Position numbers and translations under genes: made by a program
Origin: Candidatus Sulfomarinibacter kjeldsenii
Lineage (GTDB): Bacteria > Acidobacteriota > Thermoanaerobaculia > Thermoanaerobaculales > Sulfomarinibacteraceae
Reading direction: 5' to 3'
Length of the DNA: 64,000 nucleotides
Assembly: GCA_014764485.1 (NCBI GenBank)
Contig: JACXWA010000109.1
Coordinates: forward strand, 12,769-76,768
The notes under the pieces: model-generated
What the model saw: only the letters and a program-made list of their open reading frames with translations
What the model was told of the DNA's origin: nothing
Database searches by the model: none
Shown: positions 1-64,000 of the stretch, one piece after another
Position numbering within the stretch: the first letter of the stretch is position 1
Layout of the letters: every line of letters starts with the position of its first letter

Positions 1-82
1 AGGGTGCCATCATGTGGGGATAGACCACCATGTCCCGCAACGGAACTGCGGGAAGTTGAACGGTTGAGGATTGTGAAGTCAT
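1..82 (-). CDS. lon: Lon protease, N-terminal fragment (runs off window)
   Basis: Reverse translation from ATG at 82 gives MTSQSSTVQLPAVPLRDMVVYPHMMAP, which resembles the Lon N-terminal LPxLPLRDxVVxPxM motif. It follows clpP-clpX in the usual order. Not in the ORF track because it is truncated. Confidence 0.6.
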   Translation of the reverse strand, partial: MTSQSSTVQLPAVPLRDMVVYPHMMAP

Positions 83-145
83 ATAAAGCTCTTTTGTTGA
101 GAGGATTTTTCTCGTCCGAGGGGGGCCGACCCACCGCGGTCGATT

Positions 146-1381
146 CTAACTGACTTTGCGGACGGCGGGCAGTGGCGGCACGCGCCGTTTCACCACGTCC
201 CGCGAGATGACCAGCTCCTTGAGCTCGGGCAGGGAGGGAATCTGATACATGATGTCGAGCATCAGCTCCTCGAGGATGATCCGCAGGCCACGGGCGCCAA
301 CCTTGCGGGTGATGGCCTCCTCGGCAACGGCATCGAGAGCATTCGCGGTGAATGATAGGTCGACGCCTTCGAACGAAAGAATCGTCTCGTATTGGCGGAC
401 GAGACAGTTGCGGGGTTCGGTGAGGATTCGCACCAGCGCTTCGTGGTCCAGCTCGTACAGGTTGGCAACCACAGGAATCCGGCCGACGAACTCGGGGATC
501 ATGCCGTACCTGATGAGGTCTTCAGGGTGGACCTCGGCCAGGAGTTCGGCCGACGCTGGCTCATTACCACCAAGATCGACCCCGAATCCGAGCCGCTTCT
601 GGTTGAGGCGATCAGCGATGACCTCGTCAAGCCCGACGAAGGCGCCACCACAGATGAAGAGGATATTGGTTGTATCGATTTGAAGGAATTCCTGGTGAGG
701 GTGCTTGCGCCCACCCTGCGGTGGAACATTCGCTACAGTACCCTCGAGGATCTTGAGTAGCGCTTGTTGGACTCCCTCGCCTGAAACGTCGCGGGTAATC
801 GAGGGGTTCTCGGCCTTCCGCGCAACCTTGTCGATCTCGTCGACGTAAACGATGCCGCGCTCGGCTGCTTCCCGATCACCACCGGCCGCCTGATAAAGGC
901 GGAGGAGGATATTTTCAACGTCCTCACCCACGTATCCCGCCTCGGTCAGAGTCGTCGCATCAACAATTGTGAAAGGAACCTGGAGCTGACGAGCGAGGGT
1001 CTGCGCGAGTAGAGTCTTGCCGGTTCCGGTGGGGCCAATGAGGAGGATGTTCGACTTGGCGAGCTCGACATCGTTGCGCCCACGGTCGTTCTGATACTCG
1101 ATTCGACGGTAATGATTGTAGACCGCAACCGAGAGTTTCCTCTTGGCGGATTCCTGGCCAATCACGTATTCGTCTAGATGCTTCTTGACCTCGTGGGGTT
1201 TCGGTAATACCTGATCGCGAGCCTTGGAATCGTGAACGCGGTCCTCGGCGATGATGTCCAGACAAACCTCAACGCACTCATTGCAGATATAGACCGTAGG
1301 CCCGGCGATGAGCTTGCGCACCTCATGCTGGCTTTTGCCGCAAAAGCTGCACCGCAGCATGTCACCCTCGCGCTGGGACAT
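146..1381 (-). CDS. clpX: ATP-dependent Clp protease ATP-binding subunit ClpX
   Basis: 411 aa. N-terminal zinc ribbon CSFCGK...CNEC and Walker A GPTGTGKT; full-length ClpX-like sequence. Confidence 0.95.
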
Positions 1382-1441
1382 CAGACCCTCCTCGTCCCAT
1401 TGTATAACAAACGAACGCTTGGCACAGCGGCCACCGCTTCT

Positions 1442-2026
1442 CTATTCTCTGGAAACAATGATTTTGTCAACCAGTCCATATTCCATGGCGGCCTCGGCTT
1501 CGAGGATGAAGTCGCGGTCGGAATCAGCGTGTATTTTTTCAATCGACTGACCCGAATGAACAGAGATGATCTGGTTGAGGCGCTCACGCACCCGCACGAT
1601 GTCCTTGGCGTGGATATCGATGTCTGACGCCTGTCCCTGGAGGCCGGCCATCAATGGCTGGTGGAGAAGCACGCGCGAATGCGGCAGCGCGAATCGCTTC
1701 CCCTTGGCCCCCCCCGCGAGAAGCACTGCGCCCATCGACGCCGCCTGGCCGAGAGCGATGGTTGCGACATCTGGCTTGACGTACTGCATCGTGTCGTAGA
1801 TGGCGAGGCCGGCGGTGGTCGACCCTCCGGGAGAATTGATGTAGAGGTAGATGTCCTTCTCGGGCTTTTCCGCTTCGAGGAATAGCAGCTGTGCAATCAC
1901 CAGCGATGCCACCTGGTCGTCGATGGCGGTGCCGAGGAAAATTACGTTGTCCTTGAGAAGCCTCGAATAGATGTCATAGGCGCGTTCACCCCGACTCGTC
2001 TGCTCGACTACCATCGGTACCAGCAT
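1442..2026 (-). CDS. clpP: ATP-dependent Clp protease proteolytic subunit ClpP
   Basis: 194 aa. ClpP family sequence ([30 protein letters not shown]). Sits immediately upstream of clpX. Confidence 0.95.
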
Positions 2027-2028
2027 TA

Positions 2029-3309
2029 CTACACCCCCCCGCCTGCGCGGCGGATCATTTCGTCCACCGTAGCAGCGACACGCGCCGCGTGGCGGACCCG
2101 TTCCAATTTTTTCTCGGCGGCAAGATTCGCCTTGTGCTCAGCTGGAGGCACTCCGTGGCGCGCGGCCTCCGTTGCAACATAAGCGTCAACCTCTGCCTCG
2201 GGGACCGGGGTTTCCCAGGTCTCAGCAAGCTGTTCGAGAATGAGGGTATCGAGAACTTCCTGGCGCGCCGCTGGTTCCGCTTTCGCGGAAATCTCGTGCC
2301 AGTCGACCTTCTCGGGATCGAATTCCACACCCTGCATGGCCATGGTGTAAGCATAGCGGTCAAGCTGCTCTTTGAGCGTCGACTGCACGAGTGACGAGGG
2401 AAGTTCGGCCTGGTCGATTTCCGCCTCGAGGTGATCGAGAATGAACCGTCGCCAGCTGTTGCGTCGCTCACCGCGCTTCTGCTGCTCTAGGACGTCATGG
2501 ACCCTTTGCCGAAGCTCCTCGAGGTTCTCGAGGCCGATCGTGGTTGCAAGGTCATCGTCGATCTCTGGCAAGACCTTGCGCTTGAGCCCCTGCACCGAGA
2601 TGGTGTAAGTGACGGTCTTTCCGGCCTTGACGTTGTCCTCGAGATCTTCAGGAAGCACCTTCGTGGCGACGCGCTCGTCACCGATTTTTGCGCCCTGAAG
2701 AGCCTCGTTGATTTCGGGTGGCACCGAGTCTGATCCGATAATGAGGCTCGCCCCATCCTCGGTATACGGTTCCTCGTTGCTATCCTCAACGTCTCCGCGC
2801 AGATCAACTTCGGCCAGCATCCCATCACCGGCCTGGTCGCCCTCGGCCGGCTCCCACACCGCCTGTTCCTCCTGGACTTTTGCCAATTCCTCGTCGATTT
2901 CAGCCTCACTGATCTCCAAGGAGATCTCGGGCAGGTTGAGCTCTCCGAGTTCTGGCAGGTCGTACCGAGGACGCACTTCGAGCTCTGCGGTGAATGAAAA
3001 AGCTCCATCCTCCGCAAATGAGAGATCTCGAATCTGCGGATTCGTGATCGGCTCGATCTCGCTTTCGCCATCGAAGACCTCTCCCCACAGGAGGCCGGTG
3101 AGGTGTTCTTGGAGTTCGTCTCGGATTTCATCGGCAAAGCGGGCACGAACCGCCGCCGCCGGCGCCTTGCCAGGGCGAAATCCGGGCACGCTCGCCTTGC
3201 TTCGGAATTTGCGGACAATCCCATCGCGTTCGCGGTCAACTTCAGTAGATTCGAGTTGGGCCGAAATCTCGATGGTGTGATTCGCTCGGTGGGTCAGTGT
3301 GTACGGCAT
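2029..3309 (-). CDS. tig: Trigger factor
   Basis: The 452-aa track ORF was trimmed to ATG 3309 (MPYTLTH...) because its first 26 codons overlap tRNA-Leu. Contains the ribosome-binding motif GFRPGKAP. tig-clpP-clpX synteny. Confidence 0.9.
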
Positions 3310-3344
3310 TTTGAAGCTCCGGCGGGGCGGTCGATTGAGAAGGC

Positions 3345-3430
3345 TGGTGCGAAAGGGGGGACTCGAACCCCCATGGGGGACCCCCACGAGATCCTAAGTC
3401 TCGCGCGTCTACCAATTCCGCCACTTTCGC
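3345..3430 (-). tRNA. tRNA-Leu (anticodon TAG), CCA encoded
   Basis: Hand-folded cloverleaf from the reverse complement GCGAAAGTGGCGGAATTGGTAGAC...GGTTCGAGTCCCCCCTTTCGCACCA. Anticodon loop CTTAGGA, long variable arm. Confidence 0.9.
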
Positions 3431-3441
3431 ATTCGGGAAAA

Positions 3442-3517
3442 TGGTGAGCCGTGGAGGAATCGAACCTCCAACCTAGTGATTAAGAGTCACTTGCTCTGCC
3501 AATTGAGCTAACGGCCC
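3442..3517 (-). tRNA. tRNA-Lys (anticodon CTT), CCA encoded
   Basis: Reverse complement GGGCCGTTAGCTCAATTGGCAGAGCAAGTGACTCTTAATCACT...GGTTCGATTCCTCCACGGCTCACCA. Anticodon loop CTCTTAA. Confidence 0.9.
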
Positions 3518-3530
3518 ACGGCCAACGGGC

Positions 3531-3559
3531 ACTATACGGAAAAATGCCCTGATGAGCAA
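3531..3559 (-). promoter_or_regulatory. Putative sigma70-type promoter for the tRNA-Lys/tRNA-Leu pair
   Basis: On the minus strand: TTGCTC, 17 nt spacer, TATAGT. The -10 ends 13 nt upstream of the tRNA-Lys 5' end. Confidence 0.4.
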
Positions 3560-3598
3560 CCCTTTTCCCGCTTCCGGAGGATCGCAGGATAATGCAGA

Positions 3599-3704
3599 CG
3601 AATGAGGAGTTAGGAATTAGGAATTAGGAATGCCGCCCACCCTCCCGGTCGCATCAAGAACAAGGGGGGCGGGTTGGAAATTCCTCATTCCTCATTCCGA
3701 ATTC
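3599..3704. repeat. Long imperfect hairpin with heptamer-repeat arms (element A)
   Basis: Left arm GGAATTAGGAATTAGGAAT (3613-3631) pairs with ATTCCTCATTCCTCATTCC (3680-3698) at 17 of 19 positions. An inner CCGCCC/GGGCGG stem is present. The element abuts the stop codon of the 3705-4412 ORF. Confidence 0.6.
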
Positions 3705-4412
3705 TTATTTGTGGACGAGGTGTTTCATCTCGGAGCTCCCGAGATCGGACTCGGCGGTAATGACGACTGCCGAGGTGCCGTCCGCAAACGCCGGCATATC
3801 GGCTTCGGCCGAGAAGGTGCCATCCTCGCCCGTTTCACCCTCGGCGAGAACCAGACGCCGCGGCTCCCCGGTCGACTTGAAGAGCACCGAAACCTTGACT
3901 CCGGCCTGTGGGGTTTGGGCGATCGAATCGACCGCCAAAACACTGATCGGTGCGAGGCCGCCATACGCGAAATCGTGTTCGATCGAAGCGCGAAGAACCA
4001 GGTGGGCCTGGTCTCGCTGCGACTCGAGGTAATCAAGAATCACCTGATCCAAAGATGGTTCCTCGCTCGTGACCGGTTCTGCCTCACGATGCGTGATGGT
4101 CGTGTCGTCGTCGGCCGCAATTTCGATTTTGCCCGTGAGGCGGGCGAGGCCACCGGAATGAACGGCGTCGACTATCGATCGGTGCTGCCGCTCCATCAAG
4201 GTAGCGATCGTCTCCCGGTCGACATCCTGTTCTACCAGGTCATCGTAAGGCGTCCGGCGAGAGTAGAGGATCTCGCCACTCGTGTAGACAAGAGACTCAA
4301 CCATCGGGTTGCCTCGTCCCTTGTCCTCGGTCTGCACGTGATATGTGGTGCCCGAGTGATCGATGTCCGTGTTGAAACCAGTCAGAACCACAGGTGACAT
4401 TCCCCTCCTCAT
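3705..4412 (-). CDS. Hypothetical protein (no domain recognised)
   Basis: 235-aa ORF with window-typical codon bias. N-terminal block FNTDIDHSGTTYHVQTEDKG. The start may instead be the second ATG at 4400 (MSPVV), which follows AGGAGG. Confidence 0.6.
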   Translation of the reverse strand: MRRGMSPVVLTGFNTDIDHSGTTYHVQTEDKGRGNPMVESLVYTSGEILYSRRTPYDDLVEQDVDRETIATLMERQHRSIVDAVHSGGLARLTGKIEIAADDDTTITHREAEPVTSEEPSLDQVILDYLESQRDQAHLVLRASIEHDFAYGGLAPISVLAVDSIAQTPQAGVKVSVLFKSTGEPRRLVLAEGETGEDGTFSAEADMPAFADGTSAVVITAESDLGSSEMKHLVHK

Positions 4413-4534
4413 AAAAGGCTAACGCGAAGGACGTCTGTGGTCAATCTCACAATGTCCGTGGTTATTCAACAACGCCGAGTTTCTGCCCCGGAGTGCCTTT
4501 TTCGGGAGGGATTTAACAGTCGTTTTACAATAGG

Positions 4535-4963
4535 TTGGTGGTTCGACTCACGATTCTCTTCGTCTGCATCGGCAACAGCTGCCGCTCACCAATGGCAGAA
4601 GCGATCGCTCGCGTCCTCGGTGGAACCATGGTCGACGCCCGATCCGCCGGTATCTCACCCCTCGGTTGGGTCTCTGAACAGACCATCGACACCCTGGAGG
4701 CCCTCGGCTATCCCTCGGCCGGTCTGTCGTCCAAAGGCCTTGACGAGGTCGATCTCGGGGGAGTGGACATCGTTCTATCTCTACTCGGGGATCGAGGGCT
4801 TGACCATGTTCCCCATAGCATCGGGGGACGCCGGGACGCATGGGTTATCACCGACCCCTTCGGTGAGGACGATGAGGTCTACAGGGAGGTCGCGCGCGAA
4901 CTCGAGCACCGCATTCGCGCACTCCTCTCCGAAGAATCAGACCTGGAACTTTTTTCCACCTGA
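4535..4963 (+). CDS. Low-molecular-weight protein-tyrosine phosphatase
   Basis: P-loop CIGNSCRS (CX5R-S) near the N-terminus and a DP general-acid motif (ITDPFG). It lacks the extra cysteines of ArsC-type reductases. TTG or GTG start. Confidence 0.8.
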   Translation: MVVRLTILFVCIGNSCRSPMAEAIARVLGGTMVDARSAGISPLGWVSEQTIDTLEALGYPSAGLSSKGLDEVDLGGVDIVLSLLGDRGLDHVPHSIGGRRDAWVITDPFGEDDEVYREVARELEHRIRALLSEESDLELFST

Positions 4964-4986
4964 GCGGTCTTATTTACCGGGACGGC

Positions 4987-5511
4987 GTGTGGCAAACTGG
5001 GTTCGTGGACTTCGATCTAGTTTACGAGCGCTTTCGGTTGCCGGTGTGGCGCCTCGCACGTCGCCTCACGACATCAGAGGAGGAAGCGCTCGACACGACG
5101 CAGGAAATCTTCCTTCGCGTGTGGCGAGGTCTCCCCGGGTTTCGGGGCGAGGCCAAGCTCTCGACCTGGGTATTCCAGATCGCCTGGAACTACCTTCGAG
5201 CGCACAGAAGAAAGATGGGCCGCAAACATCAGATCATCGGCGAGAATATCAACGCTGCTCAGGATTTGGTCGAATCAGCTGTGGACACCGGGCCTGATCC
5301 GGAACGGAGGGCACGGGCAACACAACTTCTCGATCGCATCGAGGTGGCGCTCAAAAGACTGCCCGAGCATTACCGCGTGGTGGTTTGGCTGCGCGATGGT
5401 GAGGATCTCAGCTATCAGGAGATCGCAGATGCCCTCGATGTACCAATCGGCACCGTGCGCTCACGTCTCGCCCGTGCTCGCGGCGCTCTCAAAGAAATGG
5501 TGGAGTCATGA
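4987..5511 (+). CDS. ECF (sigma-70 family) RNA polymerase sigma factor
   Basis: 174 aa. Region 2 (FLRVWRGLPGFRGEAKLSTWVFQIAWN) and region 4 (DLSYQEIADALDVPIGTVRSRLARAR) are recognisable. Confidence 0.85.
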   Translation: MWQTGFVDFDLVYERFRLPVWRLARRLTTSEEEALDTTQEIFLRVWRGLPGFRGEAKLSTWVFQIAWNYLRAHRRKMGRKHQIIGENINAAQDLVESAVDTGPDPERRARATQLLDRIEVALKRLPEHYRVVVWLRDGEDLSYQEIADALDVPIGTVRSRLARARGALKEMVES

Positions 5512-6551
5512 CGGATGAAACCATCCTCGAGATTCTGAGCCGACACTTGGACGGCGATCTCAATGCAGATGAGGAAGTCGCGCTTTCGGCCAGGCTCGAC
5601 GCTGAGCCCGCCCTGGCAAATGAGCTCGAAACCATGCGTCGCATCCGCCGCTCTGTAGCAGCCCTCGCGTCGAGCGAGCAGCTTCCACCCGAACTCGATT
5701 CTTTGGTCGATCCGCTGCTGCGCGGAAAACCGGAACCGATAGCTCTTCGTTCGTGGGCGCGGTGGCTGGCGACGGCAGCCGCTGTCGTCCTCGGTGCGAC
5801 AGTCATTATCGAAGTCAATCGCCGCAATCCCGGACCGAGCATCGAGTCCATGGCAAAACTGAGGAAGCAGGGTCATCCGGCAGAACCAACCGAGCGATTC
5901 ACCCTGGCGCCGCTACCTACGAGCTCTTTACCCGTGGAGCAGCAACCCCTCGGCGCCAGCGACCGGCTCCTGGCGAGCCCCGCTCCGGATATCGAACTCG
6001 ACGACCCCGTTGCGCTGGAGGTTCTCGGACCGCTCGAGGAGGGAGAGGTCCAAACAGTCGACGATCAGAAGATCTCGGGGGGTCCGGTCGACGAGATCCA
6101 GCCTATGGGCTCGGCCGCAGCGGAGGACAAGGGTGCGAAGAAGGGCGAGAGCCTTCGCACCACAGTCCCCGGTGAGAAGGATGACCTCGACCATGCACCG
6201 CAGCGCAAAGAATCAGACGGCGCGCTGGAGGATGGCCGCGGCGCGGCCCTACAATCGTGGGCGGCCTCACCTCCGATGGGGCAGGCTCAGCTCTTCGTCT
6301 TCGTCAACGGGAAATCTGCGTGGCGCGATTTCACTCCACCCGCCACGTGCAAAGCCGGCCGATACTCAGTCCGCATCGTTGTGGCTGGCGGTGCTGTTCG
6401 AGAGGCGAGGCCGGTTGGGGGAGCGGCATCGGCCGCCCCCTCGCAACGACTCTGCGCCGCAGGACTCATCCTCGATCTCGAGATAGACGAGGTTGCAGAC
6501 GGCGAATACCCTGCAGAGATTGTGGTGAAACCGCGCGGTTCTGGACAGTGA
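5508..6551 (+). CDS. Putative anti-sigma factor (single-pass membrane protein)
   Basis: Start overlaps the sigma factor stop (ATGA). N-terminal anti-sigma-like helix bundle (LSRHLDGDLNADEE...), one TM helix (WLATAAAVVLGATVIIEV) and an unassigned C-terminal domain. Confidence 0.6.
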   Translation: MTDETILEILSRHLDGDLNADEEVALSARLDAEPALANELETMRRIRRSVAALASSEQLPPELDSLVDPLLRGKPEPIALRSWARWLATAAAVVLGATVIIEVNRRNPGPSIESMAKLRKQGHPAEPTERFTLAPLPTSSLPVEQQPLGASDRLLASPAPDIELDDPVALEVLGPLEEGEVQTVDDQKISGGPVDEIQPMGSAAAEDKGAKKGESLRTTVPGEKDDLDHAPQRKESDGALEDGRGAALQSWAASPPMGQAQLFVFVNGKSAWRDFTPPATCKAGRYSVRIVVAGGAVREARPVGGAASAAPSQRLCAAGLILDLEIDEVADGEYPAEIVVKPRGSGQ

Positions 6552-6572
6552 CCAGATTTCGATGAACCGGTA

Positions 6573-6914
6573 TCAGAAGCTCCCGATGGCTTCTCTCTCG
6601 TCGTCAAACACATCGAAGACCGTGATCAGTTGCGTGACCTGAAGAATGTCATTGATCTTCGGCGACAAATGCATGAGCTTGAGCTGTCCACCCCGTTTTG
6701 TGACTGTGGTGTAACAGGCCACCATCTCTCCGATACCCGAGGAATCGATGGCAGTCACGCCGCCGAGGTCGAACAGGATGTTCTGCTTGTCTTCTTCGAG
6801 GGCCTGTGCGATCAGTTCGCGGATCTTGACGTCGCCGGTTCCGATGGTGATCTTGCCACCAAGTTCAATAATGCGTGTGTCGCCGATGTCACGGATGTTG
6901 CTTTTCATTTGCAT
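6573..6914 (-). CDS. STAS-domain anti-sigma-factor antagonist (SpoIIAA/RsbV-like)
   Basis: 113 aa. Typical STAS sequence with the phosphorylatable-serine motif region AIDSSGIG. Confidence 0.85.
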   Translation of the reverse strand: MQMKSNIRDIGDTRIIELGGKITIGTGDVKIRELIAQALEEDKQNILFDLGGVTAIDSSGIGEMVACYTTVTKRGGQLKLMHLSPKINDILQVTQLITVFDVFDDEREAIGSF

Positions 6915-6958
6915 TCTCTCCTTTTGCCGAGGACCATCCCAGGCCGCCTATTGCAACC

Positions 6959-7411
6959 TCAGGCCCCCGGGCGGTCATTGTCATTTGATGCGAGATCCTT
7001 GACCATCACTACGGCCGTTCCGCCGGCCGCGGTGGGACTGAAATCCACTCGGTTCATGAACTGTCGCATGTAAAAGATACCTCGTCCGCTCGGGCGCAGC
7101 AAATTCTCAGGGTCGGTCGGGTTTGGAATATCCGACGGATCGAATCCCTCGCCTTCGTCCTCCACTCTGATAGTGACAGTGGAGTTATCAATGAGATAGG
7201 CAACCCGCACCAGACGCTCGGGATCTCGCTGGTTACCGTGCCGCACAGCATTGGCCACCGCTTCTCGGAGGGCGGTAACCAACCAGTACTCTTCGTCCTC
7301 TTCGCAACCGGCTCGATGGCAGAGATCGACCAGTGCTCGTTCGGCAACCTCGATATTCTCGAAGCGACTGGCGAGCACGAGGTTCGCCTGTAGTTTTGCG
7401 TTCGTATTCAT
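6959..7411 (-). CDS. Anti-sigma regulatory factor, Ser-protein kinase (RsbW/SpoIIAB-like, HATPase_c)
   Basis: 150 aa. N-box EAVANAVRHGN, G1 DEGEGFD, G2 GRGIFYM. Confidence 0.8.
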   Translation of the reverse strand: MNTNAKLQANLVLASRFENIEVAERALVDLCHRAGCEEDEEYWLVTALREAVANAVRHGNQRDPERLVRVAYLIDNSTVTIRVEDEGEGFDPSDIPNPTDPENLLRPSGRGIFYMRQFMNRVDFSPTAAGGTAVVMVKDLASNDNDRPGA

Positions 7412-7451
7412 TGACCGAGAAAGTATAACAACGTCACGCGTCGAAACGATT

Positions 7452-7808
7452 TCAGTCTTCGTCCAAACCGTCTTCGTTTCTCGGTTCGACCATCTCCAAG
7501 ACCCACTTGTGGAAATTTTCCTCTGCGGCAGAAACCGGCATTGCGAGAATCTCCGGAAGTTCGTAAGAATGGAACTCTCGAATCGCGGAGGAGACGTCTT
7601 CGAAGAGTCTTTCCGGTGTCTTTATGAGGAGCAGGTACTCGGTGTCCTCGCAGACTTTTCCCTTCCAACGATATATAGATCGCAGGCACGGCACGATGTT
7701 GATACAAGTGGCGAGCCGTCGCGAAATCAGCTCTTCCGAAATCTCGACAGCCTGCTGTTCTGTACCCACCGAGGTCATGACGAGCGTGATTTTTTCGAGG
7801 TCGGTCAT
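7452..7808 (-). CDS. cutA: Divalent-cation tolerance protein CutA
   Basis: 118 aa. CutA1 family pattern (ATCINIVP...SIYRWKGKV...E..LLIKT...YELPEI). Confidence 0.8.
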   Translation of the reverse strand: MTDLEKITLVMTSVGTEQQAVEISEELISRRLATCINIVPCLRSIYRWKGKVCEDTEYLLLIKTPERLFEDVSSAIREFHSYELPEILAMPVSAAEENFHKWVLEMVEPRNEDGLDED

Positions 7809-7867
7809 GGCGAAACGCTAGCCGAGAACCGCTGGTGAGTCAAGGCGTTCAGTTGAAAGCAGGTCCC

Positions 7868-8476
7868 TTAGTAGCGGCGCAAAAGGCCGACCACAACACC
7901 CTGGACCTGGACATCTGCTGCCGGGGCAATCATCGTCGGCATTGTCGGATTGGCGGGCTGGAGCCGGATTGTCGAGGCGCTTTCGCGATAGATTCGTTTC
8001 AGTGTCACTTCGTCACCCACCAATGCCACCACCATCTCACCGTCCGTAACGCTCTCGTTTCGCTGGACGACGACGAGGTCACCATCGTGGACTCCATCAC
8101 CAATCATCGAATCGCCGCGCACCCGCAAGACGTAGTGATCCCCAGTGCGCAGAAAATCGGCAGGCACGAAGATCCGCTCATCACCGGCGAACGATTCGAT
8201 GGGTGCGCCCGCGGCGACCACACCAAACAGCGGTAATTCCACCGCCACTCCCGGATTTGGAGGAGAATCCGGCAGGACCAGGCCCCGCTTCTGGTGTTTT
8301 TCGCGCCGGAGGAACCCCTTGCGCTCAAGGTGGGCTACGTGTTTCTGCGCGCTGGCGGTGCTTCGAAATCCAAAAGAATCGGCAATTTCCTGTAGAGTCG
8401 GCGCCAGCCCTTCGGTCTCGATTCGCTTGGAGATGAAGTTGAGCACGTCCCGCTGGCGCTCGGTGAGGTACGTCAT
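7868..8476 (-). CDS. lexA: LexA repressor
   Basis: Track ORF trimmed to ATG 8476 (MTYLTERQRDVLNFI). Winged HTH, AAG cleavage-site region (VAAGAP), and S24 peptidase Ser/Lys (GDSM...TLKR). Confidence 0.9.
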   Translation of the reverse strand: MTYLTERQRDVLNFISKRIETEGLAPTLQEIADSFGFRSTASAQKHVAHLERKGFLRREKHQKRGLVLPDSPPNPGVAVELPLFGVVAAGAPIESFAGDERIFVPADFLRTGDHYVLRVRGDSMIGDGVHDGDLVVVQRNESVTDGEMVVALVGDEVTLKRIYRESASTIRLQPANPTMPTMIAPAADVQVQGVVVGLLRRY

Positions 8477-8607
8477 CGTTGTCCTCCCCACACCGACAAT
8501 AGGTGATAATAAGGCGTAAGTCAATCCGGTGGGCACATCTCACTAGATTTCACAAAGAGACTGCAAAATGGCGCGCCAAACGGCGCGCCAACATTGAGCA
8601 GTGGAGT

Positions 8608-8684
8608 TGGTCGGGGCGAGTGGACTTGAACCACCGGCCTCACGGTCCCGAACCGTGCGCTCTACCAGACTGAGCTACGCCCCG
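8608..8684 (-). tRNA. tRNA-Pro (anticodon CGG), CCA encoded
   Basis: Reverse complement CGGGGCGTAGCTCAGTCTGGTAGAGCGCACGGTTCGGGACCGTG...GGTTCAAGTCCACTCGCCCCGACCA. Anticodon loop TTCGGGA. Confidence 0.9.
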
Positions 8685-8694
8685 ACGGGCGGGG

Positions 8695-8723
8695 AGTCTA
8701 GCGGAAGTAGCGCGCAAAGGCAA
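8695..8723 (-). promoter_or_regulatory. Putative promoter of tRNA-Pro
   Basis: Minus strand: TTGCCT, 17 nt spacer, TAGACT. The -10 ends 10 nt upstream of the tRNA 5' end. Confidence 0.35.
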
Positions 8724-8810
8724 TATCAATCGACCGGTATGATATCCGCATTTGACACCTGTGCCCTGATCTCGTTACCGTTCGCAGCGAGTGAAAGACG
8801 GGGAGGGTGA

Positions 8811-10205
8811 ATGTCGAAGCAGCGTGCGCAGTGGAGCGGTCACCTGGGATTCATTCTTGCAGCGGCTGGCAGCGCCATCGGACTTGGTAACCTTTGGAAG
8901 TTTCCATATATCACCTTCGAGAACAACGGCGGCGCATTCGTGCTCGTGTATCTCGCGGCGATCGCCGTGGTCGGGGTTCCCATCATGGTCGCGGAGGTTC
9001 TGATCGGCCGGAAGAGCCAAAGGAACCCCGTCGGCGCATTCCGCGTGTTGGTCCAGGGGAAGCCCGGGGGCCGCGCGTGGATGGGGGTTGGATTTCTTGG
9101 TGTGATGACCGGGTTTATTATTCTCTCCTATTACTGCGTAATTGCGGGTTGGACCCTCCGCTACATCCTGATGGCTGTATCGGGCGAATTGGGCGCTCTC
9201 GCCCATCACCCCGAGGCGCTCCAGTCTTTCTTTGGAGAGTTTCTCGCAAACCCGTACCAGCAGATCTTGTGCCACTCCCTCTTCATGGGTGCGACCATAG
9301 GCGTTGTCTTCTTCGGCGTCGGCAAGGGCATTGAGCGAACTGCCAGGTTCCTGATGCCGATTCTGCTGTCAATCCTTGTCATGCTTGTGATCTACTCCAT
9401 CTGGACCCCCGGATTCAAGCAAGCGATCGGCTTCCTCTTTCGACCGAACTTCAGCGAGTTGACCGCGGGCGGCGTTCTCGAGGCGCTCGGCCACAGCTTC
9501 TTCACCCTGAGTCTCGGCATGGGCACGATGCTCACGTATGGCAGCTACATGCGGAAGCGCGACTCGATTCCTCGTGCCGCGTTGACCATCTGTGTCCTCG
9601 ACACCCTGATCGCGATCATGGCGTGCATCATCATGTTCTCGATCATCTTCAGTTATGACTTCGAGGTCACAAAGAGCTCGACCATCCTTTTCACCACCGT
9701 GCCGGTCGTGTTCTTCCAGCTACCCGGCGGCGCTGTTGTGAGTGCTCTGTTTTATCTGCTGGTGGCCTTTGCGGCACTGACCAGTACGATCAGCCTGTTG
9801 GAGGTTGTCTCCAGCTACGCCATCGACGAGCTTGGGTGGGGGCGGCGACGCGCCGCGCTGACGACCGGTTCGGCAATTTTTGTTTTTGGCATCCTCAGCG
9901 CGGTCAGTATGGGGGGCAACGCCGCCCTGTCGAATATCAATTTCATCGGACGGCCATCAACTGGCGGCGTATTCGGCACCCTTGACTACATGGCCAGCAA
10001 CTGGTTTTTACCGGTCGGCGGCCTCCTGATTGCGCTCTTCGTTGGCTGGATTCTGACCACCGGGGAGACCCGGAAGGAGCTCGAGGAGGGTCATGGAACG
10101 CTGGCCCGGTTATACCCGGTATGGCTCTTTCTGATCCGGTTTGCGGCACCGGCCGCGGTTGCCGCGATCATCGTCAGCGTACTTCTTGGCGCCGAGTATC
10201 AGTAG
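8811..10205 (+). CDS. Sodium-dependent transporter, neurotransmitter:sodium symporter (SNF/NSS) family
   Basis: 464 aa, multi-TM. Signature N-terminus WSGHLGFILAAAGSAIGLGNLWKFPY. GGAGGG Shine-Dalgarno precedes the ATG. Confidence 0.85.
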   Translation: MSKQRAQWSGHLGFILAAAGSAIGLGNLWKFPYITFENNGGAFVLVYLAAIAVVGVPIMVAEVLIGRKSQRNPVGAFRVLVQGKPGGRAWMGVGFLGVMTGFIILSYYCVIAGWTLRYILMAVSGELGALAHHPEALQSFFGEFLANPYQQILCHSLFMGATIGVVFFGVGKGIERTARFLMPILLSILVMLVIYSIWTPGFKQAIGFLFRPNFSELTAGGVLEALGHSFFTLSLGMGTMLTYGSYMRKRDSIPRAALTICVLDTLIAIMACIIMFSIIFSYDFEVTKSSTILFTTVPVVFFQLPGGAVVSALFYLLVAFAALTSTISLLEVVSSYAIDELGWGRRRAALTTGSAIFVFGILSAVSMGGNAALSNINFIGRPSTGGVFGTLDYMASNWFLPVGGLLIALFVGWILTTGETRKELEEGHGTLARLYPVWLFLIRFAAPAAVAAIIVSVLLGAEYQ

Positions 10206-10239
10206 GTCCCGTCGCCTCGTCTCGTAACGCTCCGTGGGC

Positions 10240-10646
10240 TCAGGCGCCGCCGCCAGCAGCGGCGCTGATCCGGGCCTCAGCCAGTCTCACCAGGTTGTCG
10301 ACCTCGTCAAAGTCATCGGCATCCACGGTTTTCAGTTTTTCCTGGGCCTCGGCAAGGGTCGTGCGCGCGGTCTCGACGTCGATCTCGTCAACGGTTTCGG
10401 CAATCGAGGCGAGAACGGTCACCGTGTCGGGTTGAATCTCCGCAAAACCACCCTGGACGACCAGGCGCCCGGTCGTATCACCATCGATCCAGCTCACTTC
10501 GCCGGTGCCGAGAGATGTCAGCAGCGGCGTGTGGCCGGGAAGAACGCCGAGCTCGCCGAGTACCCCGGGGACCCTAACCTCGGAGGCCCGGCTCTCCAAA
10601 ACCCGGCGGGATGGTGTGACGACCTCGAGCCGCAGCGTCTCGGCCA

Positions 10647-10647
<1 letters not shown>
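10240..10647 (-). CDS. atpC: F1 ATP synthase epsilon subunit
   Basis: 135 aa. Epsilon family sequence; overlaps the atpD stop by 1 nt. Confidence 0.9.
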
Positions 10648-12965
<2,318 letters not shown>

Positions 12966-12973
<8 letters not shown>

Positions 12974-14498
12974 GGGCGGCCTCCGGATTCTCCTTCATGA
13001 AGACGTCCACGGCCGACGTGATCAACTTCGTCAGCTCCTCCTCGGTCTGCTCATCGAGGACTCCCGTGCTGATGATTCGCTCCAGGGTTTCGGCGCCGTT
13101 GTCCTGCGCATAGCGGTGAAGGCTGGGCTGGATTGCGCCAACTGCCGAGACCTTGAGGCCATCGAAAAGGCCTTTGGTGCCACCGTAGATCGAGACGATC
13201 TGCAGTTCCACGGCGATCGGCCGGTACTGTCCCTGTTTCAGGATTTCCATCAGGCGTTCGCCTCGGGCCAACTGGCGCTGTGTCGCCTTGTCGAGATCGG
13301 ACCCGAACTGGGCAAATGCGGCAAGCTCGCGGAACTGGGCGAGGTTGAGCCGGAGGGAGCCGGCGATCGATTTCATCGCCTTGATCTGGGCGTTACCGCC
13401 GACCCGGCTGACCGACAGTCCAACGTTGACCGCCGGACGCTGGCCGGCAAAGAAGAGATCCGACTCGAGGAAGATTTGACCATCAGTGATCGAGATGACA
13501 TTGGTTGGGATGTAGGCCGAGAGATCACCCATTTGCGTTTCGATCACCGGCAGGGCGGTCAGGCTGCCGCCGCCGAGTTCATTGTTGAGCTTTGCAGCGC
13601 GCTCGAGAAGCCGCGAGTGGAGATAGAAGACGTCGCCCGGATATGCCTCGCGTCCGGGCGGGCGGCGCAGGAGGAGCGAGATTTCTCGATATGCCTGCGC
13701 ATGCTTGGTGAGATCATCGTAGAAGCAAACCGCGTGTCCCCCGTTGTACAGGAAGTACTCACCCAGCGCCGCGCCGGCGTATGGCGCCAGATACTGCAGT
13801 GGCGCAGGCTCCGAGGCGGTCGCTGCGACGATAATCGTGTGGTCCATGGCGTCGTATTTCTCGAGGATGGAGACCACCTGCGCGACGGTCGAGGCCTTCT
13901 GGCCGATCGCCACGTAGACACAGATGTTGCCGGTGCCCTTCTGGTTGATGATCGAGTCGAGAATAATGGCGGTTTTTCCGGTCTGGCGGTCACCGATGAT
14001 GAGCTCGCGCTGACCGCGGCCGATTGGGATCATGGCGTCGATCGCCATGATGCCAGTCTGCATTGGTTCCTTCACGCCCTGGCGGGCGACAACGCCGGGC
14101 GCCGTACGCTCGAGCGGGTAGTTTTCCACCGAGTCCACAGGGCCCTTGCCATCGAGCGGCCGCCCAAGGGGATCGACAACTCGACCGACCATTCCTGGAC
14201 CCACCGGAATATCGAGGATGCGCTTTGTACGCTTGGCCTCATCACCCTCCTGAACGAGGTGGACCTCACCCATGAGCACGCAACCGACGTTGTCATCCTC
14301 GAGGTTCATCGCAAGACCGAAAACGTCGTGCGGGAGCTCGATAAGCTCGCCCGCCATGACGCCATCAAGGCCGTAGATTCGGGCGATGCCATCTCCAACG
14401 GAGATGACGGTTCCGACCTCAGACATGTCGATGGAGGTTTCGAATCCTTCGATTTGGCGGCGGATGATGTCCGCAATCTCAGCGGCTTTGATCTGCAT
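12966..14498 (-). CDS. atpA: F1 ATP synthase alpha subunit
   Basis: 510 aa. Walker A GDRQTGKT; conserved alpha sequence. Confidence 0.97.
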
Positions 14499-14501
14499 GT
14501 T

Positions 14502-15053
14502 TTACCCCTGTTCGATCTCGATCTCTTTGCTCAAGCGGTCCAGTTCTCCTGCCAGCGAGCCGTCAAAGACCCGCGAACCTACCTGCAGCTTGAAGCCTCC
14601 AAGGAGCTCCCGGTTGGCTTCGAAGTCGGCAACCACGTCGGCTCCCTCGAAAGCTGAAATCGCGTCGACCAGCCTGCGACGCGAGCCTTCATCGAGCTCA
14701 ATCGCGGTCTCGACGCGGGCACGGGCACGACCGAGACTCTGATCGACAAGCGCCCGAAACTCGGTCGCGATGTCGGTCATGTGCTGCATCCGATAGTGGT
14801 GTTGCACCACATGCAGAAAGCGCCGCGTCGGCTCACCGATCTCGAGCGAATCGAGGACGGCATCGAGGATCTTGGTTTTGGCCTCGACGGAAACCATCGG
14901 CGTCACCAGAACGCGGTGGAAGTCCGGCACCGCCTTCAGCGCCCCCGCCACGCCATCGAGTTCGTCAGCAATCTCTTCGGCGCGACCCGGGGCCTCCTTC
15001 TGAACAACGGTAAGCAGGGCCTTTGCGTAGGGAAACGCTCGGAATCGCCCCAT
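14502..15053 (-). CDS. atpH: F1 ATP synthase delta (OSCP) subunit
   Basis: 183 aa. OSCP-like; sits between the b and alpha genes. Confidence 0.85.
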   Translation of the reverse strand: MGRFRAFPYAKALLTVVQKEAPGRAEEIADELDGVAGALKAVPDFHRVLVTPMVSVEAKTKILDAVLDSLEIGEPTRRFLHVVQHHYRMQHMTDIATEFRALVDQSLGRARARVETAIELDEGSRRRLVDAISAFEGADVVADFEANRELLGGFKLQVGSRVFDGSLAGELDRLSKEIEIEQG

Positions 15054-15055
15054 TT

Positions 15056-15628
15056 CTACTCCTTGCCCTCGAGAGACTTCATTGCATCGAGACTTCGCTC
15101 GAGCACCCGCTGGCGGTCCTCATTCGTCATTTCCCGATCGAGAACGTCGCGGGCGAGTTGCGCGGTCAAATCAGCGGTGTCCTGCGCCAACTGTGCGCGG
15201 GTCTCTGCTTGACGGCGAGTAATTTCCTCATCAACACGGCGCAGGAAACGTTCCTCGTCGATTTTTGTCTGCTCCGAAATTCTGCCCGCCTCTGCATCAC
15301 CATCCGCGGCCGCCCGCTCCTTGAGCTCCGCAACCTCGTCTTCGACATCCGCGAGGCGTTTCGAAACCTCAGCCTGCAGGCGGTCGGCCTCTTCGAGTTG
15401 CCGTCGTGCATTCTGCAGCTCTTCGGCGATGCCCTCGCGACGGGTTTCGAGAAACGCCCCCATTGGGCGCCCGACGTATCGCTGAAGGATGTAAAGGAAG
15501 ACGGTCAGATTGAGGGAAAGCCAGATGTAGTCTGGGATCCCGGCGTGCTTGACGCCTTTGTCAACCAAAAGCGCGAAGACCAACGCGACGATGAAGACTA
15601 GCGCCCACCCGACGATTGTTTTCATCAT
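15056..15628 (-). CDS. atpF: Fo ATP synthase subunit b
   Basis: 190 aa. One N-terminal TM helix followed by a long charged helix; operon position. Confidence 0.8.
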   Translation of the reverse strand: MMKTIVGWALVFIVALVFALLVDKGVKHAGIPDYIWLSLNLTVFLYILQRYVGRPMGAFLETRREGIAEELQNARRQLEEADRLQAEVSKRLADVEDEVAELKERAAADGDAEAGRISEQTKIDEERFLRRVDEEITRRQAETRAQLAQDTADLTAQLARDVLDREMTNEDRQRVLERSLDAMKSLEGKE

Positions 15629-16053
15629 CCGAGCTCCCGCCCAAGCAAGCGACTCGCGAGCAGCCGGGCCAGATCCTCAGCACGAGCCCGGAGATCGGAG
15701 CGAGCATTTTCGGCATCCTTTTCAAGGGTGTCGAGGACCCCCAAAAGACGCTCATCGGCTCGCGCGCGGGCCTGGTCAAGCGCCGATTGTCGTTCGTCCA
15801 TAGCGTGTTGACGGGCATCGGCGCGAACCCTGGCCGCCTCCCTGGCGGCGGTAGAGACTTCTTCCTCAACGCGGGAAACGGCCGCCAAATACTCCTCGTT
15901 TTTTGCCGACCATTCCTGTTGGGCGTCATCAATACGGCGGCCGCGTTCGCCCATGACTGTGCCTACTGGGCGGATCAGAAAGCGGTGGACGATCCACAGG
16001 GTCGCCCAGAAGCAGACCATGATAAGGATCAACGACAAATCTGGTGGGGACAT
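15625..16053 (-). CDS. Fo ATP synthase subunit b' (second b-type subunit)
   Basis: 142 aa. N-terminal TM (LILIMVCFWATLWIVHRFL) plus a charged helix. Its stop overlaps the atpF start by 4 nt. Confidence 0.7.
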   Translation of the reverse strand: MSPPDLSLILIMVCFWATLWIVHRFLIRPVGTVMGERGRRIDDAQQEWSAKNEEYLAAVSRVEEEVSTAAREAARVRADARQHAMDERQSALDQARARADERLLGVLDTLEKDAENARSDLRARAEDLARLLASRLLGRELG

Positions 16054-16137
16054 CGGCCGCTCCCGGCTCGATCCGCTCCCATGCTCAGCGCGCGCTCAGC
16101 ACGAGGCGGTTCAAGCTAACAAATCCTCAGACCACGG

Positions 16138-16515
16138 TCAAGATGCCGATGGTGCTTTGTTTGTGTTTTTTTTCACTTCCTGTGAATCCATCGTCACCGA
16201 GCCCTCGAGAAAGGCGCCGTCCTCCATCACCAGGGCCGGGGTGTGGATGTCTGCCCAAACCTTGGCACCCGCATGGAGCAAGACCTGCTCAGCGGCTCGG
16301 ATGGTGCCGCGGACCTCGCCGCCGACGATACAGCGTGCGACTTCGACTTCACCCTCAACCACACCGCCCTCGCCGACTACGAGCTCGGACCGTGAACGCA
16401 CGGTGCCCTCGATCCTCCCATCCACCCGAAAATAGCTGGAAAACTCGAGCTCACCGCGGATCGTGCACCCCGAGTCGACGAAACCGTTGAGCGACTCTGC
16501 TCCTCGGGCCATCAC
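16138..16515 (-). CDS. Bactofilin (DUF583/CcmA family polymer-forming protein)
   Basis: 125 aa. Beta-helical repeat pattern (G.I.G.V...L.V...G.V.G.V) typical of bactofilins. GTG 16515 or ATG 16512 start overlaps the parB stop TGA (16512-16514). Confidence 0.85.
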   Translation of the reverse strand: MMARGAESLNGFVDSGCTIRGELEFSSYFRVDGRIEGTVRSRSELVVGEGGVVEGEVEVARCIVGGEVRGTIRAAEQVLLHAGAKVWADIHTPALVMEDGAFLEGSVTMDSQEVKKNTNKAPSAS

Positions 16516-17381
16516 TTACCCCCCATCAAGAGTTCAAACACTCGCATCAACTCGTCGTGTTCGTTGCATGCAATAACGATAGTGCCGCCGCGCCGGCGCG
16601 ACCTGATCTCTACCGAAGCACCAAGGTGCAACGCCAATTTTTCCTCTGCAGCGCTAAGGTTGGGGTCACGAGGCTTCGGTCGCCTGCCTGGCTCCCCACG
16701 ATTCCCCGGCTTCGCCTCATCACGCGCTTCGGCAGCTGCCCCTTCAAGCGCGCGGACCGACAACCCTGTCGCTGCTGCGCGACGAGCCCACTCGCAGCGT
16801 TCCGCGTCGTCGGTGAAGGCGAGCAACGCCCGCCCGTGGCCCGCCGAAAGCTCGCCCCGCTCAACCATCTCCTGGACCTCTGGAGGTAACTTCAGTAAAC
16901 GCAGTGAGTTCGCGACCGTGCTGCGATCCATCCCAACCCGATTTGCGATTTCTTGTTGGGAGAGACCGAGACCTGCTCGCAGCTGCTCGAAGGCGCGAGA
17001 TTCTTCGAGCGGCGTCAGGTCCCGCCGCTGCAGGTTTTCGACCAGCGCCAACTCGAGCTGTTGATCTTCCTCGATACGTTCGCGGATCACCGCCGGTACC
17101 GTAGCCAGGCCGGCCAAGCGGGCGGCGCGCCAGCGCCGCTCGCCGGTGATCAGGAGGTAGCGATCCGGGGGGTCTTCGCTCACCAACAGAGGCTGCAATA
17201 TTCCGTGCAGCCTTATCGAGGCGGCCAACTCTTCGAGCGCCTCCTGGTCGAAGTGGTAGCGCGGTTGGTGAGGATTCGGGCGAAGGCGATCGATCGGTAT
17301 TTCTGCAAACCCCGCCCGGGCGCGCGGGGTGTCGGGAATGAGAGCCTTGAGGCCTCGGCCCAGCGCCTGTTTAGCGGACAT
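16512..17381 (-). CDS. parB: Chromosome partitioning protein ParB
   Basis: Track ORF trimmed to ATG 17381 (MSAKQALGRGLKALIP). ParB box GERRWRAA and an HTH. Overlaps the parA 3' end by 11 nt. Confidence 0.9.
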   Translation of the reverse strand: MSAKQALGRGLKALIPDTPRARAGFAEIPIDRLRPNPHQPRYHFDQEALEELAASIRLHGILQPLLVSEDPPDRYLLITGERRWRAARLAGLATVPAVIRERIEEDQQLELALVENLQRRDLTPLEESRAFEQLRAGLGLSQQEIANRVGMDRSTVANSLRLLKLPPEVQEMVERGELSAGHGRALLAFTDDAERCEWARRAAATGLSVRALEGAAAEARDEAKPGNRGEPGRRPKPRDPNLSAAEEKLALHLGASVEIRSRRRGGTIVIACNEHDELMRVFELLMGGK

Positions 17382-18156
17382 AAGCGCTCTCCCTCCGAAG
17401 CAGGTATTCGCGGCCGAGCTCCAGGTAGGCCTGTGAGCCGCGGCTCCGTAAGTCATAGGCATGGATCGGCCGGCCAAAGGAGGGCGCTTCCGCCAGGCGC
17501 ACGTTGCGCGGCACCTGCGTCTCGAAGACCAGGTCGCCGAAGACACTGCGCACCTCATCCGCCACTTGCTGCGCGAGGTTGGTACGTTCGTCATACATCG
17601 TGAGGAGGATGCCGTCGATGGTCAGCCCCGGGTTGAGGAACCGACGCACTTCGTCGACCGTTGACATTAGCATCGACACCCCCTCCATGGCGAAGTACTC
17701 GCACTGGATGGGAACGAGAAGCCCGTCAGCGGCGGCAAGGGCATTGATGGTCAGAAGACCCAGCGAGGGCGGACAATCGACAAAAACAAAGTCATATTGG
17801 CCTGTGGCGTCGCCCGCAAGCGCATCACGAAGGCGGAATTCCCGGCCAACCATGCCCACGAGGTCAATCTCCGCTCCGGCCAGGTGTGGGGTCGCCGGGA
17901 CCAAGGCGAGATGCGGGAACTCGGACGGCCGGGCGGCCGTTTCGACCGTCGCCCCGCCGAGCACAAGGTCGTAAGACGTTGGTTGTTCGCCGTTGTCTCG
18001 AAAACCCAGCCCGGAGCTGCAGTTGGACTGTGGATCGAGATCGACCAGCAGGGTCTGCCGTTCGTAGGCCGCCAGGGTCGCCCCGAGGCTGATGGCGGTA
18101 GTGGTTTTTCCCACCCCACCCTTTTGATTGGCCACCGCCACGACCCGCGCCTTCAT
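17371..18156 (-). CDS. parA: Chromosome partitioning ATPase ParA (Soj)
   Basis: 261 aa. Deviant Walker A NQKGGVGKTT. Confidence 0.93.
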   Translation of the reverse strand: MKARVVAVANQKGGVGKTTTAISLGATLAAYERQTLLVDLDPQSNCSSGLGFRDNGEQPTSYDLVLGGATVETAARPSEFPHLALVPATPHLAGAEIDLVGMVGREFRLRDALAGDATGQYDFVFVDCPPSLGLLTINALAAADGLLVPIQCEYFAMEGVSMLMSTVDEVRRFLNPGLTIDGILLTMYDERTNLAQQVADEVRSVFGDLVFETQVPRNVRLAEAPSFGRPIHAYDLRSRGSQAYLELGREYLLRRESAYVR

Positions 18157-18276
18157 TTCGACAACCGCCCCCGCCGCACCACATCAGTTGCAAAAAGCAG
18201 CAGCCCTCCAACCAACGCGGAAAGTTGGGGAGAAACGCGGCCCGGGAGGCCATCGTCAAAGAATGAAAAATGTCGC

Positions 18277-18292
18277 GGTTTCACGTGAAACA
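18277..18292. promoter_or_regulatory. parS: parS centromere-like site
   Basis: GGTTTCACGTGAAACA matches the canonical TGTTTCACGTGAAACA at 15 of 16 positions. Overlaps the rsmG stop, just upstream of parA. Confidence 0.8.
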
Positions 18293-18886
18293 TGGTTGCA
18301 GCCGAGCCAACCGGCCGCAATCGAGGCCGGATAGTCGCGAGCTTAACACACGCCACCCCGCTACGGCTTCGAGCGCGGCCACGCCGTCGACCGTGGTCCA
18401 TATCACGACCTCTCCGTCGGCGGCCAGCCGGCCGCGCGCCCACCCGAGAAGCGCTTTGTGGTCGCCAACCGCGCGGATTGTGATGACATCAAAGGGGAGA
18501 CAATCGCCAAGGTCCTGGTACCGCGAACACGCAACATCCGCCGCGAGTTGGAGCTCGCGAACCGCGGTCCGGAGAAACGCCCAGCGCTTCTGGCGCGGCT
18601 CAAGCAGCACGCCGCTCCACAGCGGTCGAACGGCCAGAAGGGGCACGCCCGGCAACCCCGCCCCGCTCCCGATATCCAGCAGGCGGCCGCTGCCCTCAAG
18701 AAGCGGGGCCGCCGCCAGCGAATCGAGAATGTGGCGCTCCACGAGCTCCTCACGACTCGAAAAGCACACCAGATTGTGTCGTTCGGACCAGCGCTCTAGC
18801 AGCCCCGCATAGCAAACCAACCGCCGTAGCGCCGCCCCCCCAACGTGGGCGGCAAGAAGACCTGAATAATCCACCCCGCCACTCAC
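18281..18886 (-). CDS. rsmG: 16S rRNA (guanine527-N7)-methyltransferase RsmG (GidB)
   Basis: 201 aa. SAM motif LLDIGSGAGLPG. mnmG-rsmG-parA synteny. Confidence 0.85.
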   Translation of the reverse strand: MSGGVDYSGLLAAHVGGAALRRLVCYAGLLERWSERHNLVCFSSREELVERHILDSLAAAPLLEGSGRLLDIGSGAGLPGVPLLAVRPLWSGVLLEPRQKRWAFLRTAVRELQLAADVACSRYQDLGDCLPFDVITIRAVGDHKALLGWARGRLAADGEVVIWTTVDGVAALEAVAGWRVLSSRLSGLDCGRLARLQPCFT

Positions 18887-20745
18887 CGCCGTCCTCCGCG
18901 GCGCGCTAGCAGGCCAGCGAGAAGCGCCATCGCCGCCGGGGTCATCCCGGGCACCCGTTCCGCGTCCGCCAGGGTCCGGGGCCGCTCCCGGCCGAGGGCC
19001 TCTGCAACCTCGCGAGAAAGGCCCGGAATAGCCGATGTATTGAGGTCGGGGGGGATCTCGACGTGACGCAGTCGGTGCAGCCGCTCGCGCTCCCGCTCCT
19101 GACGGGCCAAATATCCGTCATAGCGCAGGCGGCCGATGACAATCCTCCTGTCCTCGGCATCGAGGCCGGACAGATCCGACAGCGTGGCTGCCACCCTCTC
19201 GGCATCGACGTCTTGGCGGCGCAGTATCGTGGCCCAGGTTGTCGGCGCCGAGAGCTCGATGCCCGCTTTCTCAAAAACCTCTGCGCGGGTCGCAACGGTC
19301 GGCGTCAGGCGGGCCCCTTCGAGCGCCGCCGCCGCGGCCCGTCGGCGGCGCCATCGTGTGCGTTCCACGTGAAACGCCGTCTCTCGAACCAGCCCAAGCC
19401 GGCGGCCGTCCTCCATCATCCGCTCTCGCGCCGTATCAACGCCAAGCAACAATCGGTGCTCGGCCCGCGAAGTAAACATGCGGTACGGCTCGCGGTGGTC
19501 TCGACCGCAGACATCATCGACCAACACCCCAAGATAGGCCTCCTCGCGCCCCGGAATAAGCGGGGCCTCGTCTCGAAGAGCCGCGGCGGCATTGATGCCC
19601 GCAAGAAGGCCGAGCCCAGCGGCCTCCTCGTAGCCCGACGTGCCGAGAAGTTGACCGGCAAGGAAAAGTCCCGGAATCGACGAGCACTCGAGGTTGGCCC
19701 CCACCTGAAGCGGTGCCACGACATCGTACTCGACGGCGTACCCGTAGCGCAGGAACTCCGCCCGCTCGAGCCCGGGCACCCTGTGCACCACCGCCTCCTG
19801 AACATCCTGGGGCAGGCTGGTGGAGAGACCGTTGACGTAAATGCTGTTTGAATCAATCCCCTCGGGCTCGAGAAACACGGTGTGTTGTTGGTGGTGAGGA
19901 AAGCGGACGACCTTGTCTTCGATCGAGGGGCAGTAGCGCGGGCCGATGCCGGCAATGGCGCCTGAGAGCAACGGCGACCGGTGGAGGTTGTCGTTTATGA
20001 TCGTTTGGACATCGGGAGGAGTTCGGGTGACCCAGCAAACACCGCGGTTGCGCACGGCCCGGGTGCGCCACGAAAACGGCCGCGGCCGGAGGTCGCCATT
20101 CTGCACCTCGAGTTGGTCGAAATCGATGCTCGAACGATCCAGCCGCGGCGGAGTTCCGGTCTTGAACCTCCGCAGTTCCAGCCCCGCACCCGCGAGCGAC
20201 TTTCCGAGCGTTGTGCTTGCGCGCTCACCGTGGCGGCCTCCGGGACGTTGTTCCTCGCCCGTGTGAAGCAGGCCGCCAAGAAACGTGCCGGTTGTGAGAA
20301 TGACCGCCCCCGCCTCGAGACGCTCTCCGCCTTGAAGGATCACCCCGGAAGCCCGCCCCGCCTCGATCATCAACCCCGAGACCTCCGCCTCGACCAGCGT
20401 CACTCCGCGGAGTCTCTCGACCACCCGCCGAATGCTCCGCTGATACACAGCCTTGTCACACTGCGCCCGCGGACCCCAAACGGCCGGGCCGCGCGATCGG
20501 TTGAGTGTCTTGAATTGGATACCGGCGCGGTCCGCGGCCCACCCCTGGAGACCGCCCAGGGCATCGATCTCGGCCACGAGGTGGCCCTTGCCGATACCTC
20601 CGATTGCCGGATTGCACGGCATCTGCGCGATCGTTCGACGATCGAGGGTCACCAGCGTCACCGCCGCCCCCATCCGGGCGGCGGCGGCGGCGGCCTCACA
20701 GCCCGCATGTCCGGCGCCCACAATCACGACATCTGCTCTCGACAT
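18883..20745 (-). CDS. mnmG: tRNA uridine 5-carboxymethylaminomethyl modification enzyme MnmG (GidA)
   Basis: 620 aa. FAD motif VVIVGAGHAGCEAA; full-length GidA-like. Confidence 0.95.
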   Translation of the reverse strand: MSRADVVIVGAGHAGCEAAAAAARMGAAVTLVTLDRRTIAQMPCNPAIGGIGKGHLVAEIDALGGLQGWAADRAGIQFKTLNRSRGPAVWGPRAQCDKAVYQRSIRRVVERLRGVTLVEAEVSGLMIEAGRASGVILQGGERLEAGAVILTTGTFLGGLLHTGEEQRPGGRHGERASTTLGKSLAGAGLELRRFKTGTPPRLDRSSIDFDQLEVQNGDLRPRPFSWRTRAVRNRGVCWVTRTPPDVQTIINDNLHRSPLLSGAIAGIGPRYCPSIEDKVVRFPHHQQHTVFLEPEGIDSNSIYVNGLSTSLPQDVQEAVVHRVPGLERAEFLRYGYAVEYDVVAPLQVGANLECSSIPGLFLAGQLLGTSGYEEAAGLGLLAGINAAAALRDEAPLIPGREEAYLGVLVDDVCGRDHREPYRMFTSRAEHRLLLGVDTARERMMEDGRRLGLVRETAFHVERTRWRRRRAAAAALEGARLTPTVATRAEVFEKAGIELSAPTTWATILRRQDVDAERVAATLSDLSGLDAEDRRIVIGRLRYDGYLARQERERERLHRLRHVEIPPDLNTSAIPGLSREVAEALGRERPRTLADAERVPGMTPAAMALLAGLLARRGGRR

Positions 20746-20747
20746 CG

Positions 20748-22100
20748 TTATTTTCCGATGCAGAACGAGCCATAGATCTCGTCCAGCACGTCATCGGTCG
20801 AAACCTCCCCGATCAGCTCGTCGACTGCCCGTAGCGCCCAGCGAACATTTTCCGCGGCGGTGTCCGGACGCTCGACATCACAGGCTTCGAGTTCTGAGGC
20901 CGCCACCCCCAGGGCGCGACGGTGCCGCGCGGCTATGGCCACGGCGCCCCCGAGGTCCGGCACCTCACCCAAGATCCGCCGCAGAAGTTCGTGCCGAAAA
21001 TCTTCGAGGCCCTCTCCGCTGTGACAGGAAATGCCAAGCCAACCATCGGGGACCTTTTCCCCGGGGGCGAGGTCGATTTTCGAGCGGACTCGAATCGCCG
21101 GCAGGTTTGCGGCCTCCGCCGCAAGGTCGGCGTCGATCCCGGCATCCACCGCCCAGAGCACGACCGCAAGGTCGGCCGCCGCCGCGGCAGCCTGTGCACG
21201 ACGGTGCCCCTCTGCTTCAATCTCGTCGCCACCGACCCGCAGACCAGCCGTGTCCTGCACTACAATCCGCACGCCACCCAAGTCGAGCCCTGTCTCGACG
21301 AGGTCTCGAGTGGTTCCCGGACGAGGAGAGACGATTGCCCTTTCTGTTCCGGCTAAATAGTTGAAAAGAGTAGATTTGCCAGAATTCGGCGAGCCCAAAA
21401 TCACGAGTCGCATCCCCTCCCTCAGGCGCTCGCCGGCGCTGGCGGTTGCCAACAGGGCCGCCAATTGGCGGCGACATTCTTCCCGCTGGGCCGCCATCTC
21501 GCCGGCAGGAACCACGACGCCCTGGGCCTCATAGTCAAGCGATGCCTCGATGGTGGCGAGAAGCGTGACGAGCGTGGCGCGCAGCTCTCTGAACTGCACG
21601 GAGAGCGCTCCCGCGAGCTGTTGTCTCGCGTTACGGTGCTGCGAAGCTGTGTCCGCGGCAACCAGGTCGCGGATCGCCTCGGCTTGAACTAGGTCCAGTT
21701 TGCCGTTGGCTACGGCTCGTCGGGTGAACTCGCCGGCCCCGGCCAACCGCGCCCCCGCGGCGACAAACGCTTCGATAACGGCCTCGACCAAAAACGGCGA
21801 ACCGTGAACTGCGACCTCCAACATGTCCTCTCCGGTGAATGAGCGCGGCCCGGGGAATGAAGTCACCACTGCGCGCTCAAGGGGCTCACCCTCGGAATCG
21901 AGAACGGTGGTGAGGGTCGCTTTCCAGCCGGCTCCAAATCGGAGGTCCGGGCAGACCCGCGCCGCGCACTCCGGGGCCTGCGCGCCGCTGACGCGTATCA
22001 GCGCCAGCGCCCCGCGGCCCGCCGGCGTCGCCCGGGCGACGATGGTGTCAACGCCGCCGGCGAGGTCGGATGACAATCCGTTTGAGGAAGCCTTCACCAT
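20748..22100 (-). CDS. mnmE: tRNA modification GTPase MnmE (TrmE)
   Basis: Conserved DTIVARATP N-terminus, G-domain GSPNSGKST, C-terminal CIGK. Start is uncertain (ATG 22133, ATG 22100 or TTG 22076), and every option overlaps the jag 3' end. Confidence 0.88.
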   Translation of the reverse strand: MVKASSNGLSSDLAGGVDTIVARATPAGRGALALIRVSGAQAPECAARVCPDLRFGAGWKATLTTVLDSEGEPLERAVVTSFPGPRSFTGEDMLEVAVHGSPFLVEAVIEAFVAAGARLAGAGEFTRRAVANGKLDLVQAEAIRDLVAADTASQHRNARQQLAGALSVQFRELRATLVTLLATIEASLDYEAQGVVVPAGEMAAQREECRRQLAALLATASAGERLREGMRLVILGSPNSGKSTLFNYLAGTERAIVSPRPGTTRDLVETGLDLGGVRIVVQDTAGLRVGGDEIEAEGHRRAQAAAAAADLAVVLWAVDAGIDADLAAEAANLPAIRVRSKIDLAPGEKVPDGWLGISCHSGEGLEDFRHELLRRILGEVPDLGGAVAIAARHRRALGVAASELEACDVERPDTAAENVRWALRAVDELIGEVSTDDVLDEIYGSFCIGK

Positions 22101-22644
22101 CGGAGTCCGTCTCGACCCCGGGATCGTCGGCAAGCGCGAGGTGGATTTCGCGTCTTGCGGCCGGAGTCAGCGGGCCGAGCGTCACCGGTGCGCCACGACG
22201 AAGGGCCTCATCAGCCGCCGCCTCGGCCCGTTCCTGAAGCTTGTGTGCGCGGCGCTCCTTGAAACCATCACAGTCGAGATGCACCGGGCGGTGATCTGTG
22301 AGGCGCCGATTCAGAATTCGGTTACATAGATACTGGAGGGCATCGAGGCCACGGCCACCCGAGGCCGTCAGGAGATGAAGGTCCCCACCTTGAAGTTCAC
22401 TCTCCAGGGCTTCTTCGCGGTCGGCCAGGTGTGCGGTGATCTCGAGATCTCCAGCGCGAAAAGACTCCGACAAAAAGAGCCCGAGAACGGCAACGGGATC
22501 GACCTCAGCCTCGACCACGACCTCCGCCCCCTCGCCGGTTACCACGTCATAGTGGAGTTCCTCGAGCCGCGAGTTGAGACCGCTGCAAGCTGCACTCAAG
22601 GCCTCGTCGAGAGAGCCCCCCTGAAAGCTCTTGGGTTTATTCAT
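22048..22644 (-). CDS. Jag/KhpB-like RNA-binding protein (Jag_N, KH, R3H)
   Basis: 198 aa. Sits downstream of yidC with an ATGA overlap. R3H-type C-terminus. Confidence 0.8.
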   Translation of the reverse strand: MNKPKSFQGGSLDEALSAACSGLNSRLEELHYDVVTGEGAEVVVEAEVDPVAVLGLFLSESFRAGDLEITAHLADREEALESELQGGDLHLLTASGGRGLDALQYLCNRILNRRLTDHRPVHLDCDGFKERRAHKLQERAEAAADEALRRGAPVTLGPLTPAARREIHLALADDPGVETDSDGEGFLKRIVIRPRRRR

Positions 22645-24299
22645 GCCTTCCCGTCCTTCCGCGCCTTTTTCTTCGCGCCGCCACCGCCCCTTTTGCGCTC
22701 ACCGACGATGTGGAGGGTGATCTCCTGTTGGATGATCGTGATCACGTTGTTGGCGAGCCAGTACAGGACGAGGCCTGACGGAAACTGGAGAAACATGATG
22801 CCAAAAATCAGCGGCATCATTCGCATCAACCGCTGTTGTTGGGGGTCGCCGGCCTGCGGTGCGAGGCGCTGTTGGAGCCACATCGTCGCCGTCATGAGGA
22901 CCGGTGTCACATAGAGCGGGTCTTTCGCCGAAAGATCGGTGATCCACCAGATGAACGGCGCATGCCGGAGCTCGATCGCTTTCAAAAACAGCTGGTACAA
23001 GGCGAACAGCAGCGGCATCTGAACCAGCAGCGGCAAACACCCCGCCATCGGGTTTACGCCCTCCTGCTTATAAAGGGCCATCATCTCCTGGTTCATCTTG
23101 GCCCTGGCCTGGGGGTCGGACTTTTTCTTTTTGTGCTTCGCCTGGATCTCCTTGACCTTGGGCTGGACCTTGGCCATCTTGCGCATCGACACCGTCGATG
23201 TGTGCATGAGGGGGAAGAGTACGATCCGAATACCGAGCGTCAGGAGGATGATGGCCACACCCCAGTTGCCGACGAGGCCGTAGATCCAACGAAGCGCCTT
23301 CAGAAAGAACACCGCGATTGGTGTCAGAAACCACCCAAAGGTGAGGGTTTTTTCCACTCCCTGGTTGATTGACTGCAGGAGGTCGTACTCCTTGGGTGCC
23401 CCGAGCAGCTCGCCACGCAGCTGGCCCTGGCTCGGAACGACCGAAATCTGTAGGACGCGTTGTGCCTCCTCGTCGAGGGTGAATTCGAGAGGATCGATTC
23501 GAACCTCGGAGACGCCGCCATCGGGGCGCAACACATTGAGGAAATAGGCATCCTCGAAACCCGCAAAACTGAGCGCGCCCGCAGAGAGGACTCTTCGTTC
23601 CTCGACCTTGCGCCGCTTGAAACGGGTGATTTCCCCGTCCGCCAGGGTGACACCTTCGCCCCACAGGGCGAGACGGCTGTTGCGTTCGGTCTCGCCGAGA
23701 TCCCGCATGCCCGTACCGATGCTGATCGGCGATCCTGCCCTCGTGCCGGTCGCCGTAATCGCCACATCGAGCCCGTAACCCGATTCCGAGAGCGCCACTC
23801 GTTTGGTCACCGAGCTCCCGGCACCATCCGCCCAGCGAAAGAACACCGCCCCATCAATCCGTTCCACCTCATACAGGGCGTTGTCGGGGCCGTCGGCGGT
23901 AATCAACTGCAAGGGGCGACTGCTCTCGGAGAGCGGCACGGTCTGAATAAGATCAAGCGGCTGGCCGTCATCGTCGTCATAGCCCAAGAGTCGGTAGGAC
24001 GACACCGCCGCACCGCGATTGGTGAGCACAACAGCGATCTTGGCGTTGGCGAACTCCACCGTCTCTTCGATCGTAGCGCCCACGATCTCGTCACTCTCCA
24101 CGATGGCCTCGGCGACATCACCGCCCTCATCAGCGCCACTCGGGAGTCCCGCCACCGGCGCCGTGGCCTCCGGCGTTGCTCGCGGGCCGGCCGCGTCCGG
24201 CGGCGTCGGTTGCTGTCGCTGCGGGGGTGGGAAGATCACCGACCACGCCAGGAGAATCGCCGCCGACAACACAAAGGCCAGGAGTAGTCTTTTCTCCAT
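22641..24299 (-). CDS. yidC: Membrane protein insertase YidC
   Basis: Trimmed to ATG 24299 (MEKRLLLAFVLSAAILLAW). Conserved C-terminal core (NPMAGCLPLLVQMPLLFALY...FPSGLVLYW). Confidence 0.9.
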   Translation of the reverse strand: MEKRLLLAFVLSAAILLAWSVIFPPPQRQQPTPPDAAGPRATPEATAPVAGLPSGADEGGDVAEAIVESDEIVGATIEETVEFANAKIAVVLTNRGAAVSSYRLLGYDDDDGQPLDLIQTVPLSESSRPLQLITADGPDNALYEVERIDGAVFFRWADGAGSSVTKRVALSESGYGLDVAITATGTRAGSPISIGTGMRDLGETERNSRLALWGEGVTLADGEITRFKRRKVEERRVLSAGALSFAGFEDAYFLNVLRPDGGVSEVRIDPLEFTLDEEAQRVLQISVVPSQGQLRGELLGAPKEYDLLQSINQGVEKTLTFGWFLTPIAVFFLKALRWIYGLVGNWGVAIILLTLGIRIVLFPLMHTSTVSMRKMAKVQPKVKEIQAKHKKKKSDPQARAKMNQEMMALYKQEGVNPMAGCLPLLVQMPLLFALYQLFLKAIELRHAPFIWWITDLSAKDPLYVTPVLMTATMWLQQRLAPQAGDPQQQRLMRMMPLIFGIMFLQFPSGLVLYWLANNVITIIQQEITLHIVGERKRGGGGAKKKARKDGKA

Positions 24300-24322
24300 C
24301 CGCTCGTCGTCTTCCCCGCGCC

Positions 24323-24706
24323 CTATCCTGGGCGCGATTCTTGTGTGGCTATTTTCAGCGCACGGTGAACACTCGCCAGGAAATCCTGCTCGAGCTCTGA
24401 CCACGGCGCCGACGCACAGCTCCGCCGTGCGTTGATCACAGTGTCGGCGGGAAAGCCGTCGAATTCGTGCCGGTGGGTTCGGTATAGCTCTCGCAGCCGC
24501 CTTTTACAGCGCGAGCGCACAACCGCACCACCGACGCGACGTGAGGCCGTCACGCCGAACCTTCCTTCGTGTGCCTCCGCTCGCATGAGAAAAACCACCA
24601 CGTGCCGCCCGGCAGCCCGGGCGCCATCCTTGTATACCCTTTGAAAATCGGCCCTTCGCTTGAGCCGAGCCTTTGCTGGGAAATGGAAGCGCTGCTCAGA
24701 CAGCAA
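24323..24706 (-). CDS. rnpA: Ribonuclease P protein component
   Basis: RnpA motif ([12 protein letters not shown]...[17 protein letters not shown]). The ATG of the track ORF lies inside rpmH. The most plausible start is TTG 24706, which overlaps the rpmH stop; start uncertain. Confidence 0.8.
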
Positions 24707-24830
24707 CCCGCTTGCGCCCCTTGCGGCGACGCGCGCGGAGCACACTACGGCCGCCCCGGGTGCGCATGCGAACCCGGAATCCGTGGGTTTTCTTGCGCTT
24801 GCGGTTGTTGGGTTGAAACGTTCTCTTCAT
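24696..24830 (-). CDS. rpmH: 50S ribosomal protein L34
   Basis: Hand translation gives [44 protein letters not shown] (44 aa). Below the ORF-track size cutoff. Classic rpmH-rnpA-yidC order. Confidence 0.92.
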
Positions 24831-24999
24831 GATCTCTCTTTTCCCTAAATATCGGGCGCGTCACGATATCGTAGCTCGACATGGGTGTCAAGCGAGCCTG
24901 GAGGCTCCCCGGATGTGATGGACCCTTCGGTGGTCAGGGCCCCACAAGCATCATCGGGGCGAGGCAGCTTCTCGCCTCCATTTGTGTTAGCGTACTTCG

Positions 25000-26304
25000 A
25001 TGGACCGCTGGGAGCACCTGCAACCACATCTCCGGCAGATGATGGGTGATGAAGAGTATCGAACCTGGATCGCACCGCTGTCGGTCCTCGAGAAGACGGC
25101 CTCCGCCCTCACCTTGACCACGAAAAACGCGATTGTCGGCGATTGGGTTCGCGACCATCTGCTACGGGACATCGAGACCGTGGCGCGAAGTCACTTCGGT
25201 CCAGAGTTTCGAATCCTCATCAAATGGGCCGTGCCCGTGGATCCCGGGGTCGCGGTCGCGGGGCGGAAAGACAACACGGCGACGAGCTTCACCACCCATC
25301 CATACAACCCGGGCTTCACTTTTGATCGGTTTATTGTAGGAACCTCGAACCAGTTTGCGGCCGCAGCAGCCGAGGCGGTCGCGGAACAGCCCGGAAAGAC
25401 CTACAATCCACTGTATCTCTACGGGGGCTCCGGGCTCGGCAAAACCCACCTTCTACACGCCATAGCCAATCGGCTGGCCGAGATTTCTCCCAGCTTCAAG
25501 GTCGCCTATATGACGACCGAACAGTTCGTCAACGAACTTATCAACTGCATCCGCCGAAAGCAGATGGACGCTTTCCGACAGACCTTTCGTAGCGTCGACA
25601 TGCTGCTCCTCGATGATATCCAGTTCATCGCTGGCAAGGAACGAACCCAGGAGGAATTCTTTCACACCTTCAATACCCTCCAATCCACCAGCCGACAGGT
25701 TGTCTTCACCTCTGATGCTCGGCCGGCCGACATCCCGGGCCTCGAGGAACGGCTTCGGTCCCGCTTTTTGCAAGGTCTGATCGCTGATATCCAACCGCCA
25801 GACCTCGAAACCCGCTGTGCCATCCTGCGCGAGAAGGCGCGAGCCATCGGCCGCGAACTCCCTGAAGACGTGGTCTTATTCATATCGCGCAGGGTTCAGA
25901 ATAACGTCCGGGAACTCGAGGGGTGTCTCAATCGAACCATAGCGTACGCTCAGCTCAAGAGTTCGAAGATCACGGTGGATGTTGTCCGCCTCGCACTCTT
26001 TGAACTCCTGCCCGATGAGCGCGCCACATCACCATCCGATATCATTCGCTTTGTCGCCCAACACTACGGGGTTCGAGTTGCCGATCTCAAGGGGCGCTCC
26101 AACCGCCGTTCCATCGCGCTCCCCAGACAGGTCTCCATGTATCTCATCCGCGACATTCTCGAACTGAGCTTTCCTGAGATTGGTCGGATTTTTTCCAAAC
26201 ATCATTCGACTGTCATGTACGCTGTCGACTCTGTTCAGAAAATGCGCCAATCAAATCCCGACTTTGATGCCACCCTGACCTCCTTTCGAGAACATTTCGT
26301 TTGA
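25000..26304 (+). CDS. dnaA: Chromosomal replication initiator DnaA
   Basis: 434 aa. AAA+ Walker A GGSGLGKTHLL and the domain IV DNA-binding helix (HSTVMYA). Confidence 0.95.
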   Translation: MDRWEHLQPHLRQMMGDEEYRTWIAPLSVLEKTASALTLTTKNAIVGDWVRDHLLRDIETVARSHFGPEFRILIKWAVPVDPGVAVAGRKDNTATSFTTHPYNPGFTFDRFIVGTSNQFAAAAAEAVAEQPGKTYNPLYLYGGSGLGKTHLLHAIANRLAEISPSFKVAYMTTEQFVNELINCIRRKQMDAFRQTFRSVDMLLLDDIQFIAGKERTQEEFFHTFNTLQSTSRQVVFTSDARPADIPGLEERLRSRFLQGLIADIQPPDLETRCAILREKARAIGRELPEDVVLFISRRVQNNVRELEGCLNRTIAYAQLKSSKITVDVVRLALFELLPDERATSPSDIIRFVAQHYGVRVADLKGRSNRRSIALPRQVSMYLIRDILELSFPEIGRIFSKHHSTVMYAVDSVQKMRQSNPDFDATLTSFREHFV

Positions 26305-26543
26305 CCCTGTGTACGATACTTGTGGAAGGCGTGTGGATAGGTTGTGGTCTTCTGCGGAAAGCTGGGGTTTTCCACAATTCGGCACAGCTTCGCACAGCCA
26401 CAATACACAACCGGGCGAGCCATTTAACTTTATTTTTTTGAATTATTTACGAGAAATCTCCGCAGATTCCACTGGCTCGACGACGATGACGATTCATGTT
26501 ATATTTTGCATGAAAAGTACGTCGTCGTCATAAGAAAGGGTGG
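26305..26543. promoter_or_regulatory. oriC: Candidate oriC (DnaA-box cluster plus AT-rich unwinding region)
   Basis: Boxes close to TTATCCACA or its complement: TGTGGAAGG 26321-26329, TGTGGATAG 26332-26340, TGTGGTCT 26343-26350, TTTTCCACA 26368-26376. AT-rich run at 26421-26458. Gene-strand switch at this locus. Confidence 0.6.
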
Positions 26544-27650
26544 GTGATGGAACTCAAGTTGCAACGCAACCTCGTCCTTCAGGAGCTCTCCATCCTGCAA
26601 GGTGTCGTCGAGCACCGGACGACCATACCGATACTTTCGAGCATTTTGGTTGAGGCTGAGGAAAACCGTCTGCGGATGGTGGCCACCGATCTCGACATGA
26701 CAATTGTCACGGAGTGTCCGGCTTCTATCCACGGAGGTGGTCGAGCGACGCTCGAGAGCAAGGTGTTTCAGAATCTGGTTCGTTCTTTACCAGAAGAGGA
26801 GTTCACTCTCCGCCAGGACGGAGATGCGGTAGAAATTGAATGTGGTCGTTTCCACTCCAGAATGGCTGTTTCCGATCCTTCGGAGTATCCGACCGTACCT
26901 GAGGTTCCCCAAGCCGGTGACTACGCGCTTCCGTTGGATCTATTTCAACTGATGTTGGACCGGGTCGCGTTTGCGATCACAAAGGATGATCCAAAGTTTC
27001 AATTAAACGGCGCCCTGGTGAAGCTGATTCCGGGCGAAATCGAAATTGCGGCCACCGATGGTCACCGCCTGGCGATGGTGAGGGCGAAGGCTCCGGGGGG
27101 AGACGCTCCTTTCGAGCAGCAGCTCTTCCCGCGAAAATTACTGGCGGAGTTTTCGCGATTTGGTGACGAAGAGGTACAGATATCTGCAGGTGATAACCAC
27201 CTCGGTTTTCTGATGGGTGAGCGGACGCTTGTATCGCGGATCGTGGAACTTCGGTTTCCACAATACGAACGAGTCATCGTCCGCGACAACCCGAATCGAG
27301 CCCGGGTCGACCGTAAGGAGCTGTTGGCTTCGCTCCGAAGGGTCAGCCTGATGGCGCATGAGAAGGCGCGCGGTGTCAGATTTCGCTTTGACTCAGGGGG
27401 CGAACTAACCCTGGTTTCAATCGGTTATGAGCGGGGCAGCGCAGAAGAGACACTCAACGTGACCTATCAAGGAGATGGCTTGGAAATTGCGTTGAATGCC
27501 AGTTATCTCATCGATGTACTGCAGGCACTAGAGTGCGAAACTGTTGAGCTCCAGCTGCGGGATAGTAATACCCAGTGCGTGGTGGTGCCGGTCGAAGACG
27601 ATCCTCGCCTCGAGGAGTACATCTACGTGCTGATGCCGATGCGTTTGTAG
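26544..27650 (+). CDS. dnaN: DNA polymerase III beta sliding clamp
   Basis: 368 aa. Beta-clamp family; GTG 26544 or ATG 26547 start; dnaA-dnaN-recF-gyrB order. Confidence 0.93.
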   Translation: MMELKLQRNLVLQELSILQGVVEHRTTIPILSSILVEAEENRLRMVATDLDMTIVTECPASIHGGGRATLESKVFQNLVRSLPEEEFTLRQDGDAVEIECGRFHSRMAVSDPSEYPTVPEVPQAGDYALPLDLFQLMLDRVAFAITKDDPKFQLNGALVKLIPGEIEIAATDGHRLAMVRAKAPGGDAPFEQQLFPRKLLAEFSRFGDEEVQISAGDNHLGFLMGERTLVSRIVELRFPQYERVIVRDNPNRARVDRKELLASLRRVSLMAHEKARGVRFRFDSGGELTLVSIGYERGSAEETLNVTYQGDGLEIALNASYLIDVLQALECETVELQLRDSNTQCVVVPVEDDPRLEEYIYVLMPMRL

Positions 27651-27756
27651 GCGCGGCGCGCGACACAAAATGGTGTCCCCCGCTCTGATTCAGCCGCGTG
27701 GCGAATAACAGCGTCAAGCGAGCAAACCAGAAACTGGCAAGGACGGTACGTTTGCT

Positions 27757-31267
<3,511 letters not shown>

Positions 31268-33799
31268 ATGGCCGATCAGTCGTCTCCGCCCCGCGCCGAC
31301 CGGGTGCATGTGACCATAGAGGAAGAGCTCAAGAAGTCATATCTCGACTACGCGATGTCGGTGATCATCGGTCGCGCGCTGCCCGATGTGCGAGATGGAT
31401 TGAAGCCGGTGCATCGGCGGATTCTTTATGGCATGTGGGAGGGTGGCAGCACCGCCTCGCGAGCCTATAAAAAATCGGCGCGGATCGTCGGTGATGTCAT
31501 GGGTAAGTACCACCCTCATGGGGACCAGGCGATCTACGACACCGCCGTCCGCATGGCCCAGGACTTCTCCATGCGCTACCCCCTGGTCGACGGCCAGGGC
31601 AACTTCGGTTCCGTTGACGGAGATTCGCCGGCGGCGATGCGGTACACCGAAGTTCGGTTGACCCGGGTGGCGGAGGAACTACTCGGCGACGACATCGCAA
31701 AGGAAACGGTGGAGTGGGCGCCCAACTACGACGGCTCGATGAGCGAGCCAACTCTTCTCCCGGCGCGCATTCCCAATCTTCTGGTCAACGGCTCCTCTGG
31801 AATCGCCGTCGGAATGGCCACCAACATCCCCCCCCACAACCTCAGCGAGACAGTAGACGCAGCGATTGCTCTGCTCGGCGACCCCGAGCTCACCGTTGAA
31901 GATCTGATGGGCTTCGTGCCCGGGCCCGATTTTCCAACTGCCGGATTTATCCTTGGCCGCAAGGGGATCTACGATGCCTACACGACGGGTCGCGGAATTG
32001 TGCGCATGCAGGCGCGGACCCGCATCCGGGAAGCCGAGAAGAAGAAGCGGGCTGCGATCATCGTCAGCGAGTTGCCGTACCAGGTGAACAAGGCGCGCCT
32101 GGTCGAACAGATCGCGACCTTGGTCCAGAACAAGCGCCTCGAGGGCATCGCGGATCTGCGTGATGAGTCCGATCGAGACGGCATTCGGGTAGTGATTGAA
32201 CTCAAGCGCGATGCCGTACCCGAGGTCGTGCAGAACAACCTCTACAAGCTGACCCAGATGCGGACCACCTTTGGAATCAATCTCCTTGGGGTCATCAACA
32301 ACCAGCCCAAAGTCTTCAACCTCAAAGAGCTGTTGCAGCACTTTCTCGACCACCGCCGCGAGGTCGTCGTGCGCCGCACGGCCTACGACCTTTCCCGCGC
32401 CCGCGACCGCGTCCATATTCTCGAGGGCCTGGTCATTGCCCTTGACAACCTCGATGCCGTCATCGCCCTCATACGAGGCGCGGCGGATCCCGAAGCTGCG
32501 CGAGGCGGGCTGATGGAAGAGTTTGGCCTTTCGCAGGTCCAGGCGCAGGCAATCCTCGATATGCGGCTGCAGCGCCTGACCGGGCTCGAGCGAGACAAGA
32601 TCATCGAAGAGCACGCCGAGGTCCGCAAGCTCATCGCCCACCTCGAGGCGGTCCTTGAGTCCGACGTCATGGTGGCCGAGATTATCGCAGAGGAGCTTGC
32701 CGAGGCGAAGAAGAAGTACGGCGACTCGCGGAGATCCGAGATCATCGAAGACCCGAGCGAGATCTCAATCGAGGATCTGATCGCCGAAGAGGAAATGGTA
32801 ATCACCGTCTCCCGCGGCGGGTACGTCAAACGCTCCGCCGCTGCGACATACCGCGCGCAGCGGCGCGGTGGCCGTGGGCGCCGGGGCATGGGGATCAAGG
32901 ACGAGGACGAGGTCTGGAAGCTTTTCGTCGCCTCTACCCACGCAACGATGCTGTTCTTCACGTCGACCGGGCGAGTCTTCGTGCGTAAGGTCCATGAGCT
33001 TCCAGATGTCGGCCCCACGGCCCGCGGCCGCAACCTTGTGAACCTGCTCCAGCTCGCCCCGGGCGAGAATGTGCGGGCACTGCTGGCAGTCAGGGATTTT
33101 TCGGAACATGAAGATTCGTTCCTCTTTTTCGCAACACGCCTCGGGAGGGTCAAGCGAACGCCTCTTCGTGAATATGCCAACATCCGCGCGAATGGCTTGC
33201 GGGCAGTGGTCATCAACGAGGGCGACAATCTTCTCTCGGTACGCCTGACCGATGGCGCCACCCACGTTTTTATGGGCACGAATCGTGGAATGGCGATTCG
33301 CTTCGAGGAGACCGATGTCCGATCGATGGGTCGAGTCACTGCCGGCGTGCGGGGCGTCAATCTCCGCAAGGGAGACTTCGTAGAGGAGTTCGCCGCCTTC
33401 GATCCGGCCGAAGAAAACGACATCTTGGTTGTGACCAATCTCGGTTACGGCAAGCGCACCCAGATTTCCGAATTTCGCATTCAGCGGCGGGGCGGTTTTG
33501 GTATCAAGCTCATCCAGCTGACCAAGAAGAACGGAGAAGTGGCCGCAATCCGTTATGTCCGCGAAGAGGACGAAATCCTTGTCGTTACCGAGGGTGGGAT
33601 GATGATTCGGACCAATGTCGCCGGGATTTCACGCTATGGTCGTGCCGCCCAGGGTGTGCGGGTGATACGCCTCGCCGAGGGCGATCGCGTGGTGTCGGTC
33701 GCGCGGGCGGAGGCTGTTGAGGACGAGGATGACGACTTTGAAACCGAAGAGGTGGTAGACAACGGAGACGAGCGGCCCGCTGCCGAGAGCCCGGAGTAG
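31268..33799 (+). CDS. gyrA: DNA gyrase subunit A
   Basis: 843 aa. Active-site region AAMRYTE and GyrA-box beta-pinwheel repeats. Confidence 0.97.
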
Positions 33800-33818
33800 T
33801 CTGGCCACAAGTATCAAC

Positions 33819-34376
33819 ATGGGTCCACACGAAGAGCCCTCACCCCGAGCGATCCCGGCTGTCGCGATCATTCACCAAGAAGGGGTGATCGGCGTCATCG
33901 CGCTGGTTGGACTGTCCCTTCGTCCGGAAGGGGTGCTGGGCGGCCTCGCGCCCCGCGGGTCGTTGGCCACCGGGGTGTTCACAGGAGTCGTCGCGGGTGC
34001 ACTTTGCGCCGCCGGGCTTTGGGCCCTGCGCCGCCTTCCGGCGCTCGCCGATCTCGAGGCATGGCAACAGCGGATGGCGCGGAACTGGACGGTCACGGAC
34101 GCAGCCGCCGTGGCGGCCTTCTCTGGACTGGCCGAGGAAGCCCTGATCCGAGCGCTGTTGCAGCCGGTCATCGGTCTGCTGCCCGCCGCCCTGCTCTTTG
34201 CGGTGCTCCACGTCGTTCCAGACCGCCGACTCTGGCTGTGGCCGGTGCTCGCCTGTGCGCTCGGTGTGGGATTGGGTATGATTTTCGAGTTCGGCGGCTA
34301 CCCGGCAGCGGCTGCCGCCCACATCGCAATCAACGCTTTCGCATTGCTCCGCTTACGGCGAACGTCTGTGGAATGA
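33819..34376 (+). CDS. CPBP family intramembrane glutamic endopeptidase (CAAX protease-like)
   Basis: 185 aa, multi-TM. Motifs EEALIR, FAVLHV and AAHIAIN match the CPBP EExxxR / FxxxH / HxxxN pattern. Confidence 0.7.
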   Translation: MGPHEEPSPRAIPAVAIIHQEGVIGVIALVGLSLRPEGVLGGLAPRGSLATGVFTGVVAGALCAAGLWALRRLPALADLEAWQQRMARNWTVTDAAAVAAFSGLAEEALIRALLQPVIGLLPAALLFAVLHVVPDRRLWLWPVLACALGVGLGMIFEFGGYPAAAAAHIAINAFALLRLRRTSVE

Positions 34377-34437
34377 GGCGGGACATGAGGAGTTTTCACT
34401 GGTGTGTACAATGAAGCCGAGCTGAGGGAGGAAGACC

Positions 34438-35325
34438 ATGGACCATCAGGATTCCCAGTTTCGAGTGAAGGTTGGGCTGGCGGAAATGCTCAAGGGCGGC
34501 GTGATCATGGATGTCACCACCGCCGAGCAGGCGAAGATCGCGGAAGACGCCGGCGCGGCGGCGGTGATGGCCCTCGAAAGGGTGCCGGCCGATATTCGGG
34601 TGCAGGGCGGAGTGGCCCGAATGTCGTCGATCGAAAAGATCCATGAAATCCAGGAGACGGTATCGATCCCAGTCATGGCCAAAGTCCGCATCGGCCATAT
34701 CGCTGAGGCCAGAATGCTCGAGGCGCTCGAGGTTGACTTCATCGACGAGAGTGAAGTCCTGACTCCCGCTGATGAGGAAAACCACATTTCCAAACACCCC
34801 TTCAAGATCCCCTTCGTCTGTGGCTGCCGCAATCTCGGAGAAGCCCTGCGACGGATCGGTGAGGGCGCAGCCATGATCCGCACCAAGGGTGAGGCGGGCT
34901 CTGGGGACATCGTCGAAGGGGTCCGCCATCTGCGCGCGGTGCAGCGTGGAATTCGGACCCTGACGATTCTCGAAGAGGACGAGCTGATGAGCCACGCGAA
35001 GGAGCTCCAGGCGCCCTTCGAGCTGGTCCGCTGGGTGGCCGAAAACGGCCATTTGCCGGTGCCCAACTTTGCTGCTGGCGGGGTCGCCACCCCAGCCGAT
35101 GCGGCCCTGTGCATGATGCTTGGGGCGGAATCCGTCTTCGTGGGATCGGGAGTTTTCAAATCCGACGACCCCGAGCTTCGTGGGCGCGCGATCGTCCAGG
35201 CGGTCACTCACTGGCAAGACCCGGCGAAACTGGTCGAAATTTCCCGCGACCTGGGCGAGGCAATGCACGGCCTCGAGGTAGGGAAGTTGACCCCGGAAGA
35301 AATGCTGTCACGCAGGGGGTGGTAG
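34438..35325 (+). CDS. pdxS: Pyridoxal 5'-phosphate synthase lyase subunit PdxS
   Basis: 295 aa. Highly conserved PdxS sequence (GGVIMDV...[18 protein letters not shown]). Confidence 0.95.
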
Positions 35326-35328
35326 TCA

Positions 35329-35913
35329 TTGAAAGCGATTGGCGTTCTCGCGCTGCAAGGCGATTGGGCGGCACACTCGATGGCGCTTCGCGATCTGGGA
35401 GCGGAAGTCCGAGCGGTTCGTACGGCGGTGGATCTGGATGATGTTCGGGCGCTGGTAATTCCCGGAGGCGAGTCGTCAGCGATGCTCCGGCTGATGAAGC
35501 CCGAAAACCTGTCCCACAAGATCGTAGAGCGGACCCGGGCGGGAATGGCGGTTCTCGCCACCTGTGCTGGTGTCATTCTCCTCGCGCAGACGGTGGTGCC
35601 GACGCAACCCAGCCTTGCGGTGCTTGCGATCGACGTCGAACGCAACGCCTATGGACGCCAAGTCTGCTCGACGATCGCAGAGGTCGACCTCTCGCCAGAT
35701 TTCGGTGATCCGCCGCGGATGGAGGGAGTTTTCATCCGCGCCCCCCGGATCACAGGGCGGGAAGCATCTGTCGAAGTGCTCGGGAGCTGGGGTAACGACG
35801 CGGTTCTGGTCCGCCAGGACAGAGTCCTCGCCGCCACCTTTCACCCGGAGTTGACGGGGGATCGGCGGGTTCATGAACTATTCCTGCGGATAGGGGAGGA
35901 AGCAAATGGCTAA
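35329..35913 (+). CDS. pdxT: Pyridoxal 5'-phosphate synthase glutaminase subunit PdxT
   Basis: 194 aa. TTG start, IGVLALQGD N-terminus, catalytic Cys (ATCAG), HPE motif. Confidence 0.9.
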   Translation: MKAIGVLALQGDWAAHSMALRDLGAEVRAVRTAVDLDDVRALVIPGGESSAMLRLMKPENLSHKIVERTRAGMAVLATCAGVILLAQTVVPTQPSLAVLAIDVERNAYGRQVCSTIAEVDLSPDFGDPPRMEGVFIRAPRITGREASVEVLGSWGNDAVLVRQDRVLAATFHPELTGDRRVHELFLRIGEEANG

Positions 35914-36667
35914 AGATGTTCTGGTCCATGAAGAGAACCGAAGCATTCACCGATTGGTGATGGACCACGGGCCGAACGCGCTCGATCCAGCGCTCATGTC
36001 GGCCCTGCGGAAGAGTCTCAGCCGGCTTGCCGAGGACGGCGCACCATGTGTTGTTCTCGCCTCCTCTCACCCAACCCTTTTCTGCCCAGGCTGGAACCTC
36101 AAGCTGCTAGCCCACGCAGACCGCGACGAAGTTGGTGAGTTTCTCCAGGCCTTCAATACGCTGATTCTGGATCTGTTTTCGTACCCAGGCCCGACCGCGG
36201 CTGCAATCGGCGGCCACTCGGTAGCGGCAGGCTGTTTGGTCTCACTTTGCTGTGACTTGCGGGTCATGGCGACCGGACAGGCCAGACAAGGTTTGTCGGA
36301 GCTCAATCTTGGTGTGCCCGTTCCCGGGAGTTGCCTGCGGATGATGCGGGCCCGCCTCAGCTCTCCCGCTCTTGATGAACTCGTTTTTCGTGGAGAGGGA
36401 TGTACCGCAACCCGTGCGCGGGAACTCGGGATCGTGCACCGCACTGCGGCCGCCGCGGACACTCTGGCGGTGACCGAACTCGAGCTCGGGAAGCTGGCCG
36501 GACGCCCTCGTCAGGCATTTGTAGAGTCGAAGCGGTTCCTCTTTGGCGATACGTGGGAAGCCATGCGGCGCGGAGCGCCGGACGAAGACGCCGCATTCCT
36601 CGACTGTTGGTTCCAGAAGGAAACCAGGGAGCGGATCGCCAGCGTAGCCAATCAGCTTCGCCAGTGA
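35906..36667 (+). CDS. Enoyl-CoA hydratase/isomerase (crotonase) family protein
   Basis: 253 aa. Crotonase fold motifs (FCPGWNL, IGGHSVAAGCLVSLCCDLRV). Start overlaps the pdxT stop by 8 nt. Confidence 0.8.
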   Translation: MAKDVLVHEENRSIHRLVMDHGPNALDPALMSALRKSLSRLAEDGAPCVVLASSHPTLFCPGWNLKLLAHADRDEVGEFLQAFNTLILDLFSYPGPTAAAIGGHSVAAGCLVSLCCDLRVMATGQARQGLSELNLGVPVPGSCLRMMRARLSSPALDELVFRGEGCTATRARELGIVHRTAAAADTLAVTELELGKLAGRPRQAFVESKRFLFGDTWEAMRRGAPDEDAAFLDCWFQKETRERIASVANQLRQ

Positions 36668-37611
36668 CGGGAAATGACCGTCAGCTCGTGGTAGATCCTC
36701 GGATCGACCGCGCGGTGGCGCACATCCACAGCCTCCCACTACGGTGGTCTGATCGGGACGAAGGTGACACCGAAGAGTCCGTTCTCGCCCGCGGCTGGTT
36801 CCGGGGCGCTGGCGAGTGTGCTCGGGTCCTCGCTACCCAGGCGCGGCTGGAGATCGGGGAGGGCCGGGGATTCGGGGCGAGTTGGCCGATCCTGAGGCGC
36901 GGGGCCTGGACTGTGGCGCCAGCCATGCCTGTGGCCTTGGGCGGGGATATGGCAGTTGGTATTGACGGGGAGTATCGGGACGATTCGGCGGGTGTGTGGC
37001 GTGAGGCCGGGGGCGCCGAAGACCTTTTTCTGACTCCCGATCCGTTGCAATCCGCACCGGGGGCGCCATTCGATCTTCTGTGGTTTGGCGACTTCGAGCG
37101 ATTTCTTTTGCGTAAAGGGACGCTTGAAATCGAGGATCTTTTCGGGGTTCTTCGAGTCCCGGCGAACCCGCGGCTACTGGACCGCCTTCTGGTTCGCTCT
37201 CGACGCAAGGAGGACGGAGTCCTGGTTGATTTGCCGATGATCGACGGATCTGGACCTCAGACAATTGAGGTGCGGCGCCCCGAAGATCTCAACCGTGGTG
37301 ACGACTGGCGCAACCCCTCGACCTTTCTTGAGGCGCGGGCCGATATCGAGAGCGCCCGATCTCGAGGGGCGACCATCGAGGCGCAGGTCATAGGCGGCGC
37401 AACCGCGATTTTCGAGCATGATGACGATGAGGACGGATGGCGTTTGAGGCTCAGAGACGGGCGCTATGTCTTTACGGAGATCCGTGTTGCCCGTCGTGCG
37501 AGGACGCTCAGCCTTTGCACAACACTCGATGGCGAAATAGACGCCCTGGCGCCGGGTATGCGTGGGAGGCTGGTTTTCGACCTCCGCGCCGATCTCGTGA
37601 CCCTCGGTTGA
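36664..37611 (+). CDS. Hypothetical protein (orphan, no domain recognised)
   Basis: The 5' part of the 403-aa track ORF overlaps the crotonase gene out of frame. The likely start is GTG 36664, forming a GTGA overlap with the crotonase stop. Acidic, with no TM helix or motif I recognise. Confidence 0.5.
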   Translation: MTGNDRQLVVDPRIDRAVAHIHSLPLRWSDRDEGDTEESVLARGWFRGAGECARVLATQARLEIGEGRGFGASWPILRRGAWTVAPAMPVALGGDMAVGIDGEYRDDSAGVWREAGGAEDLFLTPDPLQSAPGAPFDLLWFGDFERFLLRKGTLEIEDLFGVLRVPANPRLLDRLLVRSRRKEDGVLVDLPMIDGSGPQTIEVRRPEDLNRGDDWRNPSTFLEARADIESARSRGATIEAQVIGGATAIFEHDDDEDGWRLRLRDGRYVFTEIRVARRARTLSLCTTLDGEIDALAPGMRGRLVFDLRADLVTLG

Positions 37612-37624
37612 GGTTGTAGAGCGA

Positions 37625-38404
37625 TCAGAACTGATAGAGGCGGTCCTGTTCGAGCTCTTCTACCGGGACCGGCAGCTCAGCCGCGGCCAGCTCCTCGCGG
37701 AGCTCGTCGATATATGGCGGCTTGAAGTGATAGAGGTAGACGGGAACGTCGCGTTTGAGTTTCTCGAGTTCGGCACACAGGGTCTTCGGGGTGAGGTGGA
37801 GGCTGACATCAGCCACGTCCTGCATCCGATTTGGGAAGGAGACCTCGGTGATGATGGCGGCCAGGTCTTCGGTGGCATTGGCTACCGCCCAGATTCGCGA
37901 AGTCGGGCCGGTGTCCGAAGTGAAGATCACGCTTGAGCGCCCTTGACGGAGTAACAGCCCGGTGGTTGGCACGATGTGGTTGACCTCTACCGCAGTCACC
38001 TCGAGTGGGCCGCCTGGAAGGTTGTCGATTGTGAAGGGTATTTCGATCTCGATTTCCTCGAACCTCACCGATGGATACATGTGGTTGGGTATCCGGGTAA
38101 AGTCGGGCCAGGTGTCGTTGTTGAAGAGGTGCCGGCGGACCCCCGCGAGGACCCGTTTCGTGCAGAATATCGACACCGGTTGGTCACTGGAACCGAAGGA
38201 ATTCTCGACCAGGAAGGGAAGGGTATTTGTGTGATCCATGTGGGTGTGGGTAATCAACACATGACGAACCTGTCGCTGCTCGGAGATGGTGAGTGCGCGA
38301 GTGATGGCGCCGGCATCGACCGCCACCTGACCGTCAACCAGGAAGGATGTCATCCTACACTCGGGACTGTCGCCCCCAAAGCTCCCAAGAACCCGAAAAT
38401 CCAT
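37625..38404 (-). CDS. MBL-fold metallo-hydrolase, class II cyclic-nucleotide phosphodiesterase-like
   Basis: 259 aa. Metal motif HVLITHTHMDH. The overall N-terminal pattern (VLGSFGG...LVD...DAG) resembles class II 3',5'-cNMP phosphodiesterases. Confidence 0.6.
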   Translation of the reverse strand: MDFRVLGSFGGDSPECRMTSFLVDGQVAVDAGAITRALTISEQRQVRHVLITHTHMDHTNTLPFLVENSFGSSDQPVSIFCTKRVLAGVRRHLFNNDTWPDFTRIPNHMYPSVRFEEIEIEIPFTIDNLPGGPLEVTAVEVNHIVPTTGLLLRQGRSSVIFTSDTGPTSRIWAVANATEDLAAIITEVSFPNRMQDVADVSLHLTPKTLCAELEKLKRDVPVYLYHFKPPYIDELREELAAAELPVPVEELEQDRLYQF

Positions 38405-38436
38405 GCACTGAGTATAACCGGAACGGCGCGGGTACC

Positions 38437-39522
38437 ATGAGTGCGATGAATCACGTCGAGGAACCTTTACTCAGGCTCGGTCTTGTCCTCGCTGGTGGAG
38501 GATCCCGCATCCGGCGGCTGGTCGCGGAAGTGTCTGATGGAGAACCGCTCGGTGTCGGCCTATCCAACAGTGGGTTGCCGCCGGCTCTTCTCGACACTGC
38601 GACAAAGCTCGCGCGTGCCGAGGCAAAGACCACGATCGAGCGCATCACGACGGCCGGGTGGCAATGGCTGATCCCAGGCGACGGTCAATATCCCGAGTTG
38701 CTCGCGGCTACCGCCGACCCACCGCTGGGTCTCTTCGTGCGGGGGCGCCTCGAGGCGCGGCCGACGGTCGCAATCGTCGGTTCGCGCAAGGCAACCCCTT
38801 ATGGCATCCAGGTTGCGCGCTTGCTTGGTGAAGAGCTTGGAAAGGCCGGCGTGGTGATGGTGTCGGGTATGGCGCGGGGCGTGGATGAGGCGGCACACAG
38901 CGGAACTCTCGCTGCCGGTGGGCCGAGTTGGGCAGTGTGGGGAACAGGCCCGGACCGCATCTACCCCCCCGAACATGGAGAGCTGGCCGAAGAACTGGCC
39001 GCGACCGGGGCGCTGATCACAGAATATCCACCCGGCACTCCACCGCGGCGGCATCACTTTCCCGAGCGCAATAGAATTCTCTCCGGTCTTGCCAGGGCGG
39101 TGGTGGTGGTCGAAGCAGGTGCCAGGTCGGGAGCGCTCATCACCGCGCGGCTCGCCATGGAGGAGGGACGCGAAGTGCTGGCGGTTCCGGGTAACATTTT
39201 CTCCGAGCTTTCAGTCGGCCCTAACACCCTTTTACGGGTCGGCGCGCGGCCGCTCCTGACGCCCCGCGATCTTTTCGAGGCCATCGGCCATGAGTCGCCG
39301 GCCGAGACCCAATCGCCCCCAGCGGACGGCCTGCTGCGCCTGATTGGCGTGGGCGAGGCTCTGACGGCTGATGAGATCGCAATCCGGGCCGGGATCGCGG
39401 TCAGCGAGGTTCTCGGAGACCTTCTTGCGCTCGAACTTGCTGGCGAGATTTCGCGCGGAGAGGATGGGCAGTATTCACGACGACATGTCCCGAAAGGCGG
39501 GAAATGCGGGGACGCCGGATGA
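38437..39522 (+). CDS. dprA: DNA processing protein DprA
   Basis: Trimmed to ATG 38437. Rossmann-like DprA core ([13 protein letters not shown]...VSGMARGVD...FPERNRIL). Confidence 0.85.
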
Positions 39523-40871
39523 GCGACCCCCGTGTGCTCGTGGTTGGTGGAGGGCTCGCGGGCACCGAGGCCGCGTGGCAGTTGGCGGAGGCCGGCATCG
39601 ACGTGGTACTCGCTGAAATGCGCCCCTCGCGCCCAACACCGGTTCATAGGGGAAGTCTCCTCGCAGAACTCGTATGTTCAAACTCGCTCCGGGGTGACGC
39701 GCCGACCAACGCCGTTGGTGTCCTAAAGGCCGAAATGGAGGAACTCGGCTCTTTGATTGTGCGCACCGCTCGGCAAGCCGCAGTGCCGGCGGGTGGCGCC
39801 CTTGCTGTCGATCGGGACATCTTTGCGCGGGGCGTGACGAAAGCAGTAACGGAGCACACGCGGATCACCGTTGAACGCCGGGAGGTGGTCGACGTGCCCA
39901 ATCGTCCCGCCATCATTGCCACCGGGCCGCTCACGTCGCCCGCGCTTCATCGCGTCCTCAATGACGAACTTGGCGGCGAGGAGCTGTCCTTCTTTGACGC
40001 TGTGGCGCCGATCGTCGCGGCGGACTCGCTCGATATGGGTCGTCTCTTCAGAGCTTCTCGGTACGGCAAGGGTGAAGGCGCCGATTACCTCAATGCGCCG
40101 CTCGGCCGCGAGGCCTATGAACATTTTATTGATGCTCTCCTGGGGGCGGAGAAGGTTGCCCTCAAGGGGTTCGAAAGGCTGGACATTCAATACTTTGAGG
40201 GTTGCCTGCCGATTGAGGTCATGGCCGAGAGGGGCCGCGAAACCCTACGGTTCGGGCCAATGAAGCCGGTTGGCCTCGAGGACCCGACAACCGGGCGCCG
40301 ACCGTGGGCGGTCGTCCAGTTGCGCCAAGATGATCTTGCCGCCGAACACTGGAATCTGGTTGGCTTTCAAACCAAGCTCACACACGGCGAGCAGAAGCGG
40401 ATCTTCCGCACCATTCCGGGTTTAGAGCAGGCCCGATTCGTGCGCCTCGGGATGATTCATCGAAATACTTTCATCAACGCTCCACGGCACCTCGACGCCA
40501 CGCTTCGTCTGCAATCCCGACCAACAATCCGACTGGCGGGCCAGATAACCGGAGTCGAGGGCTATGTTGAGTCGGCGGCAACCGGACTTCTTGCGGGTCG
40601 CCTGCTCGCCGCAGAAATGGCGGGGCTCGAACTGAGACCGCCGCCACCCGAAACGGCCCTGGGTGGGTTGGTGCGGCACCTCACGGCGAGCAACCCCTCG
40701 ACCTTCCAACCCTCCAATATCAACTGGGGCCTTATGTCCCCACCTTCGGAGCTGGCGGCGATGAAGAACCGCCGCGATCGCCGCCTTCGCCACGCAAGTC
40801 TCGCGGTCGACGCCATTCGCGGATGGGCAAAGTCCCTCGGGACATGTGATGCTGATCACGACCCGCAGTGA
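39519..40871 (+). CDS. trmFO: Methylenetetrahydrofolate--tRNA-(uracil54-C5)-methyltransferase TrmFO
   Basis: ATG 39519 forms an ATGA overlap with the dprA stop. FAD motif [14 protein letters not shown]. Conserved TrmFO blocks ([24 protein letters not shown]). Confidence 0.9.
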
Positions 40872-41161
40872 ACCTTTTGCCTGTCGCCGTCGTCTATATA
40901 CATGAGGACGGAAACTTGGGACCACGGATTTTTAAATACGCGCGCGGCGCGGCGAACGACGGAGCGGATTGGCCCGCGGCCCGCGAAGGGCGGGAGACGG
41001 TTGTGATTGCCGACTCCGGGTCCACGGCAGAGGTGCTGGTGTTTTCCCCCGACGAGCAGATCGCGCAGGGCGGGGAGTTCCACTATCTTGGCACGACGTG
41101 GGTCGTCACCGGCGCCCGCCGCGACAGCGGCATTTTGGTGGCGGAACCCGCCGCGCACTGA
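40868..41161 (+). CDS. Hypothetical small protein (97 aa)
   Basis: GTG start overlaps the trmFO stop (GTGA). Codon bias looks coding, but no motif was recognised. Confidence 0.4.
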
Positions 41162-41266
41162 TCTCCACCCGCCCGCCGGCGGGAAGACGGCTATACGGCT
41201 ATTCGGGCAGACGGCACACACTTTTGTCAACGCTGACGCCAAGCCAAACCGTTCTGCCGCAAAGCT

Positions 41267-42187
41267 CTATCCTTTCGGGTGGCTTTTTCGGTGGACCGCC
41301 ATCAGATGCGCCAGGTCGACCTTGGTATAGATCTGTGTTGTGGCAAGGGAGCTGTGGCCGAGGAGCTCCTGGATCGCTCGAAGGTCCATTCCCGCCTCCA
41401 GAAGATGGGTGGCGAATGCGTGACGCAGCGCGTGCGGGTGGAGATGATTGAGATCCGCAGTGTGGCGGACGGCGTGGTCGAGTTGACGGCGGATGGACCG
41501 ATCACTGAGGCGACCGCCGCGTTGGTTGACGAACAGAGGTTCGCTCTCGTCAGCGACACCTCGACGCCAATGGGCGCGTTCGGGAAGATAGGCTTCGATG
41601 GCCTTCGCTGCTGGCCGGCCGAACGGAACGAGGCGTTCTTTGCGCCCTTTGCCGCGCACCCGAACCATCCGCTGACCGAGTTGAACATCACCGAGGTCGA
41701 GGGCCACGAGTTCGCCGACGCGGAGTCCTGCTGCGTAAAGAAGCTCCATCGCCGCGCGGTCTCGGCGCCCCGCGGGGGTTTCGGGAAATCCTTCAAGGAG
41801 TTCCTCGATCGCGTAACGTTCGGCAATCTCCGGTGTTCGTTGGACATCGTGGGGGTGGGGCACAGCATCTGCCGGGCTCGCTTCGAGGGCGCCCTCGGAC
41901 ACCAGGAAGCGAAAATAAGTCCGGAGCGCGGCCAGGGCCCGCGCGACGGAACGCGGCTGGAGACCGCGTGAGTGGAGATGGGCGAGGTGGGCCCGCACCG
42001 TTACCGGTGTCGTTTGCGCGGGCTGTTGATGTTCGAGGTCAGAGGCGACGAAATTGACAAAAGAGAGGATTTCGCGGCGATAGGCGCGGAGGGTGGCGGG
42101 TGAAAGATTGCGTTCCCACTCAAGGTGTTCCAGAAACGCATCGACCAACCAGGGGCGGAGGTCGCTGTCACCGGTGCCGTCACTCAT
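41267..42187 (-). CDS. Tyrosine recombinase, XerC/XerD family
   Basis: Trimmed to ATG 42187 (MSDGTGDS...). SAM-like N-domain plus catalytic residues R...HxLRH...Y (HPHALRHAFATHLL, TTQIYT). Confidence 0.85.
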   Translation of the reverse strand: MSDGTGDSDLRPWLVDAFLEHLEWERNLSPATLRAYRREILSFVNFVASDLEHQQPAQTTPVTVRAHLAHLHSRGLQPRSVARALAALRTYFRFLVSEGALEASPADAVPHPHDVQRTPEIAERYAIEELLEGFPETPAGRRDRAAMELLYAAGLRVGELVALDLGDVQLGQRMVRVRGKGRKERLVPFGRPAAKAIEAYLPERAHWRRGVADESEPLFVNQRGGRLSDRSIRRQLDHAVRHTADLNHLHPHALRHAFATHLLEAGMDLRAIQELLGHSSLATTQIYTKVDLAHLMAVHRKSHPKG

Positions 42188-42966
42188 ACCAGCGCCCCGG
42201 GCCGGGGTGAGAGCTTGCCGAAAGCTCTCCACCAGCACAGGCGCATCGTATCGGCGAACATCTCTTTCGAATGCTTCACCGCCATCACCCGCGAGGCTTC
42301 GATATGATTCCATCGAACACCGACCTCGTTGAGTTCGAAGCCCCAGGAGTCGGCAAGCAACAAAAGTTCGACATCGAAAGCGAAGCCGTCAAGGCGTTGA
42401 ACGCCCGCCAGGGCGCGCGCCAACTCACCCGGGAAGAGCTTGAAGCCGCACTGTGTGTCTCGAATCCCGGTCAGCCGCATCATGCGGAGAATGAGGTTAA
42501 ACGTGCGCCCCATGAGATCCCGGTGCCGTGGTTGGGGAGTCTCCACCAGCCGCCGCTCGACGGCTCGCGAACCGACCGCCACTGAACACCGGGATGCGGC
42601 CCGGGCAAGGACTGGCAATTCCTCGATGGGTGCCGAAAGGTCAGCGTCGGTAAGCAGCACCCAGCGGCCAACAGCATGGTCGAAGCCGGAGCGCACGGCA
42701 GCCCCCTTGCCAAGATTATTTGGGTGTTTGACGATGCGGAGGTCAATGCCGCGCGGCAGGTCGATGCCGGCAGCCGCAGCAGCGGTTCCGTCCGATGAGC
42801 CGTCGTCGATGACGATGATCTCGGCTGGCTGCCAATCGGGGTGAGTGCCGAGATAAGTGCCGATTCGAACCAGAGTTGGCGGTAGCCTGTCGGCCTCATT
42901 CAGTGCCGGAATAACTACCGACAGCTCGAGTTGGTCCGCTGGGCGGGCGTCGTCAGCCGCGGTCAT
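42184..42966 (-). CDS. Family 2 glycosyltransferase (dolichyl/polyprenyl-phosphate glycosyltransferase-like)
   Basis: Trimmed to ATG 42966. Motifs LSVVIPALNE and IIVIDDGSSDGT, with a DAD motif (LLTDADLS). Its stop overlaps the Xer start (ATGA). Confidence 0.8.
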   Translation of the reverse strand: MTAADDARPADQLELSVVIPALNEADRLPPTLVRIGTYLGTHPDWQPAEIIVIDDGSSDGTAAAAAGIDLPRGIDLRIVKHPNNLGKGAAVRSGFDHAVGRWVLLTDADLSAPIEELPVLARAASRCSVAVGSRAVERRLVETPQPRHRDLMGRTFNLILRMMRLTGIRDTQCGFKLFPGELARALAGVQRLDGFAFDVELLLLADSWGFELNEVGVRWNHIEASRVMAVKHSKEMFADTMRLCWWRAFGKLSPRPGALV

Positions 42967-43165
42967 TTGGAGTTCCGGAGCGCATGCACCGCACCAACTT
43001 AGCGAAGTCCGGAAAGGAAGTCGATGCGACACTTCGCGGGCCGCACACCGTTACAAACCCACCGACTGAAAGGTGGGAGGATTCTGCGGACGACGAGTCG
43101 TCGCGGCGGGAAGGATGCGTGGGATTGTCTTCAAGCGTCGAAGGCGCAGAGACGTTCGAGGCCTG

Positions 43166-43648
43166 TCACGCGGCGCCGTCCACCACTGCGGCTGCTGCGG
43201 CCAGGCGGAGCGCCGAGCCCCGCCCCCCGATGATTCCCGAAAGACCGAAGGTTCCAACTCCAACCAAAGCGGCCACCAACACCCAGAAGACACGTTGCGG
43301 CCGAACCGCCTCCGAGAAGCTGATCCCTGCAAGCAACATCCCGGGAGTCGCTTGACGGACAACAACAAGGACAGCTGCTGAAAACAACCACCACACAACC
43401 CCGAGCGCAGCGGCCCAAACAAACGCCGGCAGGGCCGGTCGTTCTCCAAGCACAAGAATGGCAATGAGTGCGCCGGTGCAAACAGCCAGCATCCCCACAA
43501 GATCGGCCCAGGAGGAGGCAATTACGGTAAGGGCTGGCGGCAGATCATGGTTGTGGGGCGGCAACGAAGAGCGCTCGCGGCTGATCTCGGTGGGTCGCTC
43601 GACCAGCGCATCCCAGTCACCGGGCATGGTCTTTCGATCGTCGGTCAT
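43166..43648 (-). CDS. Putative RDD-family membrane protein
   Basis: 160 aa with about 3 TM helices. The motif RQATPGMLLAGISF resembles the RDD-domain GxTxGxxxxGxxV loop. Start forms an ATGA overlap with the TPR gene stop. Confidence 0.45.
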   Translation of the reverse strand: MTDDRKTMPGDWDALVERPTEISRERSSLPPHNHDLPPALTVIASSWADLVGMLAVCTGALIAILVLGERPALPAFVWAAALGVVWWLFSAAVLVVVRQATPGMLLAGISFSEAVRPQRVFWVLVAALVGVGTFGLSGIIGGRGSALRLAAAAAVVDGAA

Positions 43649-45801
43649 CGATCGGAGAGACTTCCGATGAAGATTTCCAACTGCATGTCAATCGGACGCG
43701 TTTTGTACGTTTCGACAAACTCCAATATGCGCGGAATCTCGCCATCCTCGGGCTGGCGTTGCTGGAGCTCGGTGAGATAGGACTCGGCGTTCGAAAGGTT
43801 GAATGCGCGGAGCTCCGCTAAGGCGGCGTTGAAAAGGAAACGGTCCAAAGCTGCGTCCACCTCAGAATCGTCTGGGCGCTTTGCCAGCAACGCCTTCGAG
43901 AGGTTGATTGCAGCCTGATGATTGCCTGTCTTGACGGCGCCATAGAGATCCACAGCAACCGGCTCCACCTCGAGGATTCGTTGTCGAACGTCCTCGAGGC
44001 CCGGGTCGTTTGGGTGGGCCCTGAGTTCGGACATGACGCGTTCGTAGGCCGCCATCCAACGGCCTTCCTCGAGGAGCTCGCGACACGTGGTCAGACCTTC
44101 GGGAATGGGGGTGGGAACCGGGGTCGCGATTGCTGCCCGGTATTCGTTGAGAGCGCGGTCGATTCGCGTTTGGAATGGATCATCGGCCGAATTCTGCTCG
44201 AGGTGAAGAATCGCCTCCTCAACCCGCTTCTGGTTGTACATCACCTCCGCCTCAGCGAGAACCCGGCCGACAATGTTGACTCGCTGTTCAGCCTCCGGGG
44301 CGGGCGCAAAGAATCCACCGAACCACATTGCGACTCCCAAGATCACAATGCCTGCCCCACCGATCGCTGCCCATAACTGCCAGGAGAATTTGCGTTTGGG
44401 TTTTACAGGCGCTCGCCACGCGGCTTCTGACGCTTGTGGCGGGCCAGGGGCGGCTTGGCCGAAATCTGCGTTCGCCTCGAACTCTTCTGTGAAGAGATCG
44501 TCTTCCAATTCGGGCATCGAGCCGTCTCCGGCAGACTCGCTATTATCGGGGTGAGTTCCGCGCTGAACGGCTTCCTGGATGCGGATGGCCTCAACGTTAT
44601 TCGGGCTGAGTTCGAGGGTTCGCCGAACAAAATCCGCTGCCACCTCGAGGTCTCCGTTGAGGTGCGAAGAGCGGGCGTCAGCTAACATCGGCTCGATTCG
44701 GCGCTCGATCTCTTCCTTACTGTGCCGAATGTGCTCGATGCGGTCCAATGCCTCTTCATTCGTGTGGTCGATGAGCAGAATTCTCGACCACGCGTCGATT
44801 GCGGCGGCGAAGTCATCCTCAGCCGCGGCGGCACCGCCTTTGGTGAGTAGATCGCGAATGACCGCCGAAGTGTCACTCGGGTCGACCGTGACCTCCTCAG
44901 AATCTCCCGCCGACATCGTCGGCCCTGTTTCGAACAGGCCCTCTTCGGCCACATCCGCCTCTTCGTAATACGCATCGGTCGATGCCGGAGGTTCGGGAGC
45001 CGCCGTGGCCGGCCCCGGAGCGGCCGAGACGTGCTGGGGCGGTGGGCCCGGCTCGGGATCTTCTGCAGACCTCGCTTCCTCTAAGCTCGCGCCGCTATCC
45101 ACTCCAATTGTTGGGCCATTGTGTTCGGGCTCAGAAAAAAGATCTGAGGAGCCGACCGCGGGTTCGAAGCCGCCGATGTCCGGCTCGCCGGAGTCCGCCG
45201 GGGCTTCCTGTTCTTCCCCAGCAGAGCCGGCCTGATCGAGCGACACGTTTCCGGCCTGCTCAATCTGCGCGATGGTCTGAGCAATCTCGCTGTGGTGGGG
45301 GTCGAGAGTCTGTGCCATCATCACGAAATTGGCGGCTTCCTGCGAGTCACCGCGTGCGAGGGCATCACGCGCCTGTTGGAGAAACTGACCAACCTGTGAC
45401 GAGCCCTTTGTTGCGTTTTCGAGCTGCGAAAGGAGGAAGCGTGCCTCTTCGTGGCCTGGAAGATCGAGCAACACCTGTTCAACCTTCGCTCGTGCACCCT
45501 CAAAATTACGCTCGTCGTACATCTCCACAGCCTCCACCAGCAACGTGTTGATGGTCTCGGTAGTCGGAGCCTGGAGCTGTGACAGTACGGCGTTGAGATC
45601 AATCTCCGCCGCCCCCGAAGACAGTTGCTGATGTAGGTTTTGGGCCGGTGCGTAGGCGGGATCGAGTCGGAGTACGAACTCCAAGCCGATGAGGGCTTCC
45701 TCTCGATTTCCCTGTTGGAGTTTTTCCACCACCTGTTTAAAGGCGGTCATCACGCGATCCTGGGCCTGGGGAGAGAGCTCGGTGTTGCCGGGATACGCCA
45801 T
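43645..45801 (-). CDS. TPR-repeat protein with a central TM segment
   Basis: 718 aa. TPR-like helical repeats at both ends, an acidic low-complexity middle, and one hydrophobic helix (WQLWAAIGGAGIVILGVAMWF). Confidence 0.7.
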   Translation of the reverse strand: MAYPGNTELSPQAQDRVMTAFKQVVEKLQQGNREEALIGLEFVLRLDPAYAPAQNLHQQLSSGAAEIDLNAVLSQLQAPTTETINTLLVEAVEMYDERNFEGARAKVEQVLLDLPGHEEARFLLSQLENATKGSSQVGQFLQQARDALARGDSQEAANFVMMAQTLDPHHSEIAQTIAQIEQAGNVSLDQAGSAGEEQEAPADSGEPDIGGFEPAVGSSDLFSEPEHNGPTIGVDSGASLEEARSAEDPEPGPPPQHVSAAPGPATAAPEPPASTDAYYEEADVAEEGLFETGPTMSAGDSEEVTVDPSDTSAVIRDLLTKGGAAAAEDDFAAAIDAWSRILLIDHTNEEALDRIEHIRHSKEEIERRIEPMLADARSSHLNGDLEVAADFVRRTLELSPNNVEAIRIQEAVQRGTHPDNSESAGDGSMPELEDDLFTEEFEANADFGQAAPGPPQASEAAWRAPVKPKRKFSWQLWAAIGGAGIVILGVAMWFGGFFAPAPEAEQRVNIVGRVLAEAEVMYNQKRVEEAILHLEQNSADDPFQTRIDRALNEYRAAIATPVPTPIPEGLTTCRELLEEGRWMAAYERVMSELRAHPNDPGLEDVRQRILEVEPVAVDLYGAVKTGNHQAAINLSKALLAKRPDDSEVDAALDRFLFNAALAELRAFNLSNAESYLTELQQRQPEDGEIPRILEFVETYKTRPIDMQLEIFIGSLSDR

Positions 45802-45860
45802 AATTACAATGTTATCAGGGGGCTCAGGAAGGGGTCAACGATGGCCCATTTCTGAGGGAA

Positions 45861-47957
45861 TCAGGCTTCGGTGGGGACGAGCGCATTGTCGAGAACGATT
45901 CGGACCCGGGCGCCGCCCTCTTTGAGGGACCGGAGTTCGAGGGTGCCCCCATGGTCCGAGACAATTCTATGAACCAGGGCGAGACCAACGCCTGAGCCGC
46001 GCCCCTTGGTGGAGAAAAATGGTTCGACCAGGGTTTCAGTGTCCTCGGTTGGGAGACCGACGCCGGTGTCCTCCACCTCGATGACCACATCCCGGTCCCG
46101 GACATAGGTGGCGATTCGAATACTGCCGTTACCGGGGATCGCCCACACAGCGTTGTCGAGCAGGTTGACCAACGCCTGCCTCAGAAGGGCGGGGTCCACC
46201 ATTGCCCAGATCTCGTTTTCGGGGAGCCCGGCCCGCACATCAAGGCCCTCACGAACCCCCCCGTACAGCGAACACAGCTCTCGCAGAATGCGGCCCAGGT
46301 CTGTTGGTTGTGGGTTGATGGTCGGCATTCTCGCGTACTCTTGAAACGCGTCCACCAGTTCCTTGAGGCCGGCGACCTGAGCAACGATCGCCTCACAGCC
46401 CGAGGTCACGATTTCTCGCAACTCTCCATCGAGGCCATCGGCGCGGCGCTGGATGCGCTCTGCCGCGAGTCTGATCGGGGTCAGGGGATTGCGAATCTCG
46501 TGCGCGATCCGCTGTGCGACTTCGCTCCAGGCCGCTTGCCTCTGCGCCTGAATGAGTTGGGTCAGGTCGTCCATCGCGACGACCCGCCCCCCCCCGGGCA
46601 AGGGGCGGGAGGTGATGTCGATGCGGAAAGTCTCGCCACCGGTATCGAGATCGATCTCGCTCCTGATGTCGGCCGGTTTCCCGGGGAGGAGTCGCCTGTA
46701 AAGATCCTTGAGTCCCTCCTGATCGAGATCGTGCAACGGCCGCCAGCTATGTGCCCACTCCAAGTGGCCAAGCATGGCCGCGGCTGCCGGGTTGGGGCGA
46801 AAGTGCCTACCCTCGGTGTCAACTGACAACACCCCGGTGGGAACCGTGGCGAGGAGAGTGGTCAGTTCCTGGTTCGAGGTGAGAGTCTCTGCTTCAGTGG
46901 TGCGAACCCGACGGACCATGGCGTTGAACGAATTCACCAAGACCGCAACCTCATCCGATGCCGGCACCTCAACCTCTTCAAGGGCGTCGCCTTCAGCAAC
47001 GCGTTGAGTGGCTCCGGCGACAACCAGCAAAGGTTCGGTGAAACGCCGCGACAAATAGAGGCCGATCCAAACGGTGGCGAAGAGTAGTAGCAAAGTAATC
47101 GCGAGCAGCACCAACACGGTGGTGGCTGCAATGGTTCCCTGCTTCTGCTTCATCTCCTGGAACTGGGCGTCGGCGGCAATGGCATTTTCCAGGTGTAGCA
47201 ATAGTTCCCGCGGCAACATATCGCCGACCACCACCCGACGATCGTCTGCCGTCAGACTCCACGCCCGGAGCAACAGGCCACCTCGCCAACGATCTGCACG
47301 GGCCCCGGATGGCGGGAGATTCTCCCAGGGAAGTGGCGGTAACGAAGCCGGAATTCGCCGCGGATCCGCGACCATTTCCTCAAGGTCATCGCCATCGTAA
47401 AGGGCAACCAGATCCACACCGAGAAGATGCTGGAGTCGGACCAGGTCCTGCCGACCCGCGCGGCGGCCGAGCTCTTCCGAAGCAACGGCCGCCTGCCGCT
47501 GGAGATGATCTTCGATCAGCTCACGAACCTGGACCGTGACTTCCGCGCCGCCGCGCAAGATTGTCTCTACAGGGGCCGAGAACCATCGGTCGATGGATCC
47601 CTGTAGGAGATTGGTGGCAATCAAAAAAATCAGAATGACCGGCACAAAGGTCAGCCCGACATATGTCAACACCAATTTGGTGCGGAAACGGCTGCCGAGA
47701 ACGCCAGCCCGCCGCTCGACGGCAAGGCGCACGACGTTGCGCAGAAGGATGAAGCTGAGGATGAGGATCAGCGAGATGTCCAGATACCACAGGATGAAGA
47801 GGAGCAGCCTGTTGGTGAGTTCTTCGGGGGATGTTTGCTGGGCCCGCTGGAGAAGATAAAAGGCCCCTACCGAGAGAACCATCAGGAAGAGGAAAGCCCC
47901 GACGAGGAAGCGGTTCTCTCTGTGGTGCTGCCGCCAAGCGTTGCCCAGCCGGCTCAT
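45861..47957 (-). CDS. Sensor histidine kinase, NtrY-like (TM-HAMP-PAS-HisKA-HATPase)
   Basis: 698 aa. H-box HEIRNPLTPIRLAAERIQRR, N/G boxes (NLLDNAVWA, DTGVGLP, GSGVGLALV), and multiple N-terminal TM helices. Confidence 0.85.
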   Translation of the reverse strand: MSRLGNAWRQHHRENRFLVGAFLFLMVLSVGAFYLLQRAQQTSPEELTNRLLLFILWYLDISLILILSFILLRNVVRLAVERRAGVLGSRFRTKLVLTYVGLTFVPVILIFLIATNLLQGSIDRWFSAPVETILRGGAEVTVQVRELIEDHLQRQAAVASEELGRRAGRQDLVRLQHLLGVDLVALYDGDDLEEMVADPRRIPASLPPLPWENLPPSGARADRWRGGLLLRAWSLTADDRRVVVGDMLPRELLLHLENAIAADAQFQEMKQKQGTIAATTVLVLLAITLLLLFATVWIGLYLSRRFTEPLLVVAGATQRVAEGDALEEVEVPASDEVAVLVNSFNAMVRRVRTTEAETLTSNQELTTLLATVPTGVLSVDTEGRHFRPNPAAAAMLGHLEWAHSWRPLHDLDQEGLKDLYRRLLPGKPADIRSEIDLDTGGETFRIDITSRPLPGGGRVVAMDDLTQLIQAQRQAAWSEVAQRIAHEIRNPLTPIRLAAERIQRRADGLDGELREIVTSGCEAIVAQVAGLKELVDAFQEYARMPTINPQPTDLGRILRELCSLYGGVREGLDVRAGLPENEIWAMVDPALLRQALVNLLDNAVWAIPGNGSIRIATYVRDRDVVIEVEDTGVGLPTEDTETLVEPFFSTKGRGSGVGLALVHRIVSDHGGTLELRSLKEGGARVRIVLDNALVPTEA

Positions 47958-47991
47958 CGGATGCTCCCCCGCGAGCCAACGGTGCCAGGGA

Positions 47992-48516
47992 TCATTCCTC
48001 GTCCCGCTGCGCCTCGAGCTTCACCTCGACCCAGTCCGTACCTTCGGTCGAGGGGAAGACCAGCCAGGTGGTCCCACTGGAAAAAACTGCGCGTGCCCGG
48101 ACCCGCAAAAAGGCCGCCCGCCGGCCTTTTGGGAGGGGCACCTCAACCGCGGGCGGAGCTGTCAGCCATTGCAGGGCGAACTCAACAGAGTCAACCTCGC
48201 GACTGACCGTGGTTGAGCCGTTGACAATGAGTTGGCACAGGTATCGACCGGTGATGGCATCGAAGGTGACCGTAGAGCGTGCTACGCCTTTCCAAATTCG
48301 GCGGTCTGGGAACATTCTCCGCCGGGCATAAACACGAAGCGGATAGTCGATTTCGATTCGCGCGCCTGACGAAATTGTATTGGCTACCGCTTCTGGCATC
48401 TCAACGAGAAGCTCGAACCGAATGGCCAGTTCCTCGGGACTCCGATCCACCCCAACGAGCAAAGCATCTGAGGCAAGGGACACAACGAGAAGGAGTGCGG
48501 CAACGAGACTCGACAT
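47992..48516 (-). CDS. Hypothetical exported protein, possibly DUF4390-like
   Basis: 174 aa with an N-terminal signal-like helix. Sits directly upstream of the NtrY-like kinase, as DUF4390 genes often do. The family assignment is from memory of that synteny, not from a computed match. Confidence 0.45.
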   Translation of the reverse strand: MSSLVAALLLVVSLASDALLVGVDRSPEELAIRFELLVEMPEAVANTISSGARIEIDYPLRVYARRRMFPDRRIWKGVARSTVTFDAITGRYLCQLIVNGSTTVSREVDSVEFALQWLTAPPAVEVPLPKGRRAAFLRVRARAVFSSGTTWLVFPSTEGTDWVEVKLEAQRDEE

Positions 48517-48673
48517 GACGGGCCGATTCTACCGCGGATTGGGTCGGTTGATACCTGGTTTGCCTGGATATCTCACCAGATTTCCGGCCGCAGCAGAAAC
48601 TTGCCAAGATATCCAGGTAGCATTGATGGATGGTACATTGGGTCGGTTCCAGAGGTACTTTGGAGGCACCGTA

Positions 48674-50191
48674 ATGAGCGCCAATATCCCCGGGTGGTCG
48701 CCGGAAATCGAACGCGGATTCAAGGAGATCCTCTTCCGATTTCTGGAAGATATCCAGTGCACCAGGGCAGCGCTTTACCTCTACGGCCCAGACGACAAAT
48801 TTCTCCTCGCCACCCAGTACGGCTTTGGCCGCCGCGACGTATTGGCGATCGAACACGGATTGCAGGGTCCGATGGCCCGAAGGGTGCGCGAGCTCAAGGG
48901 TGTTCCGGCGGCCTTCAACCGCAAACAGAACCTTGGCCCACTCGCCGACTACTTGAAGAGTGCCGGCAACTCGAGACTGCTCCTGGTACCGCTGATCGCA
49001 GGCGAGGAAATCATCGGTTTCATTGATGCTCGTGACAAGGGGCGCAAGCGCACTTTCGAACGAACCGATGTTGCCAATGCCAAAAAAATTGCCGCAGCCA
49101 TGGTCGAGTTCGCGAAGCGAGCCGGGTTCGTTTTTTCAGATGACGATATTGAAGAGATCGCAGATCAGGTGCCAGTGGTACAAGAGCCGGCGGAACTCGG
49201 GCCTCCCCGCGCCCCCATGCTCGACGAATCGGGGCTCGAGAATGTTCATGATGCGGCTCTCGATGCGGTCCTCGATCATCAGGTCGTGGCGGTGGCAGTG
49301 ACCCTGATGACTGCTGGCGAAGCGGCAACTCTCGTCAATATTCGTGAAGGAAGCTCCGATTTCGATCGCGACGCGCTCGCCCGCCACCAGAGCTCGGCCC
49401 TCGTGGAGGCGGGAGTTTCGCCGCCGGATCGGGAGTCGTGGCATATCGATGTGAGAAGGGTTCCGACGACCGTCGATCCGGCCCCCTCGCCAATGATCGC
49501 GTCGGCAGTCCTCCTGGAGAACGAGAGCGTCAGCACTCTCACCGCATCGGTCATCTCAGGCGGCGGGGCGAATGCCGCTCGTGCGACGCTGTCAAGACTT
49601 CAAACTCGCGCTGAAGATGCTCGCGAAAAATCTACGCTCAGGTTTTCCCGCCGCAATCTGGCACGGCGATTGTTACAGCCCGGTTCTCGCACCTACCCGG
49701 ATCTCGTCGCCCACTCAGAATCGGTTTCACGCCTCGCTTTCGCGATGGCCAAAGAGCTTGAACTTGGCCCAGCGCGAGCCGAAGATGCGGCACTTGCCGG
49801 ACTTCTCCACGATGTCGGAATGCGCGAACTCGATTACGAGCGCCTGTATCGCTCGAGTTCTCCATCCGCTGACGACCGCGTCCGCTACCAGAAACACCCG
49901 GTGGTCGGAGAGAGGATTCTGGTCGGCACCGGCCTCGATGACGTCATGGCCGCAGTTCGCCACCATCACGAACGCTGGGATGGAACTGGCTATCCGGATC
50001 GTCTGGCGCGAGAAGACATCCCATTTCTGGCGCGGCTGATCCACGTCGCCGAGGTTTACGATGTACTGACCGTGCCGGGGCGATATCGCCCAACCGTTAG
50101 CCCCGACCGGGCGCTCGAGATCATTGAACGAGGAAAGGGACATCAGTTCGATCCACAGTTGGTGGAGGCGCTCGGCAAGGTGGTGCAATGA
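48674..50191 (+). CDS. HD-GYP domain protein with N-terminal GAF-like domain
   Basis: Track ORF trimmed to ATG 48674, preceded by GGAGG plus 8 nt; earlier codons overlap the divergent gene. HD...HHERWDGTGYP motif present. Confidence 0.85.
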   Translation: MSANIPGWSPEIERGFKEILFRFLEDIQCTRAALYLYGPDDKFLLATQYGFGRRDVLAIEHGLQGPMARRVRELKGVPAAFNRKQNLGPLADYLKSAGNSRLLLVPLIAGEEIIGFIDARDKGRKRTFERTDVANAKKIAAAMVEFAKRAGFVFSDDDIEEIADQVPVVQEPAELGPPRAPMLDESGLENVHDAALDAVLDHQVVAVAVTLMTAGEAATLVNIREGSSDFDRDALARHQSSALVEAGVSPPDRESWHIDVRRVPTTVDPAPSPMIASAVLLENESVSTLTASVISGGGANAARATLSRLQTRAEDAREKSTLRFSRRNLARRLLQPGSRTYPDLVAHSESVSRLAFAMAKELELGPARAEDAALAGLLHDVGMRELDYERLYRSSSPSADDRVRYQKHPVVGERILVGTGLDDVMAAVRHHHERWDGTGYPDRLAREDIPFLARLIHVAEVYDVLTVPGRYRPTVSPDRALEIIERGKGHQFDPQLVEALGKVVQ

Positions 50192-50649
50192 GTGATGACC
50201 GCCGGGTCCTCGCGACCAACCGAAAGGCACGCCACGTTTACCACATCCTCGAGAAGGAAACGGCCGGGATTGAACTTTTGGGCACCGAAGTCAAGGCAAT
50301 CCGTGACGGCAGAATCAACCTCAAGGAGGCTTACGTGAGCTTCGCCGGCGGTGAGGCCTTTCTGGTCGGTTGCCACGTGGGTGCGTATGAGGCTGCCGGC
50401 TATGCTCATCACGATCCTGTCCGGCGGCGCCGCCTGTTGCTTCAAAAACGTGAAATCGAACGCCTTGCCTCAAAGGTTCATGAAAAGGGACTCACCGTGG
50501 TGCCCCTGAGCGCTTTCCTGGAAGGAAACTGGATCAAGATCGAGATAGCGCTCGTGCGCGGCAAACAACTTCATGACAAGAGAGAGACTCTACGCCAACG
50601 CACGCTTGATCGCGAGGCAGAACAGGCCATCAAGGATCGAAGCAGGTAG
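50188..50649 (+). CDS. smpB: SsrA-binding protein SmpB
   Basis: 153 aa. Conserved SmpB sequence ([10 protein letters not shown]...GTEVKAIR). Confidence 0.93.
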
Positions 50650-50799
50650 CTCTGTCGTTTCCGTATAATGGTATAATTGAGGCATAAAACAATTCGACCC
50701 GCTGCGGTCGGAAGAGACGCTGGAGGTCCCGAAACGCCGAAAGTGGGAACGTCGGCCGCGGACCGAGTGTTCTTCAATAAGGCACGGAGAAGTATCTGA

Positions 50800-53607
50800 A
50801 TGCAGGATGAGATCATCATTCGCGGTGCGCGCGAGCACAACCTGGACAACATCGATGTCGCGATTCCCCGCAACCGCCTGGTTGTGATTACCGGCGTCTC
50901 CGGGTCGGGTAAATCATCATTGGCCTTCGACACGCTTTTTGCCGAAGGGCAACGCCGCTACGTGGAGTCACTTTCCGCATACGCACGCCAGTTTCTCGAT
51001 CAGATGGAAAAGCCGGATGTCGATACCATCGAGGGCCTTTCTCCGGCAATTTCCATCGAGCAGAAAACAACCTCTCGCAACCCGCGATCGACCGTCGGCA
51101 CGGTCACTGAAATCCATGACTACCTGCGTCTTCTGTGGGCCTCCGTTGGTGTGCCCGAGTGTCCCGACTGTGAGATACCGATTCGTCCTCAAAGTGTCGA
51201 GCAGATGGTCGATCAGATTCTCTCCTTGCCCAACGGCACCAGATTCATGCTGCTTGCGCCGGTGATCGAAGGGCGGAAGGGAGAGCACCGCAAGGTCTTT
51301 GCGCAGATGGTGCGAGAGGGCTTCGTTCGCGCGCGAGTGAATGGCAAAATCATCGACGCCGCTGAACCACCCGATCTCGACAAAAAGCGAAAACATACGA
51401 TTGAAGTCGTTGTCGACCGCCTCTCCGTCCGTGAAGGAGTGGCCTCCCGTCTCGCGGATTCTCTGGAGACCGCCCTTCGGGTTGGCGAGGGCCTGACGCT
51501 GGTGGTGAGGGCGCGTGGGGAGGAGATTGTGTTGTCGGCACGCCACGCGTGTCCGAAGTGTGGGTTTTCACTCACCGAAATCTCGCCGCGGCTCTTTAGC
51601 TTCAACTCTCCTCAGGGCGCCTGCCCGACCTGTTCGGGTCTGGGTTTCCTGCGCGAAGTCGACCCGGAAAAGCTGATACTCGATCCCGAACGCTCCCTCG
51701 CGGGAGGGTGCCTTGCGATGGTCGGGAAAAGTCCTGGTTCGTGGTTTCGGCATCAGGTGGAGCAGCTAGCGGAGGCTCTCGAGTTCGACCTCCACACACC
51801 GTGGCGGCGGCTGCCGGAGGGCGCGAGGCAGGTCCTCATGTACGGCACCGATGGTGAGCACGAGTTTGTTTGGGAAGGCCGCAAGGGGGCCTATCGCTAC
51901 CGTGACCGGTTTGAGGGAGCTGTGCCTCGTCTCGAACGCCGTTTTGCCGAGACGAGTTCCGAAGATGTGCGGCGGGAGCTCGAACGCTACATGTCTTTCG
52001 CGCCGTGCGGTGACTGTGGTGGATCCCGGCTGCGCCGCGAGGCGCTGGCGGTCAAGATCGCTGGAGGCAGCCTGGTCGACGTCTCGAGCCTGCCGGTGAA
52101 TCGGGCCCTCGAGTGGTTCAATGTTCTCAAGCTTGGCGAACGCGATACCAGAATTGCCGACAAGATCCTGCGCGAAGTACGAGATCGCTTGGGTTTTCTG
52201 GTGTCCGTGGGGCTCGACTACCTGACCCTCGACCGAATGGCCGGCACTCTTTCTGGCGGCGAAAGCCAGAGAATCCGGCTTGCGACCCAGGTCGGCTCGA
52301 AGTTGATGGGCGTCCTCTACGTCCTCGATGAACCATCCATCGGTCTTCACCAGCGGGATAATCGCCGACTCCTCGACACCCTCAAAGGAATGCGCGATCT
52401 CGGCAACACAGTGGTCGTGGTCGAGCACGACGAGGAGACCATTCGTGAGGCGGATTGGGTAGTTGATCTCGGGCCTGGTGCGGGCCGGCACGGCGGAAGG
52501 GTCGTGGCAAGTGGTCCCCCAGAATCACTGGAGGCCGCCGAGGAGTCGCTCACAGGCGCATATCTTGCTGGGCGACGTCGTATCCCAGTACCGGCGGAGC
52601 GGTCGGCAGGAAACGGTGACCGGCTCGTCGTAAGAGGAGCCGCTGAACACAACCTCAAAGAGATCGATGTCGACCTGCCGCTCGGTCGTTTGATCTGTGT
52701 CACTGGTGTTTCAGGATCCGGAAAGTCGACTCTGGTCAACGAGATTCTGCACAAGGCCGTAGCTCGCGAGCTTTACGGAATCCTCGCGAGGCCGGGCCGA
52801 CATACCGGCGTCGAAGGTATCGATCTCCTCGACAAGGTGATTGCTATCGACCAGTCGCCGATTGGCCGCACTCCCCGATCGAATCCCGCAACCTACACCA
52901 AAGTCTTCGATCCCATCCGATCATTGTTTGCTGCGACGACTGATGCGCGGGCGCGTGGCTACAAGCCGGGTAGGTTCTCCTTCAATGTCAGGGGGGGGCG
53001 CTGCGAGGCGTGTCAGGGTGCGGGCCGGTTGCGTATAGAAATGCACTTTCTGCCCGATGTTTTTGTGACCTGCGACCAGTGTGGGGGCTCGCGATATAAC
53101 CGTGAAACGCTCGAGGTCCATTTTAAGGGACTGAGCATTGCTGAAGTCCTGGACCTTACGGTCAGCCAGGCACGTGAGATCTTCGGATCGGTGCCTAAAA
53201 TCGTCCGCGTCCTGGACACGCTGATGGCTGTTGGGCTCGGTTATCTCCACCTCGGGCAGCCGGCAACCACCCTCTCGGGTGGTGAGGCGCAGCGGATCAA
53301 ACTGTCGCGAGAGCTCGCCAAACGCGCAACCGGACAGACGCTCTACCTGCTCGACGAGCCCACCACCGGCCTCCACTTCGAAGACGTTCACAAGCTCCTG
53401 GCAGTGCTCCATGCCCTGGTGGATCGCGGTAACACCGTAGTCGTTATTGAGCACAACCTCGATGTCATCAAGACAGCTGACTGGATCGTCGATCTTGGGC
53501 CAGAGGGCGGCGATGGCGGCGGCGAGGTGGTCGTTTCCGGCACCCCGGACGATGTCGCGAAGTGCAAAAGGTCATACACCGGGCAATTCCTGAAGAAGAT
53601 GCTGTAG
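50800..53607 (+). CDS. uvrA: Excinuclease ABC subunit A
   Basis: 935 aa. Two ABC ATPase modules ([10 protein letters not shown] / [10 protein letters not shown]) and zinc-finger cysteines. Confidence 0.97.
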
Positions 53608-53760
53608 CGGAATCGGATCCCGATGCCCCGCCCGCCGCGGTCTGCGACCGCGGAACGTGCCCGCGCTCCGGAGAGGCGCGCTTTTGCACCTGCGCAGCAA
53701 CGGCTCGCCAACCCGAGGCTGCGGGAGGGTGGGTGGGTATTCCGAATTCCGAATTCGCCC
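53607..53760. repeat. Structured intergenic element B (heptamer-repeat arm plus GGGAGGGTGGG core)
   Basis: Right arm TATTCCG AATTCCG AATTCGC (53738-53758) next to GGGAGGGTGGG (53723-53733), which is the reverse complement of the CCCACCCTCCC core of element A. The left arm GCGGAATCGGATCCCGATG is degenerate. Confidence 0.4.
53662..53685 (+). terminator. Putative intrinsic terminator of uvrA
   Basis: CGCGCTC-CGGA-GAGGCGCG stem (7 bp, one bulge) followed by CTTTT. Preceded by a perfect 8-bp hairpin, CCGCGGTC-TGC-GACCGCGG, at 53635-53653. Confidence 0.5.
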
Positions 53761-53769
53761 TCGCTCGCT

Positions 53770-54528
53770 TCACGCCAGGATTGAGTACCCCCCATCAATG
53801 ATCAACGTTTGGCCGTGGATCATGGATGCATATTCGGTACACAGGAATACAACGACGTTGGCGACATCCTGTGGATGAACGAGACGACCGGCTGGGGTGC
53901 GCGCTCGGGCGCTCTCCAGAAGCTCCTCGCGGTTCGGAAAATGGAGCAGGGCATCGGTGTCAACCGTGCCCGCCGAGACGGCGTTGATGCGCATGCCCTC
54001 GGGCGCGAACTCAGCCGCCAGGTGCCGCACCATCGACTCCAATGCGGCCTTCGATGCACCAACGGCTGTGTAATTTGGAATGGCTCGCAGCGCCCCGAGA
54101 GAAGACACCGCAACCAGGATTTTCTCTTCAGTTGCAGAAAGTTTCAGGAACTGCTGGGTAATCGGTAGAAGGGCAGCGGCATTGATATGCATCGCCCAGT
54201 CAAAGTGGTGCATCGTGAGTTCGCGAGCTGGTTTGAGAACTCCGGAAGCGGCGTTCGATACCACGATATCGAGCCCCCCCCACTCCTCGCCGATGGTAGA
54301 AAAAATGCGTTCTACATGGTCTGGATTTGCAACGTTGCCCTTGAGGACAAGGGCCCTGACCCCGCGCGCTTCGATTTCCTGTGCCGTTTCCTCGGCACGG
54401 GTTCGATTGCGAAGGTAGTTGATAGCGACATCAACCTTAGAATCGGCCAACGAGAGGGCAATCGCCCTACCGATGCCGCGAGAGGAGCCGGTCACCAGGG
54501 CGCGCTTGCCGCGGAGTTTGAGATCCAT
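53770..54528 (-). CDS. fabL: SDR-family oxidoreductase, FabL-like enoyl-[acyl-carrier-protein] reductase
   Basis: Motifs TGSSRGIG, NAASG and Y..K (YTAVGASKAAL). Long stretches resemble Bacillus FabL as I remember it (DTDALLHFPNREELLE, TPAGRL). ATG 54528 follows GGAGG plus 5 nt and is preferred over GTG 54546. Confidence 0.65.
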   Translation of the reverse strand: MDLKLRGKRALVTGSSRGIGRAIALSLADSKVDVAINYLRNRTRAEETAQEIEARGVRALVLKGNVANPDHVERIFSTIGEEWGGLDIVVSNAASGVLKPARELTMHHFDWAMHINAAALLPITQQFLKLSATEEKILVAVSSLGALRAIPNYTAVGASKAALESMVRHLAAEFAPEGMRINAVSAGTVDTDALLHFPNREELLESARARTPAGRLVHPQDVANVVVFLCTEYASMIHGQTLIIDGGYSILA

Positions 54529-54666
54529 TTGCACCTCCAGGGTCACAAACTAACCCGGTAATGGCCGGAAAACAAGCGTAGAAAGGGGTTTTCTGGTGAT
54601 TTTTCCTTGACAGTTCGGGGGTAAGGCGGCCAATATATGGTGTACAACAAAAACCAGGAGGTTCCT

Positions 54667-54960
54667 ATGAACAAGACCGAAATGGCGATGAAGCTAGCGA
54701 AGAAGACCGGTGTCAGTCAGGGAAAGGCGGCGGAGATCATCGACACGATGTTTTCGGCCCACCCGCGCAAGGGCCTTATTGCCACTGCCCTGGATGCAGG
54801 TGAGAAGGTGACGATTCCCGGTTTCGGGACCTTTGCAACGAAGCATCGCGGTGCCCGCCAGGGCCGTAACCCCGCGACCGGAGCAACGATCACGATTCCG
54901 GCCAAGAAGTACGTCCACTTCAAGCCGGGCAAGACCCTCCGCGAGCGCGTCGAGCACTAA
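54667..54960 (+). CDS. hup: Nucleoid-associated DNA-binding protein HU
   Basis: Trimmed to ATG 54667, preceded by AGGAGG plus 5 nt. HU signature GFGTF...R.GRNP.TG. Confidence 0.9.
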   Translation: MNKTEMAMKLAKKTGVSQGKAAEIIDTMFSAHPRKGLIATALDAGEKVTIPGFGTFATKHRGARQGRNPATGATITIPAKKYVHFKPGKTLRERVEH

Positions 54961-55039
54961 GGACGCCGCTGTTATCTGTGCCGGGTGGAAAGATCCCCCG
55001 GCGCTGGACGATGAGTTGGCCCATTGAGGGTCAGATGAA

Positions 55040-55071
55040 GAGGCCGGGCTGATGCCCGGCCTCAGTTTTTT
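55040..55071 (+). terminator. Rho-independent terminator downstream of hup
   Basis: Perfect 10-bp stem GAGGCCGGGC-TGAT-GCCCGGCCTC followed by AGTTTTTT. Confidence 0.8.
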
Positions 55072-55085
55072 GCTTTCCAAGAATC

Positions 55086-57020
55086 CTATCTGTCGGTGAA
55101 ATCGTAGCGCGCGGAGATTGAGAAATGAGTCTTGACTGGCACGCCGTTTTTACTGCCGGGTTTGAAGCGGTATTTCATGACCGCGTCCATGACAGCCTGA
55201 GGAATGCCGAACCCTTCGTGATCTGCCCGCAGGATCGTAACGTCCTCGACGAGACCTTTGGCGTTGACAGTTGCTTGGAGGACCACAACTCCCTTCCGTC
55301 TCGAGAGAATTGCAGTGCGGGACCATGTGACCGGAGATTTTTTTAAGATCGCCGGCGGTGAGTCCACCTCGGTTGGATCGACGAAACTATTTTCCTCAAC
55401 CGAAGGACCCGCCCTTTCGACCGCCTGTGGCCTTGGCGTCGGTGCCTCTATCGGGATTGCAGTTGGCGCGGAGGTCGGGGTCGGTGGAAAGGTAGGCGTG
55501 GAAGTTGCCGTCGTCGCCGCCAAAGTTGCTGCCTCGACCGCCGCGGTGGCTGTTTGGCGCGCCATAGCCTGCTGCTGGGCCTCCTCAGTGGCAAGAAGGC
55601 GTTCCGCCTCCAGCTCTGCTTCGCGCTGTCGTTGGGTTTCCTCCTCGGTCGCAATCTGCCGTTGCAGCTCTTCGAGTTTTTGCGCGTCCTCACCGGTCAA
55701 TTGCCCCTGCTGGGCCCGATTTTCACTCTCAGTGAGGCGCCGCTGTAGCTCGTCTATCTTCGCTTGGCGGGCCACGAGTTCCCCGCGGATCTCCTCCTCC
55801 TTCTGAGCCATCATCTCCGCGACCAGACCCTCGGCCAATTCCCTCATTTTTTCATTCTGTGCCAGTCGTTCAGCTGCAATCGCTTCGGCAGTCGGCATTG
55901 GCGGCGGAGGAGGGGTTGTCGGGCCGCGAAAGACAGTCAGCCAGAGCATCGCTGCAATCGCGGCCGCGCCAGCAACGCCGAGACCAATCCACAGACCGCG
56001 ACCCTTGAGCGCAGGGCCTGAGTCGATGGAATCAAGGACAGGCTCTGGTGTCACCGCGGGGGCTAGATACGGGCCGACATCTGTTGCCAGCTCGCTTGCG
56101 AAGTCGGCCTCTTCTGCCTCGATTTCGGGGCGAAAAAGGCGATCCATGAAGAGCGCGAGATTAAAGGTCGTTGGACTGTAGCCGCCACCATAAAGAAGAC
56201 GGCCAAGCTCTTTCTTGAAATCTGCGGCCGAACGGAAGCGCTCCTCTGGGTGCGGGGCGAGGGCCCGCTGAAGGAGTTCCCTGATGTCGTCCGGGATAGC
56301 TTCTTCCTCAAACGCAAAATTCGCGGCGGCGATCGCGCCTGCGCGTTCATCGATCGCCGTCGGCAGAGTCGCTCCAGTGAGCAGGTGAAAGAGAATAGCT
56401 CCAAGTGAGTACACATCTCCTTGCCGACTCGCCACCCGGGTCTGCAAGACCTCCGGCGCCAGATAGGGTTGGATAACATCGGCTGAGAACTGGTCATCGA
56501 TCAATGTCAGCAGCTGCTCAGCAACGCCGAATCCGGTGACAATCCCCTCGCCGTCGTTGGTTACGAAGACCAGGCTCGGATGCAAGAAACCGTGCACCAC
56601 CCGTTCGCCATCGATCTCTGCAGTCAATGTTGCAGAAAGGGCGAGCGCGATCTTTTCGGCAATCAGGAGGGCGTTGTCGACCGAAATCGGGAACTGTTCC
56701 TTGGTAATGTGGTCCAAAACCCTGCTCAGCGGCTGCGAAGCTACGAAGTCGGTTGCCATTGCCGGTGTGCCGTCGTCGACCGCGAAGTCTGCGCGCGCCA
56801 CGTTTGTCGACTGGACGGCGTCCGCAATGGCGTTGGCGCGGTCAAATCCAGCGATGATGTCGGCAGCCTCAATGATCGGCTGGTCGAATACCCTCAGCCA
56901 GACAGCTCGCTGAACACCTGAAGCATCGATCTCGCCAGCGCGGTAGAGATGACCCAGAGGATCGGAGACCACCTCCTTAAACCGCAGATACGATGCAAAT
57001 ACACTGTAGGCCTCAGCCAT
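55086..57020 (-). CDS. Pseudokinase (degenerate Ser/Thr kinase fold)-TM-coiled coil-TonB C-terminal domain protein
   Basis: Kinase subdomains VIII/IX are retained (YLAPEV, DVYSLGAILFHLLTG). HRD is HGF, DFG is GFG, VAIK-Lys is Arg, and there is no Gly-rich loop. TM helix LWIGLGVAGAAAIAAMLWLTVF, a Q/E-rich coiled coil, a P/T-rich linker, and a TonB_C-like end (GVVVLQATVNAKGLVEDVTIL...YRFKPG). ATG 57020 follows GGAGGA. Confidence 0.75.
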   Translation of the reverse strand: MAEAYSVFASYLRFKEVVSDPLGHLYRAGEIDASGVQRAVWLRVFDQPIIEAADIIAGFDRANAIADAVQSTNVARADFAVDDGTPAMATDFVASQPLSRVLDHITKEQFPISVDNALLIAEKIALALSATLTAEIDGERVVHGFLHPSLVFVTNDGEGIVTGFGVAEQLLTLIDDQFSADVIQPYLAPEVLQTRVASRQGDVYSLGAILFHLLTGATLPTAIDERAGAIAAANFAFEEEAIPDDIRELLQRALAPHPEERFRSAADFKKELGRLLYGGGYSPTTFNLALFMDRLFRPEIEAEEADFASELATDVGPYLAPAVTPEPVLDSIDSGPALKGRGLWIGLGVAGAAAIAAMLWLTVFRGPTTPPPPPMPTAEAIAAERLAQNEKMRELAEGLVAEMMAQKEEEIRGELVARQAKIDELQRRLTESENRAQQGQLTGEDAQKLEELQRQIATEEETQRQREAELEAERLLATEEAQQQAMARQTATAAVEAATLAATTATSTPTFPPTPTSAPTAIPIEAPTPRPQAVERAGPSVEENSFVDPTEVDSPPAILKKSPVTWSRTAILSRRKGVVVLQATVNAKGLVEDVTILRADHEGFGIPQAVMDAVMKYRFKPGSKNGVPVKTHFSISARYDFTDR

Positions 57021-57104
57021 CACGATCCTCCTGGTCCGCCCATCTCACTACCCAACGCAGCGACAAAGGCGAACCTCGAACGTACCACCCCGCGCCGCGC
57101 AAGG

Positions 57105-58106
57105 TCAACGACGAGAGCTCATAAGTCGAGCCACTGCACGATTATGCTCGCCAAGGGTCTTGGAGAACGCGTGGCCTCCCCCGGGTTTGGCGACGAAGTA
57201 GAGGTATGGCGTAGGCTGTGGGTTGATGGCCGCCGCCAGGGCAGCGCGGCCGGGAGAGTTGATCGGGCCCGGCGGGAGTCCTGGATAACGATAGGTGTTG
57301 TACGGATCGTCCACCTCCCAGTGAATCCGCAGGAGTCGCCCTCGCCACTCACTACGACGTTTGAGGGCGTAGACAACGGTTGGGTCGCACTGCAGAAGCA
57401 TGCCTTTGCGGAGCCGGTTGGCGAAGACACCGGCAACCAGAGGGCGCTCCTCATCAAGCGATGTCTCGGCTTCAACCAGCGATGCGAGAGTGACGATCTC
57501 AAGCGTCGAACCCCAGAGGGCGTCAGATTTCTGTGCCTCCTCCGTCCAAACCTCTTCGAACCGTTCCACGAGATGATGAGCCGCCCGAACGGCCGGAATC
57601 CCGACTGCAAAACGGTAGGTGTCCGGAAACAAAAAACCCTCGAGCGAAGGAGCGTTGGCCGCGAGGTCTGAAATCCACTCTATTTGTTGACCGAATCCCA
57701 GCCATTCATCTGCCGTCCCCAAACCGAGGCCTGAAAATTGCTCGCCAATCGTCGCGAGGTCGTTGCCCTCGACGACTGTGACGCTGAACATCTTGACTGC
57801 ACCTTCGAGGATCGCCTCGAGAGCATCCACCGGTCGGCTTGCGGGAGGGAATTGATAGTGTCCGTAGTAGAGCGCTTTTCCGGAAGCCTGCGTTTTCAGA
57901 TAGATTCGGCCGGCGAGTACCGACGGCAGCAAATCCTCCGCGTGGAGTTGGGCCAGAATTTCACGCGCTGTTGAGCCCGCAGCAATTTCTATCTCGGTTG
58001 ATTGCAACGAGCGCGTTCCCCAGAGGCTACGATGGAACCACAGCCCTCCAGCAACGACGAGAATCGAGGAAAGAACAACTGTGGCCGCCAACGCCCGTTT
58101 CATCAT
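57105..58106 (-). CDS. mltG: Endolytic murein transglycosylase MltG (YceG family)
   Basis: 333 aa. N-terminal TM and conserved YceG core (ASLVEAE, VFANRL, LQCDPTV, YNTY...GLPPGPI.NPG). Confidence 0.9.
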   Translation of the reverse strand: MMKRALAATVVLSSILVVAGGLWFHRSLWGTRSLQSTEIEIAAGSTAREILAQLHAEDLLPSVLAGRIYLKTQASGKALYYGHYQFPPASRPVDALEAILEGAVKMFSVTVVEGNDLATIGEQFSGLGLGTADEWLGFGQQIEWISDLAANAPSLEGFLFPDTYRFAVGIPAVRAAHHLVERFEEVWTEEAQKSDALWGSTLEIVTLASLVEAETSLDEERPLVAGVFANRLRKGMLLQCDPTVVYALKRRSEWRGRLLRIHWEVDDPYNTYRYPGLPPGPINSPGRAALAAAINPQPTPYLYFVAKPGGGHAFSKTLGEHNRAVARLMSSRR

Positions 58107-58115
58107 GGGAGTTCC

Positions 58116-58535
58116 TCAGCTCTCCGCGGGGGGAGCCGCCGGACGGGAGGCGAGGTGCTCCTCGAGGAGCACCTGGGCTGCAATGTCATCCACCGGTTGG
58201 CGAGGGGGGCGCCCTGCGGCGCGCGCTCGCCGCCGCGCTTCGTTTGTGGATAGAAACTCGCTCTGCAGCGCAACCTCGACGCCGAGAGCTTCAAGGGCTT
58301 CAGCGAGTCGGTCTGTACGTCGCGAGGCGGGTCCGCGGGAGCCGTCCTCGAGGGTCGGCAGACCGAGGACGACTCGTGCCGCACCGACCTTCGAGGCCAA
58401 GGATGCAATCTGTTGTGCCGCCCGATCAACACCCGCGTAGGGCACAATCTCGAGCGGTGACGTCACACCCGTGGTGTCGTCTCCTATGGCGAGACCCATA
58501 CGCTGCCCTCCAGGATCAACTCCCAAATACCGCAC
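58116..58535 (-). CDS. ruvX: Putative pre-16S rRNA nuclease / Holliday junction resolvase-like RuvX (YqgF)
   Basis: Trimmed to GTG 58535 (VRYLGVDPGGQRMGLAIGD), giving about 139 aa. The longer track ORF would overlap the divergent lptD. Confidence 0.85.
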   Translation of the reverse strand: MRYLGVDPGGQRMGLAIGDDTTGVTSPLEIVPYAGVDRAAQQIASLASKVGAARVVLGLPTLEDGSRGPASRRTDRLAEALEALGVEVALQSEFLSTNEARRRARAAGRPPRQPVDDIAAQVLLEEHLASRPAAPPAES

Positions 58536-58633
58536 CCGCCCATTGTACGCAGTATGAGCATGCGTGAGCAGGGCGAAGAACCAATCCGACCGGCTACAAT
58601 GTGCGAGGAACCGCGCATGCCGCCAGGAGGTCC

Positions 58634-60763
58634 ATGACCCACCCCAATCCGACCTTTTCGTCCGCCGGGTGGCGGGTGACCCTGATCGCGTTGGCGCTGG
58701 TTGGGTTGTCAAGTTTTGTGAGTGCTGCTGACGAAGAGGAAAGAGTGGTCCTCCTCGCAGAAACTCAACTTGGCACAGCGGAAGGCTGGCACGGAGAAGG
58801 AGAGGTCCAGATTGTTTATCAGGACATCGACATTCGCTGTGACACGGCTGATTGGAACCGAGCCACCGGCGAAGTCATTGCGCGGGGGAACGTGATCCTC
58901 GACCGCGGACCGAGTCGTTTCACTGCAGACGAGGCGCGGTTCAATATTCAGACCAAGACTGGCACGTTCTTTAACGCCACAGCCTTCATCGATCCCATGT
59001 ACACCTTCACCGGCCGCGAGATCGAAAAGCTCGACGAGACCCATTACCGTATCGACCGGGCGACATTCACCACCTGTGCCACGGACGGAAAGCCACCGTG
59101 GAGCTTCCACGTTCGTAAGGCAAAGGTCGAGCAGGAGGGCCTCGGGCGCTTTTCGAGCTCGGCGATGAAGATTCGCGGCGTCCCGGTCTTCTACATGCCC
59201 TACATGGTGTGGCCGATCAAACAGGAGCGTGCGGCTGGTCTGTTGTTTCCCCGGCTCGGATACTCGAACACGAGGGGGTTCAATTTTGGGCTGCCCCTCT
59301 ACATCCCGATCGGCCGCAGCTACGACACGACAATCTTTGCCGACTACTATGCAAAGGGTTATTTCGGTCTCGGCAACAGCTGGCGATGGGCGCCGGTGAC
59401 CGGCGCGCAAGGTGATTTCAACGCTTATGCGATCTGGGACCGCGAGAACGAGGAGGCTCAGTGGAAGGTCTTCGGCAGACATGCCCAGGAAGATTTTCTC
59501 GGCTTCAGGCTCCTGGCGCAGATCGAAAATATGTCCGACATCGACTTCTGGCAGGAGTTCGACCGCAGCTTTGCCGCCAATACCCGCCGCGACCTCTACT
59601 CCTTCGCCTTTCTGACCCGCTCCTTCGGACCTTATTCTCTCAATCTTCGCGCCGACCACCGCCAGACATTTCTGACCACCCAGGAGGTCATCCTCTCCCA
59701 GCTGCCCGAGGTCGAGGTTCGTTCGGGCTCGACCTCGATTGGTGGCTCGCCCGTTTACCTCAATTTGATCTCATCGCTCAACTACTTCCAGGCTGACCGG
59801 GGGAATGACCTGGTCGGTGATTATGGGCGGGCCGATCTGTTCCCCCAATTCTCCTATACGCTGCCGGGTCCGCCGTGGATTTCGGTGACACCGCGGGTGG
59901 GCGGGCGATTCACCTACTACACTGACCAGTACACCGAGGATCGCCGCGAGTTCGCCGGTGAACCCATCAATCGTATTTACGCCACGGGAGCGGTCGATAT
60001 CGTCGGACCCTCTCTCTCGAAGGTCTTTAATGGGGGCTTCGGTGGCTATAGCAAGATCAAACATCTCATCGAGCCCCGGTTCGAGTATCGCTACCTCACC
60101 ACCACAACCGATGTCACCAGAATCCCTGTCTTCGATGAGGTCGACTCAACTCCCCAGGACGCGAACTTGGTCAACTTCGTGCTCGCAAATCGTCTCCTGG
60201 GTCGTGCCGGGGATGGTGTCGGGACCCGCGAGTTGGGTTCGCTCGAGCTCATCCAGGCCTACTCGTTCGATGCCCCCCTGCACCGCGGCGATGGCGTGAA
60301 CACAAGCCAACTCGGGCCGCTCGGGATGGCCCTGCGGTTAACGCCCTCACAGGGCACCGGCTTCGACGCGCGCCTGTCGTACGATCTGCTCTTCAAGAAC
60401 CTCCGATCGACTTCGCTGGCGGCCTCTCTCATGCGTCCGCTCGGCATGCTTAATCTGACCTGGTACGAGAGCTACAACTCACGTACCGGGGACCGCTTTT
60501 CGTCGCAGCTGCGAAGCCTGGTCGCCTTCCGCAAGGCCGGCTTCCCACTCGATGCCTCGTTCCAAATTGCCTACGACATCGCCAACGATTCTCTCGGCGA
60601 TCAGCGGTATAAGGTGAACTACCAGGGCAGTTGCTGGAACATTTCTGCCCAGTACCGGGATACCAGAATCGGCGCATTCCCGACCCGGGAGATTCTAGTA
60701 GTGATCGGTCTCAGGGGTGTTGGTGCTCTGCCCGAGATCAAGAGCAGCCTTGGCGGCTACTGA
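58634..60763 (+). CDS. lptD: LPS-assembly outer-membrane protein LptD
   Basis: ATG 58634 follows AGGAGG. Signal peptide (LIALALVGLSSFVSA), an OstA-like N-domain, and a large C-terminal beta-barrel region. Confidence 0.85.
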   Translation: MTHPNPTFSSAGWRVTLIALALVGLSSFVSAADEEERVVLLAETQLGTAEGWHGEGEVQIVYQDIDIRCDTADWNRATGEVIARGNVILDRGPSRFTADEARFNIQTKTGTFFNATAFIDPMYTFTGREIEKLDETHYRIDRATFTTCATDGKPPWSFHVRKAKVEQEGLGRFSSSAMKIRGVPVFYMPYMVWPIKQERAAGLLFPRLGYSNTRGFNFGLPLYIPIGRSYDTTIFADYYAKGYFGLGNSWRWAPVTGAQGDFNAYAIWDRENEEAQWKVFGRHAQEDFLGFRLLAQIENMSDIDFWQEFDRSFAANTRRDLYSFAFLTRSFGPYSLNLRADHRQTFLTTQEVILSQLPEVEVRSGSTSIGGSPVYLNLISSLNYFQADRGNDLVGDYGRADLFPQFSYTLPGPPWISVTPRVGGRFTYYTDQYTEDRREFAGEPINRIYATGAVDIVGPSLSKVFNGGFGGYSKIKHLIEPRFEYRYLTTTTDVTRIPVFDEVDSTPQDANLVNFVLANRLLGRAGDGVGTRELGSLELIQAYSFDAPLHRGDGVNTSQLGPLGMALRLTPSQGTGFDARLSYDLLFKNLRSTSLAASLMRPLGMLNLTWYESYNSRTGDRFSSQLRSLVAFRKAGFPLDASFQIAYDIANDSLGDQRYKVNYQGSCWNISAQYRDTRIGAFPTREILVVIGLRGVGALPEIKSSLGGY

Positions 60764-60786
60764 GGGCGCTTCCAAGGAAGGTAATC

Positions 60787-60856
60787 AGTGATCAGTAAAC
60801 AGTAATCAGTAGGGGCCCCGCGCTGGCAAGGAACTGATCACTGCTTACTGATAACT
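60787..60856. repeat. Long hairpin with heptamer-repeat arms (element C)
   Basis: Positions 60787-60810 pair with 60833-60856 at 21 of 24 positions. Arms are built from GTAATCA/GTGATCA/GTAAACA heptads. The 22-nt loop contains GGGGCCCC. Starts 24 nt after the lptD stop. Confidence 0.6.
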
Positions 60857-60925
60857 TGCTTCAGCCTCGGGAAACGGTAAACGCTTGAAGCTCGTTTGGG
60901 AAGGCCACTGAGTTCGGGTACGCGG

Positions 60926-61013
60926 TGGCGGAGGGAGTGGGATTCGAACCCACGGAGGCGTGAACCTCACCGGTTTTCAAGACCGGCGCCTTCGACCACT
61001 CGGCCATCCCTCC
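60926..61013 (-). tRNA. tRNA-Ser (anticodon TGA), CCA encoded
   Basis: Reverse complement GGAGGGATGGCCGAGTGGTCGAAGGCGCCGGTCTTGAAAACCGG...GGTTCGAATCCCACTCCCTCCGCCA. Long variable arm. Confidence 0.9.
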
Positions 61014-61025
61014 GCGATCGCCTAC

Positions 61026-61054
61026 TTTACAGCCATCGGGCTGCCACGTACAAT
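61026..61054 (+). promoter_or_regulatory. Putative sigma70 promoter of tRNA-Ser(GCT)
   Basis: TTTACA (61026-61031), 17 nt spacer, TACAAT (61049-61054). The -10 ends 14 nt before the tRNA 5' end. Confidence 0.5.
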
Positions 61055-61068
61055 ACCTCTCCCGGTGC

Positions 61069-61160
<92 letters not shown>

Positions 61161-61209
61161 TAGTTTTTTCGATTCATCCTGACCCGTCGGAGCATTCCTG
61201 GAGACCAGC

Positions 61210-62664
61210 ATGGCGACAGCGGTAAGGACCCGTATTGCACCCAGCCCGACCGGTGATCCGCATGTTGGCACCGCTTATGTGGCGCTCTTCAACTACGCTC
61301 TGGCTCGTCAGACCGGTGGCAGCTTCGTGCTTCGCATCGAGGACACCGACCGCCAACGCAGCACCTCCGCCAGCGAGCAGCAAATTCTCGCCGCTCTTTC
61401 GTGGCTGGGGCTCGAATGGAATGAGGGTCCCGACGTTGGTGGTGCGTTCGGGCCGTATCGTCAGAGCGAGCGAACCGAAATCTATCGTGAGCACGTCGAA
61501 AAGCTGGTGGCAAAGAGCGCGGCCTACCCGTGTTTCTGTACCCGCGAGCGTCTCGAGGAATTGCGGGCGGAACAGAAGGCCGCCAAGGGACGATTCGGCT
61601 ATGACCGCCTGTGCCGGTCGATCGACTCAGAAGAGGCGCAACGGCGGGTGGCCGCCGGGGAAGAACATGTCATTCGCCTCGCGATGCCGACCGAGGGCGA
61701 GACCATAGCCAACGATCTCTTGCGTGGTGACATCGTGATCGCCAACGATCAGGTCGATGACCAGGTGCTGCTCAAATCGGACGGCCACCCCACCTACCAT
61801 CTTGCCAACGTCGTCGACGACCACCTCATGGGAATCACTCACGTGATCCGGGCCGAGGAGTGGATCTCGTCTCTGCCAAAGCACGTCCGGCTCTACCGGG
61901 CCTTTGGATGGGATCTGCCGGTCTTCTGCCATCTACCGCTGTTGCGAAACGCGGACACCTCGAAGATCTCGAAGCGCAAGAATCCTGTCAGCCTCGACCA
62001 CTACCGCCAGGCCGGCATCCTGCCCGAGGCCCTGCTCAACTACCTGGCGCTGATGGGCTGGACGATGCCTGACGAACGGGATCAGTTCACCCTCTCCGAG
62101 TTCGTCGCTGAATTCCGTCTCGAAGACATCAGTCTCGGTGGGCCGGTCTTCGACCTCGACAAGCTCAACTGGCTCAACGGCAAGTACCTCCGCGACCTCC
62201 AAGGCGAAGACCTCCTGGCGAGGTTGCACGAAGCCGTCTTTGCCGATGCCTATCTGGAAGCGATCATCCCGCTCGTCCAGGAGCGTATCGATACGCTCGC
62301 GGACTTCGTTCCCTATGCCGAATTTTTCTTTGTTGGCAATGTGCGGTACGAAGAGACGGCGTTGCCAAAACTGGTGGCCAAGAACCACACACCACCACAG
62401 ACCGCAAAGGCATTCCGGGTCCTCCTCGAGGAGCACCTTGACGCCATCCTGGAATGGAGCGCCGCCAACATCGAGGCGGCGATGCGAGCCTTCTGTGAGG
62501 CGCGCGAGTGGAATCCCAAGGAACTCTTCATGCCGATCCGGGTCGCCATTACCGGTCGCACCGCGACGCCACCACTTTTTGAGACCATGGAAGTCCTCGG
62601 CAAGGCGCGCTGCCGGTGGCGTCTGCGGCGGGCGATGGAGACTCTGCGTGGAATGAAGGCCTGA
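61210..62664 (+). CDS. gltX: Glutamate--tRNA ligase
   Basis: 484 aa. HIGH motif (PTGDPHVGT) and KMSKS-like KISKRK. Confidence 0.95.
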
Positions 62665-62680
62665 AACGGAGACACACAGC

Positions 62681-64000
62681 ATGACGGGCAACGACGACAC
62701 CGACGGCGAGAGACAGGACTTCATTCGTGAAATCATCAGCGAGGATCTGGCAACTTCGAAGCACGCGGAGGTCGTGACCCGGTTCCCCCCCGAACCCAAC
62801 GGCTATCTCCACATCGGCCACACCAAGTCGATCTTCCTCAACTTCGGCATCGCCGAGGAGTTTGGCGGTCGCTGCCATCTTCGTTTTGACGATACAAATC
62901 CTGTCAAGGAAGAGCTCGAGTACATCGAGTCAATCAAAGAGGACGTGCGCTGGCTCGGCTGTGATTGGGGCGAGCGCCTGTACCACGCCTCCGACTATTT
63001 CGAACGGCTCTACGATTGGGCCGAGGATCTGGTGAGGGCCGGCAAGGCCTACGTCGATGATCTCTCGGCAGAAGAAATTCGCGCCCATCGCGGCACCCTG
63101 ACCGAGCCCGGCAAGCCGAGCCCGTATCGTGACCGTGAGGCCGATGAAAATCTGGAGCTCCTTCGCGCCATGCGTGACGGCAAATATCCCGATGGGGACA
63201 AAGTTCTGCGGGCCAAAATCGACATGACAGCCGGCAATATCAACCTGCGCGATCCGGTGCTTTACCGGATCCTCCGCGCGACCCATCCCCGGACCGGCGA
63301 CCGGTGGTGCATCTACCCCACCTACGACTATGCTCACGGTCAGTCTGACGCGATCGAGCACATCACCCACAGCCTCTGTACGCTGGAGTTCGAAGACCAC
63401 CGGCCACTCTATGACTGGTTCGTCGACAACCTCCCCGTGCCCTCGAAGCCGCGCCAGATTGAATTTGCCCGTCTCAACCTGACCTACACCGTGCTCTCCA
63501 AGCGTCGCCTCCTCCAGCTTGTCAAAGGCGGCCATGTCGGCGGCTGGGATGATCCCCGGATGCCGACCATCTCGGGCATTCGGCGACGCGGGTATCCACC
63601 CGCGGCGATGCACGATTTTATTGAACGCGTCGGTCTCGCGAAACGGAACAGCGTCGTCGACCTCGCGATGCTCGAGCATTGTGTGCGGACCGAACTCAAC
63701 CGCACAGCGGAACGCCGGATGGGTGTTCTGCGGCCACTCAAGGTGGTGATAGAAAACTATCCCGAGGGCACCAGCGAGGAGCTCGAGGCGGTCAATAACC
63801 CCGAGGATTCGGCAGCCGGAACTCGGCAGGTTCCGTTCGGGCGCGAACTCTATATCGAGCGAGCCGACTTCATGGAAGAGCCGCCCAAAAAGTTTTTCCG
63901 TCTCGCCCCGGGTCGCGAGGTGCGGCTGCGCTACGCATACTTCATCACCTGTCGCGATGTCATCAAGGATGATACGGGCGAGGTCGTCGAGCTACGCTGC
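62681..64000 (+). CDS. glnS: Glutamine--tRNA ligase (5' portion, runs off window)
   Basis: Hand translation from ATG 62681: [50 protein letters not shown]. The frame stays open to 64000. Absent from the track because no stop codon is reached. Confidence 0.9.

Follow-up and report, generated by a model that had tools for sequence, protein, structure and literature searches.

Element A, a 105-nt hairpin at positions 3600-3704 of the analysed window (the whole stretch of 64,000 nucleotides from Candidatus Sulfomarinibacter kjeldsenii), belongs to a hitherto undescribed family of short intergenic repeats found in marine Acidobacteriota that reduce sulfate. We read the family as a fast-evolving, dispensable REP/STRR-like repeat that is tolerated just 3' of stop codons. 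A itself is probably a lineage-specific, multi-copy, non-coding repeat of the Thermoanaerobaculia/Sulfomarinibacteraceae, composed of selfish or near-neutral half-modules, with the hairpin as a by-product.

In A, 7-nt tandem arms flank a GC-rich inner stem:

3600-3631, plus strand: left arm, 4.6 heptads (GAATGAG GAGTTAG GAATTAG GAATTAG GAATG)
3633-3646, plus strand: C-tract core CCGCCCACCCTCCC, the 5' strand of the GC-rich inner stem
3647-3663, plus strand: variable loop or interior GGTCGCATCAAGAACAA
3664-3677, plus strand: G-tract core GGGGGGCGGGTTGG
3678-3704, plus strand: right arm (AAATTCC TCATTCC TCATTCC GAATTC)

The left arm is the array of a well-conserved half-module, and the family signature CCCACCCTCCC lies at 3636-3646, inside the C-tract core. 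Read on the opposite strand, the G-tract core is a degenerate C-tract core of the facing half-module; it shows small indels between close strains. The right arm is (GGAATGA)n on the minus strand and its end meets the stop codon of the neighbouring ORF. No homology was seen between the loop and the interiors elsewhere in the family. TRF recovered the strict 7-nt periodicity seen in the sequence-only reading as period-7 arrays at 3600-3631 and 3679-3704, and four period-7 arrays scoring at least 36 were found in the window, versus none in 40 dinucleotide shuffles. The arm pairing claimed in that reading was also correct: read directly, 3613-3631 and 3680-3698 are complementary at 17 of 19 positions, with one mismatch per heptad (T-C on one strand and G-A on the other, neither being a wobble pair). 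The core had been described as enclosed by the inner stem; it is instead one strand of that stem, CCGCCCACCCTCCC pairing with GGGGGGCGGGTTGG. RNA folding predicted -55.8 kcal/mol for the plus strand (z -5.3) and -42.9 kcal/mol for the minus strand (z -3.3), and none of 200 shuffles was as stable on either strand.

As had been noticed, A abuts a stop codon and lies upstream of a tRNA promoter. The neighbouring features are as follows:

3705-4412, minus strand: ORF of 235 aa, conserved across Acidobacteriota and without Pfam match; A adjoins its TAA stop codon (3705-3707)
3531-3559, minus strand: sigma-70-type promoter (TTGCTC, 17 nt, TATAGT), conserved
3442-3517, minus strand: tRNA-Lys(CTT), downstream of the promoter
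3345-3430, minus strand: tRNA-Leu(TAG), downstream of the promoter

The promoter serves the tRNA-Lys/tRNA-Leu(-tig-clpP-clpX) unit, and A sits 40 nt upstream of its -35. A role of the A/T-rich arm as an UP element was considered and rejected, the arm lying by our own count at about -75 to -107 from the predicted tRNA transcription start. Exact-protein look-ups of the 235-aa ORF and of the 258-aa neighbour of element B (see below) returned no record, probably due to differing start-codon calls.

The existence of a dispersed structured repeat family, proposed from the sequence alone, was supported by scanning species-representative genomes with the motif suggested there, extended by one heptad. 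The pattern GGAATNNGGAAT-N2-8-CCCACCCTCCC, with 21 specified bases spanning array and core, gave 57 exact matches at 55 loci, versus approximately 2 expected by uniform-base arithmetic (596 Gb x 2 strands x 7 gap lengths / 4^21). Thermoanaerobaculia/Sulfomarinibacteraceae MAGs account for nearly all matches, with as many as 16 distinct loci in one MAG, and the flanks and interiors of loci within one MAG are unrelated. The same scan of viral contigs gave no match. In MAGs labelled Chondromyces and delta-proteobacterium, the motif loci are syntenic with Thermoanaerobaculia loci at 66-75% nucleotide identity, and one 'Alphaproteobacteria' locus carries a protein family common to Thermoanaerobaculia loci; because of this synteny and common protein family, these labels are probably wrong. 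Many matches were located close to where short contigs end, at most a few hundred bases away, which suggests that the modules may break short-read assemblies. A sizeable part of the intergenic space of Sulfomarinibacteraceae consists of these modules.

The repeated unit is a half-module of approximately 47 nt, an A/T-rich heptamer array followed by the C-tract core NCCNCCCACCCTCCC in fixed polarity: 100 cores lie 3' of the array and 14 lie 5' of it. Arrays have a quantised length of around 33 nt, with a mode of 5 units (57/121) and 4 units in 29/121, and tandem arrays of period 7 (195) far outnumber those of periods 6 (33) and 8 (32). The 11-nt core is kept exactly across species, and its commonest variant, GCCGCCCACCCTCCC, contains three tracts. 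Two half-modules joined core-to-core form a hairpin-forming palindrome such as A. Half-modules are also joined to other 7- or 8-mer arrays and to unrelated interiors, so that chimeric or nested copies are common, and in many members this chimerism makes a long hairpin impossible. Many unrelated heptamer and octamer units occupy a single structural position adjoining the same cores, and the same few unit families recur among copies. Sequence homology between copies stops sharply at the core/loop junction, the inner edge of the core. Arm covariation at variable dinucleotides was 0.667 within elements versus 0.653 between them (n=16), with 745 of 2000 permutations reaching at least the observed value.

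Two more elements with the architecture of A had been reported in the window. Three such elements are indeed present, but B and C deviate from A in interior, heptamer and core:

53608-53769, no strand assigned: element B, between convergent uvrA and a short-chain dehydrogenase
53608-53625: degenerate left array of B
53626-53636: C-core of B, CCCCGCCCGCC
53723-53737: G-core of B, GGGAGGGTGGGTGGG, four-tract
53739-53756: (ATTCCGA)2.6 array of B
60778-60862, no strand assigned: element C, between the stop of a plus-strand gene and the 3' end of a minus-strand tRNA-Ser
60781-60811: (GTAATCA)4.4 array of C
60833-60861: array of C (ACTGATC ACTGCTT ACTGATA)

B has GGAAT heptads and the core in common with A; it combines a degenerate left arm with an interior of about 85-100 nt, and its predicted fold stands out only weakly (z -1.8). 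C follows the architecture of A with another heptamer (GTAATCA/ACTGATN) and without a C-tract core (z -2.0).

The sites occupied by these elements turn over rapidly. At the site orthologous to A, (ACGGCTAT)n hairpins are found in relatives at 83-91% protein identity, (ATCGCT)n at 87-89%, and other heptamers at lower identity. In 7 relatives the site is empty, the stop codon standing almost directly before the tRNA promoter with no intervening element. At another orthologous site, represented by loci L025 and L031, the middle of a heptamer palindrome either contains or lacks a 47-nt core-loop-core. Strains of the same species all carry A with identical array lengths, and strain-level indels occur in cores. 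No clean pair of insertion and empty site with precise ends was found among close strains.

The genomic context of the family was analysed on census loci selected for containing the motif, with genes called by a home-made caller. Convergent spacers contain disproportionately many clusters (28 clusters to 33 spacers) and divergent spacers disproportionately few (13 to 47, approximately 12% of the classifiable clusters); for tandem spacers the figures are 68 to 135. On 49% of the 3'-facing sides, a stop codon is no more than 15 nt away. Half-module orientation relative to genes showed no bias, 54 facing a 3' end and 50 a 5' end. With a crude gene caller, 33 clusters appeared to be in coding sequence; with the refined caller, 14 of 145 overlapped called genes. 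In the sole case inspected by eye (L022), the ORF start had been over-extended through a stop-free (GGAATTC)n array; such arrays lead ORF callers to over-extend gene starts. All-against-all blastp of the proteins called in the 440 kb of flanks revealed no recurrent transposase-like neighbour, Ser/Thr kinases alone being recurrent.

A is a repeated extragenic palindrome with hairpin doublets, as REP/REPIN sequences are, but its arms are tandem arrays and not a unique palindrome. The REP/BIME-like character put forward in the sequence-only reading does not extend to the sequence tag: GTAG/CGTC is lacking, with module ends of GAAT...ATTC and an inner end of ...CCCTCCC. The flanks of copies (440 kb) showed no RAYT-type gene. 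The MITE alternative offered there did not hold either: target-site duplications are lacking, the outer ends are variable-length arrays with no direct repeats flanking A or other copies, and the conserved part (array and core) is internal, with interiors unrelated between copies. In the comparison with Rfam recommended in the same place, nothing in the window reached the gathering score, and A had no hit even at E<=10. The family does share the traits of heptameric SSR/STRR repeats, namely tandem 7-nt units above chance and mainly intergenic, with 3'-end bias, divergent depletion and a preferred unit number (as in PMC4692102). HIP1 (GCGATCGC) occurred 6 times versus 5.2 expected; a cyanobacterial origin was rejected on this lack of enrichment.

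Several functional explanations were weighed against a tolerated repeat. A could be a dedicated bidirectional terminator, insulator or mRNA 3'-end stabiliser, in which A/U-rich heptad arms would replace the A-tract/U-tract, block read-through from the ORF into the tRNA promoter and protect against exonucleases. The stable hairpin on both strands, the start of A at a stop codon, the position of B and C between convergent transcription units, and the preference of the family for 3' ends and convergent spacers all fit such a role; indeed, a terminator or RNA stabiliser would predict the same preferences. In E. coli, REP elements make upstream mRNA more stable, and translation is affected by those lying up to about 15 nt from a stop codon. 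However, the U-tract is missing at A on either strand, and A is thus not a canonical intrinsic terminator, as had been stated from the sequence alone, although stem and position fit. The consensus terminator scan of the window did not list A but did list a canonical hairpin-plus-U site at 55040-55063, and a further such site follows tRNA-Pro, so the genome does employ the canonical type. Moreover, orthologous sites are often empty or filled with unrelated arrays, many chimeric members cannot fold a long hairpin, a minority of clusters sits in divergent spacers, half-module orientation is unbiased, the mismatches in the heptads of A are not wobble pairs, and covariation between arms is lacking in the family. 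Altogether we consider a dedicated terminator role unlikely, and evidence would be needed before the modules are annotated as terminators or regulatory RNAs. More doubtful is a protein-binding array with the GGAAT heptads and/or the C/G-tract core as recognition sites, for instance for a nucleoid-associated or ssDNA/RNA-binding protein, IHF/HU, gyrase or a CsrA-like GGA binder on RNA. It would account for the exact conservation of the core across species, the quantised length, the fixed polarity and a GGA every 7 nt; the exact 11-nt core and quantised arrays could indeed reflect selection for function (binding site or structure) instead. IHF/HU or gyrase binding has been proposed for BIMEs, and the similar paired tandem repeats of Geobacter were taken by their authors as IHF/HU or global-regulator sites, by interpretation and without test (PMC2700814). 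Against this, judged from sequence, the varied heptamers found beside the same cores within the same genomes would argue against a single sequence-specific binder, the element is dispensable at orthologous sites, a 7-bp spacing is probably too tight for most dsDNA binders, and no candidate protein was identified.

A G-quadruplex or i-motif element regulating replication, transcription or translation, to which the heptad arrays would be secondary, appears very improbable for A. Four-tract motifs with 1-2 nt loops are frequent (42 in 440 kb, 27 of them adjoining arrays), the minimum-free-energy structure of B has its core (GGGAGGGTGGGTGGG) folded into a G4 once G4s are allowed (-93.7 versus -81.1 kcal/mol), and the related heptamer repeats of Xanthomonas and Nostoc form G4s in vitro (PMC4692102). 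In A, however, GGGAGGGTGGGCGG offers three G3 runs plus GG, the hairpin wins and no G4 enters the minimum-free-energy structure; the commonest core variant is likewise three-tract, and tract number is polymorphic between near-identical strains. Finally, A might be a purely local slippage product, its flanks expanded independently and its copies unrelated. Large GC-rich bacterial genomes generally contain an excess of heptamer SSRs (Mrazek 2007, as cited in PMC4692102 and PMC4679880), and period 7 is also modal in distant Acidobacteriota loci. This explanation is nevertheless effectively refuted by the occurrence of the 21-base array-and-core motif 57 times in one lineage; the recurrence of the same few unit families and array lengths that are quantised, not geometrically distributed, also speak against it.

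The reading that we favour is that of a lineage-specific repeat built of half-modules. The modules would be selfish or near-neutral DNA, copied between intergenic sites without target duplication, for which array-mediated ectopic template switching, gene conversion or some trans-acting enzyme are candidates; no copying enzyme or mechanism was identified. Arrays would be homogenised by replication slippage in 7-nt steps, and modules would persist where tolerated, mainly directly 3' of stop codons. The hairpin would then result from the inverted arrangement, and at most serve as a stable 3' stem-loop on the upstream transcript (a barrier or insulator before the tRNA promoter), dispensable there. 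A rather improbable extension is that the C/G-tract core may be the active part, seeding arrays on one side in 7-nt steps up to about 5 units, by stalling and stuttering of the polymerase or by a dedicated enzyme, for instance an HUH nuclease specific for hairpins or G4s, or a polymerase that reiterates its template. As a structure-forming roadblock or initiation site, the core would let varied units grow beside it and palindromes assemble and be replaced in situ. If true, this would provide a mechanistic handle on the dominance of heptamers among the tandem repeats of bacteria, a question that goes back to the STRR description of 1990 and the SSR survey of 2007. Polymerase stalling at a template G4 or hairpin before the core was considered and rejected: homology should then stop at the array/core junction, but it extends to the core/loop junction, so that this model does not account for the polarity.

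Among long simple repeats, tandem heptamers are the most frequent type in many large bacterial genomes, and their origin and function are not understood. The acidobacterial family constrains models of them by its conserved C-tract core in strict polarity with the arrays, by array length quantised at about five units, and by the replacement of 7-, 8- and 6-mer arrays at a single orthologous site among close relatives. The SDRs of Elhai, small dispersed repeats of cyanobacteria, are reportedly embedded in STRR heptamer arrays. Elhai 2008 is cited by PMC5861425, and Mazel 1990, on the cyanobacterial STRR heptanucleotide repeats, is ref 39 of PMC4692102. Both STRR/SDR and the present family combine intergenic tandem heptamers with a short conserved element inside or beside arrays (compare the 47-nt core-loop-core), and the unit of element C resembles ACTGATA/TAACTGA-type units. 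The sequences differ, however, and the acidobacterial core consists of C3/G3 tracts, without HIP1 enrichment.

Like REP/BIME and REPIN sequences (Bertels & Rainey 2011, PMC3116915; Di Nocera 2013, PMC3733652), the acidobacterial modules are short, non-coding extragenic palindromes of high copy number at gene 3' ends, forming inverted hairpin doublets. They differ in lacking the GTAG or CGTC tetranucleotide conserved at one end of the REP palindromic unit (PMC3733652), in arms that are tandem arrays and not a unique 20-40 bp palindrome, in showing no RAYT gene in the flanks analysed (440 kb), and in unrelated interiors.

Heptamer repeats of unknown function are known from Xanthomonas/Nostoc (PMC4692102), Beggiatoaceae (PMC4679880) and Geobacter (PMC2700814). 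The paired tandem-repeat sites of Geobacter metallireducens, classes 1-3 (Aklujkar 2009, PMC2700814), are also opposite-strand pairs at variable distance, each of 3-5 tandem 7-9-nt repeats, present in tens of copies, limited to one species of the genus and drawn as hairpins by the authors; their units are different (GTTGCTYN, TCTCCGTS, MTYCTGA) and no C-tract core was described. The TAACTGA direct repeats of Beggiatoaceae, Cyanobacteria and Bacteroidetes (MacGregor 2015, PMC4679880) share intergenic heptamer arrays of 2-6 units and a patchy phylogenetic distribution, and the right arm of C is close to (TAACTGA)n; in contrast, they lie mostly just upstream of start codons, are direct and not inverted, and have no associated core. 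The (GGGAATC)n and (GGGGAYT)n heptameric SSRs of Xanthomonas and Nostoc (Rehm et al. 2015, PMC4692102) likewise consist of tandem 7-nt units, many per genome and intergenic, enriched just 3' of stop codons and depleted between divergent genes. They too differ in length and sequence between close relatives at the same intergenic sites, and have G4 potential, stem-loop-capable inverted pairs and no known function. They prefer 4 units, whereas the acidobacterial family prefers 5. In the acidobacterial host, moreover, the heptads are A/T-rich and not G4-forming, and the G/C tracts are held in a separate, conserved, non-repeated core of fixed polarity that is common to several unit families.

Direct reading of element A, the hairpin at window 3600-3704, bore out the heptad arms described in the sequence-only reading, with 17 of 19 positions paired between 3613-3631 and 3680-3698 and a T-C mismatch once per heptad.

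3600-3631: left arm, GAATGAG GAGTTAG GAATTAG GAATTAG GAATG
3678-3704: right arm, AAATTCC TCATTCC TCATTCC GAATTC
3633-3646 and 3664-3677: inner stem, CCGCCCACCCTCCC against GGGGGGCGGGTTGG, imperfectly paired, with a 17-nt loop

Since CCGCCCACCCTCCC pairs with GGGGGGCGGGTTGG, the core, previously placed inside the inner stem, is one strand of that stem and not a loop. Both arms were detected as period-7 arrays by TRF; four arrays of comparable score were present in the window, compared to none in 40 dinucleotide-preserving window shuffles. Folding energies on the two strands were -55.8 kcal/mol (z -5.3) and -42.9 kcal/mol (z -3.3), those of shuffled sequences being far worse. The minus-strand order around the element is the following.

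4412-3705, minus: 235-aa ORF (TAA 3707-3705), followed by element A and a 40-nt spacer
3559-3531, minus: promoter TTGCTC-17-TATAGT, upstream of tRNA-Lys
then, minus: tRNA-Lys, tRNA-Leu, tig-clpP-clpX

The 235-aa ORF (3705-4412) gave no Pfam match. Its 533 confirmed relatives, on hundreds of metagenome contigs, range from 91% down to ~30% identity, and it usually precedes tRNA-Lys/tRNA-Leu/tig in the Thermoanaerobaculia-like set. It appears to be a conserved, uncharacterised acidobacterial protein. The window shares a sequence variant with JACXWC (Ca. S. kjeldsenii MAG AM3-C, Svalbard sediments), and the near-identical contigs are Ca. Sulfomarinibacter.

Species-representative genomes were scanned with the pattern GGAATNNGGAATN{2,8}CCCACCCTCCC. 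This search for further copies returned 57 matches in 55 loci, compared to ~2 expected by uniform-base arithmetic, in agreement with the dispersed repeat family that had been proposed. The copies have unrelated flanks and interiors; therefore they represent distinct loci. One MAG carried 16 motif loci, another 7 and several others 3-5, and nearly all matches fell in MAGs labelled Thermoanaerobaculia, Thermoanaerobaculales or Sulfomarinibacteraceae. The non-acidobacterial labels (L026, L027, L040, L048 and L064, DATIVB01 'Chondromyces sp.'; L036, 'Alphaproteobacteria'; L046, 'delta proteobacterium') are probably wrong, as L040 and L046 share synteny and 66-75% nucleotide identity with Thermoanaerobaculia loci and L036 has a protein family in common with such loci. 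No match was found in the viral contigs scanned, nor in Rfam for element A, even at E<=10. The genome paper of Ca. Sulfomarinibacter makes no mention of such repeats.

The anatomy of the family was established by by-eye alignment of copies and a census of 440 kb (the 55 loci plus the window). What the copies have in common is a half-module in which a C-tract core follows an A/T-rich heptamer array, and homology stops sharply at ...CCCTCCC. Tandem arrays of at least 2.8 copies had a period of 7 in 195 cases, 6 in 33 and 8 in 32. The recurrent heptamers, a few related unit types, were GGAATTC (51), GGAATTA (39), CGGATTT (23) and GGAATGA (15), with a tail of further heptamers and 8-mers such as AACGTTNN. 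Among array-adjoining cores, the array lay only on the 5' side in 100 and only on the 3' side in 14. Array length was five units in 57/121, four in 29/121 and six or more in 6/121. Simple A-like hairpins consist of two core-to-core half-modules and a short interior (L013, L031, L038, L040, L049, L060, L064, L065 and others). Chimeric copies are common, the far side being (CGAAATC)n, (AAAATTC)n, (GGATGCT)n or an 8-mer array; in some the interior is long and contains other repeats. Altogether, these results demonstrate a lineage-specific, multi-copy, modular repeat family.

Other repeats accompany these modules. A 6-bp palindrome (GAATTC, AACGTT, TTCGAA) is present within many of the array units. 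A second abundant array type, (AACGTTNN)n, has an 8-nt period on the palindrome AACGTT and often adjoins GGGTGGG-type cores (L013:6341-6370, L015:5887-5962, L021:1453-1487, L044:5706-5748, L057:7323-7357, L061:1646-1683). Long interiors harbor another class, with motifs GTCATCCCGAGCG...CGCTCGGGATGAC and GTCATTCCGAGCGAGGCC...GCCGAGTCGA (L011:740-960, L030:1440-1660, L042, L058, L037:2200-2980), suggesting nested insertions into the centre of heptad palindromes. In L027 (190-520, and 7480-7600 in reverse), several complete GGAAT/core elements, each with a separate short interior, lie head to tail within ~350 nt as a BIME-like cluster. On the 7.3-kb contig L017, a (GAATTCC)n array then GCCGGCGGCCGCACCGGCGGCCGCCGGCC occurs three times ~2.87 kb apart (352-398, 3242-3274, 6098-6144), each time downstream of a Ser/Thr-kinase-like gene; gene and repeat were either duplicated in tandem or multiplied by an assembly artefact.

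Two more elements of the same architecture had been noted in the window.

53608-53769: element B, between convergent uvrA and a short-chain dehydrogenase gene
53723-53737: four-tract G4 motif GGGAGGGTGGGTGGG in element B; three tracts in a near-identical strain (cf. L147:11900-11960)
60778-60862: element C, CAGT-type heptads

Element B belongs to the family; its left half is degenerate and its interior spans ~85 nt. Element C shares the architecture and is devoid of the C-tract core. In near-identical strains, the core of B has one GGGT unit fewer in one and a SNP in another, a variation due to slippage within the core itself. CAGTNNN hairpins like C were present in distant Acidobacteriota loci; they are similar to the TAACTGA/STRR-type units known from cyanobacteria and Beggiatoaceae (PMC4679880). 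Near C, at 60926-61160, are two divergent tRNA-Ser genes (TGA and GCT anticodons) 55 nt apart, the plus-strand gene having a good promoter match, TTTACA-17-TACAAT (61026-61054).

Orthologues of the 235-aa ORF, collected as a graded series by metagenome scan with the protein, were used to follow the site of element A. The downstream tRNA-Lys promoter was kept in most of them.

Spacer content at the orthologous site, by identity to the window ORF
83-91% (L066, L067, L069, L072, L073): hairpins, (ACGGCTAT)n / (ATAGCCGN)n arms adjoining a GGGTGGG-type core
87-89% (L068, L070): (ATCGCT)n / (AGCGAT)n hairpins
73-74% (L076, L077): (ATTTCGA)n and (CCAAGCC)n, or (GAATTNA)n and (CTCTTCAC)n
65-66% (L079, L081): (GGAATTC)n, then a C-rich tract (CCATCCACCCTCTCCC in L079)
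61-62% (L085-L089): other heptamers
56-74% (L075, L078, L080, L084, L090, L091, L092): empty, promoter within ~60 nt of the stop codon
~40% (other Acidobacteriota): hairpins of (TTCTGAG)n, (GGGGTTN)n or (TTGGCAG)n or without periodicity; empty in others

In L089, this site (4800-4937) holds ~12 perfect ATCTCGC copies, far above the usual five units. Syntenic pairs varied likewise: where L031 carries arrays and a 47-nt core-loop-core, L025 has a heptamer palindrome lacking the core; the two full elements of L044, around ~590 nt, correspond to a single short palindrome in L025; L018/L038 and L030/L037 have one half-module in common and a different other side. These comparisons show that the site stays occupied with rapidly replaced content, and that the element is dispensable.

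Gene context was judged with a refined home-made gene caller. The 145 array/core clusters comprised 68 in tandem, 28 in convergent and 13 in divergent spacers, 14 overlapping gene calls and 22 at locus edges (spacers of at least 40 nt: 135, 33 and 47, respectively). Cluster sides facing a gene 3' end lay within 15 nt of the stop codon in 49% of cases; only 7% of those facing a 5' end lay as close to the start. As 7 is not divisible by 3, GGAATTA or GGAATGA arrays carry a stop codon in all forward frames, and the abutment on stop codons is therefore partly forced. Strict array-core polarity, quantised arrays and a bias towards sites directly behind stop codons are established features.

A terminator or stabiliser role is an unlikely explanation. 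As the sequence-only reading stated, element A is no canonical intrinsic terminator, having no U-tract. Half-module orientation relative to the neighbouring gene was unbiased (54 toward the 3' end, 50 toward the 5' end), and canonical hairpin-plus-U terminators were not enriched overall (18 vs 15.3 expected, 20 vs 16.6 expected). Rho is encoded in the genome, and two clear-cut intrinsic terminators in the window show that the organism uses the canonical type.

55040-55063, plus: GAGGCCGGGC-TGAT-GCCCGGCCTC then AGTTTTTT, between convergent genes
8566-8591, minus: GGCGCGCC-GTTT-GGCGCGCC then ATTTTG, just after tRNA-Pro

The per-heptad mismatch of element A reads T-C or, on the opposite strand, G-A, and is thus wobble-compatible on neither. 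Variable dinucleotides matched no better between arms within elements (0.667) than between elements (0.653), 745/2000 permutations reaching the observed value (n=16). Arm complementarity can be attributed to a unit pool common to both arms, not to compensatory evolution; a 3' stem-loop role, if any, would be incidental. A protein-binding array, also proposed from the heptad phasing, is less probable still. Core variants CCCACCCACCCTCCC and CCCGCCCACCCTCCC have four C3 tracts with 1-nt loops, so that their complements are classical G4 motifs, and 27 of the 42 four-tract C3/G4-type motifs in 440 kb adjoin arrays. The predicted minimum-free-energy structure contains a G4 for the element B core and none for the three-tract core of A; a G4/i-motif element is improbable. 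Unrelated local slippage as the source of the copies is the most remote of these explanations.

We favor modules of selfish or near-neutral DNA, which would be copied among intergenic sites without target duplications. The simplest copying idea is array-mediated ectopic template switching or gene conversion, which would explain both the chimeras and the occupied sites remaining occupied; the alternative is a putative enzyme. Slippage in 7-nt steps may keep the arrays homogeneous, a process put forward for heptamer SSRs in general (Mrazek 2007, as cited in PMC4692102 and PMC4679880).

Among known systems, MITEs were rejected, as precise termini and target duplications are absent and interiors unrelated. 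The likeness to REP/BIME holds in that the element is, like REPINs, an extragenic hairpin-forming doublet, and fails in that the GTAG/CGTC tag is absent; the dispersed structured family stood, the MITE assignment fell, and the REP one failed by its sequence tag. Three sets of repeats come closest to the acidobacterial family in the way they work: cyanobacterial STRRs, which carry embedded small dispersed repeats; the intergenic heptamer repeats described in Xanthomonas and Nostoc (PMC4692102); and the paired sites of tandem repeats in Geobacter metallireducens (PMC2700814). New are the composite in which A/T-rich heptad arrays adjoin a distinct, conserved C3-tract core whose polarity is fixed, as well as the five-unit array length, the replacement among 7-mers, 8-mers and 6-mers at a single site and the host lineage. 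The family falls within an already known type of bacterial repeats and is no new type of system, with any function putative. It lends itself well to comparative work on a long-standing question, namely why bacteria form heptamer arrays and by what route.

Follow-up and report, generated by a model that had tools for sequence, protein, structure and literature searches.

The TonB_C domain binds its partners by beta-strand augmentation, as is established for TonB, and the N-terminal transmembrane (TM) helix of E. coli TonB carries a conserved Ser...His (SHLS) motif that is needed for coupling to ExbBD. Bacterial pseudokinases have barely been explored, and those that have been studied, EssB/YukC and MviN, are hubs of envelope machines. 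EssB/YukC is a transmembrane pseudokinase scaffold, and the MviN pseudokinase, together with FhaA, controls peptidoglycan synthesis (PMC12599244). MltG is a substrate of PASTA kinases (PMC12369325, PMC7011611), and in GltJ adaptor domains in the cytosol are joined through a TM to a TonB-C domain (PMC11135422).

Here we describe a gene whose product combines a kinase-dead Hanks domain with a putative TonB-type arm for docking to the outer membrane or peptidoglycan, a combination that is new. The gene lies in a 64-kb stretch of DNA that was analyzed as a whole and is called the window below. As expected by an initial reading made from the letters of this DNA (the sequence-only reading), our literature searches found no characterized fusion of a pseudokinase or kinase with TonB, and the published surveys of bacterial pseudokinases that were consulted mention neither TonB nor Acidobacteria. 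Sequence comparisons place the protein in a large and conserved family of Acidobacteriota that has not been described before and that probably connects envelope and cytoplasm with no enzyme activity of its own. Our preferred reading, to which we assign a probability of roughly 0.55, is that it is a noncatalytic connector spanning the envelope, either a scaffold or a sensor, with a dead kinase inside and a TonB_C arm outside, and that it is tied to envelope growth.

A kinase fold with replaced catalytic residues

The coding sequence is complete and occupies positions 55086..57020 of the minus strand, encoding 644 aa from an ATG at 57020 to a stop codon at 55086-55088. The computed ORF (55086..57023, minus strand) begins one codon earlier, at a GTG at 57023. 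We consider the ATG the likely start codon, because a Shine-Dalgarno-like AGGAGGA, read from the sequence (57026..57032, minus strand), ends 5 nt ahead of it and because nearly all close homologues are also 644 aa long. Below, residue numbers from the Pfam, phmmer and conservation analyses refer to the 645-aa GTG frame, and ranges marked "aa" refer to the 644-aa ATG frame. A kinase domain, a TM, a helix, a spacer and a TonB_C domain had been proposed to share this one ORF, and all these parts were recovered. Two relatives of the protein have a precomputed assignment to Pfam family PF28533.

The sequence-only reading had been staked on the detection of both terminal domains by profile searches, and both the Pkinase and the TonB_C profiles score above their curated cutoffs. 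The N-terminal domain (aa 1-276; 56193..57020, minus strand), which is predicted to be cytoplasmic, has a Hanks kinase fold, as that reading had held. Pfam Pkinase (PF00069) matches residues 79-264 (E=4.3e-11; 43.1 bits against a cutoff of 31.7), the kinase domain of StkP aligns with residues 8-274 in a phmmer search of the PDB (E=5e-15), and the PknB_PASTA_kin model also matches this domain (E=2e-16). An AlphaFold2 model of residues 1-345, for which 121 diverse relatives served as input, has a pLDDT of 94.4 and a pTM of 0.90, and replaces an earlier run with 30 close homologues in which the kinase part had a pLDDT below 50. Foldseek matched the 1-345 model to the kinase domains of PknA, PknB, Stk1 and PknI (E~1e-12; TM-scores by target of 0.72-0.77).

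The domain lacks the Gly-rich loop, the beta3 Lys, the alphaC Glu, the HRD Asp, the catalytic-loop Lys and Asn, and the DFG Asp. In the phmmer alignment with StkP, HRDLKPQN corresponds to HGFLHPSL and DFG to GFG, and the alphaC Glu faces a gap. The C-lobe residues APE, the alphaF Asp (in DVYSLG) and the alphaH-I Arg are kept. These losses and retained landmarks agree with what had been read from the sequence at first, including the missing GxGxxG loop and the replacement of HRDLKPxN and DFG; independent alignments concur, and the motifs were not misregistered. One detail needs amendment. The VAIK Lys is indeed lost, but its reported change to Arg is one of two possible alignments, for the beta3-Lys position falls on W42 by phmmer and on R44 by MAFFT, and neither is Lys.

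The same replacements are found across the family. Among 113 representatives (~30% identity), Asp never occupies the HRD-Asp column. Gly replaces the HRD Arg in 108 of them and the DFG Asp in 96, with Asp itself present in 3; Lys occupies the beta3-Lys column in 2, and the HRD position reads H-G-[F/A/L]. Replacements at catalytic sites are mainly hydrophobic or aromatic (W, F/A/L, L/F, G). In 117 close relatives, H144, G145, P149, L151, W42 and R44 are invariant. Because the catalytic residues are replaced both in the query and throughout the family, the domain, although a member of the Hanks-type kinase superfamily by its modeled fold, is best classed as a pseudokinase and not as an active kinase.

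The architecture recurs in at least 199 clusters defined at 50% identity (E<1e-30), and it occurs in the classes Thermoanaerobaculia, Holophagae and Vicinamibacteria; all named members are Acidobacteriota. Within 70 diverse representatives, TonB_C was detected in 67 and Pkinase in 59. A search of genome contigs with the single protein as query yielded 3 loci. Purifying selection acts on every domain: dN/dS is 0.12-0.19 overall, 0.12-0.17 in the pseudokinase and 0.03-0.27 in TonB_C.

These data bear on two alternative explanations. The loss of all catalytic residues might be expected of an evolutionary relic, that is, a decaying kinase gene without function. Such decay is scarcely conceivable given the low dN/dS, the invariance of the replaced residues across hundreds of sequences, and the full-length architecture kept across three acidobacterial classes. 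A second explanation is an atypical enzyme that uses other residues, such as a noncanonical kinase, a SelO-like AMPylase or a SidJ-like glutamylase. The precedent is that SelO and SidJ are "pseudokinases" that proved to be enzymes (PMC12599244); moreover, H144 is near-invariant, and R28/A29 of the former Gly-loop region are more than 90% conserved family-wide. Yet all the classical catalytic elements have given way, mainly to hydrophobic residues, H144 is the structural His of HRD, and no alternative constellation of acidic or basic residues is conserved family-wide, H148 being V, I or T in distant members. We therefore consider an enzymatic role very improbable. The preferred reading would instead make this a long-standing pseudokinase that kept the Hanks fold and C-lobe scaffold while its residues for ATP binding and phosphotransfer were replaced.

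Similarity to anti-phage defense kinases (MADS6, PglW, PD-T4-6, MkoA) was considered and rejected as generic to kinase domains. The scores are far below curated cutoffs (MADS6, 87.6 bits against 460; PglW, 38.9 bits against 990), the PADLOC matches cover the kinase domain only, and the context is one of core housekeeping, not of defense.

The kinase fold is followed by a family hallmark that had previously gone unmentioned, a near-invariant motif at residues 278-298 (YSPTTFNLALFMDRLFR; in general form, Y-x-PTTFNLAFF-x-x-LFR). It lies in an extension (aa 277-311, beginning YGGGYSPTTFNLALFMDRLFRPEIEAEE; 56088..56192, minus strand) that AlphaFold2 models as helices with pLDDT >95. This extension is the best-conserved segment of the protein, with 85% identity among close relatives and 48% among distant ones (kinase fold, 32%). 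The motif is also specific, as 547 of 600 metagenome matches to it encode relatives. The pseudokinase and helical extension would most likely serve jointly as a module for docking, or for allosteric control, of a partner in the cytoplasm.

The membrane helix and the periplasmic arm

A poorly conserved juxtamembrane linker, presumably cytoplasmic (aa 312-341; 55998..56087, minus strand), leads to the only hydrophobic segment (residues 343-365). This single TM helix (aa 342-364, GLWIGLGVAGAAAIAAMLWLTVF; 55929..55997, minus strand) is weakly conserved and contains neither His nor Ser, in accord with the original description of a single TM without the TonB His; a His occurs within this segment in only 8 of 114 relatives. 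The protein is predicted, from its sequence features, to be a bitopic inner-membrane protein with its N-terminus in and its C-terminus out.

Directly after the TM is a short proline-rich segment (RGPTTPPPPPMPT; 55890..55928, minus strand) with a PPPPP stretch that the sequence-only reading had omitted. Next comes a putatively periplasmic helix (residues 379-506; 55506..55889, minus strand), coiled-coil-like and rich in A, E, Q, L and R, in which conserved hydrophobic residues recur at a spacing of 3-4. The predicted Q/E-rich coiled coil of ~100 aa therefore stands as to its nature but not its length, which is 128 residues, or ~19 nm if extended. The helix is joined by a flexible linker rich in Pro, Thr, Ser and Ala (aa 506-554; 55359..55505, minus strand), whose 22% Pro and 16% Thr (residues 507-555) bear out the Pro/Thr-rich spacer described at the outset, to the C-terminal TonB_C domain (aa 555-644; 55089..55358, minus strand).

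The assignment of this last domain, first described as TonB_C-like, is secure. Pfam TonB_C (PF03544) matches residues 567-641 (E=2.7e-9; 37.8 bits against a cutoff of 24.6), and TIGR01352 tonB_Cterm scores 28.2 bits against a cutoff of 27.1. In the full-length model the TonB_C part has a pLDDT of ~90 and superposes on the TonB-CTD of P. aeruginosa (6i97_D) with a TM-score of 0.80 and an rmsd of 2.2 A over 89 columns. The aromatic-Pro motif, YP in TonB, is W-S here and W-P in most close relatives.

Databases name the protein "TonB family protein" or "energy transducer TonB", and it could be read as an energy-transducing TonB paralogue, in which an ExbBD-type motor encoded elsewhere would drive the arm, TonB_C would engage the TonB boxes of outer-membrane transporters, and the pseudokinase would be an added regulatory or localization domain. 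In favor of this, the TonB_C domain is of canonical type, relatives carry the aromatic-Pro motif, the fold of the domain is like that of transporter-bound TonB-CTD, and Pro-rich segments lie on both sides of the helix. Against this, the TM has no Ser/His motif and is weakly conserved, and neither the 128-residue helix nor the ~340-residue cytoplasmic domain is a TonB feature. No ExbB, ExbD, TolQ or TolR was found among the 36 of 54 candidate window ORFs that were scanned with Pfam, and no exbB, exbD or TonB-dependent receptor gene adjoins the family gene in the relatives' loci that were inspected individually; in Geothrix, such a receptor gene is ~7.5 kb away. A window of 64 kb, however, says little about exbBD in the rest of the genome. 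The gene also resides in a core housekeeping neighborhood near oriC. On balance, an energy-transducing paralogue seems unlikely. Because the TM lacks the Ser/His motor-coupling motif and is poorly conserved, the arm would more probably be a passive tether or sensor than a transducer driven by proton-motive force, although a motor could still bind a TM helix that has no His.

The layout of a TM, a long A/E/Q-rich helix and a C-terminal domain of TonB/TolA fold also recalls TolA. Under this explanation the protein would be an envelope tether working with a Tol-Pal-type system in constriction and integrity of the outer membrane at division, with the pseudokinase as an adaptor facing the divisome. 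The tolA_full model matches residues 378-500 weakly (E=0.31), the T. aquaticum orthologue has a weak ZapG-like match, and one relative has a neighboring lipoprotein with LpoB/TolB_N-like matches. But the tolA_full score of 10.2 bits is far below the cutoff of 59.45, the match of the C-terminal domain is to TonB_C and not to TolA domain III, the TM has no SHLS-type motif, which is common to TolA and TonB, and tolQ-tolR-tolB-pal genes were found neither among the window ORFs scanned nor in the relatives' loci. A TolA-like tether is accordingly judged quite unlikely.

In the preferred reading, by comparison, the arm of the connector would comprise a Pro-rich stub, the ~19-nm helix, the flexible linker and TonB_C, and would be long enough to reach both peptidoglycan and the outer membrane. 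The protein may also oligomerize.

Gene neighborhood and possible roles

The neighbors mltG, ruvX and lptD named in the sequence-only reading are all present. The gene mltG, for an endolytic transglycosylase of the YceG family (57105..58106, minus strand), lies 81 nt upstream on the same strand and is a probable operon partner. The maximal ORF of ruvX/yqgF (58116..58712, minus strand) ends 9 nt before mltG; its true start is probably near 58530-58540, because the Pfam match begins only at aa 61. Divergent to this cluster is lptD (58601..60763, plus strand). On the other side, an HU/IHF-like gene (54637-54960, plus strand) is convergent with the pseudokinase-TonB_C gene, and between them is a GC-rich hairpin (55040..55063, no strand assigned) whose T-run occurs on the plus strand only. 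The N-terminus of LptD includes a TonB-box-like "ERVVLLAE", and this strand is conserved across LptD orthologues. We rejected it as a sign of contact between TonB_C and LptD, because we take the pattern to be the first strand of the LptD/LptA beta-jellyroll.

The family gene (X) takes third place in a ruvX-mltG-X cluster, which is kept with unrelated flanks at 38%, 32% and 36% identity; in 51 of 67 informative loci, mltG immediately precedes the family gene. Because ruvX and mltG form a conserved pair in many bacteria, this adjacency may partly reflect gene order inherited within one class. In another subfamily (P0231/P0232), the family gene adjoins HIT-SLT, including an SLT transglycosylase, and in one case also ddl-ddl and murF-alr. 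In a sizeable group that includes the cultured Thermoanaerobaculum aquaticum, the gene directly follows ruvX, without mltG. Contexts in Vicinamibacteria and Geothrix are unrelated to peptidoglycan, and Pfam scans of the small genes upstream there (four in Vicinamibacteria relatives, one in Geothrix) were uninformative.

Gene context, namely ruvX-mltG-X and lptD here and SLT, ddl and murF near another subfamily, suggests a connection to growth of the cell envelope, and a role tied to cell-wall growth is probable. As a conjecture from sequence, the scaffold role raised at the outset, linking an envelope contact to a cytoplasmic partner, is better grounded than before because the dead motifs are family-wide, the gene is under purifying selection and linkage to lytic transglycosylases recurs.

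A more specific proposal, which we offer tentatively and regard as doubtful, is that the family constitutes an envelope-spanning signaling device, found throughout Acidobacteriota, that uses neither phosphorylation nor proton-motive force. A dimeric TonB_C arm would sense how wide the periplasm is, or whether the arm itself touches the outer membrane or peptidoglycan; the signal would reach the dead kinase; and the PTTFNLAFF segment would act as a latch that recruits or releases a cell-wall regulator, controlling termination of glycan strands by MltG or other lytic transglycosylases. Such a device would be the functional equivalent, in a diderm, of PASTA kinases.

The family is a conserved core gene in at least three classes of a major and poorly understood phylum. 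If the link to envelope growth is correct, it would show a diderm outside the Proteobacteria coupling the state of its outer envelope to the cytoplasm, and would add to the uses known for the TonB_C domain and for the kinase fold alike. Automatic annotation of these genes ("TonB family protein", "serine/threonine protein kinase", "hypothetical") is misleading, and metabolic reconstructions should count them neither as iron-uptake TonBs nor as active kinases. Cultured hosts are Thermoanaerobaculum aquaticum and Geothrix.

Comparison with known systems

With TonB, the protein shares the TonB_C domain, a single TM anchor, predicted to be N-in, and proline-rich periplasmic segments. TonB has almost no cytoplasmic part, whereas here a region of 341 residues, predicted to be cytoplasmic and containing the pseudokinase, precedes the TM; its periplasmic spacer is Pro-rich, whereas here a 128-residue helix interrupts the Pro-rich segments; and the SHLS motif of its TM is absent from the poorly conserved TM of this protein, with no exbBD or receptor genes among the nearby ORFs scanned. 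SjdR, a "TonB-like" septal protein of Anabaena, was rejected as a close comparator, as it is without a real TonB_C domain.

GltJ and GltG of the Myxococcus Agl-Glt gliding system (PMC11135422) follow a shared logic: a cytosolic interaction region, a single TM, a flexible periplasmic part and a TonB-C domain connect a cytoplasmic platform to the outer membrane. GltJ has a cytosolic ZnR-linker-GYF arrangement and the AglRQS motor, whereas here the cytosolic part is a kinase fold and gliding genes are absent. No Pfam match to ZnR or GYF was found in our protein, and the AgmX/PglI model NF033768, at 15.8 bits, stays below its cutoff of 40.

EssB/YukC of type VIIb secretion likewise has a pseudokinase in the cytoplasm and another domain outside it, joined by a single TM, and forms a dimer that is the structural hub of an envelope machine without catalysis. 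In contrast to our protein, it is a Firmicutes protein encoded alongside T7SS genes, has another extracellular domain and is far more degraded; Pfam YukC has no match in the pseudokinase-TonB_C protein.

[quoted passage not shown] Its Leu/Trp-rich beta3 has only a loose similarity to "VWLRV" here. By description the two are set apart: GLW proteins have G-L-W for HRD, are mainly proteobacterial and have no second domain, whereas ours has H-G-F, belongs to Acidobacteriota and has a near-universal TonB_C. A second domain is carried by PTCK, the family ancestral to GLW.

The MurJ-linked MviN pseudokinase of Mycobacterium (ActPs3 family) shares a membrane tether, three degraded catalytic motifs and a bulky aromatic pocket. 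It is a scaffold that regulates cell-wall synthesis, and the tail after its pseudokinase is a functional docking site. It differs in family and phylum, in its fusion to the MurJ flippase and in an activation-loop deletion.

For the PASTA kinases (StkP, PknB, IreK), the likeness begins with sequence, StkP and the PknB_PASTA_kin model being the best matches to the N-terminal domain, and extends to the layout, with a cytoplasmic kinase fold, one TM and an extracytoplasmic module facing the wall. They are active and have PASTA repeats, whereas our protein is dead, has TonB_C instead and belongs to a diderm host. PASTA repeats had no Pfam match in it, and NF033483 reaches 60 bits where its cutoff requires 450. 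A link to MltG is common to both, as a substrate in Firmicutes and as a gene neighbor here. MltG here has almost no cytoplasmic tail, that is, no cytoplasmic domain to phosphorylate, and a cytoplasmic interaction of the PASTA-kinase type with MltG is therefore impossible. From its gene context, the family could be the diderm, kinase-dead equivalent of the PASTA-kinase/MltG axis, or else of the MviN pseudokinase of mycobacteria.

Pseudokinase domain and adjoining motif

The pseudokinase-TonB_C gene is a single minus-strand open reading frame (55086..57023). We place its coding sequence at 55086-57020, the span given by a sequence-only reading, because the ATG at 57020 is preceded, at a distance of 5 nt, by an AGGAGGA ribosome-binding site and because the resulting 644 aa are the length of nearly all close homologues. 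Residues are numbered in the 645-aa GTG frame unless stated otherwise. The sequence-only reading had called for a profile search and a structural model. In Pfam, both expected domains score above their cutoffs: Pkinase at 79-264 (E=4.3e-11, 43.1 bits, cutoff 31.7) and TonB_C at 567-641 (E=2.7e-9, 37.8 bits, cutoff 24.6). Among NCBIfam profiles, tonB_Cterm scores barely over its cutoff, and likeness to PASTA kinases and defence kinases is partial and far below threshold.

Residues 8-274 align with the kinase domain of Streptococcus StkP (phmmer against the PDB, E=5e-15). In this alignment, HRDLKPQN is replaced by HGFLHPSL and DFG by GFG, the alphaC Glu lies opposite a gap, and the Gly-rich loop position reads D-P-L-G-H-L. 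The proposed loss of the GxGxxG loop and of the HRD and DFG motifs is thus borne out. The claim that the VAIK Lys is changed to Arg holds in part: the beta3 position is W42 (phmmer with StkP) or R44 (MAFFT with PknB), so Lys is found in neither alignment, but Arg belongs to only one of two possible registers. The C-lobe landmarks are retained as described, namely APE (189-191), the alphaF Asp in DVYSLG (203) and R262. With 30 close relatives as input, AlphaFold modelled the kinase part poorly. Restricted to residues 1-345 and supplied with 121 diverse relatives, it reached pLDDT 94.4 and pTM 0.90, and the resulting model matches PknA, PknB, Stk1, PknI and Nek kinases (Foldseek, E about 1e-12, TM by target 0.72-0.77). 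Alignments and model point to a domain that is folded but catalytically dead.

Similar replacements occur in 113 distant representatives: Asp is absent from the HRD-Asp column (F 56, A 21, L 14), Gly fills the HRD-Arg column in 108/113 and the DFG-Asp column in 96/113 (Asp in 3/113), and the beta3-Lys column is Arg in 68/113 and Lys in 2/113. In 117 close relatives, W42, R44, D47, H144, G145, P149, L151 and G166 are invariant. That the protein is an enzyme of an atypical kind seems to us highly improbable. Against five orthologues, dN/dS is 0.12-0.19 overall and similar in each domain, which argues so strongly against a relic that we give this explanation almost no weight; the gene is under purifying selection and not in decay, and it encodes a long-standing pseudokinase.

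Directly C-terminal to the kinase fold lies a motif missing from the sequence-only reading, LLYGG(A/G)YSPTTFNLALFMDRLFR at 278-298. This best-conserved region of the protein is invariant in 117/117 close relatives, and Y-x-PTTFNLAFF-x-x-LFR is found in 89/113 distant representatives (107/113 with a relaxed pattern). A metagenome scan with the motif yielded 600 stretches, 547 of which encode relatives. AlphaFold models the motif as helices with pLDDT >95. We take it to be the probable functional core of the cytoplasmic module, and it could be a docking surface or latch. More speculatively, its invariant Thr-Thr might be a helix N-cap or a phospho-acceptor fitting the FHA preference pT-x-x-L.

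Membrane segment, arm and TonB_C head

The single hydrophobic segment (343-365) contains no His and no Ser, in agreement with the earlier remark that the His of the TonB SHLS motif is missing, and this helix is unconserved across relatives. It is directly followed by PTTPPPPPMPT and then by an A/E/Q/L/R-rich helix at 379-506 with conserved hydrophobics at 3-4 spacing. The coiled coil described from sequence as Q/E-rich and ~100 aa long is therefore upheld in character but not in length, which is 128 residues. The anticipated Pro/Thr-rich spacer is a 49-residue Pro/Thr/Ser/Ala linker between this helix and the TonB_C domain.

The assignment of the C-terminal domain is supported by structure as well as by Pfam. 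In the full model (pLDDT about 90), its superposition on the FoxA-bound C-terminal domain of P. aeruginosa TonB (6i97_D) gives TM 0.80 and rmsd 2.2 A. Its alignment with E. coli TonB-CTD likewise runs the full length, with Y163-P164 there corresponding to W567-S568 here and to W-P in most close relatives.

Distribution and gene neighbourhood

A word-indexed search found 670 relatives. The best 120 of these are mostly full-length with the same three Pfam matches, and carry the names Acidobacteria, Thermoanaerobaculales and Candidatus Sulfomarinibacter; the window is nearest to Sulfomarinibacteraceae MAGs. Exhaustive HMMER search of 1.84 billion representatives at E<1e-30 gave 199 clusters, defined at 50% identity, and many of them show ~30% full-length identity. 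Among 70 diverse representatives, TonB_C was detected in 67 and Pkinase in 59. Named members belong to Thermoanaerobaculia (including the cultured Thermoanaerobaculum aquaticum), Holophagae (Holophaga; Geothrix WP_306599986.1) and Vicinamibacteria (HXK11912.1). In the Geothrix protein, annotated 'hypothetical', neither domain reaches its Pfam cutoff. The family is large and old. Precomputed annotation assigns Pfam family PF28533 to two relatives (P0309, P0376).

On the minus strand, the order is ruvX, a 9-nt gap, mltG (TIGR00247, 202 bits, cutoff 103), an 81-nt gap with no terminator-like or promoter-like site, the gene under study, and a GC-rich hairpin shared with a convergent HU/IHF-like gene. 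With lptD divergent from ruvX, all three neighbours named from sequence are in place. In the stretch 58540-58712, the maximal ruvX ORF (198 aa) overlaps the start of the lptD ORF by about 110 nt, and its RuvX Pfam match covers nothing before residue 61. At least one of the two mechanical starts probably lies too far upstream, and a correction would open up a short divergent promoter region. Mature LptD begins with AADEEERVVLLAETQ (58730-58780, LptD residues ~44-58), a conserved acidic-then-hydrophobic strand also present in orthologues from L001-L088; its likeness to a TonB box is superficial, and it is most likely the first beta-jellyroll strand. Two genes downstream of the gene under study, an SDR gene (53770-54546, minus strand) conserved in close relatives scores as a FabL (enoyl-ACP reductase) equivalog (NCBIfam, 335.9 versus cutoff 328 bits).

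The gene has mltG directly upstream in 51 of the 67 related loci that offer 1.2 kb or more of upstream sequence, and the ruvX-mltG-X trio recurs amid unrelated flanking genes in relatives of 38%, 32% and 36% identity. A subfamily (P0231, L008:8001-10055; P0232, L093:8001-10064) keeps the pseudokinase and PTTFNLAFF motif, has no detectable TonB_C domain, and is followed on the same strand by a HIT gene and then an SLT lytic transglycosylase gene. In one case, the L008 relative, the gene is just downstream of two unusual fusion genes (L008:2499-7732), one encoding a MurF-type Mur ligase joined to alanine racemase (832 aa), the other two D-Ala-D-Ala ligases in tandem (841 aa). The lytic transglycosylase and cell-wall link is recurrent but not universal: T. 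aquaticum belongs to a second group in which ruvX, without mltG, immediately precedes the gene, and the Vicinamibacteria and Geothrix contexts differ. Part of the link may be inherited gene order.

In two Vicinamibacteria loci (L089:3672-5951, L092:5618-7882), four small overlapping genes (about 272, 169, 165 and 143-152 aa) form a conserved cluster upstream of the pseudokinase-TonB_C gene. They match no Pfam family; one gives a weak T2SSM/PilO-like match. The cluster immediately precedes the pseudokinase gene in L092, whereas in L089 the two are separated by a 37-aa ORF and a 563-aa gene on the minus strand. A 494-aa protein with three TonB_C repeats is encoded nearby.

The window holds the chromosomal replication-origin region (16512-33799), with dnaA (25000-26304), dnaN, recF, gyrB and gyrA on the plus strand and parB, mnmG, mnmE and yidC on the minus strand. 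Cumulative GC skew is minimal at about 24-26 kb, and G+C falls to 0.53 at 26-28 kb. The gene under study therefore lies in core territory. Four long ORFs lack a Pfam match at E<=1e-5: 43645-45801 (minus, 718 aa), 12624-14657 (plus, 677 aa), 36400-37611 (plus, 403 aa) and 5508-6551 (plus, 347 aa); the two largest have no NCBIfam match either.

Proposed function and related systems

Profiles, alignments and models confirm the original observation and support its structural interpretation, from which we infer a scaffold or connector function. The evidence best supports a connector that spans the envelope and has no catalytic role. In this reading the cytoplasmic pseudokinase and latch would serve for protein interaction, a coiled-coil-like arm about 19 nm long, with flexible linkers, could cross the periplasm, and the TonB_C head would bind an outer-membrane protein by strand augmentation, or peptidoglycan. 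Both kinds of binding have been reported for TonB. No ExbB, ExbD, TolQ or TolR gene was found among the 36 window ORFs scanned. This lack of nearby motor genes, together with the unconserved, His-less membrane helix, argues, though not decisively, against TonB-like energisation of the arm and makes a true TonB paralogue with a regulatory domain unlikely; a TolA-like division tether seems slightly less likely still. We rank these two, in that order, ahead of the atypical enzyme and the relic.

The proposed connector belongs to a conserved, clearly functional family. The architecture is already visible in public annotation, though misnamed, and cultured hosts exist for testing the family. As the sequence-only reading supposed, our literature search found no characterised kinase- or pseudokinase-TonB fusion. 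Recent surveys of bacterial kinases and pseudokinases describe seven pseudokinase families, and their main text mentions neither TonB nor Acidobacteria (bioRxiv 10.1101/2025.01.12.632604; PMC12599244). GLW, the nearest of the seven, is described there as a proteobacterial family that lacks a second domain and has G-L-W in place of HRD, a description that the present proteins do not fit. They are an undescribed multi-class acidobacterial family in which modules of two known kinds are newly combined. Nearest in sequence to the N-terminal domain are PASTA kinases, which phosphorylate MltG in Firmicutes (PMC12369325, PMC7011611). The architecture is most like that of GltJ, a TonB-like protein of the Myxococcus gliding machinery, with its cytosolic adaptor, TM helix, flexible region and TonB-C (PMC11135422), and the proposed mode of action is most like that of the transmembrane pseudokinases EssB/YukC and MviN (PMC12599244).
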